A DNA stretch of 32,000 nt from Candidatus Saccharibacteria bacterium oral taxon 488 (lineage in GTDB: Bacteria; Patescibacteriota; Saccharimonadia; Saccharimonadales; Saccharimonadaceae): the NCBI GenBank assembly GCA_010202845.1, contig CP047921.1, forward strand, positions 480,001-512,000. Direction: 5' to 3'. Under the pieces are notes generated by a model. It made no database searches and was not told where the DNA came from. It worked only from the letters and a program-made list of their open reading frames with translations. Below, one piece after another: positions 1-32,000 of this stretch. The position numbers were made by a program, and so were the translations under genes. Positions within the stretch are counted from its first letter, which is position 1. The number at the start of each line of letters is the position of its first letter.

Positions 1-261
1 CTTCCATTCATTATCAGCAGTATCAAATCGATAATACCTAGTACCGCAAGTTGGCATCGCGTGAAACCGCTGAAGCAACTCAGGCTGAACATTAAGCCGA
101 TCAATCACCTGCTTTTTAATCTGCTGGAATGTGCCGCCCGTAATGACGCACGCGTCATAATTTTCAAGCAACTGGCTAAGAATGCCGGCCATCCGATCGC
201 TAATTGGTGACTTGGTAATAGCTAGCGTGTCATCCAAATCAAACCCGATAATTTTTTTCAT
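1..261 (-). CDS. HAD-superfamily (IIB/phosphomannomutase-like) hydrolase, N-terminal part; the gene runs off the window start
   Basis: Own translation of the minus strand from ATG at 261..259 gives MKKIIGFDLDDTLAITKSPISDRMAGILSQLLENYDACVITGGTFQQIKKQ..., with HAD motif I DxDxT. It is open to position 1. The start overlaps the tyrS stop (TAATG). It is absent from the ORF track because there is no stop in the window. Confidence 0.6.
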   Translation of the reverse strand, partial: MKKIIGFDLDDTLAITKSPISDRMAGILSQLLENYDACVITGGTFQQIKKQVIDRLNVQPELLQRFHAMPTCGTRYYRFDTADNEWK

Positions 262-1490
262 TATTCCTCTCCTTCCATATTTTCTGCAACTAGAATAAAC
301 GTATTTTTACCTTTTTTCAACAAAGATTGATTGTTGATGGCTCGGTCATTAGCCAGTTTTTCGCCGTTAAGGCTGATGGCGCCAGATTTGAGCAGGCGTC
401 TGGCCTCGCCGTTAGAACTGACCGCACCAGAGACCACCAACGCTTCAATCACGCCGACGCCGACATCAACACGTGGAATTTCTTTGGCCAGGGTGTCCAA
501 ATCATCGTCCGACAGTTGCCGAAAATCGCCGCCGCCAAACAATACTTCCGTCACCCGCTCCACTGATTCGCGCCGATTGACGCCGTGGACGATGTCGGTG
601 ACTTCACGCGCCAAAACTTTCTGTGCCGAGCGCGCACCTGGATTGACGGCGTGGTTTTCAGCGATGGCCTCAATGGTATCGCGGTCAAGCATAGTAAAGA
701 TTTTCATGTATTCGATGGCGCTTTCGTCATCAACGTTCAGCCAGAATTGATAGAACTTGTAGACGCTGGTTTTGTTTTCGTCCAGCCACACGGCGCCACC
801 TTCGGATTTGCCAAATTTACGACCGGTTGATTTGTTGATGAGCAGCGGCGCGGTCATGGCGTAGACTTCGGTGTTTTCTTTTTTGCGGATCAACTCCACG
901 CCCGAGAGCAAATTACCCCATTGATCGGAACCGCCAATTTGCAAATTAACGCCGTAATGCTTGAACAAGTGCCAGAAATCATAGCCCTGCAGCAACGTGT
1001 AAGTAAATTCAGCAAAACTCAGGCCCTTGCCATTAGCAATACGCGCCTTAAAAAATTCCCGCGTCGTTAACTCTGCCATGTTGAAATTCTTACCAATGTC
1101 GCGGAGAAATGGAATCAGTTCCAGACTGCCCAGCCAATCCGCATTATCCACCAAGGTAAAATCGCGTCCAGCAAAAATTTGCGACACTTGCGCCTTTAGG
1201 GCCCGTTTATTATGCTCAATTTCTGCATAAGAAAGTAAGTTCCGCTCCTCAGTGTCGCGCATATCACCAATCATCCCGGTGCCACCACCAACCAGCAAAA
1301 ACACCCTGTGACCGCGCTCCAAAAAATGCCGCACCATCATATAGACCGCCAGATGCCCGACATGCAAACTGTCCGCCGACGGGTCTGTCCCCAAATAGAG
1401 CGTAAAATTTCCCGAATCAATACGCCCATCATCGGTGAATGTCGCTTGATTCCAAAACCCGCGCCACTTTAGCTCCTCTGATAATTGCAT
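261..1490 (-). CDS. tyrS: tyrosine--tRNA ligase
   Basis: 409 aa. Class I HIGH motif (HVGH), KMSKS-type motif (KFGKS) and a C-terminal S4-like domain. AAGGAGG Shine-Dalgarno sequence upstream of the ATG. Confidence 0.95.
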   Translation of the reverse strand: MQLSEELKWRGFWNQATFTDDGRIDSGNFTLYLGTDPSADSLHVGHLAVYMMVRHFLERGHRVFLLVGGGTGMIGDMRDTEERNLLSYAEIEHNKRALKAQVSQIFAGRDFTLVDNADWLGSLELIPFLRDIGKNFNMAELTTREFFKARIANGKGLSFAEFTYTLLQGYDFWHLFKHYGVNLQIGGSDQWGNLLSGVELIRKKENTEVYAMTAPLLINKSTGRKFGKSEGGAVWLDENKTSVYKFYQFWLNVDDESAIEYMKIFTMLDRDTIEAIAENHAVNPGARSAQKVLAREVTDIVHGVNRRESVERVTEVLFGGGDFRQLSDDDLDTLAKEIPRVDVGVGVIEALVVSGAVSSNGEARRLLKSGAISLNGEKLANDRAINNQSLLKKGKNTFILVAENMEGEE

Positions 1491-1529
1491 ATTCCTCCTT
1501 TTCTGGTTATTAGTATAGCAATTTTATGA

Positions 1530-1557
1530 TTGAAGCGAAACATAGGCGTGATATAAT
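1530..1557 (+). promoter_or_regulatory. sigma70-like promoter: TTGAAG-16 nt-TGaTATAAT
   Basis: -35 at 1530-1535 and extended -10 at 1549-1557. The -10 ends 6 nt before the GTG at 1564, and there is no SD in between. Confidence 0.5.
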
Positions 1558-1563
1558 AATACT

Positions 1564-4272
1564 GTGAACAAGAAACCCTCAGATAAGCAGTCGGACGCCA
1601 GCGCAAAATCGGCGCCGTCGCGTCCGCATCCAAAGCCGGCAAAACGGCTGAGTGTCTATGCAAACTTGGCGAATAAGCGTCGGCTCAAGAAGGATAAGCG
1701 CTCCCGCGAAAAAGCAGAGTACCTGGCGAGCCTACCAAAGCACCCCGTCAAGCGGTTCTTTTACCGCCTTCATCCGAAGCGCGTCTTTCGCTACTGGTTC
1801 TCCAAGCGCGGCGGCTTAATGGCGCTCAAGATCCTTGGCGTCGCCATTGTTGCGGTGATTATCCTGATCGGCGGCTTGTTCGCCTACTTCCGCAAAGATC
1901 TCGACAAGATCCGCCCAGGCGAACTCGCCAAGCGCGTCCAAACGACCGTCACCAAATACTATGACCGCAACGGTGCGCTGCTCTGGGAAGATAAGGGTAC
2001 GGATAATTACAAGCTAGTGGTTGAGGCTGATAAAATTAGCGATTACCTCAAGAAAGCGACCATCGCCATCGAGGATCGTGATTTTTATAAGCACCACGGC
2101 ATCAGCATCAGCGGTCTGACCCGCGCTATGTTTAGTACGGCGTCAGGTCGGCAGGTTCAGGGTGGCTCGACACTAACGCAGCAGCTGGTCAAGCAAGTCT
2201 TCTTTGCCGATGACGCCGATAAACGTGGCCTTAGTGGTATTCCACGCAAGATCAAGGAAATTATCTTGGCGATCGAGGTTGAGCGGATGTACAACAAAGA
2301 GCAGATCCTCACGCTCTATCTCAACCAGGCACCATACGGCGGTCGGCGCAATGGCGCAGAATCAGCCGCTCAAACATACTTTGGCAAGTCTGCCAAGGAT
2401 CTCACTCTGGCCGAGGCAGCGCTGCTAGCTTCAATTCCGCAAAACCCGAGCACGTTCAATCCGTACAATATCGCTGGCCGCAAGATGCTGTTGTCGCGCC
2501 AGCACACGACGCTGGACTACATGCTGGAACAGGGCTACATCACTGAAGCGCAGGCCAAAGAAGCCAAGCAGTATCCGATCCTTGACAAGATCAAGCCCGA
2601 GACCGAGCAGCTAGCCGGCATCAAGGCGCCGCATTTCGTGCTCATGGTGCGCAACCAACTGGAGCGTGAACTCGGTAAAGCGGTCGTTGGCCGCGGCGGA
2701 CTGACTGTCAAGACGACGCTGGATTGGAGGATTCAGGAGAAGCTCGAAACAGAGATGAAAGCCTTCTTTGACTCAGGCCGTCCGGGTCGAGTGCGCATTA
2801 GTAACGGCGCGGCAACGGTTGAGGACGCACAGACTGGACAGATTGTCGCCCTCGTCGGTAGTCGTGATTTCAATTATGCCGGCTTTGGGCAGGATAACGC
2901 CGCCACCGCCTTTATCCAGCCGGGCTCGACCATCAAGGCTTTCGACTATGCCAAGCTGTTTGAGAATCGCGGCAGTAATCAACAAAATTACGGCTCAGGC
3001 TCAATCCTCAGCGACGAGAACATAGACAAGATTTATGGCGCCAAGCTGAACAACTGGGATCGACGATTTATGGGAAGTATTTCTATTCGCCGTTCGCTAG
3101 CGCTTTCCCGTAACATCCCAGCGGTCAAGGCAATGTACATCGCAGGTAACGGCTCACCAAAACCAACCGTTGACTATATTCACAACATGGGTAATACCAA
3201 TTATTGCCAACAAGAGGAAGCGGCCGGCGGCTACGGCTTGTCAGCAGCCATTGGCGCCTGCGGTACGAAGCAGACCGAGTTAGTGAATGCTTATGGCACC
3301 TTTGCCCGCATGGGCGTCGCCAAGCCAAGCACCAACGTCCTCGAGGTAACCAACAGCCAGGGTGATACGTTAAAGAAATGGAAAGACGAGAGCAAACAGG
3401 CAACCGACCCGCAAGTCGCCTACATCATCAATGACATCTTGGGTGACGCGGACGCGGCGCGCGACCTGCACGGTTATGGCGCAATGAATGTGCCTGGTGT
3501 TAGAACCGCCGCCAAGACCGGTACTACCGACAAAAACGGCCACGCCAAGGATGTCTGGATCGTTAACTATAGCCCGGCGCTGGTCATGGGTATGTGGCTC
3601 GGTAATTCCGACACCAGTACCATCAACACCCCGAACTCGGCCTTTGGTATGCCGGTGGTGCGTAACGTTATGTCATTTGCTCACAACGAGGTCTATGCCA
3701 AACAGGGCAAATGGAAGCCAAATGATTGGTTCAAGCGGCCAAATGGTATCCAGCAGCAAGGCAAAGAGCTCTATCCATCGTGGTGGAATAAAAAACAGGG
3801 CGAGACTACTGAAAAGATTAAGTTTGACCGCGTCTCCAAGAAAAAGGCGACAAATTGTACGCCAGCTGACGCCATCGAGGAAATTGAGGTCACCAAGACC
3901 ATTGACCCGCTCACTAAGAAACCATCATACTCAGCGCCTGAAGGTTACGACGCCAACGCTGATGACGATAAGCACAAATGTGACGACGCCAAGCCAAGTG
4001 TCAGCCTATCACTTTCTGGCTCTGGCTCCAACCGCACCATCACCGCCCGCGCCACCAACGGCACATTCCCGCTCACCTCAATTGACATCCTCGTTGATGG
4101 TCGCAGCGTCAAAAGCGAGTCGATCTCCGGTAGTGGCGGCAGTGTTTCGGTTGATATCAGGGTCAGTAGCCCAGGTCGGCACACCATTCAGGCGATCGCC
4201 CGCGACGAAGGCTACTATACTGCATCAGACAGCGGCAGCTTCTCGGTAGGCAGCAGCTCAAGCTCCGACTAA
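1564..4272 (+). CDS. class A penicillin-binding protein (PBP1A-type glycosyltransferase/transpeptidase)
   Basis: 902 aa with a GTG start. Basic N-terminal tail followed by a TM anchor. GT51 motifs EDRDFYKHHGI and GGSTLTQQ. Transpeptidase motifs STIK, SRN and KTGT. C-terminal Ser/Gly-rich beta-rich extension. Confidence 0.9.
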   Translation: MNKKPSDKQSDASAKSAPSRPHPKPAKRLSVYANLANKRRLKKDKRSREKAEYLASLPKHPVKRFFYRLHPKRVFRYWFSKRGGLMALKILGVAIVAVIILIGGLFAYFRKDLDKIRPGELAKRVQTTVTKYYDRNGALLWEDKGTDNYKLVVEADKISDYLKKATIAIEDRDFYKHHGISISGLTRAMFSTASGRQVQGGSTLTQQLVKQVFFADDADKRGLSGIPRKIKEIILAIEVERMYNKEQILTLYLNQAPYGGRRNGAESAAQTYFGKSAKDLTLAEAALLASIPQNPSTFNPYNIAGRKMLLSRQHTTLDYMLEQGYITEAQAKEAKQYPILDKIKPETEQLAGIKAPHFVLMVRNQLERELGKAVVGRGGLTVKTTLDWRIQEKLETEMKAFFDSGRPGRVRISNGAATVEDAQTGQIVALVGSRDFNYAGFGQDNAATAFIQPGSTIKAFDYAKLFENRGSNQQNYGSGSILSDENIDKIYGAKLNNWDRRFMGSISIRRSLALSRNIPAVKAMYIAGNGSPKPTVDYIHNMGNTNYCQQEEAAGGYGLSAAIGACGTKQTELVNAYGTFARMGVAKPSTNVLEVTNSQGDTLKKWKDESKQATDPQVAYIINDILGDADAARDLHGYGAMNVPGVRTAAKTGTTDKNGHAKDVWIVNYSPALVMGMWLGNSDTSTINTPNSAFGMPVVRNVMSFAHNEVYAKQGKWKPNDWFKRPNGIQQQGKELYPSWWNKKQGETTEKIKFDRVSKKKATNCTPADAIEEIEVTKTIDPLTKKPSYSAPEGYDANADDDKHKCDDAKPSVSLSLSGSGSNRTITARATNGTFPLTSIDILVDGRSVKSESISGSGGSVSVDIRVSSPGRHTIQAIARDEGYYTASDSGSFSVGSSSSSD

Positions 4273-4300
4273 TCCGCCCCTCTTTCCCCTTGTGACACAT

Positions 4301-4329
4301 AAAAACCAGACCGCTTTAGTCTGGTTTTT
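4301..4329. terminator. bidirectional intrinsic terminator between convergent genes
   Basis: AAAAA-CCAGAC-7 nt loop-GTCTGG-TTTTT. The A-run and T-run flank a perfect 6-bp stem, extendable by A-U pairs. Confidence 0.75.
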
Positions 4330-4350
4330 ACTTCTTCTTAGTCTTAGCGA

Positions 4351-5256
4351 CTATTGCTCATTAACCATCCGGATCAAGTCAGCCTCACGCTGCGCCTGGG
4401 TCTTGGGGCGAGCCGAACGGTGACCTTGAGCTGCGGCGCGCGAGGCATCAGGTTTCGTCGCCTTGTTGGTTTGCGGCCGACGACCGGTGGAGCGCTGCTT
4501 GGATTGTTTGGGGGCAGCTTGAGCTGGTGACTGTTGCGCCGCCTCTTTTGCTTCTTTTGGCTCGGCGCAAACTTTCGCAAACATCATCTTGCCAGCGTCG
4601 GTCTGTAGGCTACGAATAATTTCAATGCGTTTTTTCTGGCCCAGGAACTTTTTGGCTTGCTCAACCACCACCATCGTACCGTCATGCAAGTAGCCGACCG
4701 CCTGATGAGAATCCTGACCTTTTTGCGTCAATTCCAGCACCAGCTCATCGCCAGGCAAATAGCTCATCCGCAGGCTCTTGGCTAGCTCATTGATATTGAG
4801 AATCTGAATGCCTTCGACTTGCGCCACCTTGTTCAGGTTGTAATCCAGTGTCAGAATAGCACCGTTCATTTCCTTGGCAAGCTGCAACAAGCGGTTATCT
4901 ACCCCCTCGGGAATGCGCGTCGCATCGTCAAGCAACGTGAACGAGCCGCCCAACACATCCTTTAGTTCCTTCATGGCGTCCATACCGAAGCGGGCGCGCT
5001 CGCGCTTGGCATGATCAGCACCGTCAGCCAACAATTGCAGTTCGATCAGTACACTGCGCGGCACGATGATCTGCCCCAATAGGAACCCGGTTTTTGCCAA
5101 GTCGACTACCCGGCCGTCCATCAACACTGAAGTGTCAACCAGAATCGGCAGCTGCGTGCCACTACCTGCCTGCCGCCGCGGCTTAACCAATAGATATATC
5201 TCCGCCATGATAGCCAGCAGCATGATAATGATGAGAAGTTCAATTGTTTTTTCCAT
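4351..5256 (-). CDS. PIN/TRAM domain protein (YacL-like) with an N-terminal TM segment and a basic low-complexity C-terminal tail
   Basis: 301 aa. N-terminal hydrophobic helix, a PIN-like core (ILVDTSVLMDGR...), a TRAM-like segment (AVGYLHDGTMVVVEQA...AGKMMFAKV), then a K/Q/A/P/R-rich tail. Confidence 0.8.
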   Translation of the reverse strand: MEKTIELLIIIMLLAIMAEIYLLVKPRRQAGSGTQLPILVDTSVLMDGRVVDLAKTGFLLGQIIVPRSVLIELQLLADGADHAKRERARFGMDAMKELKDVLGGSFTLLDDATRIPEGVDNRLLQLAKEMNGAILTLDYNLNKVAQVEGIQILNINELAKSLRMSYLPGDELVLELTQKGQDSHQAVGYLHDGTMVVVEQAKKFLGQKKRIEIIRSLQTDAGKMMFAKVCAEPKEAKEAAQQSPAQAAPKQSKQRSTGRRPQTNKATKPDASRAAAQGHRSARPKTQAQREADLIRMVNEQ

Positions 5257-5281
5257 AATAATTTCCTTTTATCTAATAATG

Positions 5282-6634
5282 TTATTGTAAATAGTCAATC
5301 AGCGCCTGTCTGAGATCGCCGACACCGCGCACAAATGCGTCTTTGTGAGTTTTTGGCGCGATGGCGTAGGTAAAGCCGAGCTTCTTCGCCTCTTTGACAC
5401 GGGCGTGCCAGCCTTGAGCCGAGCGCACCTCGCCGCCCAAACCGACCTCGCCAAACACCACGGCTTCGTCGCTGAGTTTGCGGCCAGCTGAGGCTGAGGC
5501 AATGGCCATGGCCACTGCCAAGTCTGCCGCTGGGTCGCTCAGTTTCAAGCCGCCAACCACATTGATGTAAATATCTTTGTCGGAGAGATTGAGCTTGGTG
5601 CGCTTTTCCAGCACCGCCACCAACAAGTTCAAGCGGTTGAGATCAAAACCGCTGGCCGCGCGTTTGGGATAGCCAAAATTCGTCGGATTGACCAGCGCCT
5701 GAATCTCCACCAGTAGCGGCCGTGCCCCTTCCATGGTGGCTAGGACGATTGAGCCGTCGAGGTTTTGCCGCTCCGCCAGTAAACTAGCCGACGGATTAGC
5801 TACAATCCGTAAGCCATCCTCGTGCATCTCAAAAATTGCTGCCTCATTGGTCGAGCCATAGCGATTTTTCTGCGCCCGCACCACCCGGAAGCCGCCGTAG
5901 CGATCGCCCTCAAAATTCAGCACCACGTCAACCAAATGTTCCAGGACTTTCGGCCCGGCGATTGAACCTTCTTTGGTGACGTGGCCGACCAGAATCACTG
6001 CAGTATTCGCGGCCTTGGCGGCGCGAATGATGACGTTGGATGAGTTAGTGATTTGACTAACTGAACCTGGCGCTGAGGCAATTTCTGCGAGCGACAATGT
6101 TTGTATGGAATCGACGATCACCAGATCATACTGGCCAGTCTGGATGGAGGCGGCGATATCTTCGGCGCTATTGCTGGACGCCAGCTGCAGGCTGTCTGAG
6201 TCAACCGCGCCCAACCGCTCAGCCCGCAGCTTGACCTGTGACACCGACTCTTCGCCACTGACGTAGAGCACTGGTTGCTGCCGGGCAACAAACGCCGCGA
6301 CTTGCGCCAACAGGGTACTTTTTCCAATCCCCGGCTGCCCCGCCACCAGCACCACACCGCCTGGCAAAAAGCCGCCGCCGAGTACCGCGTCAAGGTCAGC
6401 AATGCCGGTTGCTAGCCGTGCTTGTTTGGCCTCGGCAGCTGTTTCGCTGAGCTTGAGCGCAGTCAGCGCCTTGCCTTTGCCGCTACTGCGAGCCACCGCC
6501 GAGGCGCCGGTGTCAACTGGCAGTTGCTCAACCAGCGAATTCCACTCGCCGCAATTTTCGCACTTGCCGATCCATTTCGGATAGCTAGCGCCACACTGCT
6601 GGCAGATGAACTGTGATTTTGCCCGCGCCATCAC
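5282..6634 (-). CDS. radA: DNA repair protein RadA/Sms
   Basis: 450 aa. Zinc finger CQQCGx10CENCGEWN, Walker A GQPGIGKST, KNRYG motif and a Lon-like C-terminal domain. The track start is GTG at 6634; the ATG at 6631 (TGATG overlap with the upstream stop) is equally plausible. Confidence 0.95.
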   Translation of the reverse strand: MMARAKSQFICQQCGASYPKWIGKCENCGEWNSLVEQLPVDTGASAVARSSGKGKALTALKLSETAAEAKQARLATGIADLDAVLGGGFLPGGVVLVAGQPGIGKSTLLAQVAAFVARQQPVLYVSGEESVSQVKLRAERLGAVDSDSLQLASSNSAEDIAASIQTGQYDLVIVDSIQTLSLAEIASAPGSVSQITNSSNVIIRAAKAANTAVILVGHVTKEGSIAGPKVLEHLVDVVLNFEGDRYGGFRVVRAQKNRYGSTNEAAIFEMHEDGLRIVANPSASLLAERQNLDGSIVLATMEGARPLLVEIQALVNPTNFGYPKRAASGFDLNRLNLLVAVLEKRTKLNLSDKDIYINVVGGLKLSDPAADLAVAMAIASASAGRKLSDEAVVFGEVGLGGEVRSAQGWHARVKEAKKLGFTYAIAPKTHKDAFVRGVGDLRQALIDYLQ

Positions 6635-7608
6635 TGGACCGCCTTTTGACTGTCGAGGCTCTGATTGAGCTGGTCAATCTTGCGCCCCAATGCGTTCAAT
6701 TTCTCGACATCAGTGTTGTAAGCATCGACCTTACCCTCGATAGTCTGTCGCTCACGACGAAGCGCCAGGCCGCGCTGGCTCAGCCGTGCTCGCTCAGCCT
6801 GAAACTCAGCTTGCGTCTGAAAACCACCGGTCGCCGCCCGTTGATTAAACGCCGCGACATCTTGGTTATAAGCGCTCATACGCGCACTATATGACGCCAC
6901 CAGTTGCTCAATGTCGTGCTTTCGCTTGGCGAGACTAGCCGTCAATGCGTCAGCCTCGGCCTCGGCATTAGTGAACTTTTCATTATATTGAGCATGCAAC
7001 TTCACCAGCGCCGCTCGATCGCTGAAATACTCAGCATAATGCGCTTCCAGCTCCGCCCCAAGATCAGTAAATTCCGTGCCCAAAATGGAATGTAGCTCAT
7101 TGGCACGTGTACCCGGCTGTGCCCGTTCATAATACGCCATCCGCTCCTCCAGCTTTTTAGTCTTGACCTTGGTATAAGCCGCCTCCAGCAGCTCGCCCAG
7201 CCGCCGACGCTGCTCCGCCGAATAGCGCGACCAGGCTACGTGCAGCATTTCGTGAGCCGCCGTCACCTCTTTGATACCGTCTAGCTCCGTGTTCTGCACG
7301 TTATAAATGTGAATGGTCTCTTTGGCGTGGGCGTAACAGCCGACGATCGGGCTGGCCTGTTCGACACGACGGCAATCCTGATTAAATTGCGTAGCGTTTT
7401 CCAGCCGCGGCTGCGCTAGATAAAAGCTAAATTTGGCCTTATCAGTCATCGTTGCCCGCCGTGCCAATGTTGCTATGTCCTGACTCGGTTGATACTGCCA
7501 GACCCTGATATGATCCAGCACTAGCTGGCGATTGAGCACTAGCCAGCTACCACCGGCCACCAACCCCACAAACACCACGACACCGAGGAAATTACGCAGC
7601 CTGAACAT
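6631..7608 (-). CDS. membrane-anchored hypothetical protein with an HExxH motif and a long coiled-coil C-terminus
   Basis: 325 aa. N-terminal TM (FLGVVVFVGLVAGGSWLVL), AAHEMLHVAW (HExxH), and a heptad-like A/E/Q/R-rich C-terminal ~130 aa. It overlaps the clpC stop by 17 nt and the radA start by 1-4 nt. Confidence 0.75.
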   Translation of the reverse strand: MFRLRNFLGVVVFVGLVAGGSWLVLNRQLVLDHIRVWQYQPSQDIATLARRATMTDKAKFSFYLAQPRLENATQFNQDCRRVEQASPIVGCYAHAKETIHIYNVQNTELDGIKEVTAAHEMLHVAWSRYSAEQRRRLGELLEAAYTKVKTKKLEERMAYYERAQPGTRANELHSILGTEFTDLGAELEAHYAEYFSDRAALVKLHAQYNEKFTNAEAEADALTASLAKRKHDIEQLVASYSARMSAYNQDVAAFNQRAATGGFQTQAEFQAERARLSQRGLALRRERQTIEGKVDAYNTDVEKLNALGRKIDQLNQSLDSQKAVQ

Positions 7609-10060
7609 TGATCACTACCTCACGATTTTTTGCAGTCGCTGTCAAGACCGCACCGGGACGGGCCTGACGAGACAATAAGACGTCACTGAGCGGGTCGGCC
7701 AACATTGTCTGAATCGTTTGTCTGAGCACCCGCGCACCACGCTGCTCATCGAAACCGTTATCTATGATACAACGCTTAGCGCTTGGCGTAATCACCAGCG
7801 TCATCTGCTGCGCCTGCACTGCTTCTTTAAGCTCACTCACGAAATTATCGAAAATCTTGCCCACCACCGGCCGAGTCAAGCTCTTGAAATTCACCACCGC
7901 ATCAAATCGCCCGATTAGCTCCGGCCGCAGTAACTCCTCCAGCTCGCGTCGCGCCGCCCGAGCGTTGCGCTCATTCACATCGTCCGCCCGTGAGGTACCG
8001 TCACTGTGCGAGCCAAAGCCCAGCTCACCGTCGCGCACCATCGCCTCGGCGCCAACATTGCTGGTCAAGATCACGATCGTCTGCTGGAAGCTCACCGACC
8101 GACCGCGCGAATCGCTCAGCTTGCCGTCTTCTAAAATCTGCAGTAGCAAGTTCAGTACATCCGGATGCGCCTTTTCAATCTCATCAAACAGCACCACGCT
8201 GTACGGCTGCCGGCGAACCTTATCAGTCAATTTACCGCCCTCATCATAGCCGACATAGCCAGCCGGCGCGCCAATCAACTGACTGGCTGTATGCCGCTCT
8301 GAAAACTCGCTCATGTCGATCTTGATCAAACTATTGTCACCGCCAAACACTTCCCGTGCCAACACGCGAGCTAACTCCGTCTTGCCCACACCAGTCGGCC
8401 CGAGAAAAATGAACGACCCAAGCGGCCCTGACCGCCGACTCAGCCCGGCCCGCGCCCGGCGAATGGTTCGCGCCAATGTCGCCACGGCCTCGTCCTGACC
8501 GAGCACCGACCGGCCTAGCCGCTGCTCCAGTGCCGCCAGATCTTTGCGCTCATTCACTGTCACTTTTTCCGCCGGCACACCAGCCATCGCCGCGACCGCT
8601 CGCCGTACATCATCCTCGGTTAATTCCGGCAATGCTGGATCGTCAGCCGGTAGCTGCTTAGCCTGCTGCTCCAGCTGCTTGATGCGCACCTTGAGTTCAG
8701 CCGCGCGTTGATATTGCTCAGCCTCGACCGCCGCATCGAGCTTGCCCGCTAGTTGTTTAATCCGCCGTGCTAGCTGCTGCTGCTTGGTTGGCTTGGCTGG
8801 CCGTTGCGTATTAACCAGTGCCGCTGCCTCATCGAGTACGTCAATCGCTTTGTCCGGTAAATGACGCTCCGTCACGTAGCGCTGACTGAGGGCTACGCTC
8901 AGCTTGATCATCTCATCAGAAATCCGCAGTCGATGGTGTGTCGCCAGCCGGCCTGCTAGCGCCCGCACCATGGCCACCGCCGCCTGCTCATCCGGCTCCG
9001 CCACCGTCACCGCCTGAAACCGCCGACTGAGGGCCGCGTCTTTTTCGATGTGCTTGCGGTATTCATCAAATGTCGTTGCGCCGATCACCCGTACCTCACC
9101 ACGCGCCAATGCTGGCTTTAGGACATTCGCCGCATCCATCGACCCCTCGGCCGAGCCAGCCCCGACCAATAAATGCAGCTCATCAATAAACAATATAATC
9201 TCCTGATGATTACGCGCTGCCGCCACCACTTTTTGTAAGCGCTCCTCAAACTGACCGCGAAACTTTGTACCAGCGACCATAGCTGTCAGGTCAAGCTGAA
9301 TCAGCCGCTTACCGACCAAAAACTCCGGCACCGTCCCGGCCGCAATACGCTGCGCCAGTCCTTCGACCACTGCGGTTTTACCGACACCCGGCTCGCCGAT
9401 CAGCGCTGGATTATTTTTGCCACGCCGCCCGAGTACCGTGATCAGCCGCTCTGTCTCAGCTTCCCGACCGACCACTGGATCGAGCAGTCCGCTCCGCGCT
9501 CGCTCGGTCATATCAACTCCGTACTGATCAAGGATCTTGAGATCAGCCGACCGACGAGTATGCGGTGCTACAGCTTCCTTCGACTCATCTTGCATGGCTT
9601 CCATCTGCTGCCGATCAAATACGTCCTCCAATGTACCGCGTAGCTCCTCCAGATCCACATTCATATCACTGAGCAACTTCGTCGCCCGAGCCTTGTGCTG
9701 CAGCAGCATGCTATAGACGATATGCTCAGTACCGATGCGCTCCTGTCCAAACTCCGTCGCTAGCTGCCAAGCCGTCCGTATCGTTTCCAGCACCTCGGCG
9801 TTCATGCCTTTGTGAACAACCACCACCACGAACGACTGCGCGGTTAAGCCTAGCGCCAACTCCGCCCGATCCAACGTCACGCCATTCTCCGCCAAAATCT
9901 TCGCACCCAGCGACGAATTTTGCGCCAGCACGCCGAGCAATACATGCTCGGTGCCGACATACGGACTACCACTATTATGCGCCAGCAGCCCGGCACGCTC
10001 TAAGCTGGCCTTGGCGGTATCAGTCAGCCGAGATTCTAACTCAGAAAAATCTTCCGGCAT
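7592..10060 (-). CDS. clpC: ClpC-type AAA+ ATPase (ATP-dependent Clp protease ATP-binding subunit)
   Basis: Two Clp_N repeats, Walker A motifs GEPGVGKT and GPTGVGKT, and a UVR-like coiled segment. I place the start at ATG 10060 (MPEDFSELE...) because AGGAGG lies 5-6 nt upstream. The track start at 10120 would overlap nusA. Confidence 0.9.
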
Positions 10061-10100
10061 ATCGCCCTCCTTTCGTTTTTGGCGATTGTCAGAAAGCAGC

Positions 10101-11222
10101 CTATTCCGCCACCTCCTCAACCACGCTCATCAAGCTGTCCTCAATATTTTTACGAGGTTTTGCTTCAGGCTTGACAGCCGCCTTTGCCTCAATATCCAGT
10201 TCATAGCCAGTCAACCGGCTTGCCAAGCGAACATTCTGTCCAGCCCGACCGATGGCCACTGACTGCTGATCCTCGCTAACATAGACCGTTGCTCGCTTTT
10301 CATCTTCATTGACCGTCACACTCAGCACTTCTGCTGGACTCATAGCATTAGCGATGAAACCAGCCGCATCTTCCTCAAACGGAATGATGTCAATTTTTTC
10401 CTGCTCGCCAATTTCGTTCATCACTGCCTGAACACGCGTACCGTGACCGCCGACAAACGTACCGACTGGGTCAACACCTGGCAGTGCCGATGCTACCGCC
10501 AATTTAGTGCGGCGACCAGCCTCGCGGGCAATGGCTTTGATCTCCACGGCGCCTGTTTCCATCTCTGGCACTTCCTGGCTGAACAAGAACCGCACAAATT
10601 CTTCATTGCCGCGGCTCAAAATCAACTGCGGACCGCGACCTTCGCGCTCGATGTCCTTGATATAGACCTTGACGCGGCGGCCAACGCCGTAGTACTCGCC
10701 AGGAATTTGCTCGGATTGCGGCATGATGCCAACGGCCTTGCCCAGCTCAATTCGCACCACGCGCGGCTCAACCCGCTGAATCGTACCAGTCACCACTGTA
10801 CCAATTTTATCTTCAAATTCTGCCAGCACCACCTCGCGCTCTGCTTCGCGCAGCCGCTGCAAAATCACTTGCTTGGCAGTCTGGGCTGCCACCCGGCCAA
10901 ACGTCGTCACGTTGTGGGTCTCGACCGTCACTTCGCTGCCTAGCTCAGCCGCCGGATCAACGGTTTTGGCCTCGTCCAGGCTCATTTGATTGACGTCATT
11001 TTCAACCTCTTCAACCACCGTTTTAACAACTGACACCACAGCCGTGCCGCTGTTGATATTCAAGCTGGCACGCACCAATTGCTCGCGCGTGCCGTTATCA
11101 CGCCGCCACGCTGCCGCGATAGCCTGCTCGATCACCTCCAAAACCGTTTCTTCTGGCAGGTTCTTTTCCTCAGCAATCGTCCGCACCGCCAACGTCAATT
11201 GCTTAATATTCAAATCTTCCAT
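10101..11222 (-). CDS. nusA: transcription termination/antitermination factor NusA
   Basis: 373 aa with an N-terminal domain, an S1 domain and two KH domains (GRAGQNVRLASRLTG). AAGGAG SD upstream. Confidence 0.95.
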   Translation of the reverse strand: MEDLNIKQLTLAVRTIAEEKNLPEETVLEVIEQAIAAAWRRDNGTREQLVRASLNINSGTAVVSVVKTVVEEVENDVNQMSLDEAKTVDPAAELGSEVTVETHNVTTFGRVAAQTAKQVILQRLREAEREVVLAEFEDKIGTVVTGTIQRVEPRVVRIELGKAVGIMPQSEQIPGEYYGVGRRVKVYIKDIEREGRGPQLILSRGNEEFVRFLFSQEVPEMETGAVEIKAIAREAGRRTKLAVASALPGVDPVGTFVGGHGTRVQAVMNEIGEQEKIDIIPFEEDAAGFIANAMSPAEVLSVTVNEDEKRATVYVSEDQQSVAIGRAGQNVRLASRLTGYELDIEAKAAVKPEAKPRKNIEDSLMSVVEEVAE

Positions 11223-11281
11223 TATTAGCTCCTTTACGCTATATTATTATACTACGTTTCCTATCAAACGCCCAAGAGACG

Positions 11282-11305
11282 AAAAACTCCGACCTGTTGG
11301 CCGGA
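11282..11305 (-). terminator. intrinsic terminator inside the nusA upstream region
   Basis: Minus-strand RNA UCCGGCC-AACA-GGUCGGA (7 bp including one G-U), followed by GUUUUU. It lies about 60 nt upstream of the nusA ATG. Confidence 0.6.
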
Positions 11306-11420
11306 TGCTTAGTAGTGTAGCATACCCAGGCGGGCAGCGTCAAGTTCAGCCGCCCTATTCACCCATGTCAGCCTGCGAACGGGTATGCGTATCTAACAGA
11401 GGTGGGAGCTCATAGCTATT
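11282..11420 (-). promoter_or_regulatory. structured nusA leader or small RNA of unknown class
   Basis: 8-bp long-range helix between 11320-11327 and 11381-11388. Nested 5-bp and 7-bp helices. A competing 5-bp hairpin 11305-11309/11319-11323. It ends at the terminator above. Confidence 0.4.
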
Positions 11421-11440
11421 CACAATCTTGACAAAAAGCA

Positions 11441-11469
11441 TTGACATTTTCTACTAATAGTGATATATA
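11441..11469 (+). promoter_or_regulatory. strong sigma70-like promoter: TTGACA-17 nt-TATATA with TGn extension
   Basis: Perfect -35 at 11441-11446, with a second TTGACA at 11428-11433. 17-nt spacer, then TGATATATA at 11461-11469. Confidence 0.65.
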
Positions 11470-11590
11470 TCTCAGCCTTTTGACAACTTATCGTAAGTTT
11501 TGTCAACTGCGCTTCGCTGCCGTAGGTCGGATACCTACGGTGGCTTGAGGCGCGGAACGGCCGCACCTCAACAAGTGGAAAGGCGTAAAA

Positions 11591-11917
11591 ATGCTCGAGA
11601 TTTTGACCGTTCTCCTTGTCGGTATCATTGCAACTGGTGTTATAATGATCGTTTTCTCTGAAGGCGAGCTAGTCATCGCTCTGAATGGAGTGATGATGGC
11701 GGTGTTCGGGGCGTCAGCCCTCCTCACCACGGCAAAGATGACAGCAGCCGCACGGCAGCGCAGCCTTGAGTGGCTCTATGAGCCACTCAAGGCTCTGCCC
11801 GAATGGATCATACAAGGAGGAATTGTCGTCACGGCGGCTATGTTTGGCCTCTCTGTCATATTTTTGATGGACAGTCTCGCCGACCTCCTCTGCCGGTGGA
11901 GAAGAAATCGCCACTGA
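11591..11917 (+). CDS. small hydrophobic membrane protein, unknown function
   Basis: 108 aa with 3-4 predicted TM segments. It is preceded by a ~110 nt leader with three hairpins and a weak GGAAAGG SD. It is followed by a long stem-loop. Confidence 0.6.
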   Translation: MLEILTVLLVGIIATGVIMIVFSEGELVIALNGVMMAVFGASALLTTAKMTAAARQRSLEWLYEPLKALPEWIIQGGIVVTAAMFGLSVIFLMDSLADLLCRWRRNRH

Positions 11918-11922
11918 GGTGC

Positions 11923-11960
11923 GGGGCGGGATTGATACAACTGTTTGTATCTCCCGCCCC
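11923..11960. terminator. long stem-loop between convergent genes, with no U-tract
   Basis: GGGGCGGGA pairs with TCCCGCCCC (9 bp). An inner helix pairs GATACAA with TTGTATC (7 bp). Confidence 0.45.
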
Positions 11961-11998
11961 ACTCACATCACTGAACTGAACTTATAATTACACAACTA

Positions 11999-13024
11999 TT
12001 ACATTGCTGGCTGCTGGAGGTAGTGGCCGACGTCCGCTACCAGCTCGACCAGGCGATTAGAGTACCCCCATTCGTTATCGTACCAGACCATGATTTTCAC
12101 CATGTTGCCACCAACGACCTTGGTCAGCGGCAGGTCAACGATGCCAGAATGTGAATTACCGATAAAGTCGCGACTGACCAGCGGCTCTTCACTGACGCCC
12201 AAGATCCCTTGATAGAAACTATCGGCGGCAGCTTTCTTGAACACCTCATTCACCTGCTCGACCGTCACATCACGTCGGAGAAGTGCTGTTACATCACTGA
12301 GCGACACCACTGGTGTTGGCACCCGGACACTCAGGCCGTCAAATTTGCCAGCCAGCTGCGGCAGCGTTTTCGTCACAGCAATGGCCGCACCCGTCGTTGT
12401 CGGCACCATATTTTCAGCCGCGTTGCGACCTTCGCGGAGATCCTTGGCTGGCGCGTCTTGCAATCTTTGGCTGGCGGTGTAGCTATGCACCGTCGTCAGC
12501 ATTGACTTTTCCACGCCAAATTCTGCGTCTAGGACAGCCATCACCGCACCTAAGCTATTGGTTGTACAGCTGGCATTAGAGATTATCGGCGTCGCGTCCT
12601 TAATCTTACTGTCATTCGTACCCAGGACAATTGTATCGACGCCGTCGGATTTGGTTGGTCCGCTGATAACCACACGCTTGGCACCCGCAGTCAAGTGCTT
12701 GCCCGCGCCATCTTTATCAGTAAACAATCCGGTCGACTCGATCACCACATCGATATTCATCTCGCCCCACGGCAAGTTTGCCGGATCTTTTTCCGCCAGT
12801 ACTTTGACGCTTTTTCCATCAACGACCAGTTCGTTTTCTGTAAAATCAACTTGGCGGCCATATTCCCCATAATTGCTATCGTGTTTGAGTAGGTACGCCA
12901 GCGTCTTCGTATCCGTCAAGTCATTGATCGCCACAATTTCTAGATCGCTGCGCTCACGTGCGATCTTAAAGGCACTGCGCCCGATCCGTCCGAAACCGTT
13001 AATTGCTATTTTCGTTATCGCCAT
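11999..13024 (-). CDS. gap: type I glyceraldehyde-3-phosphate dehydrogenase
   Basis: NGFGRIGR NAD-binding motif and SNASCTTN catalytic Cys motif. Start placed at ATG 13024 (MAITKIAING...), preceded by GGGAGGG. The track start at 13048 lacks an SD. Confidence 0.93.
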   Translation of the reverse strand: MAITKIAINGFGRIGRSAFKIARERSDLEIVAINDLTDTKTLAYLLKHDSNYGEYGRQVDFTENELVVDGKSVKVLAEKDPANLPWGEMNIDVVIESTGLFTDKDGAGKHLTAGAKRVVISGPTKSDGVDTIVLGTNDSKIKDATPIISNASCTTNSLGAVMAVLDAEFGVEKSMLTTVHSYTASQRLQDAPAKDLREGRNAAENMVPTTTGAAIAVTKTLPQLAGKFDGLSVRVPTPVVSLSDVTALLRRDVTVEQVNEVFKKAAADSFYQGILGVSEEPLVSRDFIGNSHSGIVDLPLTKVVGGNMVKIMVWYDNEWGYSNRLVELVADVGHYLQQPAM

Positions 13025-13090
13025 GTAATTATCCCTCCCAAGTAGCATTAGCTTTTCTCTAATTATACTACAAAGTTGTATAATAAAACT

Positions 13091-14614
13091 ATGACGCGCG
13101 AGGAATTATTGGATCTGGCGGCACCGCAGTACGATGAGATACCGGTGCTGGTGTTAGATAGCGCTATTGATTACGCTACCAAAAAGCACGCCGGCCAAAA
13201 GCGCAAAAGCGGCGAACCCTACATCACACACCCACTGGCGGTGGCTGGGATTTTAGTGGAATGGGGTATGGATATCGACACAGTGATCGCTGGTGTGCTG
13301 CATGATACGGTTGAGGATACCGATGCGACGCTGGATGAGCTAGAAAGTTTGTTTGGTCGCGATATCGCCTTTCTGGTTGACGGCGTAACCAAGGTTTCAC
13401 AGGCGCGCGCTGGTATGCGCAGCCTTGATAGTTATTTGCCGCACACCAAGGACAACCTCGCCAAACTGATGATCGCGGTTGGCGAGGACATTCGGGTAAT
13501 TATTATCAAGCTGGCGGATCGGCTGCATAATATGCGCACACTTCAATATATGCCGCGCGACAAGCAGAAGAAAATCGCCCGCGAAACGATTGAAGTGTTT
13601 GCGCCGCTGGCGGATCGGCTGAATATGGGGCGCGTCCGCGTGCAGCTGGAAGAGTTAAGCTTTCGGTTTTTAATGCCTAAGGATTTTCAGCGCACTAAGA
13701 GCCTGATGGATAGCCGCCTGAAAAAAAGCCAGCGCAAACTCGCCAAAGTCCGCCGCGACGTTACGGCGCGCCTCCAGAACGAGAGTCTGCAGTTTGAGAT
13801 GGACGGCCGGGTAAAAAGCGTATATAGCTTATTTAAGAAGCTCGACCGCGTTGGCGATATTGATAAGATCTACGACCTGATCGCCCTGCGCATCATCGTT
13901 GATGATTTAGCGACTGGCTATCTGGTATTGGGCGTGCTGCATGAGATGTACCAGCCGTTTTACGAGCGTATCAAAGACTATGTTGCCAACCCTAAGCCAA
14001 ATGGCTATCAAAGCTTACATACGACGATACAAACGCCGACCGGGCAAATTGTTGAGTTCCAGATCCGCACCCGAGACATGCACGAATACGCCGAGCGCGG
14101 TTTGGCGGCCAGCTTTCATTATAACGAACAAAAGATGTCTGACGCCTACCGACAGGGGCGAATTGCTGCGCTACCGACGGATTTAGCGTGGATTCGTGAT
14201 CTACAGGAAACGGCAGCTCGGGCACGCGAGGGTAAATCATTTGATTCAGAGAAATTCCGTATGAAGTTGTTTGAGGATCGAATTTTCGTCTATTCGCCCA
14301 AAGGCGATATTTATGACTTGCCGCGCGGCGCCTTCCCTCTGGATTACGCCTATCGCATTCATTCCGACATCGCAGCGCACGCCAGCGGATTTAAGGTCAA
14401 TGGCGTCATGAAACCATTTACCTATGAATTACAACACGGCGACGTCGTCGAAGTCTTGACCAGCAAATCCGCCAAACCCAAACCAGCCTGGCGCGACATG
14501 GTCATCACGCCGCATGCCAAAACCAAACTGCGCATGCAACTGTCAAAAAGTGGCGGCGTGCTAGCACATTTGACGGGATTAACTGACGGCGTTTCGTCGT
14601 TGTTTCGACGGTAA
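13091..14614 (+). CDS. rel: short RelA/SpoT-homologue (p)ppGpp synthetase/hydrolase with HD, synthetase and TGS domains and no C-terminal regulatory domains
   Basis: HD motif HDTVEDT, synthetase motifs GYQSLHT and EFQIRT..MH..AE, and a TGS domain (IFVYSPKGDIYDLPRGAFPLDYAY). It ends ~40 aa after TGS. ATG 13091 is preferred over the in-frame TTG at 13076. Confidence 0.9.
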   Translation: MTREELLDLAAPQYDEIPVLVLDSAIDYATKKHAGQKRKSGEPYITHPLAVAGILVEWGMDIDTVIAGVLHDTVEDTDATLDELESLFGRDIAFLVDGVTKVSQARAGMRSLDSYLPHTKDNLAKLMIAVGEDIRVIIIKLADRLHNMRTLQYMPRDKQKKIARETIEVFAPLADRLNMGRVRVQLEELSFRFLMPKDFQRTKSLMDSRLKKSQRKLAKVRRDVTARLQNESLQFEMDGRVKSVYSLFKKLDRVGDIDKIYDLIALRIIVDDLATGYLVLGVLHEMYQPFYERIKDYVANPKPNGYQSLHTTIQTPTGQIVEFQIRTRDMHEYAERGLAASFHYNEQKMSDAYRQGRIAALPTDLAWIRDLQETAARAREGKSFDSEKFRMKLFEDRIFVYSPKGDIYDLPRGAFPLDYAYRIHSDIAAHASGFKVNGVMKPFTYELQHGDVVEVLTSKSAKPKPAWRDMVITPHAKTKLRMQLSKSGGVLAHLTGLTDGVSSLFRR

Positions 14615-14945
14615 GCAAAACACTCATACCTCATCCCAGAGGCTACGGCAAACACGACACCTCCTCTGCCAGAGACTGTGAAACGTTCGCGAGTAGCGGA
14701 CGTTTCAGCCGAACGCTCACGAGAAATCTCCAGTGGAGATTTGAGCGAAGAGTGTGTTATGGCGGCGGACGGTGGAGCGCCGGGCGCGGCTTGGCTTCCA
14801 GCCATCTCCTCCAAGTCGAATGCATCCGGCGGGCGCCGTCCGCAAGAACCGTCGACATATCAGAGAGGCTGGCGGTTGCACTGTGTGGCAAACACGGATC
14901 GAATCTTAGATGAGACGTGATACCACCCTGCTTTACACGATAGTA
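14615..14945. other. GC-rich, hairpin-dense noncoding region of unknown class (candidate structured RNA or decayed coding remnant)
   Basis: Several strong helices, e.g. an 11-bp hairpin at 14681-14707 with one U-G pair that only works on the + strand. Also an 8-bp hairpin AAAUCUCC/GGAGAUUU, and a GGACGG/CCGUCC helix enclosing CUUGG/CCAAG and GGCU/AGCC. There is no SD-led ORF. Confidence 0.4.
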
Positions 14946-15479
14946 TTACGCCTGCTCGTTCCAGCGCTCAATCGCCGCTGCCACAACCTGCTTAGCAGCA
15001 TCAACGCCAGCAAATTCTTTAACAATGGTCGAACCTGGCTTTTTCAGATCCTTATAGTGATTGAAATGGAATTCAATTTGCTTAATCAGCTGCGCCGGCA
15101 AATCCTCCAGCGACTGAATGGCATTGCCATTATGGCGATCGTCGCTTGGCACTGCGATAATCTTATCATCAACCTCATCGTCATCAACAAACTTCATCAC
15201 GCCGAGGATTCGCGCCTCGACCACCAGCCCAGTCGTCAGCGGCGTGTCTGTCACTAACAGCACATCCAACTCATCGCCGTCCTCATCCAATGTCTGCGGG
15301 ATAAAACCATAATTAGTCGGCTTGGCAAAGATTGCTGGGTCAACTCGATCCAGCCGCATGACGCCGACGTTCCGATCCCATTCAATTTTATGATTTGACC
15401 CGGCCGGAATCTCCACGACAACGGTGATTTCGCCGTCCTGATAGCTTCCCGGGGTTAATACTTGGTTAAAATCTGCCAT
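14946..15479 (-). CDS. ppa: family I inorganic pyrophosphatase
   Basis: 177 aa with the DEDGDELDVLLV acidic metal-binding motif and the YGFIPQT motif. Confidence 0.93.
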   Translation of the reverse strand: MADFNQVLTPGSYQDGEITVVVEIPAGSNHKIEWDRNVGVMRLDRVDPAIFAKPTNYGFIPQTLDEDGDELDVLLVTDTPLTTGLVVEARILGVMKFVDDDEVDDKIIAVPSDDRHNGNAIQSLEDLPAQLIKQIEFHFNHYKDLKKPGSTIVKEFAGVDAAKQVVAAAIERWNEQA

Positions 15480-15482
15480 ATA

Positions 15483-16415
15483 CTACTCCTCTCTGGCTTT
15501 TTCTTGTAAATATTCACGAATCTGCAATGCCGCCACCGCACCCTCGCCGACCGCCGAAGCGATTTGCATGGTTGCGCCCGAACGTACGTCGCCCGAAGCA
15601 AAGACACCGGGGATATTGGTATGTAAATGCTCGTCGGTAACGATGTGTCCGCCCAAGTCCAGCTCAATACCTGAGTCTACCAAAAACTGCGTGTTTGGAA
15701 TCAAGCCGATGAAAACAAATAAGCCGTCTGCCATAAATTCTTTCTGCTCGCCGTTTTGGGTCGATTTGACACCGTAGAATTTGTCGTCTTTGACGATAAT
15801 TTCATCAGTCGTCGCACCGATATGGACGGTAATTTTGCCCTCATCGACATACTTTTGCAGCTCTTTTTGCAAGACATCGCTGGCGCGCAATTTGCTGCGT
15901 ACCAATAGGTCAATGTGACTGGCGTAGCGAGTTAAAAAGATCGCCTCCTGTACCGCCGAGTTGCCGCCGCCAACGACAATCAAGCACTTGTCACGGTAAA
16001 ATGCGCCGTCGCACGTTGCACAGTAATGCACGCCGCGACCATACAATTCATCTTCGCCCGGCACGCCCAGCTTGCGGTGATTTGAGCCGGTCGCCAGCAG
16101 CACGGCTTTAGTTCGCACTGGCTGACCGTCAACTGTCAATTCCAGCTCACCGTCAACCTGCTTCAGCTCCGTCACGTCACCGTACTCGATATCCGCACCA
16201 AATCGCTCAGCCTGCTGCTGCAGTTCTGACGCCAATTTCATGCCGGTTACACCCTCGGCAAACCCTGGATAATTATCAATCTGATCAGTGATAGCCGCCA
16301 TACCACCAACCACGCCGCGTTCATACAATGTCGTTGGCACATCCTCACGCGACAGGTAAATTGCTGCAGTCAGCGCGCTTGGACCGGCGCCAACGATGAT
16401 AACTTCTTTAGACAT
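15483..16415 (-). CDS. trxB: thioredoxin-disulfide reductase
   Basis: 310 aa. FAD motif GAGPSALTAA, redox-active CATCDG, NADPH motif GGGNSAVQEA. Confidence 0.93.
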   Translation of the reverse strand: MSKEVIIVGAGPSALTAAIYLSREDVPTTLYERGVVGGMAAITDQIDNYPGFAEGVTGMKLASELQQQAERFGADIEYGDVTELKQVDGELELTVDGQPVRTKAVLLATGSNHRKLGVPGEDELYGRGVHYCATCDGAFYRDKCLIVVGGGNSAVQEAIFLTRYASHIDLLVRSKLRASDVLQKELQKYVDEGKITVHIGATTDEIIVKDDKFYGVKSTQNGEQKEFMADGLFVFIGLIPNTQFLVDSGIELDLGGHIVTDEHLHTNIPGVFASGDVRSGATMQIASAVGEGAVAALQIREYLQEKAREE

Positions 16416-17082
16416 TTAGCCCCCTTGATCTGTAATATCGTTTCATAACTTCTGGCATTTCTGGCTGTGGAATCTCCGCTGGTTTTTCGATAGCCATTAC
16501 CACAAATTTGAGTGGCGAATTAGCAGGAATTTTATCACCCTGACTCTTATTGCCATAAGCCTTGTCCGCTGGAATTGTCAATTCACGCACACCGCCAATT
16601 TTCATACCAATCAGCCCCTCTTTCCAGCCCTGAATCACCGACGTATGTGCTGGGCCGTTTACCGCAAACGGCGCTTTCAATTTACCGCTGTTGATTGACT
16701 GATCAAAAATCTCACCCTTGGCATTCCAACCGATGTAGTAAACCGCAAATTTGGTATCATCCTTGACCTCCGCGCCGTCACCCACGACCAAATCTTCTTT
16801 GCCGAGCTCCTTCACGCCAGCAGCCTCAAAGGCGCTGACTCGCGTACTAAACCCCGAAAACTTGCCGTGATATTTACTGTTCAATTCCGCCGTCTGAGCG
16901 TCAACTTTCTTTTGCCACTCCGTGGTTGCTTTTTTATAATCTTCTTGCGCCTGCTTCAGCTCGGCCTGGTCTTTGGCGTCATTGCCTGGCTGCACCATCA
17001 TGGCGATGAACCCGCCAATTGTCCCAACCGCTAATGTCCCCGTGATGATCCATATACCGAGTCGCTGTCCCCTCGTCGCCAT
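16408..17082 (-). CDS. membrane-anchored FKBP-type peptidyl-prolyl cis-trans isomerase
   Basis: 224 aa with an N-terminal TM. FKBP core: VYYIGWNAKGEIFDQS...VIQGWKEGLIGMKIGGVRELTIPADKAYG. Confidence 0.88.
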   Translation of the reverse strand: MATRGQRLGIWIITGTLAVGTIGGFIAMMVQPGNDAKDQAELKQAQEDYKKATTEWQKKVDAQTAELNSKYHGKFSGFSTRVSAFEAAGVKELGKEDLVVGDGAEVKDDTKFAVYYIGWNAKGEIFDQSINSGKLKAPFAVNGPAHTSVIQGWKEGLIGMKIGGVRELTIPADKAYGNKSQGDKIPANSPLKFVVMAIEKPAEIPQPEMPEVMKRYYRSRGLNV

Positions 17083-17112
17083 AATCCTCCTTTATCTTAC
17101 CTTGAAATTATA

Positions 17113-18912
17113 TCAATGTTTCCTCTCGGCCGCAATGTCATAACGTGCCAGCTCATCATCAATCCCCACGCCAGCTGTCCGCTGTAGCTTGAGCAAATTA
17201 GCATAAATACCGCCCGATTTTGCCAGCTGTTTCGGCGTACCGATCTCGTCGACCCGGCCATATTTTAGCGTCACAATCCGATCCACCGTGGCGATGGTAC
17301 TCAGCCGGTGGGCGATAATCAGCGTCGTTCGCCCCTTCATCAGCCGCTCCAGCGCCTGCTGCACTAGATGCTCGCTCTTGCTGTCGAGATTGCTCGTTGC
17401 CTCGTCGAGAATGAGAATTGGCGCATCCTTGAGTACCGCCCGCGCGATGGCGATGCGCTGCTTCTGACCGCCGGACAGCTTGAGGCCGCGCTCGCCAATT
17501 TGTGTGTCGTACCCTTTGTCAAGCTCGCTGATGAAGTCATGCGCGTTGGCGGCCTTGGCGGCGGCGATTACCTGCTCATCCGTCGGCTCATCGGCGCCAT
17601 AGGCGATATTTTCACGAATTGTACCGGAAAAGAGCGCTGGCTCCTGAAACACCGTGGCGATATGACGGCGCAAACTCTTTTGCTGCACCGCATCAATTGC
17701 CATATCATCAATCATAATCTCACCACCGTCTGGCTGATACAGGCGCATCAGCAAGTTCGTTAAAGTGGTCTTGCCACCGCCCGACTCACTGACGAGAGCG
17801 ACATGCTCACCGGGACGAAGCGTAAACGAGATGTCGGTCAACACTGGTTTTTGCATGGCAGAGGCGTAGCGAAATGAAACATCGCGAAACTCGACTGCCC
17901 CGCGGCTCACAACTAATTCCGGTGCGTGATGGGCATCTTCAATCGCTGGGCGCAGCGTCATTACGCCAACAAAATCCTTACTCCCAGCCAGAGCTTTCTG
18001 GAAATTATCAACGATGAAACTCATGTTAAACAGCGGCATCCGCAAATTATTAATCAGCGTGATCAATAGCACCATATCGCCGATCGAAAAGCGCCGCTCG
18101 GTCGTCTGCACAAAAATGTACGCAAAAATCATAAAGAAAATGACCGACAACACCACGCCGCGCACGATGTCCATGCTGTGCCAGTAGCGCGATTGCTTGC
18201 GCGTAATGGCAATTGTTTTGCGGTAACGCTTGGCAAAATGACGATATTCAAGCGACTCACGGACATAGCTTTTGACGACTTTGATCTGAGCAATGACTTC
18301 GGCAAACCGGCCGCTGGCCATATCCGTCTCGTGATTTTTACGGTTCTGAAAGGCCTGCCACTTCTTGCTGGTCAGCGCCGTCAGCCACATAAATAGCGGG
18401 TACATAATGACCACCATTACCGCCAACTCCAGGCTGTACACCAGAACGATGCCGATGGTGATACCTGTCGTGAGCAGCATCTGGAAAAAGTTATTGGCAA
18501 ACATGTTCAGGAAATTCGTCGTTTCGGTAATCGCGCGGTTCAGGCGATTGATAATTGTGCCGGTCAGCTCGCCATCAAAATAACTTTGCGGCAAGCCAAG
18601 CAAGTGATGATAGTACCGCGTTGACAGCTGCTGCTTGAGCCGCGTGGCCATCACATCACCCCAGTAACCACCAAGGTTTCGCACCATCGTATTCGTCACG
18701 TCAAGCGCCAGCAGCACCAGCGCCAAGAAAATCGCCTGCTCAATTCCCACCGTGCCGCCCTCAACCACTTCGACCATCAAGCTGGTCGCCCGCGAAATCA
18801 CGAACGGTACTGCGATGCCGGTCAGCGCCACGACAACCGAGCTGACACTAACTCCGACGTAGTATCTGCCCATGCCGCGCGCATATCGGAGCATGTGAAT
18901 TAGCGGCTTCAT
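17113..18912 (-). CDS. ABC exporter, fused permease/ATPase (MsbA/multidrug type)
   Basis: 599 aa. Six-TM N-terminal half, Walker A SESGGGKTT, signature LSGGQKQR, Walker B ILILDEATS. The ATG overlaps the pheT stop (TGATG). Confidence 0.9.
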   Translation of the reverse strand: MKPLIHMLRYARGMGRYYVGVSVSSVVVALTGIAVPFVISRATSLMVEVVEGGTVGIEQAIFLALVLLALDVTNTMVRNLGGYWGDVMATRLKQQLSTRYYHHLLGLPQSYFDGELTGTIINRLNRAITETTNFLNMFANNFFQMLLTTGITIGIVLVYSLELAVMVVIMYPLFMWLTALTSKKWQAFQNRKNHETDMASGRFAEVIAQIKVVKSYVRESLEYRHFAKRYRKTIAITRKQSRYWHSMDIVRGVVLSVIFFMIFAYIFVQTTERRFSIGDMVLLITLINNLRMPLFNMSFIVDNFQKALAGSKDFVGVMTLRPAIEDAHHAPELVVSRGAVEFRDVSFRYASAMQKPVLTDISFTLRPGEHVALVSESGGGKTTLTNLLMRLYQPDGGEIMIDDMAIDAVQQKSLRRHIATVFQEPALFSGTIRENIAYGADEPTDEQVIAAAKAANAHDFISELDKGYDTQIGERGLKLSGGQKQRIAIARAVLKDAPILILDEATSNLDSKSEHLVQQALERLMKGRTTLIIAHRLSTIATVDRIVTLKYGRVDEIGTPKQLAKSGGIYANLLKLQRTAGVGIDDELARYDIAAERKH

Positions 18913-21410
18913 CAGACTATTTCAGCGCCCCACTTGTCTTTGGCCGCCCGTTCAATCTGCTGCATTACCGGCGCGATGTCCTTGTCCGCTAACGTCCGCT
19001 CATGCGAGGTAAACGTCAGCCGCCATGTCATCGTCTTCTGCTCCGCATCATCCTCAGGCTGATAAATAGTGAGTAGCTCAAGTCGCACCTCCATAGCAAC
19101 GTCCCGTACAACCTCGTCCAGCGTCTGTAGTAGCTGCTGATACTTGACAGCGGATGGTACTTTGAGCGAGATATCGCGCGTCGTTGATGGATAGCGGCTG
19201 AGTGGCTGATAATGACTGTCACGCTTGGCGTAGACAGCCTCTAGGCCAGCTGTGTCCAAGCTCGCCGCTGCCACATACACCGGTAATTTGAAGTTCTTGA
19301 TGACTGATTGTTTCAATTCACCGACTAGACCGATGAACGTTCCGTCGGTTGTCTCGACCAACGCACTACGCGACTGGTCAAACGGTGCCGTAACTGGGTA
19401 GTTGAGCTCCTCTTCAATTGGCTTGAATACCAGCTCAGCACCAAGCTCACGCGCTAATTGCTCAACCAAGCGACGAATCACATAAAATGGTGCGCCCGCC
19501 CCTGGCTTTTTGGCGGCGTAGACGATGTCTGTAAACTGACTGGCTACTGGCAAGTTATCTTCGCCTAGGCCATGCATTTTGCTGTGGCCCTTGCCCATCT
19601 CAAACAAGGCAAATTCATCATGCCCGGCCTTGATGTTGGCGTGAACCTTGTCGAGTAGACTTGGCAGCACCGCCAAGCGGTAATATTGCAAATCAGGACT
19701 GAGGGCGTTTGATAATTTGTATGCCTGAGCAACGTCTTGCTCGGCGTTTTTCAGGATACGTTCATGAACGAAACTGTAGGTCAAGACTTCGTTGGCGCCA
19801 GCGCGCGATAGACTTTGGCGAACGGCGTTTTTCAACTCACGACGCAGGTTTTTCGGTGCGGGTTTAATACTACGACGAGGCAGTTGACGCGGTAACTTAT
19901 CAAAGCCATACAGCCGCCCAACCTCCTCGACGATGTCCTCGGGTAGCTCAATATCGGTGCGCCAAAACGGGCTGTAGACCTCACAACCATGTTCATCAAC
20001 TTCAACCATAAATTCAGTACGGCGCAAAATATCGGCAATTTCATCGTTAGAAAAATCAGTACCCAGTCGTTCGTTAACAAACTCATTCGAAACACCTTGC
20101 GAGTCAACACGGTGAATAGCATCCGGCATAATACATTCATTAGATGAGCTAGCGTCAAACACTTCACTCGCCTGCGCTCCACCCACCATGCTCATCAGCT
20201 GTTTCAGCACGGCGGCATTTTGGAGCGGCGATTGACCCTTGTTAAACCGCGTGAGTGCATCGGTAAAAATACCGTGTCGCATGGCCGTACGGCGCAACGC
20301 GTACATGTCAAAATTAGCACATTCGAGGATGATGTTTTTCGTGCCATTTGAGACTTCAGTGTCGGCACCGCCCATAATTCCCGCCAGACCAATCACTCCC
20401 TCGCCATCAGCGATGACGATGTCATCATTCGTCAACTTATACTCTTTGCCATTAAGCAGGCTGACTTTCTCGCCATCACGAGCCATTCGTGCCTCAAGTT
20501 TGTGCCCACGCAATTTGTCATAATCATAGGCGTGCGTTGGCTGCGCCGTCATGAACATCATATAATTCGTGGCATCGACAACGTTATTAATCGGCTTGCC
20601 GCCCATCGCCACCAACTGACATTGTAGCCACAATGGGCTTGGCTGCACGGTAACATCGCGAAACGCTACCGCCATGAACCGCGGCACTAATTCTGGCGCA
20701 TCATTCGCCACGGTGAGCTCCAACCCCTCGCCCGCCGCAAATTGCTGATCTGATTTATACCACTCAGGGCTCGTGAATTGCTGATGAAAAATCCCGGCAA
20801 TCTCGCGCGCCACGCCGAGCTGCCCGAAACAATCCGGCCGGTGCGTAAACATCTTATTTTCAATGTCCAATACGTAATCATCCAGACCAAACGTTTCCGC
20901 GAAATTCGCACCTGCCGTAAGTTCAACGCCCACCGGCACGTCGTGTTCATAAATCTCAACAATTCCCTCGTGATCCGTACCAATCGCCAGCTCGTCCGCC
21001 GCCGCCAACATACCTTGGCTAAGCACTCCACGCAGCGGTCGCGCGTCCAGCACGAACGGCTCGTCGTCATTAAAACTCGCCGGCACCGTACTTTTTGGCG
21101 GCAACCAAATCGCCCACATGTCGGCGTGAACATTCGGCGCACCGCAGACCACTTGTACCAGACCGTCCTCATCGCGCGGCACATCCGCGACCGCGCCGCC
21201 ATCATCGATCTTGGTCACGCTCAGCCGATCGGCGTCAGGATGCTTGGCGCATTCAACCACCCGAACGATCCGCGCGCCACCATATTTAGCGCTGAGGTCG
21301 ATCACTTCTTCGACACCACCAAGTTGCTGATTGACCCGCGCCACCAACTCATCCACCGGCGGTAATTCAAAATTAATCAATTGTTTGATAAGATTTAGGC
21401 TGACTTTCAT
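18912..21410 (-). CDS. pheT: phenylalanine--tRNA ligase beta subunit
   Basis: 832 aa. N-terminal tRNA-binding domain (KHPDADRLSVTKID), B3/4 and B5 regions, and a C-terminal anticodon-binding-like domain. Confidence 0.93.
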   Translation of the reverse strand: MKVSLNLIKQLINFELPPVDELVARVNQQLGGVEEVIDLSAKYGGARIVRVVECAKHPDADRLSVTKIDDGGAVADVPRDEDGLVQVVCGAPNVHADMWAIWLPPKSTVPASFNDDEPFVLDARPLRGVLSQGMLAAADELAIGTDHEGIVEIYEHDVPVGVELTAGANFAETFGLDDYVLDIENKMFTHRPDCFGQLGVAREIAGIFHQQFTSPEWYKSDQQFAAGEGLELTVANDAPELVPRFMAVAFRDVTVQPSPLWLQCQLVAMGGKPINNVVDATNYMMFMTAQPTHAYDYDKLRGHKLEARMARDGEKVSLLNGKEYKLTNDDIVIADGEGVIGLAGIMGGADTEVSNGTKNIILECANFDMYALRRTAMRHGIFTDALTRFNKGQSPLQNAAVLKQLMSMVGGAQASEVFDASSSNECIMPDAIHRVDSQGVSNEFVNERLGTDFSNDEIADILRRTEFMVEVDEHGCEVYSPFWRTDIELPEDIVEEVGRLYGFDKLPRQLPRRSIKPAPKNLRRELKNAVRQSLSRAGANEVLTYSFVHERILKNAEQDVAQAYKLSNALSPDLQYYRLAVLPSLLDKVHANIKAGHDEFALFEMGKGHSKMHGLGEDNLPVASQFTDIVYAAKKPGAGAPFYVIRRLVEQLARELGAELVFKPIEEELNYPVTAPFDQSRSALVETTDGTFIGLVGELKQSVIKNFKLPVYVAAASLDTAGLEAVYAKRDSHYQPLSRYPSTTRDISLKVPSAVKYQQLLQTLDEVVRDVAMEVRLELLTIYQPEDDAEQKTMTWRLTFTSHERTLADKDIAPVMQQIERAAKDKWGAEIV

Positions 21411-21428
21411 ATATATCAGTATAACATT

Positions 21429-21935
21429 CTAATCAACTGTGTAGTCAAACACCTTGACGGGAATACCTTTTTCCCTGGCTTGATCAATCGTAAACGTCGT
21501 GCCAGGACTATCGTTGACCCGAAATGCCACCAGTTCGTCCGCCAGAGCGACAATTTGGCAATTACGCGCATGAAATGAATCAGCGTTAACTTCATTAAAA
21601 TCAGTAGCATCGCACAGCACTCCAAGTCGATATTTGGCGATGTCTCGCAGAAGATCGACCGTCGCGACCGCATCATCCTGGCGACATTTGCCGCCAGCCG
21701 CTCGGCTATACAATGCTTGGCAATATAGCTCCAGATCCACTGGCAAAAATATCTGAAACCGTGCCGCTTCCAAACCACATTCATACGCCAGCCGCGCCGC
21801 TTCGTGATCAGCACCAGTAGCGCCACCCGACACAATTCCATTACCATCGGCAATCTTTTGACCAACAAAATGCTCAATGTCACGGCGAATTGTGTCATTT
21901 ACTTCACGCGTACCGACAACTCCGAGCCACTTCAT
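21429..21935 (-). CDS. SLOG/DprA-like Rossmann-fold protein (DUF2493-like)
   Basis: 168 aa. The SGGATGADHEAARLAYECG motif resembles the GGAxGAD signature of the SLOG/DUF2493/DprA-type fold. Assignment is by motif recognition only. Confidence 0.5.
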   Translation of the reverse strand: MKWLGVVGTREVNDTIRRDIEHFVGQKIADGNGIVSGGATGADHEAARLAYECGLEAARFQIFLPVDLELYCQALYSRAAGGKCRQDDAVATVDLLRDIAKYRLGVLCDATDFNEVNADSFHARNCQIVALADELVAFRVNDSPGTTFTIDQAREKGIPVKVFDYTVD

Positions 21936-21964
21936 AGTTCGCCCCGTTGGTTAAAGTTAAAATA

Positions 21965-22420
21965 TTACCCTTGAGCAGCAATGATCTGCGCCTGAATCCG
22001 GTTTAGTTCGGCCTCATCCATCTTTGGCCCCTCGGTCGTCGTCAGCCAACCACGATAGCTCTCGTGAAACTCTGCGTTCTCTGCCCAGACATCAGTCCGC
22101 CCTGCCAAGTCACCGTGCAGCGGATACAGCTTAGCATGCACATGCGCCACGCCCGTCCCCTCGAATACCAGCGCTACCCGCGGTGTATCAAACGCGCGCT
22201 CCAGCAGCCGCGCCACCTGGCGCACTGCTCGCATAAACTCGAGGTACAGCGTCTCGTCAATCGCAAAAATATAATCACCCGGATTATGCTTTGGAATGAC
22301 CACTGTCACCCCCGGGGTATTTGGAAACGGCGTGAGAAACGCCAGAAATTGCTCGTCCTCCCAAACCTTCCATGATTTTACGGTGCCTGATACAATGTCG
22401 TCGAAAATTGTATGGTTCAT
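21965..22420 (-). CDS. HIT (histidine triad) family protein
   Basis: 151 aa with histidine triad GVAHVHAKLYP. AAGGAG SD upstream. Confidence 0.85.
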   Translation of the reverse strand: MNHTIFDDIVSGTVKSWKVWEDEQFLAFLTPFPNTPGVTVVIPKHNPGDYIFAIDETLYLEFMRAVRQVARLLERAFDTPRVALVFEGTGVAHVHAKLYPLHGDLAGRTDVWAENAEFHESYRGWLTTTEGPKMDEAELNRIQAQIIAAQG

Positions 22421-22646
22421 AGTTACTCCTTTTAAGATAATTATAGCAAATAATTTTAAGCTAAAGCAAAATTACTTAACACTGCGCAAGCACTAATAGT
22501 TGTATTATCTCCTAAAACTACTAGCATGCCGCGATCTTCCCCTGAAAGCGCTACAGAACTTTTGGTTCATGGAGCTAATTACGATCACGTCATTTTAATT
22601 TTACATATACGGCGCCATGATTTTACTGGAATTTTTGTAAAATCAC

Positions 22647-22675
22647 TTGACTTAGCAATCTGGTATTGATATATA
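22647..22675 (+). promoter_or_regulatory. strong sigma70-like promoter: TTGACT-17 nt-TATATA with TGn extension
   Basis: -35 at 22647-22652 and TGATATATA at 22667-22675. The 11-mer TGATATATATC is identical to the promoter at 11461-11471. Confidence 0.6.
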
Positions 22676-22730
22676 TCAGCTTTTTACGTAATTCCGCGTA
22701 TCAAGCAAGTGCTAGTAGAAAGGGGTAGTC

Positions 22731-22946
22731 ATGGGTGGCTACCAGGACGGTGATCGTTGGGTTGACCCGGATGGAACTTCTCACACGGTCAATTCGACCA
22801 ACGATCCCAATGTTCCGGGTGGATACTACTACAACCAGCACGGCCCTGACGGCCACGCAACGGCCGTCTACAACTCTGACGGAACGTTCGCCAATGTGGC
22901 GGCGAATCGCGACTGGGTCGAAGTGCCGCGCCAAGACCAGGACTAG
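22731..22946 (+). CDS. small hydrophilic G/D/N/Y-rich protein, unknown function
   Basis: 71 aa with an AAAGGGG SD 5 nt upstream. YD-like repeats (GGYYYNQHGPDGH, AVYNSDGTF). No signal peptide or TM. It is a GC-rich patch in which three other frames are also open, so the frame choice rests on the SD. Confidence 0.5.
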   Translation: MGGYQDGDRWVDPDGTSHTVNSTNDPNVPGGYYYNQHGPDGHATAVYNSDGTFANVAANRDWVEVPRQDQD

Positions 22947-23029
22947 TCTGAGCTAGTTGGTCCCTCGCAGACCTCAGCATGTCTGCGTGTGCCCTTGGCA
23001 CAAAACAAAAACTGCTCTATTCTTGTATT

Positions 23030-23464
23030 ATGAGACCTACTGATGAAATCGCCACTGCCATTCGCGCCAATGACCTGCCAACCTATCAGCGCGAACGCTA
23101 CCCCGCTATCCAGGAAGGCGAGTTTGTTCGTTTTGTAGATGAGGATTTTTCTGGCGTTGATTTTGGCCAGTTTGTCATGGGATTTTTCATGTTTGAGAAT
23201 TGCAACCTGGATTACGCAAAGCATATTTACGGGCAACCAATTTGTTTTAAGAATTCATCAGTTCAGAGCGTAGATTTTCGCGGCGTCAAAGCTATTATTG
23301 AGACAGGGGGCTGTGACTTTCGCGGCATGAAATATGATAAGGAAACACAATTTGTTTATGGCAGTGGCAAGTTGGCAGCGCGATCACGTTTCGTGAACTG
23401 CCAGTTGGATGATGAGGCACGTGAGTTTTTGGCAAAACAAGGCGTGGAGATCGCAGATAAATAA
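23030..23464 (+). CDS. pentapeptide-repeat-like protein
   Basis: Five-residue periodicity EDFSG/VDFGQ/FVMGF/FMFEN/CNLDY..., with further DFRG repeats. The start is uncertain: ATG 23030 (MRPTDEI...) or ATG 22979. Neither has a clear SD. Confidence 0.55.
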   Translation: MRPTDEIATAIRANDLPTYQRERYPAIQEGEFVRFVDEDFSGVDFGQFVMGFFMFENCNLDYAKHIYGQPICFKNSSVQSVDFRGVKAIIETGGCDFRGMKYDKETQFVYGSGKLAARSRFVNCQLDDEAREFLAKQGVEIADK

Positions 23465-23509
23465 ACCTCTGAACAAACACGATACTGGATGAGAATGAAA
23501 GGCCACCAA

Positions 23510-24073
23510 ATGACCAAAAAGCTACTAGAAATCGAACGCAAACGCCAATTAACCGGCGACGCAAAAGAATTAATCAAGCGATTGCAAGGCCTCGGTTTTG
23601 AGTTAGAGAGCAGCCGCCACGAAATCGATACGTACTATTCTCGCCCCGATGTCAATTTCATGCAGACGGTCGAATGTTTGCGGATTCGCCAGCGCGATGG
23701 TTTTGCTGAGGTGACATATAAGCCTGCGACGACGATTGCGACACATACGAAAAACGATGTGATCATTAAGCCCGAGACAAACCTACCGATTCAGCCCGGG
23801 AACGCGGCAATCGCCAAGCAGCTACTGGCAAATCTCGGTATGGTGCAGCTCGTTGAAGTTAATAAATACCGGCGATCATTCCAATCCCCAGACTTTCCGC
23901 AGGCAACGGTGGCTATAGACGAAATCAAAGACGCTGGGACGTTTGTAGAAGTTGAAGTTTTGTCAGATGATGAGACTAGTGCGCTGGCGATGATCAGCGA
24001 GATTGAGGTCAAACTCGGCCTTGACTCGGCAGAAGTTGTCACGCGGCCTTATCGGGATATTTGTATGGGATAA
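23510..24073 (+). CDS. CYTH-domain protein (class IV adenylate cyclase / triphosphate tunnel metalloenzyme family)
   Basis: N-terminal EIERK (ExExK) signature and C-terminal GTFVEVEV strand. Size of 187-194 aa is typical of CyaB-like proteins. ATG 23510 is preceded by GAAAGG; the track start is 23489. Confidence 0.8.
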   Translation: MTKKLLEIERKRQLTGDAKELIKRLQGLGFELESSRHEIDTYYSRPDVNFMQTVECLRIRQRDGFAEVTYKPATTIATHTKNDVIIKPETNLPIQPGNAAIAKQLLANLGMVQLVEVNKYRRSFQSPDFPQATVAIDEIKDAGTFVEVEVLSDDETSALAMISEIEVKLGLDSAEVVTRPYRDICMG

Positions 24074-24544
24074 TTAAGCTACGTTTTTATCAAATCCACG
24101 CCTGGCCCTACTATCCAACCGCAGCACCACACTATACAAAAATATGCTAACCCCCCAAAAAATAACGCTCAGATAATTACCCCAATTAAAATCATTCCAA
24201 GGATTGCGGGTCGGGCTGTCTGTTGGGTCGTACGCCACAAATCCCACTACGGACATCACGATAATAATCAGAAGTCCGGAGATAATGATTTCACGCACAT
24301 AGCTGGAGCGCTGAAATAGTGATAGCCTCAGGTTATATCGAGACCCCGACGGCAACAACACCAATAACACAATAACGATATACGATGGGATGGTTATTAT
24401 GCCCTCAAATACATCCCACGGGTTAACCTTCATGATATCAGGTTTCACTACCTTCACGATCTCTTGCATACCCAGCGACACCCCAAAGAACAGCAGCAGG
24501 ATGATCAGCACCAGCCCAACAGAACTCCATCGCCTAGTCCACAT
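24074..24544 (-). CDS. four-TM small membrane protein, unknown family
   Basis: 156 aa with four hydrophobic helices (about residues 8-25, 48-64, 85-104, 124-141). AGGAG SD 6 nt upstream, lying inside the end of the preceding gene. 11-nt overlap with that gene. Confidence 0.75.
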   Translation of the reverse strand: MWTRRWSSVGLVLIILLLFFGVSLGMQEIVKVVKPDIMKVNPWDVFEGIITIPSYIVIVLLVLLPSGSRYNLRLSLFQRSSYVREIIISGLLIIIVMSVVGFVAYDPTDSPTRNPWNDFNWGNYLSVIFWGVSIFLYSVVLRLDSRARRGFDKNVA

Positions 24545-25460
24545 TCTTCGCTCCTGCTATGACGCTTGTCGCTACTTTGTAGACTTCATGTATTTTACCA
24601 AACACCTGCTTGTCATATTCTTCTCGGTCTTCGATGCTGCTGTCTGGTAATTCGATAGTATTCTTGAACTGCGGCTGCATGATATTAACCGATGTTACCT
24701 CCATACCTTCTTCAATTTCAACGTCGTAGACCTGCTTTTCGACGCCCGGAAATTCCTTCACATAGTGATCAATGTACGCGCCAGGAGACAGGAACTTACC
24801 CCTACTCGGCCGAAAATCAATGACGATAGTACCAAGTGTATCAGTACGATTATCGATCGAGGGTGCAGAGAATAAACTTTTCGCTAGTTGGCTAATTTTA
24901 TTATTGTGCTCTATGGCTTCACGAGGAACAAATATTTTCGCGGATTTTATACGATGAGCCTGCCTGATTAACTCGATAGCATCTGGATGACAGACCACCG
25001 TCCCGATAAATGCTAGCTTTTCAGAAAGCGAGAGCTTTGTTGCGCAATTGTTTATATACGCTAGGATCTTTACGTTTGTGGCGACGTTTCGGTTGTATTC
25101 TAACGCCATAATTCCCTTGTCAGCATAGTAGAGGAAATGCACTACCTGCACCGGCAGCTGCCCATCGGGCAGCGGATAACGCCTGATGAGATCGTCATCG
25201 TCCCTACCTATGGTAATCACGTTTGATCCGTACACGGCGATGATACCCGCGTAACATTTGGATGATTCACTAGTTTTATGTAGCTTGTCAAACTGCAAGA
25301 GCCGCATAAACGACTCATCATCATTTGGATTGTACTGCCAATTCCTATCGTCCTCTTCAAGCTTCATCAGATCACGGAGAACATCCTCAAACGGATAGCT
25401 GCCGTATCCCTCATCGTCACGGTTGGTGATGTTGTAGAGAAAGACGTTGCGCTTGATCAT
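24534..25460 (-). CDS. soluble protein of unknown family, acidic N-terminal region
   Basis: 308 aa from ATG 25460, with GGAGAG SD 5 nt upstream (the track start is GTG at 25463). No motif I can assign. It starts 30 nt after the pheS stop on the same strand. Confidence 0.75.
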   Translation of the reverse strand: MIKRNVFLYNITNRDDEGYGSYPFEDVLRDLMKLEEDDRNWQYNPNDDESFMRLLQFDKLHKTSESSKCYAGIIAVYGSNVITIGRDDDDLIRRYPLPDGQLPVQVVHFLYYADKGIMALEYNRNVATNVKILAYINNCATKLSLSEKLAFIGTVVCHPDAIELIRQAHRIKSAKIFVPREAIEHNNKISQLAKSLFSAPSIDNRTDTLGTIVIDFRPSRGKFLSPGAYIDHYVKEFPGVEKQVYDVEIEEGMEVTSVNIMQPQFKNTIELPDSSIEDREEYDKQVFGKIHEVYKVATSVIAGAKNVD

Positions 25461-25490
25461 CACAGCTCTCCGGTGAACCTAACGGTTGAA

Positions 25491-26534
25491 TTAAAACTGC
25501 TCCAAAAAGTCCAACTTACCGCTTTCAAAATGCCGCACGTCTTCAATGCCGTATTTCATCATTACCAGCCGGTCGATGCCGCAGCCAAAGGCAAAGCCAG
25601 TGTACTTATTCGGGTCGATATCGGCAGCCTTCAGCACATTCGGATGAATCATGCCGCAGCCCAATAGTTCGATCCAGCCCTCGCCCGAACAAACTTTACA
25701 GCCTGCATCCTCATCCTCACAGAATGGGCAGCTCAGTGCAAATTCAAAGCTCGGTTCGGTGAATGGGAAATAAAATGGATTGACGCGCACGTCAAGTTGC
25801 TTGCCGTAATATTCTTGCAAAAACTCCTGCAAGGTAGCGATCAGATTGCCGACGTTAACCCCCTTGGCGACATACACGCCCTCAACTTGATAGAATGTGT
25901 GCTCGTGCCGCGCGTCCAGGTCTTCGTTACGAAACACCCGGTCGGGCACGATGGCGGCGATCGCCTCGCCGCTCGCCAAATTACCGCGATATTTCTTCAG
26001 TACGCGGTTCTGCATGGTCGAGGTGTGCGCCGGTGCAATCAAGCGGTCGCCATTAGCGTCAGTCTCCTCAGTCATGAACGTGTCATAATCATCGCGCGCT
26101 GGGTGACCTTTCGGGAAATTCAGGCTCTCAAACATATGAAATTGGTCATCAATCTCACGCGACTCTTCCGTCACGAAACCCATTCGATTGAAAATGTCAG
26201 AAATGCGGTCAATTTCTCGCATCAATGGATGAATCGTGCCGTGCTCACTCGGTAGCAAACTAGGCCGTGGGGCATTGACGTCCATCGGCGCTGTCACGTC
26301 AATTGGCGGCAAATCAACTTTCGATAGCTCATCTTCGCGAGCCGTAACTGCCCGCTCCAATTCCTGCTTCAATTCATTAACCTTTTTACCAAATACCCCG
26401 CGCTCTTCGCTTGGCAACGTCGCGATAACGCCATATAGTTCCCGCAGCTCTGCGCTCCGCAACACGCTACGCGGTTCAGCTGCCTCGGCTACGCGCGATA
26501 ATAATAGTGATCGAACTTCCTCTAACGTTTCCAC
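25491..26534 (-). CDS. pheS: phenylalanine--tRNA ligase alpha subunit
   Basis: 347 aa. Class II motif 2 (FRNEDLDARHEHTFYQVEG) and motif 3 (GFAFGCGIDRLVMM). GTG start 1 nt after the stop of the upstream small ORF. Confidence 0.93.
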   Translation of the reverse strand: METLEEVRSLLLSRVAEAAEPRSVLRSAELRELYGVIATLPSEERGVFGKKVNELKQELERAVTAREDELSKVDLPPIDVTAPMDVNAPRPSLLPSEHGTIHPLMREIDRISDIFNRMGFVTEESREIDDQFHMFESLNFPKGHPARDDYDTFMTEETDANGDRLIAPAHTSTMQNRVLKKYRGNLASGEAIAAIVPDRVFRNEDLDARHEHTFYQVEGVYVAKGVNVGNLIATLQEFLQEYYGKQLDVRVNPFYFPFTEPSFEFALSCPFCEDEDAGCKVCSGEGWIELLGCGMIHPNVLKAADIDPNKYTGFAFGCGIDRLVMMKYGIEDVRHFESGKLDFLEQF

Positions 26535-26535
26535 G

Positions 26536-26772
26536 TCATCGCCCCTGCATCAAAAACATACCGACAACCACGGCCGCCATGATCACAATTATAATCCAGG
26601 CCGGTGCCAGCATCGTCGTCTGCTTCGTATCTTCCAAATATTTTACATCCTCTACGCCGTCTAGGCTGGCTTTTTCCTGAAGGCCCGACGCCTTGGCCTT
26701 CTCGCGCAGCTCCGCCGCAATGCGTTCTTGTAGTTCACTGCGCCGATCTTGTTGATTTACAAATAATCCCAT
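26536..26772 (-). CDS. small tail-anchored membrane protein
   Basis: 78 aa. Charged helical N-terminus and a single C-terminal TM (LAPAWIIIVIMAAVVVGMFLM). TATAAT at 26784..26779 lies 6 nt upstream of the ATG, with no SD. Confidence 0.55.
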   Translation of the reverse strand: MGLFVNQQDRRSELQERIAAELREKAKASGLQEKASLDGVEDVKYLEDTKQTTMLAPAWIIIVIMAAVVVGMFLMQGR

Positions 26773-26791
26773 ATGTCGATTATACCAGATA

Positions 26792-26800
26792 TGTTATAAT
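26792..26800 (+). promoter_or_regulatory. extended -10 element TGtTATAAT
   Basis: Located 20 nt upstream of the AAGGAGGG SD of the aquaporin gene. Confidence 0.45.
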
Positions 26801-26828
26801 GATAGTAATAGTACAGTAAGGAGGGACT

Positions 26829-27824
26829 ATGGCCACGAAGAAGACTACTAAAAAGGCCGCGACTGCAAAATCCAGTTCAAAGAAAACGACTGCTGCAGCT
26901 GCTACATCGAAAACAACCGTAACGCGTGTCACCAGCAAGGCTGAGACGAAAAAACCAGAGGTCAAATCAACTGCTGCTAAACCCGTCAGAACTAGCTCAC
27001 CACGCAAAAAATTAGATACCAAGCTACCGCGCAACCTCGTCAACATCGTACTCGCCGAAGTTGCTGGTACGTTCATCTTGACGCTAGTCGCCTTGTTCTC
27101 GGCATATATGATGACACCGTTTTACATTGGTCTAGCACTGGTAGTATTAGTGCTCGGTATTGGTGCAATCTCCGGCGCGCACATTAACCCAGCCGTGACG
27201 TTCGGTCTCTGGACGATGCGTAAGCTTCGGGCTATACTCGTGCCGTTCTACTGGGCAGCACAATTCCTTGGCGCAATGGCTGCCGTTGTCTTGATGGGAG
27301 CAATTTCATCAGGCAGCTTCGTCATTAACTTTGACCAATTTACCACTTTCTCGTGGGCGATCTTTGCCGTCGAGCTCGTCGGTATGGCGGTCTTTATGTT
27401 CGGGGTGAGTGCTGCTCTGTCACGCACTGATCTCAAGAATACCAGTAGAGCCGTAGTCATCGGTATGTCATTGACACTTGGCCTCGTCGTTAGCGGTGCA
27501 TTGCTACCACTCGCCCAAAATGCTGCTGTCCAAAAGTACCAACAGGAGCAAGCAAATGCGACTCGGCAAACTCAGCAGCTAAAGGATCAGCGTACTTACC
27601 CGCGTGAGGTATATATCAGCGGTGCAACCCTGAACCCAGCAGTTGCCTTAGCCGTGACTGAAAAGACTAACTCACAGCTACAAAATGCCTCAGCACCAGC
27701 ACAAAAAACAGAGAAAATGTATACCCGCCTCAGCCTCGAGGTTATTGCCGCAACCCTCGTTGGCGCAGCGCTCGGCGGTAACTTGTTCCTACTAATCGGC
27801 TATCGCAACAAGGTTGAAGAATAA
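26829..27824 (+). CDS. MIP/aquaporin-family channel with a long basic N-terminal extension
   Basis: 331 aa with two NPA boxes (HINPAVTF, TLNPAVAL) and six TM segments. The first ~75 aa are K/T/A/S-rich low complexity. Confidence 0.88.
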   Translation: MATKKTTKKAATAKSSSKKTTAAAATSKTTVTRVTSKAETKKPEVKSTAAKPVRTSSPRKKLDTKLPRNLVNIVLAEVAGTFILTLVALFSAYMMTPFYIGLALVVLVLGIGAISGAHINPAVTFGLWTMRKLRAILVPFYWAAQFLGAMAAVVLMGAISSGSFVINFDQFTTFSWAIFAVELVGMAVFMFGVSAALSRTDLKNTSRAVVIGMSLTLGLVVSGALLPLAQNAAVQKYQQEQANATRQTQQLKDQRTYPREVYISGATLNPAVALAVTEKTNSQLQNASAPAQKTEKMYTRLSLEVIAATLVGAALGGNLFLLIGYRNKVEE

Positions 27825-27848
27825 TTCACCTCGCTAGTAACCACGTAA

Positions 27849-27875
27849 TCCCCGTCTTATGAGGCGGGGATTTTT
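27849..27875 (+). terminator. intrinsic terminator
   Basis: UCCCCGUC-UUAUGA-GGCGGGGA (8 bp including one U-G), followed by TTTTT. Confidence 0.75.
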
Positions 27876-27881
27876 AAGTCG

Positions 27882-28952
27882 TTAGTCCTCTTGCATTGGT
27901 CGATCAAGTAGCTCTGGCTGCGTTTGATGATCACCACCAGCGATTCGCACTACGTCTTTATCAATCTTGCCGAGTTCCTTATACGAATTATTATAATGCC
28001 CGACAGTCGTGCTGAGGCTCTTGCCCATCTTAGTCATTAACTCATCAAACTTTTTGATATGCACGCCCAGCTGGCCGACACGCACCTGAATGTCCTTGGC
28101 CTGTTCTTCAATTTGTAGACTCCTCAGGCCCTGCAGCACCGTCTGCAAATACGCCAAAAAGCTGGTCGGGCTGACGATGATCACGCGCTTGTCACGAAAG
28201 GCGTATTCAATCAAATCGCGGCTCGAACCGCCCGCACCAACATTGTTGATCAGCAGGTCATAATACAGCGACTCACTGGGGATAAACATAAAGGCAAAAT
28301 CCATAGTATTCTCGCGCGGGCGAATGTACTTGCTAGTTTCGTCAATGCGCCCCTTCAAGTCAGCCTTCACCTTATTCAGCCACAGCTCGCGCTCAGCTTT
28401 AGTCTCGGCATTGATCATCCGGTTGTAATTTTCCAAGCTAAACTTACTATCCACCGGCAAGATCTGCCCCTTGTCCAGAAAGATAACCGCATCAACAGTC
28501 TCGCCGTCCTTGAATCGGTACTGCATCTGAAACTGCTTGGCGGGCAGCACATTGTCCAGCACACTTTCCAGGTAAAACTCGCCGAACACGCCGCGCTGCT
28601 TAGGGTTTTGCAAGACGTTCTGCAGAGTTTTTAGGTCAGTCGCCACATCAACCACCCGCTTGTTCGTCTCATCCAATTTTGCCAGTCTCTGCGTCACGTC
28701 CGCCACCAACTTAGCGCTTTCTGACAGCTGCTTTTGGACTGAGGTTTGCACCTGGGCGTTACTGCGCTCCAATTTGTCACTGACTGATTCATTCAGCTTG
28801 GCGATGGTTCGCCCCAGTTCCACCACGTCAGTTTTGATGAGTTCGACTGATGATTGATTTTTCAGCTCGCTTAACTTTGACTGCAGCACGAACAACGTCG
28901 CACCCAAACCTATAACGATAATAACTAAGAGAATAATGATAATGGCTTCCAT
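27882..28952 (-). CDS. rmuC: DNA recombination protein RmuC
   Basis: 356 aa. N-terminal TM, a long coiled coil, and a C-terminal RmuC nuclease-like region (FMFIPSESLYYDLL...). Confidence 0.88.
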   Translation of the reverse strand: MEAIIIILLVIIVIGLGATLFVLQSKLSELKNQSSVELIKTDVVELGRTIAKLNESVSDKLERSNAQVQTSVQKQLSESAKLVADVTQRLAKLDETNKRVVDVATDLKTLQNVLQNPKQRGVFGEFYLESVLDNVLPAKQFQMQYRFKDGETVDAVIFLDKGQILPVDSKFSLENYNRMINAETKAERELWLNKVKADLKGRIDETSKYIRPRENTMDFAFMFIPSESLYYDLLINNVGAGGSSRDLIEYAFRDKRVIIVSPTSFLAYLQTVLQGLRSLQIEEQAKDIQVRVGQLGVHIKKFDELMTKMGKSLSTTVGHYNNSYKELGKIDKDVVRIAGGDHQTQPELLDRPMQED

Positions 28953-28970
28953 ACTCTTAGTGTACAGGGA

Positions 28971-29420
28971 TTACAGAGACAAGACAACTCGCGCCAACAG
29001 GACAAATATAGCCAAAAAGATAATCGCCGCCACGTTGCCGCGGATCCGGTTCAGCCACATCGCGGTTGCGTATACGAAGCCAAACGCCACGGTTGTTACC
29101 ATCAGCGACAACCACCACACCTCAGCAGCCGAGACACCAATACCCCACAGTGCACCAACCGCCGCGAGTACCACGAGCAGCGGCCGCCTGACTCGATTGA
29201 GAGCGACAATCGGTACGAGCATAACGCTGACCAATACCAGCGCAACGTAGGCACCGATTTGCGCACTGTTCGTACACATTGATGGGTCGGCTGTCGGGCC
29301 GCAAATAATCTGCTTTAGGATAAAGCGATCAAGCGCCAGGGCGATCAGCCATGTCACGACACCGCCAACCATACCGCTGACGACAACTCGCCAGAACACC
29401 GCCGGCGTCACAGGAAACAT
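28971..29420 (-). CDS. four-TM membrane protein, unknown function
   Basis: Start placed at ATG 29420 (MFPVTPAVFW...), with GAGGAAG upstream. The track start at 29564 would overlap the PAP2 gene by 58 nt. Confidence 0.6.
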   Translation of the reverse strand: MFPVTPAVFWRVVVSGMVGGVVTWLIALALDRFILKQIICGPTADPSMCTNSAQIGAYVALVLVSVMLVPIVALNRVRRPLLVVLAAVGALWGIGVSAAEVWWLSLMVTTVAFGFVYATAMWLNRIRGNVAAIIFLAIFVLLARVVLSL

Positions 29421-29506
29421 ATAGTCTGATTCTTCCTCGTGAAAAACTTTCTCAAACCACTTCACAATAGATACAACTATAGCAGTAATTTGATAAAACC
29501 GCAACC

Positions 29507-29998
29507 CTATTTTGCAGTGCGTGACACCCGTCGCAACGGCATGTACCAGAATATGCCCACCCAAGCGATGATGAGCCCCCCAGCCACATCAAGCGGCGTA
29601 TGCACCAGCGCCACCACCCGCCCTATACCAACCAGTAGCGTCATCACCAAACAGGCCACGGCCCACCCTCGACACTTCGCGCCGAACCACACCGCCAACG
29701 TGATGGCCATAGTGAACAGGGCGTGATCGGACGGGAAACCCGGATTATCCAAAAACGAGGCGCCGGCGCTCACGCCTGCTAGCTCAAACGGACGGAGGCC
29801 TGATGGCTGATATAATAACCCGATAATTTTTGCCGCAACAAACGCCGTCAGCCCCGCCATCAGCACTCGCATATACACCTGATAGCGCTGGCCTCGCGGT
29901 ACGTGTCGGATGAGCGTATATATCCCGATCAGCACCACTGGGATCACCAGCCCGTCGGCAATAATTTTCACCATCCATGAAATATCCATAAGCCCCAT
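29507..29998 (-). CDS. PAP2-superfamily lipid phosphatase
   Basis: 163 aa. The three PAP2 motifs are Kx6RP (KIIGLLYQPSGLRP), PSDH (FPSDHA) and SRx5Hx3D-like (IGRVVALVHTPLDV). Confidence 0.85.
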   Translation of the reverse strand: MGLMDISWMVKIIADGLVIPVVLIGIYTLIRHVPRGQRYQVYMRVLMAGLTAFVAAKIIGLLYQPSGLRPFELAGVSAGASFLDNPGFPSDHALFTMAITLAVWFGAKCRGWAVACLVMTLLVGIGRVVALVHTPLDVAGGLIIAWVGIFWYMPLRRVSRTAK

Positions 29999-30047
29999 TA
30001 TACCCTGCTAGGCCCTGGCGTCAAACCCTGAACCTTAGCTCGTCGAC

Positions 30048-30076
30048 TTGCGCCGCTTTATCATCCATAGTATAAT
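30048..30076 (+). promoter_or_regulatory. candidate tRNA promoter: TTGCGC-17 nt-TATAAT
   Basis: The -10 at 30071-30076 lies 11 nt upstream of the mature tRNA 5' end. Confidence 0.5.
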
Positions 30077-30087
30077 CAGACACGCGT

Positions 30088-30162
30088 TGGGGATTCGCCA
30101 AGTGGTAAGGCACCGGGTTCTGGTCCCGGCATTCGGGGGTTCGAATCCCTCATCCCCAGCCA
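30088..30162 (+). tRNA. tRNA-Gln (anticodon CUG), CCA encoded
   Basis: Manual cloverleaf. Acceptor UGGGGAU/AUCCCCA. Anticodon stem CCGGG/CCCGG with loop UUCUGGU. T arm GGGGG-UUCGAAU-CCCUC. Discriminator G followed by CCA. Confidence 0.9.
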
Positions 30163-30197
30163 AGAAAAAGGATTGACGTTTTGTCAATCTTTTTTCT
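30163..30197. terminator. bidirectional intrinsic terminator
   Basis: AGAAAAA-GGATTGAC-loop-GTCAATCT-TTTTTC. It serves the tRNA on the + strand and the membrane-protein gene on the - strand, whose stop lies in the 3' arm. Confidence 0.7.
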
Positions 30198-30687
30198 TGC
30201 GCTTTGGTTTGGTATGAACCTGATGGTCAGTTGATGTTTCTTGAGATTTTACCGTGGTTGTCGCGCCACCCTGGCCGAAACCGCTTGCCCATATCGCCAA
30301 AATCCACACGCCGGCCAGGAACAGGAGCGACCAGCTACCGCCCGGTAGGTCAAACGTCGCCCCAAATATCATTGATACTCCGTGACAGAATGCCATGCTT
30401 TCTAGCAGCGTCAACAGCAGTAGCGCCACGATGCCCATCATAGCACTTACCTTTCTCAGCCTAGCCGATATATCCATGGCCAGCAGGAACGGCAACGCCC
30501 CAATCTCTGCGACAACGAGAACGATGGCGCACACTGCCGCCATCACGCTCGGCAATCCAGCGAGCATTGCTGGAAACTTATCAAACGAAAATAGCTGGCT
30601 CAAGACGATGACGAGAATATATCCGGCAACGATTAACCGTACAATGTGTACGACTGATATTGGTCGTTGGGTTGATGTTTTCTTCAT
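30184..30687 (-). CDS. four-TM membrane protein (possibly DoxX/MauE-like) with a basic C-terminal tail
   Basis: 167 aa with four hydrophobic helices and a C-terminal KPKRKKKD. The family call is weak. Confidence 0.6.
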   Translation of the reverse strand: MKKTSTQRPISVVHIVRLIVAGYILVIVLSQLFSFDKFPAMLAGLPSVMAAVCAIVLVVAEIGALPFLLAMDISARLRKVSAMMGIVALLLLTLLESMAFCHGVSMIFGATFDLPGGSWSLLFLAGVWILAIWASGFGQGGATTTVKSQETSTDHQVHTKPKRKKKD

Positions 30688-30934
30688 AGATACAGTATAC
30701 CGACCCGCCTTAAAAAGCTCAAGCTTGTTGTATTATTTACCAAAGCGCTTGCTTTTTTTATTAAAAACACGTACAGTAACAACAAGCGAACGATACAAAA
30801 ACAAACACTACTGACGTTTCTTTCGCTCTACGATATCCACCACAACAAAATACCGTTACGAGTATGTAGCGGTATTTTCCGTTGTTGGATAAATCACAAC
30901 GCTATATATAGCGTATACGTGCTATAGTAACAAT

Positions 30935-32000
30935 ATGAAAGAATATTGTGAGTCGAGAGGGTTTGTTGAGTTTGGTCCAAAAAATACCGCACCTGTACCA
31001 TTACTTGCCATTAACGAAATTGAGCAGATTCGTAAAACATATGATCCAGGGGCAATCACTGAACTAGCGACTTCAATCGTTCACGAGGAGGACGGTAATA
31101 CTTGGTTCGATATGTACAATCCTCTCCTAGCCGCCTGCCTCACACCAGAGGAGGCGGAGCAATACCTCAAGGAACACGCTGCGTTTCATAAAGGATCTCA
31201 ATCAATTGATAGTCTTACGCCAGACCATGACGGTAACTACGTCATCCTGATCTCTGGGCATCGTCGTAAACGCGCTATCGAACAGCTAATCAGCCAACAT
31301 GGCATTACGCCGGAATGCGTTCGCGTGAATGTCAATCTTCGCCGTGGCATTACCTTTGAGGAAGCACTCGTTGCCCAAGTGCGCGAGAATACACACGAGA
31401 AAGTGTCGCCTACTGAAACCGCCAAATATATCGAGCAACTACACGCCTATCTCGAGAATAAAGAAGGGGCACAGCCGACCTACAGGCGACTGTCTATGAT
31501 GACCGGGATTAGTGAAGGCATTATTAGTACTGCGCTACGATTTCAGCGCCTACCGGAAAGCATCCGACTACTTGCCACCACTCATGGCGATATCCTCCCC
31601 TACTCAACCCTTGTAAGACTCGAGCCACTAATGCGCAAACGAGGCGAGCTGTATAAGAAGTTACTCTCGCTCGGGCAAACCATGAACGGGGAAGACTGTG
31701 AGACCTATGTCGAGAATCACCTTCATATCGTGGCGAATACCATTGTTGAAGGCCTCCTTGGCGCCAAGAAGCGCAATCACTATATTCGGCAGCAGATTAG
31801 CGACCTAGAACTACGAATTATCAATGCCCAGCCCAGCTTTGACCTTATAGCAGAAACCAGCTCTGGAGCTCAGCGAAAGGCATCAGAGACCCGCCTCGGT
31901 AAGACAGCCGTATCGGCCATGCGGCATGCCTGTCGAGACGATCCAAGAAATATGCCACCCGAACAGCTAGCTGACCTCGAGGAGTTCGTCGCAAAAGCCA
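30935..32000 (+). CDS. ParB/sulfiredoxin-domain protein, partial; continues past the window end
   Basis: Own translation gives MKEYCESRGFVEFGPKNTAPVPLLAINEIEQIRKTYDPGAITELATSIVHE...ILISGHRRKRAIEQL...VRENTHEKVSPTETAKYI. It has a ParB N-terminal box with the GxRRxxA motif and is open for 355 codons to position 32000. It is not in the ORF track because there is no stop in the window. Confidence 0.75.
   Translation, partial: MKEYCESRGFVEFGPKNTAPVPLLAINEIEQIRKTYDPGAITELATSIVHEEDGNTWFDMYNPLLAACLTPEEAEQYLKEHAAFHKGSQSIDSLTPDHDGNYVILISGHRRKRAIEQLISQHGITPECVRVNVNLRRGITFEEALVAQVRENTHEKVSPTETAKYIEQLHAYLENKEGAQPTYRRLSMMTGISEGIISTALRFQRLPESIRLLATTHGDILPYSTLVRLEPLMRKRGELYKKLLSLGQTMNGEDCETYVENHLHIVANTIVEGLLGAKKRNHYIRQQISDLELRIINAQPSFDLIAETSSGAQRKASETRLGKTAVSAMRHACRDDPRNMPPEQLADLEEFVAKA

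Follow-up and report, generated by a model that had tools for sequence, protein, structure and literature searches.

The 331-nt gap between rel and ppa (14615–14945 of the window, by which we mean the whole 32,000-nt stretch of Candidatus Saccharibacteria bacterium oral taxon 488 DNA that was analyzed) is probably made up of small palindromic repeat elements, non-autonomous and stacked in a nested fashion, comparable to the Rickettsia palindromic elements (RPEs) and to bacterial MITEs, rather than a dedicated RNA gene. Among the observations that stand against this explanation, the core of the gap's larger element, A0, evolves more slowly than synonymous sites, and no mobilizing enzyme was found. 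An earlier note on the same DNA had proposed a structured RNA, either stand-alone or derived from a 3′-UTR. Of that proposal the helices are genuine and belong to no known family, but the region is not a stand-alone or locus-specific RNA, since it is made of two dispersed repeats that elsewhere lie inside coding sequences.

The gap is bordered by rel (13076–14614, plus strand; 512 residues), an RSH gene whose product has HD_4, RelA_SpoT and TGS domains only in Pfam, and by the inorganic pyrophosphatase gene ppa (14946–15479, minus strand; PF00719, E = 4.7e-49), which converge on it from both sides, as had been recognized earlier. In a rough ORF-based gene call of the 853-kb single-contig genome, the median gap is 42 nt and the median gap between convergent pairs is 50 nt, which places the rel-ppa gap among the longest convergent gaps and agrees with the initial impression that it is unusually large. 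Its G+C content is 56.8%, compared with 50.7% for the genome, which is about 1 SD over the mean, and 13% of same-sized segments of the genome reach or exceed this value; the 58–72% given previously for 60-nt stretches was too high, as 60-nt bins of the gap measure 50–67%. The TAA stop codon of rel is ancestral and was not made by an insertion, because the stop plus GCAAAA is common to element-free spacers. The similar length (507–520 residues) and identical end of Rel in 18 genus relatives imply that insertion did not truncate the protein. The convergent order of rel and ppa is preserved in all 18 of the genus relatives first sampled. Rel was detected at E ≤ 1e-30 in 18/18 genus relatives and in 0/12 genomes of other families in the order, and the three-domain form (HD, synthetase and TGS, with the C-terminal regulatory domains lacking) may be confined to this lineage.

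The description of the gap as an orphan region does not survive a blastn comparison with its own genome. Element A, matching approximately 14636–14780, has five more copies at 75–89% identity, and element B, matching approximately 14786–14878, has two more. A divergent copy, A′, near 31.7 kb was found via the shared core and also by a covariance model, and the blastn and nhmmer totals for the genome are six A, one A′ and three B copies, with the rel-ppa gap included. The A and A′ copies are ~127–165 nt long and the B copies ~85–100 nt. All eight A, A′ and B copies checked outside the gap lie in ORFs of 369–916 residues, without stops and with the frame kept. For element A the hosts are topA (864 residues), a Dus-like gene, dus (417 residues), an ABC-F gene (664 residues) and leuS (916 residues), each with the copy in the sense orientation and the frame open, and an RNase HII fusion gene, rnhB (369 residues), in which the frame is also open and the copy is antisense to the host gene. 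The two B copies, in a methyltransferase-like gene (484 residues) and in der (522 residues), are both antisense to B0, the copy in the gap, and again the frames are open. The insert peptide predicted for genic A copies (leuS, topA) contains, for example, ...AVKCSRIADASAERSREISSGD... Every copy has arms that form inverted repeats of 17–38 bp, the distal parts of which are copy-specific.

The topA and dus copies of A (genome 278954–279193 and 358874–359113) share a common block of 240 nt, longer than A itself, the extra flanks of which encode SHKTIRDPRQSQIFSETPL and ERGAGD..F.D.VREA; at these two sites A appears to be nested inside another repeat module. About 1 kb away from the dus copy there is a weak partial tmRNA match (genome ~360023–360096; L004 2590–2663, minus strand) with 22 bits and E = 1.3e-5, which is below the gathering score. 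Self-comparison of the genome also reveals further short repeat families, part of them within ORFs too. A separate seven-copy family (~90–190 nt) has a member at 11394–11485 of the window (genome 491394–491485), in a 368-nt divergent gap (11223–11590), and its other copies are at genome positions 290204, 318030, 320765, 367485, 369039 and 457582; none of the copies of this family is in an ORF of 150 residues or more. Shared stretches of 113–467 nt between long ORFs, i.e. window 8040–9427 with genome 788088–789685 (ORFs of 842 and 744 residues) and window 17396–17508 with genome 613845–613957 (599 and 602 residues), suggest gene paralogy rather than mobile repeats.

Alignment of the gap with copies in other genomes shows that elements A and B are piled up between what is left of the arms of an older, decayed A-type copy, all of its parts being given here on the plus strand. 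Outermost are a relic 5′ arm of an older A′-type element (CTCATACCTCATCCCAGAGGCTAC; 14615–14646), which aligns to the 5′ arm and junction of A′ in the same spacer of G079, G039 and other genomes, and a relic 3′ arm of the same type with the ppa-proximal tail (14897–14945), which aligns to the A′ 3′ arm and changes at an approximately neutral rate. In the minimum-free-energy fold 14615–14646 pairs with 14897–14925, and this pairing, together with the alignment of both segments to A′ arms, shows a nested architecture in which the order, from the outside in, is relic A′ arms, direct repeat, and A0 plus B0. The direct repeat consists of two copies of the decamer GGCAAACACG, at 14647–14656 and at 14887–14896, the first of which looks like the footprint of a target-site duplication and extends into the distal 5′ arm of A0. 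The earlier note had picked out this repeat, and its two copies prove to be the sole plus-strand occurrences of the decamer in the 853-kb genome.

Element A0 (14653–14779, ~127 nt) is a palindromic repeat with a three-way junction, matched by the covariance model with 131 bits at 14644–14787. Its fold comprises a closing stem (14653–14674 with 14757–14779), hairpin 1 (14679–14707) and hairpin 2 (14717–14748), and the junction sequence CAGCCGAACGC between the two hairpins (14706–14716) is invariant in every genus copy compared. Element B0 (14793–14877, ~85 nt), delimited by its consensus fold and repeat copies, is a long imperfect hairpin with the core CCAGCC..GTCGAATGCATCCGGC..GGCTGG. No intrinsic terminator was found within the elements, and the single terminator-like site sits in rel (14584–14599). 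A terminator role for the elements was rejected: they have no U tract, and the copies in G498, which belongs to another genus, the one where the most copies per genome were seen, occur in all intergenic arrangements.

The rel-ppa spacer is highly variable among relatives. In a first sample of 18 genus relatives, where it could be read in 17 genomes with this genome (G000) counted, it is 331–339 nt long in this genome and its two nearest relatives alone, ~180 nt with one A′-type element in three genomes, and 33–56 nt in 11/17. At least eight structural forms of the spacer exist in the 30 closest relatives; they include the A+B arrangement of this genome (332–340 nt), A joined to the 3′ half of B with a deletion between GGCGG repeats (265–272 nt), B reversed with the A core missing (237–263 nt), and spacers of 130, 102 and 22 nt. 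Absence of the spacer from relatives, which the earlier note had named as telling against its reading, is thus what is observed in many genomes, with only 22–56 nt between the genes. In G104 an A′ element is inverted in place. The allele of G097 (L215), whose Rel is the most similar to that of this genome (99%), consists of the left flank, one GGCAAACACG and the right flank, with neither element, and this single-decamer allele implies that the direct repeat is the footprint bracketing the 230-nt A+B unit. Because A+B is the commonest state of the clade on a tree of the flanking genes, with the other forms scattered within it, the G097 allele is most simply a precise secondary loss. Judged from these alleles, the rel-ppa gap appears to be an insertion hotspot.

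Several rearranged copies were seen beside these forms. In the spacers L208, L209, L214, L228 and L229, a reversed B is joined at CAGCC to a different hairpin module (..CTGTGACGG...CCGTCAGCC), which suggests that A-type and B-type elements recombined at CAGCC in these spacers. An A′ copy without hairpin 2 (L038; G018:C2, ~265602), in which CAGCCGAACGC is followed directly by CAAAAGAGTACTCC, represents a natural deletion variant of the three-way junction. A or A′ adjoins B at several loci of relatives and in either relative orientation (e.g. G078:C6 36911/37020, G058:C2 47409/47518, G006:C1 354000/353856 and G100:C1 31775/31649); the A-B adjacency in the rel-ppa gap is therefore a recurrent arrangement.

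The orthologous spacers also bear on whether the gap encodes protein, either as an extension of Rel by stop-codon readthrough or with the 80-residue ORF at 14678–14920 as a gene, which we regard as highly improbable. In this genome the rel frame has no stop between 14615 and a TGA at 14918–14920, ~100 codons past the TAA, and it matches the peptide frame in which A is read when it lies inside a gene. In the orthologous spacers, however, the phase of the A0 frame with respect to rel can be 0, 1 or 2, and the frame holds TGA stops in at least three genomes, which arise where a C-G pair of hairpin 1 has become U-A by compensatory change. Moreover, two of the three sense frames are open in A and all three in B in the copy considered here, and Pfam gives no match for the gap ORFs. 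Readthrough of rel and the small ORF are both rejected on this comparison of frames and stops in orthologues, and the agreement of the open rel frame with the A peptide frame in this genome is a coincidence.

Compared with shuffled sequence, the gap folds with z = −2.55 on the plus strand, the minus strand being less clear (z = −1.15). Hairpin 1 has 12 bp (14679–14690 with 14696–14707) and includes the pair U14687-G14699, which is U-G in 22/26 family members. This hairpin with its U-G pair, placed earlier at 14681–14707, and the strong local helices that had been noted in the gap are both confirmed; the helices fit the plus strand better and are kept by compensatory change. Folding an alignment of 26 genus copies of A with RNAalifold yields three components, namely hairpin 1, a hairpin 2 that itself has two parts, and a long closing stem, and the unpaired conserved junction strands are, in order, GCYG, GCCGAACGC and AAGAGUAC. 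In these copies 96% of cells are paired, compared with 35–52% with slid partners, changes on both sides occur in 24/43 pairs, and none of 500 shuffles attains the observed values. The A0 copy of this genome is the most decayed among the orthologues, with 38/43 pairs intact. Across genera (26 sequences, more than 12 genera) 96.8% of cells pair, double changes are seen in 38/41 pairs, and covariation scores 0.82 versus 0.20 for shuffles, in an alignment that was fitted to the covariance model; the unpaired junction nucleotides are the most conserved portion of A across genera. A lack of covariation, which the earlier note had said would count against a conserved structure, is thus not what is seen: covariation is strong both within and beyond the genus. 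Element B shows little of it because B is too conserved, with double changes in 5/28 pairs, all of them in the outer stem.

On the sense strand of the element G-T pairs number 63 versus 12 A-C mismatches, or 41 versus 12 when the fixed U-G pair is subtracted, and this excess hints at a strand-specific single-stranded form. A search of the gap against Rfam returned nothing at gathering scores, nor at E ≤ 10, in line with the earlier report that RNase P, tmRNA and SRP were not recognizable and that the class could not be assigned. Well-kept A, A′ and B copies and 16 copies from other genera likewise gave no meaningful match in Rfam 15, whose families also cover raiA, the ornate RNAs and self-cleaving ribozymes.

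The constraint on the untranslated copy was assessed in 12 genomes with a full A+B spacer, with the third codon positions of rel and ppa as reference (226/374 variable columns). The A0 core has 20/82 variable columns (odds ratio 0.21, p = 4e-9 versus synonymous sites) and so varies ~2.5-fold less often than neighboring synonymous sites; B0 has 38/98 (p = 1.5e-4 versus synonymous sites), and the spacer tail, with 34/62, behaves like synonymous sites. Nucleotide diversity is 0.067 in the A0 core, compared with 0.27 and 0.19 at the third codon positions of rel and ppa, respectively. A locus-specific mark, GAGACTGTG instead of GAGGCTGTG, is kept in 12/12 orthologues, which argues against homogenization (gene conversion) by the genic copies. 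The sequence CAGCCGAACGC is read in different frames in A and in A′, where hairpin 1 is shorter by 5 nt, and its invariance despite the different frames indicates that conservation acts on the nucleic acid and not on the peptide. A fixed selfish insert is expected to drift neutrally. The constraint on the A0 core is not explained by a purely selfish fixed insert, and for this reason we continue to give some weight to a function.

It is possible, if unlikely, that the A-type element is a functional nucleic-acid module, RNA or single-stranded DNA, kept for the host or for its own propagation. It could take the form of a processing or self-cleaving RNA, a recognition site for an RNase or other protein, or a regulatory 3′-UTR element, and the rel-ppa copy might be a working one. 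The far lower variability of the intergenic A0 core than of synonymous sites, which the rest of the spacer does not share, favors such a module, as do the invariance of CAGCCGAACGC among genus copies with differing frames in A and A′, the covariation of most pairs across genera, the conserved U-G pair together with the G-T excess, and the persistence of GAGACTGTG, which speaks against gene conversion. However, strand-biased deamination could yield the G-T excess and hairpin-templated repair can mimic compensatory change. In addition, Rfam offers no matching ribozyme or other RNA family, one of the genic copies runs antisense to its host, and the copy at rel-ppa is dispensable, as close relatives are without it. 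In G498, the occurrence of 20 intergenic copies in all neighbor arrangements and both orientations leaves no consistent cis-regulatory position. A function of this kind would overlap with the preferred explanation by nested repeats, in that an element could be both mobile and functional.

An exact-core pattern (GGCYGTG..CAGCCGAACGC) provided a first estimate of the distribution of A, with matches in 57/101 genus genomes, in 0/11 genomes of other genera in the family and, in the rest of the order, a single chance-like match in ~290 genomes. A longer core pattern was applied to 185,579 species genomes; among the matches listed, 76/80 are Candidatus Saccharibacteria, one of these 76 records being a Candidatus Nanosynbacter sp., and the other 4/80 are chance matches in high-GC genomes, without the hairpins. 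Restriction of A to the genus was nevertheless rejected, since the exact pattern is too strict and a covariance model built on the genus alignment of A found the fold beyond the genus. Within the family this model detects the A fold in 25/151 genomes, which represent 20 of the 95 genera sampled, and beyond the family it detects the fold in three others out of ~70 in the order. The model finds no A fold in ~144 genomes from other orders of the phylum, a result that doubles as a specificity control. The highest copy numbers are those of G498 (21), G473 (9), and G453 and G505 (8 each). Element B is present in 29/101 genus genomes.

Outside the genus the copies are mostly intergenic and mostly contain stops in every frame. 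In G498 all 20 copies examined are intergenic, occurring in both orientations in 7 divergent, 10 tandem and 3 convergent gaps, and in other genera 3/20 copies lie in frame inside genes (MnmA-like, Dus and Fpg-like). The distal arms of the G498 copies differ almost wholly from one copy to another, and nearly all readable copies are self-complementary over 26–38 bp.

The leuS site offers further clues to mobility, as across species it holds A in the sense orientation, A in the antisense orientation with different distal arms, or no element. Compared with G092 and G100, which are without the insert, the leuS gene of G004 is filled (+117 nt), and the insert-free allele keeps exactly one distal arm (GCGGATACATCACCATCC). 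The alleles suggest that the distal arms are locus-specific and derived from the flanking host sequence, either through an inverted duplication made at insertion or because the palindrome grew outward. An origin of the arms from pre-existing host hairpins is unsupported at leuS, where the insert-free allele has just one arm. A direct-repeat footprint is seen at the rel-ppa locus only, with G097 carrying the single-copy allele; no consistent duplication was found at 18 G498 copies with readable ends, nor at leuS.

A search for mobilizing enzymes in this genome found no RVT_1 (reverse transcriptase), Y1_Tnp, rve or DDE_Tnp_1 domain. The high-copy genomes contain no DDE_3 and no TnpB-type zinc-ribbon domain (PF07282), and DDE_Tnp_1 occurs in 2/5 of them, no element being found in the flanks of those genes; no parent IS with matching ends was found. 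A single Y1-like ORF of 207 residues, IS200/RAYT-like and with the HUH motif HFHLL, is present in G498 (G498:C1:1187963–1188586; L317 1312–1935) and in G421 (G421:C4 ~37633), two genomes of one genus, which is the one where the most element copies per genome were seen. A search with cmsearch, filters off, found no element flanking this gene in either genome, and Y1_Tnp is absent from three other multi-copy carrier genomes (present in 2/5).

We consider it doubtful that the elements are REPIN-like repeats which a REP-associated tyrosine (Y1/HUH) transposase moved as folded single-stranded DNA, and whose copies were left stranded here when the enzyme was lost. REPINs are built of two conserved REP units, and their single-copy RAYT (Y1) gene is flanked by the repeats. 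The elements described here resemble them as long, long-persisting hairpin repeats with tens of copies, mostly intergenic in the other genera examined, and some carriers have a lone Y1-like gene, namely G498, with its 21 copies, and G421; the strand asymmetry in pairing would also suit a single-stranded DNA substrate. In contrast to REPINs, they are not made of two conserved REP units, their arms are copy-specific with no conserved REP sequence, and within this genus they sit inside genes. The Y1 gene is missing from most carriers tested, this genome included, and the element is not found at its flanks. The copies follow no leading- or lagging-strand rule, the count of 5 lagging versus 2 leading being uninformative.

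The closest functional parallel is with the RPEs (Ogata et al., 2000), which are summarized in PMC10969869 as palindromes of ~100–150 bp, in several families, that lie in frame in unrelated genes and have no known transposase, with other copies in spacers. The region could be said to work like RPEs, a likening by habit and not by membership, and homology is not expected. In both cases palindromic repeats of ~100–150 bp and of several families are dispersed in a small genome; many copies interrupt unrelated housekeeping genes without breaking the reading frame, and others occupy spacers, leuS providing orthologues with and without the insert here. No transposase is known for RPEs, and none was found in this genome. 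Unlike RPEs, the elements belong to an unrelated host phylum, they have a conserved asymmetric three-way-junction core with locus-specific arms, the same fold is mostly intergenic in other genera, and an untranslated copy is measurably constrained.

A similar comparison can be made with bacterial MITEs, such as Correia/NEMIS, ERIC, RUP and BOX (reviewed in PMC10969869). The elements share with them a small size, non-autonomy, hairpin formation, dispersal, an occasional intragenic location and terminal inverted repeats, here arms of 17–38 bp, and the rel-ppa locus adds the direct-repeat footprint with an element-free allele, nested insertions and deletion derivatives. They differ in that the arms are almost fully different between copies of one genome, each copy being almost perfectly self-complementary over 26–38 bp, and in that neither a parent IS with matching ends nor a consistent target duplication at other copies was found. 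In a classical MITE the termini are the conserved part. In the present elements the unpaired junction nucleotides are the most conserved, which is the reverse of the classical pattern. The literature searched held no paper tying Saccharibacteria to palindromic in-frame elements, MITEs or RNA motifs.

For the nested-repeat explanation, we propose that an older A′-type element would once have occupied a short 3′ spacer and would later have lost its core. A unit of A, with its three-way junction, and B, a hairpin, would now lie between the old arms, bracketed by the 10-nt direct repeat, and events at the same spot in relatives would subsequently have included precise loss, partial deletion, inversion and replacement. 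The elements presumably spread, or formerly spread, as DNA through some trans-acting activity. Hairpin-templated repair or selection acting on a single-stranded fold, or the two together, may keep the arms complementary. Transcription of the elements at this locus would be purely passive, as part of the 3′ end of rel, and any influence on RNA stability would be incidental.

What looked like an orphan RNA locus is well resolved by the analysis as a set of nested palindromic elements, for which close relatives provide an element-free allele, inversions and deletions. It also places the in-frame "selfish DNA" of oral Saccharibacteria within a much wider, mostly intergenic family with one three-way-junction fold. 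For annotation the result is a caution, as such elements lead to spurious ORFs, to seeming "readthrough" extensions and to ncRNA candidates that are false. The conservation of the fold exceeds what selfish DNA by itself would account for. A tentative extension, to which we give a modest chance, is that A constitutes an order-wide functional module of Saccharibacteria, a ~140-nt three-way junction in which the junction and the strand-specific fold are selected even when untranslated. If so, it could be a self-cleaving or processing RNA, or a structure recognized by some protein, and it would be carried within the mRNAs of essential genes in Nanosynbacter-like genomes. The strong covariation and the slow evolution of an untranslated copy thus raise a testable question, i.e. 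whether these elements are purely parasitic or have a function at the RNA or DNA level in ultra-small genomes.

Follow-up and report, generated by a model that had tools for sequence, protein, structure and literature searches.

Chromosomal integration and defence hotspots between core genes have been described in enterobacteria, Pseudomonas and Listeria; they are characterized by conserved core-gene flanks, sharp edges, strain-specific and defence-rich cargo, and mild compositional deviation. Of two-gene systems, lambda RexA/RexB and the Rex-like pairs of actinobacteriophages (Sbash gp30/31, CarolAnn gp44/43 and Butters) consist of adjacent, co-oriented genes encoding a cytosolic protein of ~300 aa and then a four-helix membrane protein of ~145 aa. 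Lambda rexAB rides behind the constitutively needed cI gene and occupies the interval between repressor and integrase. Kiwa, found in defence islands, likewise combines a small multi-pass membrane protein (KwaA) with a soluble protein of ~300 aa (KwaB, DUF4868).

We analyzed the pheS–pheT locus of Candidatus Saccharibacteria bacterium oral taxon 488, an oral TM7 episymbiont of ~0.7 Mb in whose ultra-small genome accessory DNA is scarce, within a stretch of 32,000 nucleotides (the window). Most likely, this locus is hypervariable throughout the lineage and forms a recombination and defence hotspot, free of integrases, within the ancestral pheST operon; the 4.1 kb between the two genes would then be one of its alleles, a composite that includes a Rex-like pair. 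Such a locus would be of a known kind, a defence hotspot, in an unusual place and with a new, distant Rex-like variant. All the hotspot traits listed above recur here, the cargo being represented in relatives by AbiP2, PDC-S46, restriction-modification, ThsB and OLD-like genes. The differences lie in the flanks, which encode the two subunits of a single essential enzyme and are ordinarily spaced by 9-21 bp; in the lack of an integrase, tRNA or att repeats; in nested sub-slots parted by semi-conserved residents (CYTH, HIT); and in the ultra-small genome.

Organization of the pheS–pheT locus

As in the canonical bacterial operon, pheS and pheT are intact and share one strand, with pheS preceding pheT. 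They are separated by 4,080 bp holding seven ORFs (Table 1), and the first-pass annotation of this DNA, which had placed them ~4 kb apart with unrelated genes between, was right in gene order and orientation. Next to pheS lie g309 and g156, mid-gap CYTH, g161 and g71, and on the pheT side HIT and SLOG. Unlike in the canonical operon, the pheS-g309-g156 unit is faced by three convergent plus-strand genes, so read-through from pheS to pheT should be impossible and a downstream promoter should be needed.

Table 1. Features of the pheS–pheT locus, with positions in the window
Feature	Position	Strand	Description	Evidence	Remark
pheT	18912-21410	minus		Pfam B3_4, B5, tRNA_synthFbeta, FDX-ACB, tRNA_bind	left-hand anchor of the proposed hotspot
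pheT leader	21411-21436	minus	conserved		left boundary, where homology with relatives restarts; blastn alignments of >25 loci end at 21426-21436
SLOG	21429-21935	minus	SLOG/DprA-like Rossmann protein, 168 aa	Pfam DNA_processg_A E 8e-14, weak SLOG families	slot 3
HIT	21965-22420	minus	HIT-family nucleotide hydrolase, 151 aa	Pfam HIT E 1.6e-6	first gene of the putative HIT-SLOG-pheT transcription unit
Control region	22421-22730		divergent, AT-rich	GC 0.35	
g71	22731-22946	plus	small Gly/Asp/Asn-rich protein, 71 aa		travels with g161; L001 and L035 only
g161	22979-23464	plus	Saccharibacteria-wide protein, 161 aa	792 homologous clusters	
CYTH	23489-24073	plus	CYTH/class IV adenylate cyclase-like, 194 aa	Pfam CYTH E 2e-24; TIGR00318 cyaB 81 bits (cutoff 58)	
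g156	24074-24544	minus	small four-helix membrane protein, 156 aa		proposed RexB-like effector; overlaps g309 by 11 bp
g309	24534-25463	minus	predicted RexA/RdgC-fold protein, 309 aa		proposed cytosolic DNA-binding sensor; begins 27 bp past the pheS stop
pheS	25491-26534	minus		Pfam tRNA-synt_2d, E 3e-79	right-hand anchor of the proposed hotspot

The composition of the gap differs moderately from that of the window: GC is 0.475 in the gap and 0.462 in its core (22421-25490) vs 0.52, and the tetranucleotide correlation drops to 0.63 at 23501-26000 vs about 0.8 elsewhere. An equally strong tetranucleotide deviation is present at 29000-32000. A Pfam domain search detected no integrase or transposase domains in the gap, and no direct repeats longer than chance matches were found at its flanks, in agreement with what had been noted from inspection.

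Variability of the gap among related Saccharibacteria

The comparison set comprised the pheS loci of 80 relatives, and in 37 related Saccharibacteria both genes were present on one locus. The gap measures 3.0-9.9 kb in 33 of the 37, 642 bp in one, and 9-21 bp in three (L050, L055 and L061); in 12 further relatives pheT was not met within 10 kb. The three relatives with contiguous genes indicate that the separation seen here is the derived state. The gap already contains the g309 pair in genomes whose PheS identity is as low as 76-82%, and genome comparison indicates that the split is old and lineage-wide.

DNA homology with relatives halts at the pheS stop codon (25488-25493) and restarts 16-26 bp upstream of the pheT ATG; blastn break points at 25488-25493 and 21426-21436 recur in dozens of the 80 loci. 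Between these boundaries, five or more modules of differing distribution (g309+g156, CYTH, g71+g161, HIT and SLOG) form a nested mosaic, and three or more distinct variable slots (pheS|CYTH, CYTH|HIT and HIT|pheT) can be told apart. The identical seven-gene set occurs in only one of the 37 relatives (L001). A 570-aa gene replaces g71-g161 in L005 and L013, SLOG is precisely missing from L031, where both sides otherwise match, and L049, L028 and L030 are without g309-g156, their pheS–CYTH distance being 15 bp. An insertion into an operon had initially been proposed; this holds insofar as the DNA is not ancestral, its content varies among close relatives and its composition is mildly deviant, but the mosaic and the age of the split do not fit a single insertion.

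Numerous defence-related genes occupy the same gap in relatives, including an AbiP2 reverse transcriptase (E 2e-153), PDC-S46 (E 6e-209), an OLD/GajA/AriA-like ATPase, a ThsB TIR protein with a zeta toxin, an MmeI methylase with a helicase and T5orf172, Fic, a type I restriction-modification system with a KAP NTPase and reverse transcriptase, and an EcoRI-type methylase with GmrSD.

Two explanations would remove the need for a hotspot. If a single mobile element (island, prophage remnant or transposon) had inserted once and its mobility genes had decayed, the lowered GC, the tetranucleotide dip and the sharp edges at the pheS stop codon and pheT leader would be expected; however, the seven genes show five different distributions among relatives, replacement proceeds slot by slot, and repeats, integrases and transposases are lacking both here and among the annotated gap genes of relatives. 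This explanation is largely refuted and very improbable. The split could also be an artefact of assembly or binning, in which a chimeric contig unites the pheS and pheT regions, given that many relatives are metagenome-assembled and many contigs break just past pheS (at least 13 of 80 stop <1 kb beyond it). Such stops are typical of assembly breaks at strain-variable DNA, and we counted them in favour of the hotspot. Against an artefact, L001, assembled independently, matches the window colinearly across 13 kb at 91% identity, and isolate genomes and complete chromosomes are split likewise (gaps of 5.9 kb in NZ_CP157587 and 9.3 kb in OX335598), excluding binning as the cause and leaving this explanation with practically no probability.

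The g309–g156 pair

To characterize g309, its AlphaFold2 model (pLDDT 80.9) was compared with known structures using Foldseek, which matched lambda RexA (8twq, E 3.9e-6, probability 1.0), RdgC (2owl, E 5.8e-5) and CENP-N/Chl4. RdgC and CENP-N are also the reported structural relatives of RexA itself (PMC11077077). The TM-scores against RexA are low (0.31-0.38, rmsd 14 A), which may reflect a different domain orientation and weakens the predicted match all the same. Searches of BFVD returned phage proteins of ~300 aa (E 4e-15). Distant members of the g309 family match Pfam DUF6731/DUF4747, DUF4747 having been described as a motif of both RexA and Sbash gp30 (PMC6426596); g309 itself falls short of DUF6731, the link going via profile-detected relatives. 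At the sequence level, neither Pfam RexA and RexB nor PADLOC matched the pair, g309 had no direct Pfam match, and hhalign gave a probability of 0.15% between the g309 and RexA families.

The hydrophobic segments of g156 (8-26, 45-63, 86-104 and 125-143) are placed as in RexB (8-26, 48-66, 84-102 and 116-134). A membrane partner of 133-166 aa lies beside every g309 homologue with a readable neighbouring gene, most with four hydrophobic segments. Outside Saccharibacteria, family members are found away from pheS, in a restriction-modification island and in a prophage immunity region, the latter between a repressor/ImmA pair and an integrase, the place that corresponds to lambda rexAB. Like known Rex pairs, g309 and g156 are adjacent and co-oriented, combine a large cytosolic with a four-helix membrane protein, and ride behind a constitutively needed gene, here pheS. 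They differ in that sequence comparison detects no resemblance to the RexA or the RexB family, in their chromosomal location within a split aminoacyl-tRNA synthetase operon rather than a prophage, and in the length of g309, which exceeds RexA by 30 residues. On the predicted fold and topology, the pair is best read as a very distant, previously unrecognised RexAB-like pair. Kiwa has a similar composition but the reverse gene order; no Kiwa chain was among the top Foldseek hits, and the PADLOC library, which presumably includes KwaA/KwaB models, matched neither g309 nor g156.

Two other functions were weighed for these genes. As an RdgC-like recombination regulator modulating RecA, with g156 unrelated or a mere anchor, g309 would have no part in abortive infection: the Foldseek match to RdgC is nearly as good as that to RexA, phage RdgC proteins are among the BFVD matches, and orphan RexA homologues without RexB have been noted (PMC11077077). 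The best BFVD matches are, however, uncharacterised phage proteins rather than annotated RdgC, the genomic settings are those of a defence island and of a prophage immunity region, and the overlapping membrane partner is kept across the family despite fast evolution (20-28% identity). RdgC genes are not known to have such a partner, and we regard this function as rather unlikely. The intervening genes might instead be partners of phenylalanyl-tRNA synthetase or translation, a selected operon expansion rather than a conflict island, for example with the HIT enzyme hydrolysing aminoacyl-adenylates or g309-g156 acting on the synthetase. HIT/Hint enzymes do hydrolyse aminoacyl-AMP, HIT is present in about 45 of 80 gaps, and in every Saccharibacteria context examined g309 homologues (51-95% identity) lie directly downstream of pheS or in the pheS–pheT gap. 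Conversely, g309-g156 is missing from most relatives and HIT from several, unrelated defence genes fill the same slot in other strains, and the family members outside Saccharibacteria are remote from pheS; a partnership with the synthetase is therefore distinctly unlikely.

Exchange of modules and proposed mechanism

In L040, PheS, PheT and MIP are 85%, 72% and 44% identical to those of the window, yet g309, g156 and CYTH reach 87%, 91% and 91%; vertically diverged pairs at 76-82% PheS identity are only 51-57% (g309) and 20-28% (g156) identical. Seven relatives carry recombination scars, in which a truncated HIT is joined to the terminal ~40 nt of pheS from a foreign allele. Saccharibacteria show natural competence, and incoming DNA is integrated via homology arms of ~1 kb (PMC10633639). 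Cassette exchange probably relies on homologous recombination, and natural transformation would be the route by which the DNA enters. The mechanism, left open by the first-pass annotation, is more readily accounted for by recombination, both homologous and homology-facilitated illegitimate, than by mobile-element activity.

We propose that in host-associated Saccharibacteria a hotspot opened within the pheST operon inherited from their ancestors. A Rex-like abortive-infection module of two genes would sit directly behind pheS and probably be co-transcribed with it; if the pair resembles lambda RexAB and gp30/31 of mycobacteriophage Sbash, g309 would sense infection as a DNA-binding sensor and g156, as a RexB-like four-helix membrane effector, would depolarise the membrane. 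The CYTH gene, the g71-g161 pair, HIT and SLOG would complete the composite allele, HIT and SLOG now supplying pheT transcription from an extended -10 promoter in the AT-rich spacer. Modules would be gained, lost and swapped between strains using the pheS 3' end, CYTH, HIT and the pheT 5' end as homology arms, and occasional homology-facilitated illegitimate joins would let the gap grow.

Control region and other gap residents

The control region had been described as the longest AT-rich intergenic stretch; it is the most AT-rich, but 11223-11590 and 30688-31236 are longer. Read by eye, it contains an extended -10 TGCTATAAT on the minus strand before HIT (22440-22448) and TTGACT-17-TATATA on the plus strand, ~60-90 nt ahead of the g71 start codon. 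A promoter scan was not above shuffled controls (9 found vs 8.2 expected), and Rfam revealed no known RNA family in this region. Positions 22421-22448 are conserved along with HIT in relatives, and 22620-22730 with g71 in L035.

The genes of the central part (22421-25460) had been credited with no housekeeping identity, which is true only in part. The g161 family, without Pfam domains across its clusters, normally has hisS on one side and a SpoU methylase gene on the other, and within pheS loci was seen in L001 and L035 only; its members are mostly 143-167 aa long, so that translation may actually begin at the ATG at 23030. Both HIT and CYTH frequently reside in the gap: HIT homologues are 70-100% identical, at varying distances from pheS, and CYTH is found in many relatives at 81-93% identity. 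The CYTH stop abuts the convergent g156 stop, and CYTH bounds variable slot 1. SLOG, a module present or absent on its own, matches PADLOC ShosA/PsyrA in its N-terminal part only. Judged from its sequence, g71 is a real gene; compared with the homologue in L035, it has 10, 4 and 29 substitutions at codon positions 1, 2 and 3, and an in-frame 15-nt indel. NUDIX or ASCH genes also occur in relatives' gaps; these, together with HIT, CYTH and g161, may be ordinary nucleotide-salvage rather than conflict genes.

Gene content and composition of the pheS-pheT gap

The pheS and pheT genes of the window, which originates from an oral Saccharibacteria (TM7) genome of the Nanosynbacter type, were both confirmed with Pfam and are separated by 4,080 bp containing seven open reading frames, in agreement with the interval of about 4 kb reported in the first-pass annotation. 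Gap genes without an assigned family are designated here by protein length in amino acids (g309, g156, g161 and g71), and loci of relatives are numbered L001 to L095; features are listed in the table below. The CYTH protein scores 81.2 bits against the CyaB model TIGR00318, above its curated cutoff of 57.95, and is a predicted class IV adenylate cyclase (CyaB)-like protein; triphosphatases also occur among CYTH enzymes. Searches of g309, g156, g161 and g71 against Pfam, NCBIfam, PADLOC and PHROGs yielded essentially no match. Comparison of g71 with its L035 homologue gives 10, 4 and 29 substitutions at codon positions 1, 2 and 3, respectively, a pattern that identifies it as a real gene. The SLOG protein matches ShosA/PsyrA weakly in PADLOC, over about 50 N-terminal residues; a ShosTA/PsyrTA toxin-antitoxin system was rejected, since no PRTase or RecQ-like toxin gene adjoins it and the match is partial.

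Coordinates of the features discussed, in the window or in the locus of a relative
Feature	Locus	Position	Strand	Remark
pheT	window	18912-21410	minus	Pfam
pheT leader	window	21411-21428		conserved 18 nt
SLOG/DprA-like gene	window	21429-21935	minus	
HIT gene	window	21965-22420	minus	
AT-rich spacer	window	22421-22730		GC 0.35
Putative extended -10 element	window	22440-22448	minus	read by eye
g71	window	22731-22946	plus	
g161	window	22979-23464	plus	
CYTH/class IV adenylate cyclase-like gene	window	23489-24073	plus	TIGR00318
g156	window	24074-24544	minus	11-bp overlap with g309
g309	window	24534-25463	minus	
pheS	window	25491-26534	minus	Pfam
MIP/aquaporin gene	window	26829-27824	plus	
tRNA gene	window	30088-30159		
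Intergenic stretch	window	30688-31236		549 bp
HxxEH family member	L033	14108-15013	minus	
HxxEH family member	L038	15734-16684	minus	
HxxEH family member	L079	18898-19797	minus	
Recombination scar	L066	11660-11990		chimeric 109-124-aa ORF
Divergent CYTH gene and g309-g143 pair	L085	5395-7339		
g161 homologue	L091/L092	10001-10432		between hisS and SpoU methylase gene

Within the gap the GC content is 0.475 (whole window, 0.52) and the tetranucleotide correlation falls as low as 0.63, so that the compositional anomaly suspected earlier is present in moderate form but is matched by the stretch at 29000-32000. The spacer between HIT and g71 is indeed the most AT-rich intergenic stretch of the window; contrary to what had also been stated, it is not the longest. 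Consistent with the earlier reading, no integrase or transposase was found in the window, nor any meaningful flanking repeat: the proposed search of the edges, extended to direct and inverted repeats across 21000-26700, returned chance-level matches alone (up to 27 nt at 65-80% identity), and integrase, tRNA target and flanking direct repeats were all absent from the gap. Rfam searches of the entire window, and of the AT-rich spacer under a permissive threshold, detected no riboswitch, T-box or sRNA, and a single tRNA at 30088. The stretch at 29000-32000, which shows the strongest tetranucleotide deviation (z up to 3.4) and holds both this tRNA gene and a long intergenic stretch, may be another variable region.

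Variation of the gap among relatives

The 80 closest PheS loci of a species-level genome collection, all of them from Saccharibacteria, were compared with every window protein (tblastn) and with the window DNA (blastn). In 37 genomes pheS and pheT share a locus. The alignment with relatives suggested in the first-pass annotation recovered contiguous pheS and pheT (9-21 bp apart, the ordinary operon state) in L050, L055 and L061; the gap measures 642 bp in L056 and 3.0-9.9 kb in the other 33 of the 37. Another 12 genomes show no pheT within 10 kb, and at least 13 contigs end less than 1 kb past the pheS stop codon; assemblies tend to stop at strain-variable DNA. The split is not a binning artefact, because the complete chromosomes NZ_CP157587 and OX335598 share it. 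Across dozens of loci, DNA homology to the window stops at 25488-25493, at the pheS stop codon, and restarts at 21426-21436, 16-26 bp ahead of the pheT ATG. The complete set of seven gap genes is found in L001 alone. Variable genes are followed not by pheT but by rplF, rplO, secY or rpoA in L020, L027, L028 and L030, and by bipA and mgsA in L045, so the locus is also a synteny or rearrangement breakpoint in some lineages.

The content of the gap is modular. The g309-g156 pair is present in L001, L005, L013 and L031, and also in L040, which belongs to another clade, while L025 retains g309 and most of g156. This slot is empty in L049, L028 and L030, where the stop codons of pheS and CYTH lie 15 bp apart, and it holds unrelated small cassettes in other genomes. 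Among the pheS loci compared, g71-g161 occurs in L001 and L035 only, and a gene of 570-616 aa takes its place in L005, L013 and L025. SLOG is cleanly missing from L031, and CYTH and HIT are frequent, not universal, residents. Because these modules are distributed independently, at least three variable slots (pheS/CYTH, CYTH/HIT and HIT/pheT) can be distinguished. Conserved core flanks enclosing cargo that varies among close relatives are a feature of genomic islands and hotspots. The proposed insertion into the operon therefore stands insofar as the gap is derived, variable, non-ancestral DNA, but not as a single event of unknown mechanism; the gap as a single element was weighed and set aside. 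The split pheST operon is instead a hotspot of long standing, with multiple slots.

The g161 family comprises 792 clusters and has no known domain. In other Nanosynbacter genomes its members are flanked by hisS and a SpoU methylase gene, and the copy found between pheS and pheT in the window is not foreign but a conserved Saccharibacteria gene that has been relocated or duplicated. A family of about 300-316 aa with an N-terminal HxxEH motif, which has no Pfam match, adjoins pheT in the gaps of many relatives. In L085, from a more distantly related Saccharibacterium, a g309-g143 pair is preceded at 3 bp by a divergent CYTH gene (30% identity) on the same strand, an arrangement that differs from the window, where CYTH is convergent.

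Saccharibacteria genomes measure about 0.7 Mb and have scant room for accessory DNA, and the locus shows where such genomes concentrate strain-variable genes. By splitting an essential two-gene operon, cargo gains conserved homology arms and assured transcription. We found no description of a pheS-pheT hotspot or variable region in Saccharibacteria in the literature; hotspots and Rex-like systems are each known already, and neither is new biology in kind.

Exchange of cassettes, probably by recombination

Between L040 and the window, identity in the flanks is 85% for PheS, 72% for PheT, 44% for MIP and 49% for g78, whereas in the cassette it reaches 87% for g309, 91% for g156 and 91% for CYTH. 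Vertically diverged pairs with PheS at 76-82% show far lower values (51-57% for g309 and 20-28% for g156), and the cassette has thus been exchanged between lineages. A recombination scar was found in seven relatives (L063, L066, L068, L070, L072, L075 and L078), about 0.9 kb downstream of their own pheS, in which the first ~215 nt of HIT are joined to the last ~40 nt and stop codon of a pheS allele nearer to that of the window's clade than to the resident one; another cassette and then a complete HIT follow. This scar is the expected trace of homology-facilitated illegitimate recombination of incoming DNA, with two alleles stacked in tandem. Saccharibacteria have been shown to be transformable: they are naturally competent and integrate DNA via homology arms of ~1 kb (PMC10633639). 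The conserved pheS 3′ end, CYTH, HIT and pheT 5′ end would provide such arms, and since they flank naturally replaceable slots the locus also offers a site for genetics.

The MIP/aquaporin gene, whose product carries a Lys/Thr/Ala-rich N-terminal extension, is 98-99% identical in L001, L005 and L013 and 56-65% identical in more than 20 genomes whose flanking RmuC (97-98%) and PheS (93-94%) are nearly unchanged, a pattern suggestive of allelic replacement or of very rapid evolution confined to this gene.

Cargo in the gaps of relatives

Annotation of recurrent and long gap genes in relatives revealed two classes. The nucleotide and stress class includes, by Pfam, pyridine-nucleotide disulfide oxidoreductase, alpha/beta hydrolase, ASCH and GNAT-ASCH proteins; putative NUDIX hydrolases, an adenosine deaminase and a two-component system with FtsX-type permeases were read from sequence by eye, and precomputed annotation places Ham1-like and guanylate-kinase-like genes in the L085 gap. 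In the defence class, an AbiP2-type reverse transcriptase directly follows pheS in L045 (PADLOC E 2e-153), and L007 carries PDC-S46 (E 6e-209). L066 encodes an OLD/GajA/AriA-like ATPase-nuclease, L012 and L015 have ThsB-TIR together with a zeta toxin, L019 combines an MmeI-type enzyme, a helicase and a T5orf172 protein, and L003 has Fic. In L083, type I restriction-modification is accompanied by a KAP NTPase and a reverse transcriptase, and L084 has both an EcoRI-type methylase and GmrSD. Among the approximately 40 cargo families annotated, none is an integrase or transposase. Defence genes are thus enriched at the locus in relatives, while the window's own defence content consists of the putative Rex-like pair described below and the weak ShosA-like match. 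In its behaviour the locus is a hotspot of defence and accessory genes without an integrase.

Predicted fold of g309

The g309 family has few members, with 19 clusters in a collection of 5.8 billion proteins and 20 representatives in one of 1.84 billion. Homologues at 51-57% identity, from genomes with PheS 76-82% identical, also occupy the pheS-pheT gap; an overlapping gene of 141-152 aa follows each of them, and in L081 such a pair constitutes the whole gap. A profile of the family retrieved more distant relatives (E 7e-41 to 5e-4) that match Pfam DUF6731 with 54, 36 and 34 bits (cutoff 27), one of them also matching DUF4747 weakly; g309 itself matches neither, and the link runs through these profile-found relatives. 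Outside Saccharibacteria, one distant relative, P0038 (L089), belongs to a prophage, where it is flanked by a repressor/ImmA pair and a serine integrase, and another lies inside a type III restriction-modification island. The phage family phrog_10865 is matched by g309 at E 0.003 and by P0038 at 5e-14. In P0005, a g309 homologue of 327 aa, the N-terminal extension MRAGGWTFWSSF... is the pheS 3′ end read in another frame at a tight pheS-g309 junction, and is thus a gene-calling artefact.

To obtain a structural model of g309, an initial AlphaFold2 prediction from 17 close homologues, poor in its C-terminal half (pLDDT 62), was replaced by one from a 25-sequence alignment (pLDDT 80.9). Foldseek against the PDB ranked lambda RexA first (8twq, E 3.9e-6, probability 1.0) and E. 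coli RdgC second (2owl, E 5.8e-5), followed by CENP-N/Chl4; the RexA and RdgC alignments extend over the full length, with TM-scores of just 0.31-0.38. The same structural relatives are reported for RexA itself (PMC11077077). Among viral models the best matches are uncharacterised phage proteins of about 300 aa (E 4e-15 to 1e-7), with phage RdgC ranking after them. On the basis of this model, g309 is predicted to adopt the RexA/RdgC two-domain fold, which would tie the orphan family DUF6731 to RexA; no paper making this connection was found.

Sequence comparisons gave no such signal. Pfam, including RexA PF15969, did not match g309 even at E≤1, while the control, lambda RexA, scored 327 bits; hhalign of the family was not significant against lambda RexA alone or a 19-sequence RexA family (probability 0.15%), a sequence-profile search of the PDB found nothing, and tblastn of g309 and P0038 against 50,697 phage genomes returned no match.

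A candidate Rex-like pair

The four hydrophobic segments of g156 (8-26, 45-63, 86-104 and 125-143) parallel those of lambda RexB (8-26, 48-66, 84-102 and 116-134). Wherever the neighbouring gene is readable, a membrane partner of 133-166 aa lies beside the relatives of g309, adjoining it in L081, L083, L084, L085, L093 and L095 and convergent in L089. Like RexAB, the pair combines a predicted RexA/RdgC fold with an adjoining small four-helix membrane protein; unlike RexAB, it has no sequence match to RexA or RexB, and RexB PF15968 failed to detect g156 or five partner proteins at E≤10 (control: lambda RexB, 305 bits). Lambda rexAB is located in the prophage immunity region, as is P0038 between repressor/ImmA and integrase, whereas the window pair lies between pheS and CYTH with no phage genes nearby. 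Rex-like pairs of actinobacteriophages are described as consisting of a DUF4747 protein and a four-helix membrane protein and as acting by membrane depolarisation (PMC6426596). A short basic R-L-x-x-[FI]-[RKQ]...Y stretch in the loop between helices 2 and 3, a loop essential for defence in the Sbash study (PMC6426596), is common to g156-type proteins and RexB, and is too short to count as evidence of homology.

We therefore regard g309-g156 as a distant Rex-like candidate defence pair, probably RexAB-like in fold and architecture and, by analogy, in working; it is not filed in the RexA or RexB sequence families, because sequence homology is lacking and the TM-scores are low. As RdgC is the second-best structural match, an RdgC-like role of g309 in recombination is possible, but it is disfavoured by the membrane partner conserved beside the family and by its defence and prophage contexts. 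A Kiwa reading was weighed and set aside. The candidate Rex-like pair would represent an anti-phage module that Pfam and PADLOC miss and that fold comparison alone detects. Slightly short of an even chance, in our estimate, is the broader proposal that g309-g156 founds an unrecognised, DUF6731-linked branch of Rex-like abortive infection, common to Patescibacteria and the prophages of other bacteria and hard-wired behind pheS in Saccharibacteria, with the split pheST as their principal integrase-free defence hotspot, refreshed by natural transformation. If true, this would give a first handle on phage resistance in CPR bacteria.

Predicted expression of the gap genes

A GGAGAG sequence precedes the g309 start, which is 27 bp from the pheS stop codon (1-9 bp in relatives), and such proximity on the same strand would allow g309-g156 to be read through from pheS; in lambda, rexAB is read through from cI. 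Because three plus-strand genes converge on the pheS-g309-g156 unit, pheT would not be reached by this transcript. An extended -10 element, TGCTATAAT, read by eye about 20 nt ahead of the HIT start and conserved along with HIT in relatives, is a putative promoter that may drive HIT-SLOG-pheT; a consensus scan for promoters and terminators gave counts equal to shuffled controls. The conserved pheT leader, with AATGTTATACTGATATAT before the ATG, has no recognisable Shine-Dalgarno sequence; in the intact operons of L050 and L055 this position reads GGAGG.

Follow-up and report, generated by a model that had tools for sequence, protein, structure and literature searches.

An overlapping gene pair behind pheS

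The window analysed here, a stretch of 32,000 nucleotides from an 853-kb Saccharibacterial genome, carries on its minus strand, directly behind pheS, two genes that we refer to as A and B. These genes and the surrounding features are as follows.

25494-26534, minus strand: pheS (Pfam tRNA-synt_2d, E 3e-79), upstream neighbour and probable co-transcription partner
25466-25471, minus strand: Shine-Dalgarno sequence of gene A (GGAGAG), read from the sequence, 5 nt before the ATG and within the 30-nt pheS-A spacer
24537-25460, minus strand: gene A (QHU93913.1, annotated "hypothetical protein"), 308-aa soluble protein with a predicted RexA/RdgC-type fold
24551-24555, minus strand: Shine-Dalgarno sequence of gene B (AGGAG), read from the sequence, 6 nt before the ATG and inside the A coding sequence
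24077-24544, minus strand: gene B (QHU93912.1), 156-aa membrane protein with four transmembrane (TM) helices, putative RexB-like partner
23489-24073 including the stop codon (24070 without it), plus strand: CYTH/CyaB-like gene, cargo between B and pheT
22979-23461, plus strand: 161-aa gene without family assignment, cargo between B and pheT
21968-22420, minus strand: HIT gene, cargo between B and pheT
21432-21935, minus strand: SLOG/DprA-like gene, cargo between B and pheT
21432-24070, both strands: variable cargo region from B to pheT (assignments from Pfam, NCBIfam and PADLOC matches), its content differing between lineages
18915-21410, minus strand: pheT (Pfam B3_4, B5, tRNA_synthFbeta, FDX-ACB), far boundary of the pheS-pheT gap
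7595-10120: ClpC-type gene, 14 kb from A-B

The open reading frame of gene A extends over 24534-25463, with its ATG at 25460-25458, an alternative GTG start one codon upstream and a TAG stop at 24536-24534. That of gene B spans 24074-24544 on the same strand and begins with the ATG at 24544-24542, and 11 nt (24534-24544) belong to both genes. The pheS stop codon (25493-25491) is separated from gene A by 30 nt. This arrangement, including a separate Shine-Dalgarno sequence for each gene and the location of that of B inside A, is the one described in a first-pass annotation of the window, and the protein features reported there were also reproduced. A is soluble and its N-terminal region is acidic (14 D/E versus 8 K/R in the first 60 residues; pI of the whole protein 5.3). 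B contains four hydrophobic segments (residues 8-26, 45-63, 86-104 and 125-143), and the distribution of its charges fits an N-in/C-in topology in which the central loop is basic (R69, R73, R79 and R84). The soluble protein and the four-TM protein are encoded as a translationally coupled pair. A scan for promoters and terminators gave counts that were not above those of shuffled sequence, and nothing between pheS, A and B; the pair is probably co-transcribed with pheS.

With a GC content of 0.452 (A) and 0.461 (B), the pair is AT-richer than pheS (0.519), pheT (0.526) and the window (0.520), and GC3 of both genes is just slightly below that of their neighbours. The first-pass annotation had contrasted the pair with flanking pheS and clpC-type genes in this respect, which is correct for pheS, but the ClpC-type gene lies 14 kb away and is therefore no flank of A-B. 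In the same way, the pair does follow pheS where pheT had been expected, but since pheT is present at 18915-21410, 2.7 kb beyond A-B, we reject the idea that the pair replaces it. The true downstream neighbour of B is the CYTH gene, which is convergent with B, the stop codons of the two genes abutting. Of the remaining genes in the window, those with family matches are housekeeping genes and none belongs to a prophage; an Rfam search of the window returned one tRNA-Gln only.

Conservation in Saccharibacteria and distant relatives

Both genes are under strong purifying selection: in 11 related loci, from 10 GTDB genomes and L001, neither reading frame is disrupted, and the median dN/dS values are 0.057 (A) and 0.138 (B). 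Their position between pheS and pheT is fixed in 21 of 21 Saccharibacterial loci, the order of pheS and then A is kept in every locus that extends that far, and this position is unchanged across genomes with pheS proteins of just 76% identity. In one locus (L006) the pair is the sole content between pheS and pheT and is tightly packed: a single nucleotide separates A from pheS, A and B overlap by 4 nt, and B ends where pheT starts. Between loci with pheS identities of 76-82%, gene B has diverged to 20-28%, and the dS values of the A alleles do not track those of the flanking genes. In the oral Saccharibacteria (Nanosynbacter, HMT-488 group) the pair is found outside prophages, fixed directly behind pheS, at the head of a variable region that is closed by pheT and that carries defence genes in two lineages. 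In one of these (L005), B is directly followed by type I restriction-modification (R-M) genes, a KAP NTPase and a reverse transcriptase, and in the other (L008) by a methylase and GmrSD. A defence role, as suggested in the first-pass annotation, would have been contradicted by core genes that are conserved beside pheS and lack any association with defence. The first half of this description is accurate, since throughout the lineage A and B are retained next to pheS, but the second half fails because of the defence genes in L005 and L008.

The A and B proteins of the window gave no direct family matches in Pfam, NCBIfam or PADLOC. An exhaustive profile search among 1.8 billion proteins recovered only 20 representatives of the A family, including full-length colinear proteins of ~300 aa, and a second, word-indexed profile search found no further homologues. 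The A-family profile matched P0021 (E 1e-40), P0022 (E 1e-36) and P0038 (E 6e-4) over their full length and colinearly. All three of these proteins pass the gathering score of 27 for Pfam DUF6731 (PF20505), with 34 (P0021), 36 (P0022) and 54 bits (P0038), and P0021 also matches DUF4747, a family that the first-pass annotation had proposed to check and that the window protein itself does not match. PADLOC PDC-M67A was matched by 12 of 19 family members (best E 4e-9, for P0021). These include Saccharibacterial orthologues (P0009, P0010, P0013, P0015 and P0017, E 3e-6 to 0.05), whose matches are weak and cover residues ~105-195. In a direct search with the window proteins we obtained a weak colinear match to phrog_10865 (E 0.003), and the same profile is matched by 13 of the 19 family members. 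The first-pass annotation had proposed that the pair has no described family if it is unrelated to Kiwa, which these matches do not support: A is a divergent relative of the DUF6731 / PDC-M67A group, although this assignment is transitive, the window protein matching neither profile directly. PDC-M67 is a candidate defence family that is experimentally untried, we found no mention of it or of DUF6731 in the literature, and none of 10 B-type proteins matched PDC-M67 in PADLOC at E up to 5. In the broad A alignment only G72, F109, Y135, N259 and Y294 are invariant. Because this leaves no invariant set of polar, catalytic-type residues, an enzymatic role is disfavoured and the pattern fits a binding protein.

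A four-TM partner adjoins the A-type gene in L005, L006, L008, L009, L023/24, L026, L028 and L029, and L031 contains the start of such a partner, the rest being lost at the contig end. In the five distant relatives with an adjacent partner, its length is 133 aa (L023/24), 147 aa (L029), 141 aa (L028) and 166 aa (L026), that of L031 being partial. The starts overlap or abut in the four co-oriented distant pairs, with A/B overlaps of 20 nt in L023, 14 nt in L029 and 17 nt in L031; the L026 pair is convergent. Even where A identity has fallen to 18-26%, the four-TM partner and the overlapping junction are retained. As to their surroundings, the L023 and L029 pairs are embedded between genes for an SNF2 helicase and for type III Mod/Res, and PDC candidates were derived from contexts of this type. 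The L026 pair belongs to a prophage, where it has an HTH/ImmA repressor module on one side and a serine integrase on the other. No relatives were found by tblastn in 50,697 records of cultured phages or by pattern scans of IMG/VR.

Predicted fold of A and comparison with Rex, RdgC and Kiwa

Two AF2 models of A, made from different alignments, had moderate pLDDT values of 74.7 and 75.7. In Foldseek searches of the PDB, lambda RexA (8twq) was the top match for both models (E 1.3e-7 and 1.6e-6, probability 1.0, ~320 aligned columns), at low TM-scores of 0.27-0.36 and with a large rmsd. RdgC (2owl) came next (E 2e-5 to 2e-4, ~350 aligned columns), followed by CENP-N/CENP-L. When BFVD was searched, the best matches were uncharacterised siphovirus proteins of ~300 aa (E 1e-13 to 2e-7) and then phage RdgC. 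On the basis of these models, A is predicted to have a two-domain RexA/RdgC-type fold. The reported structural neighbours of RexA include RdgC as well as IML3/CHL4, which correspond in yeast to CENP-L and CENP-N, and RexA and RdgC are both dimeric, non-specific DNA binders; RexA interacts with RexB and the two cause energetic defects (Adams et al. 2024, PMC11077077).

At the sequence level, A and B have no detectable homology to RexA and RexB. Pfam RexA (PF15969) was matched by 0 of 19 A-family members, there was no match to Pfam RexB, and an hmmsearch of PDB sequences with the A-family profile gave nothing significant. Probabilities in hhalign were all at or below 2% when the A family was compared with lambda RexA and CarolAnn gp44, and the B family with RexB and CarolAnn gp43, and 0.3% when the A family was compared with a 19-sequence RexA alignment. 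The B-RexB comparison contained a colinear local match that was confined to the TM2-TM3 loop and TM3 (E 0.029, probability 1.7%). The likeness to lambda RexAB lies in the architecture: the soluble protein is encoded before the membrane protein, the sizes are close (279 and 144 aa for RexA and RexB versus 308 and 156 aa for A and B), the TM helices of RexB (8-26, 48-66, 84-102 and 116-134) are near those of B, and RexB also has a basic TM2-TM3 loop. The two loci differ in that rexA and rexB are 15 nt apart whereas A and B overlap, and in that rexAB is located beside the cI repressor of a prophage whereas A-B is chromosomal, behind pheS and among housekeeping genes, in a CPR epibiont. A location in a prophage immunity region is found for the distant relative L026 and not for the pair in the window.

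Similar pairs are known from actinobacteriophages. Sbash gp30/gp31 and CarolAnn gp44/gp43, from a mycobacteriophage and a Gordonia phage, have been shown experimentally to exclude heterotypic phages; the soluble proteins gp30 and gp44 have a weak match to DUF4747, which was also reported in RexA, and the central cytoplasmic loop of the four-TM partners is essential (PMC6426596, PMC6426606). These pairs resemble A-B in combining a soluble protein with a four-TM partner, and DUF4747 is the domain matched by P0021 of the A family. The CarolAnn genes overlap, by 26 nt, as do A and B, and they adjoin the repressor and have a serine integrase nearby, as the L026 relative lies beside a serine integrase. 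Unlike A-B with its fixed chromosomal locus, both phage pairs are prophage-borne and expressed in lysogeny, and their soluble proteins (370-372 aa) are longer than A. RdgC, for its part, shares with A a length of ~300 aa and the character of a non-enzymatic DNA binder, but there is no sequence match (no Pfam RdgC among the A-type proteins), and A always occurs with a membrane partner. RdgC is a stand-alone gene that is not known to have such a partner and is typical of Proteobacteria.

The first-pass annotation had pointed to another two-gene defence system, Kiwa, which likewise consists of a four-TM protein and a soluble protein of ~310 aa. We reject homology to Kiwa. Pfam DUF4868 (E up to 10) and PADLOC KwaB were not matched by any of the 19 A-type proteins, PADLOC KwaA (E up to 5) was not matched by any of the 10 B-type proteins, the gene order is reversed, and the best structural match of A is RexA. 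Foldseek placed no Kiwa entry in the first 50 PDB matches to either A model, with the presence of KwaB in the PDB copy being unconfirmed. The described fold of KwaB, a Rossmann-like domain plus DUF4868 (bioRxiv 10.1101/2023.02.26.530102), also differs from the RexA fold predicted for A.

Interpretation of the A-B pair

Since A has the predicted RexA fold and B is a small four-helix membrane protein, a Rex-type anti-phage module is the most likely reading, and we consider it probable that A and B form a divergent two-gene phage-exclusion module of this type that has become fixed in oral Saccharibacteria. A role in defence is also the reading best supported by context, because relatives with a four-TM partner occur amid SNF2 helicase and Mod/Res genes or in a prophage lysogeny module, and it is in line with the PDC-M67A matches. 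A would be the cytosolic partner, probably a dimer, and would bind either DNA or a trigger (nucleoprotein or protein) made by the phage. B would be the four-helix partner in the inner membrane, oriented so that both termini and the basic central loop face the cytoplasm. The analogy with lambda RexA/RexB, Sbash gp30/31 and CarolAnn gp44/43 suggests that A would be activated on infection and would then switch B, leading to collapse of the membrane potential and of ATP and thereby to abortion of the infection. It is from these analogies that we infer an interaction between A and B, membrane depolarisation and anti-phage activity.

A more specific version of the Rex-type reading, which we put forward tentatively, is that ultra-small epibiotic Saccharibacteria have domesticated an abortive-infection module of this kind. 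By being wired into the essential pheS-pheT cluster, the module would always be expressed and would be hard to lose, and it would mark the fixed edge of a recombination hotspot in which defence and accessory cargo turns over. In a related reading, a RexA-fold protein tethered to the membrane may have been re-used for the handling of imported or host-derived DNA.

Although homology to Kiwa is rejected, the pair might still act in a Kiwa-like manner, and this alternative is unlikely. B, embedded in the membrane, would then sense phage attachment or DNA entry, and A would form a ring or clamp on incoming DNA at the membrane, blocking replication and late transcription and leaving the cell alive. 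The components of the two systems match, and KwaB, of ~315 aa, forms dimers with a channel in which DNA is bound non-specifically, and KwaA keeps it at the membrane (bioRxiv 10.1101/2023.02.26.530102). RdgC and RexA, whose fold A is predicted to have, bind DNA in a comparable way, and a non-abortive mechanism would suit a module that is permanently on inside an essential operon. These points are set against the reversed gene order, the absence of family members matching KwaA, KwaB or DUF4868, the lack of a Kiwa entry among the top Foldseek matches and the different fold described for KwaB.

Less likely again is a lineage-specific housekeeping function. A would in that case be an RdgC-like protein that handles DNA while tethered to the membrane, and in these epibionts it would control recombination or how imported DNA is processed. 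The constant position of the pair, even across genomes whose pheS proteins are only 76% identical, is not typical of defence genes and would also fit such a role. The tight packing in L006, the strong purifying selection on both genes, the very small genome and the fold that A is predicted to have in common with RdgC, a recombination regulator, point in the same direction. However, distant relatives with the four-TM partner occur in R-M-embedded and prophage lysogeny contexts, and the family is tiny and patchy. B diverges very fast compared with pheS, the dS values of A behave as expected for exchanged accessory genes, and the pair is AT-richer than its neighbours. That A and B owe their adjacency to history alone, as functionally uncoupled and possibly decaying remnants of an old prophage, is very improbable, because the slightly raised AT content and the prophage location of relatives are outweighed by intact genes with dN/dS far below 1, the absence of other prophage genes from the window, and the persistence of the overlapping junction and four-TM partner at 18-26% A identity.

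Rex is the oldest known phage-exclusion system, with a mechanism that is still unsettled, and its known relatives are few and prophage-borne. The Rex-type reading of A-B would widen this class to chromosomal, R-M-embedded and CPR contexts. It also links the uncharacterised DUF6731 / PDC-M67A family to a predicted RexA fold and a constant four-TM partner, and this link suggests a testable mechanism for the family. Should the domestication or the DNA-handling reading be true, the Candidate Phyla Radiation would gain its first Rex-like system and DUF6731 / PDC-M67 a first structural and mechanistic handle. No paradigm would change with this, the function of A-B being one that we infer. As a defence-type pair that is conserved at one site and heads the variable pheS-pheT region in genomes of ~0.85 Mb, A-B points to a locus that could serve well as a marker in studies of phage defence and genome plasticity in oral Saccharibacteria.

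The gene pair between pheS and pheT

The interval between pheS and pheT in the window holds six genes, among them the two that directly follow pheS, which we call A (encoding a soluble protein) and B (encoding its four-TM partner). The features considered here are listed below.

Features of the pheS-pheT interval, with pheT and the ClpC-type gene
24537-25460, minus: gene A, 308 aa counted from the ATG; TAG stop at 24536-24534
24077-24544, minus: gene B, 156 aa; ATG at 24544-24542
23489-24073, plus: CYTH / class IV adenylate-cyclase-like (CyaB-like) gene; TIGR00318, 81 bits against a cut-off of 58
22979-23461, plus: 161-aa ORF, AT-rich (GC 0.451)
21968-22420, minus: HIT-family protein, 151 aa, adjoining the SLOG/DprA-like gene
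21432-21935, minus: SLOG/DprA-like protein, 168 aa; Pfam DNA_processg_A 8e-14, PADLOC ShosA 5e-10 and PsyrA 1e-6
18915-21410: pheT
7595-10120: ClpC-type gene, 14 kb from the pair

The gene arrangement described in the first-pass annotation was borne out by the sequence: the ATG of B is placed 11 nt within A, each of these minus-strand genes has its own Shine-Dalgarno (GGAGAG, 5 nt ahead of the ATG, for A; AGGAG, 6 nt ahead, for B), and a 30-nt spacer separates A from the pheS stop codon (25493-25491). The acidic N-terminus of A (whole-protein pI 5.3) and the four TM helices of B (hydrophobic segments 8-26, 45-63, 86-104 and 125-143) were also found as described, and the positive-inside rule predicts that both termini of B and its basic TM2-TM3 loop (4 K/R) are cytoplasmic. 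The pair is indeed AT-richer, with a GC of 0.452 (A) and 0.461 (B) against a window mean of 0.520, i.e. 6-7 points lower, the GC3 of the pair being only slightly lower. A and B are real genes; they were intact in 11 related loci, with a median dN/dS of 0.057 and 0.138, respectively. By exact sequence identity they correspond to QHU93913.1 and QHU93912.1, both labelled 'hypothetical protein', on the 853-kb chromosome of Candidatus Saccharibacteria bacterium oral taxon 488.

Two statements about the flanks had to be corrected. The pair had been placed where pheT is expected, whereas pheT is present in the window, and the ClpC-type gene named as a flank is remote; the downstream neighbour of B is the convergent CYTH gene, the two stop codons abutting with 0 nt between them. 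The remaining window is housekeeping (TyrRS, class A PBP, RadA, ClpC, NusA, GAPDH, RelA/SpoT, TrxR, FKBP, an ABC exporter, pheT, pheS, MIP and RmuC). Its stretch of lowest GC (30501-31000; 0.414 versus a mean of 0.52) is found just past tRNA-Gln (30088-30162).

The SLOG/DprA-like and HIT genes, directly upstream of pheT, are both present in most close relatives (HIT only in loci L012 and L015, the SLOG-like gene only in L018), and could form a toxin-antitoxin or defence pair centred on nucleotides, in which the usual partner, ShosT, is missing. The 161-aa ORF had no match in Pfam, NCBIfam, PADLOC or PHROGs; among close relatives L017 and L020 alone carry it, L016 having a partial copy, and no other part of the local cargo is as variable.

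Conservation, variable cargo and allele exchange

Close homologues of A formed 19 clusters only (52-95% identity). A and B were kept together, with pheS upstream, in 21/21 loci wherever the contig extends that far; these loci come from oral Saccharibacteria, among them Nanosynbacter MAGs and a complete HMT-488 genome. A directly follows pheS in all of them except L009/L010 and L015. In L015 (MAG UNSQ01000009.1, 7549-10001), ~2.4 kb holding a HIT-like fragment (9736-9909) is inserted between pheS and A, and the pheS-A junction is therefore not inviolable.

The distance from B to pheT ranged from overlapping, in L006, up to ~8 kb. In L006 no other gene is found between pheS, the pair and pheT: a single nucleotide separates pheS from A, A runs 4 nt into B, and B stops where pheT starts. 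Elsewhere the cargo consists of a hydrolase, a two-component system, GrpB, DUF5674 and a PLD-family gene (L001-L004, with additional GTP cyclohydrolase II and CYTH genes in L001), type I HsdM and HsdS, a KAP NTPase and a reverse transcriptase (L005), an EcoRI-type methylase and GmrSD (L008), or flavodoxin, an M48 peptidase, a kinase-like gene and Ham1 (L009). Because the cargo differs between loci, this lineage has a hotspot of variable cargo in the pheS-pheT gap, A-B being its constant element. In diverged lineages a CYTH gene is again found close to A-B, its position and orientation differing (L009 7395-7997, L001 16792-17364, L005 448-996); in L009 it is on the same strand, directly upstream of A and 3 nt apart. 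A functional link may exist between the CYTH gene and A-B.

In the deep comparison, the dN of A was 0.35-0.42, versus 0.13-0.20 for pheS and 0.22-0.32 for pheT, and B diverges far faster than A, down to 20-28% identity. Among close genomes dS was a mosaic: A had a dS of 1.18 in L019 and L020 versus 0.26-0.78 for B and the flanks, and in L018 B had a dS of 0.47 versus 1.2-1.3 for A and pheT, with RmuC saturated. The A of L015 was 95% identical, with pheS at 82% and dS-saturated. This mosaic suggests that Nanosynbacter species have exchanged alleles of A and of B by recombination, some breakpoints even falling between the two genes. The MIP/aquaporin-family gene upstream of pheS (26829-27824, plus), which has a Lys/Thr/Ala-rich N-terminal extension of ~70 aa, diverges unusually fast (44-62% identity where RmuC retains 77-97%).

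Family and fold of protein A

No Pfam, NCBIfam or PADLOC model matched the A and B proteins of the window, the sole match being a weak colinear one to the phage protein family phrog_10865. Searching 1.84 billion representatives exhaustively with an HMM gave only 20 matches, full-length colinear ~300-aa proteins among them. Within the resulting A family, phrog_10865 was matched by 13 of 19 members, the PADLOC defence-candidate model PDC-M67A by 12/19 (best E 4e-9), and the Pfam family DUF6731 by 10/19. Three distant relatives (P0021, P0022 and P0038) passed the DUF6731 gathering score, and P0021 matched DUF4747 too. A of the window did not match PDC-M67A, its saccharibacterial orthologues doing so at 3e-6 to 0.05. 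The earlier suggestion that A has no described family is not supported, as it belongs to a catalogued but uncharacterised one. The PDC systems are a set of 145 'phage defence candidates', so far untested, that were located within BREX, DISARM and type I R-M systems (bioRxiv 10.1101/2024.01.29.577857), and DUF4747 was reported by Hatfull's group as a weak domain match in lambda RexA, Sbash gp30 and CarolAnn gp44 (PMC6426596, PMC6426606). No mention of DUF6731 or PDC-M67 was found in the literature.

The AF2 model of A built on an 18-sequence alignment (pLDDT 74.7, pTM 0.74) had lambda RexA (8twq) as its top Foldseek match in the PDB (E 1.3e-7, probability 1.0, 318 columns), followed by E. coli RdgC (E 3.5e-5) and kinetochore CENP-N/Chl4. 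Remodelling from a more diverse alignment of 19 sequences (pLDDT 75.7) left this ranking unchanged (RexA 1.6e-6, RdgC 2e-5, CENP-N, CENP-L), again with a RexA probability of 1.0. The structural neighbours of RexA itself include RdgC and IML3/CHL4, the yeast counterparts of CENP-L/CENP-N (PMC11077077). Global TM-scores of the models were low (0.27-0.36), which remains a caveat and could be explained by the large inter-domain movements of RexA (PMC11077077). Among viral models, the best matches were uncharacterised siphovirus proteins of ~300 aa (E 1e-13 to 2e-7), followed by phage RdgC.

Distant relatives and the reading of the pair

A small four-TM protein was found beside the A-type gene in five distant relatives, and a possibly split one in a sixth.

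Four-TM partners in distant relatives
L023/L024: 133 aa, 20-nt overlap
L029: 147 aa, 14-nt overlap
L028: 141 aa, 4-nt gap
L031: incomplete at contig end, 17-nt overlap
L026: 166 aa, convergent
L025: two short ORFs with TM segments, perhaps a partner that has been split

The neighbourhoods of these homologues, which the first-pass annotation had proposed to examine, point to defence or prophage. In L023 and L029 the order is SNF2 helicase, A, B, type III Mod and a Res gene, with an additional NYN gene in L029. L026 is a prophage in which the pair has an HTH/ImmA repressor module on one side and a serine integrase on the other; Gam and Rad52 lie across the switch. Its place beside the repressor module matches that of lambda rexAB beside cI, and the actinobacteriophage pair CarolAnn gp44/43, whose genes overlap by 26 nt, likewise has the repressor as its neighbour and a serine integrase close by.

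Profile-profile comparisons of the A family with lambda RexA, the RexA family alignment and CarolAnn gp44, and of the B family with CarolAnn gp43, gave nothing significant. The B family aligned with RexB only locally, in a colinear stretch made up of the TM2-TM3 loop together with TM3 (probability 1.7%, E 0.029); in Sbash gp31 this central loop is essential (PMC6426596). Because these profile-profile tests failed, the link to Rex is based on fold, architecture, the DUF4747/DUF6731 bridge and context, not on direct sequence similarity.

We consider a Rex-type exclusion module the most likely reading of A-B, and hold it with moderate confidence. A would sense infection through binding DNA or a phage factor and then activate B, which would dissipate the membrane potential, as proposed for RexAB, Sbash gp30/31 and CarolAnn gp44/43 (PMC11077077, PMC6426596, PMC6426606). 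A mechanism of the Kiwa type, in which a sensor in the membrane would work with a clamp on DNA, seems doubtful to us; the likeness to Kiwa raised earlier is not supported by the profile searches, in which no Kiwa model matched any family member. A housekeeping, membrane-tethered RdgC-like factor would suit the constant position and the close packing in L006, yet in view of the SNF2/Mod/Res and prophage contexts we regard it as quite improbable. As a putative Rex-type module, A-B is not categorically new; it is a divergent variant of a Rex-like kind whose family is catalogued but uncharacterised. What appears new is the structural link from DUF6731/PDC-M67A-type proteins to RexA suggested by the models, the constant four-TM partner of A-type proteins, and the finding that a CPR epibiont has such a module fixed within its pheS-pheT cluster, where it borders a variable hotspot.

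The pair is also found at a different locus in an environmental Saccharimonadales MAG, the source of family member P0030. In L028 (GCA_035457345.1, an environmental Candidatus Saccharimonadales MAG, 2163-3495), the A-type gene (23% identical) and its partner lie at a locus unrelated to the pheS site, adjoining DUF2130 and an amidophosphoribosyltransferase-like gene; the module therefore entered the order more than once, or moved.
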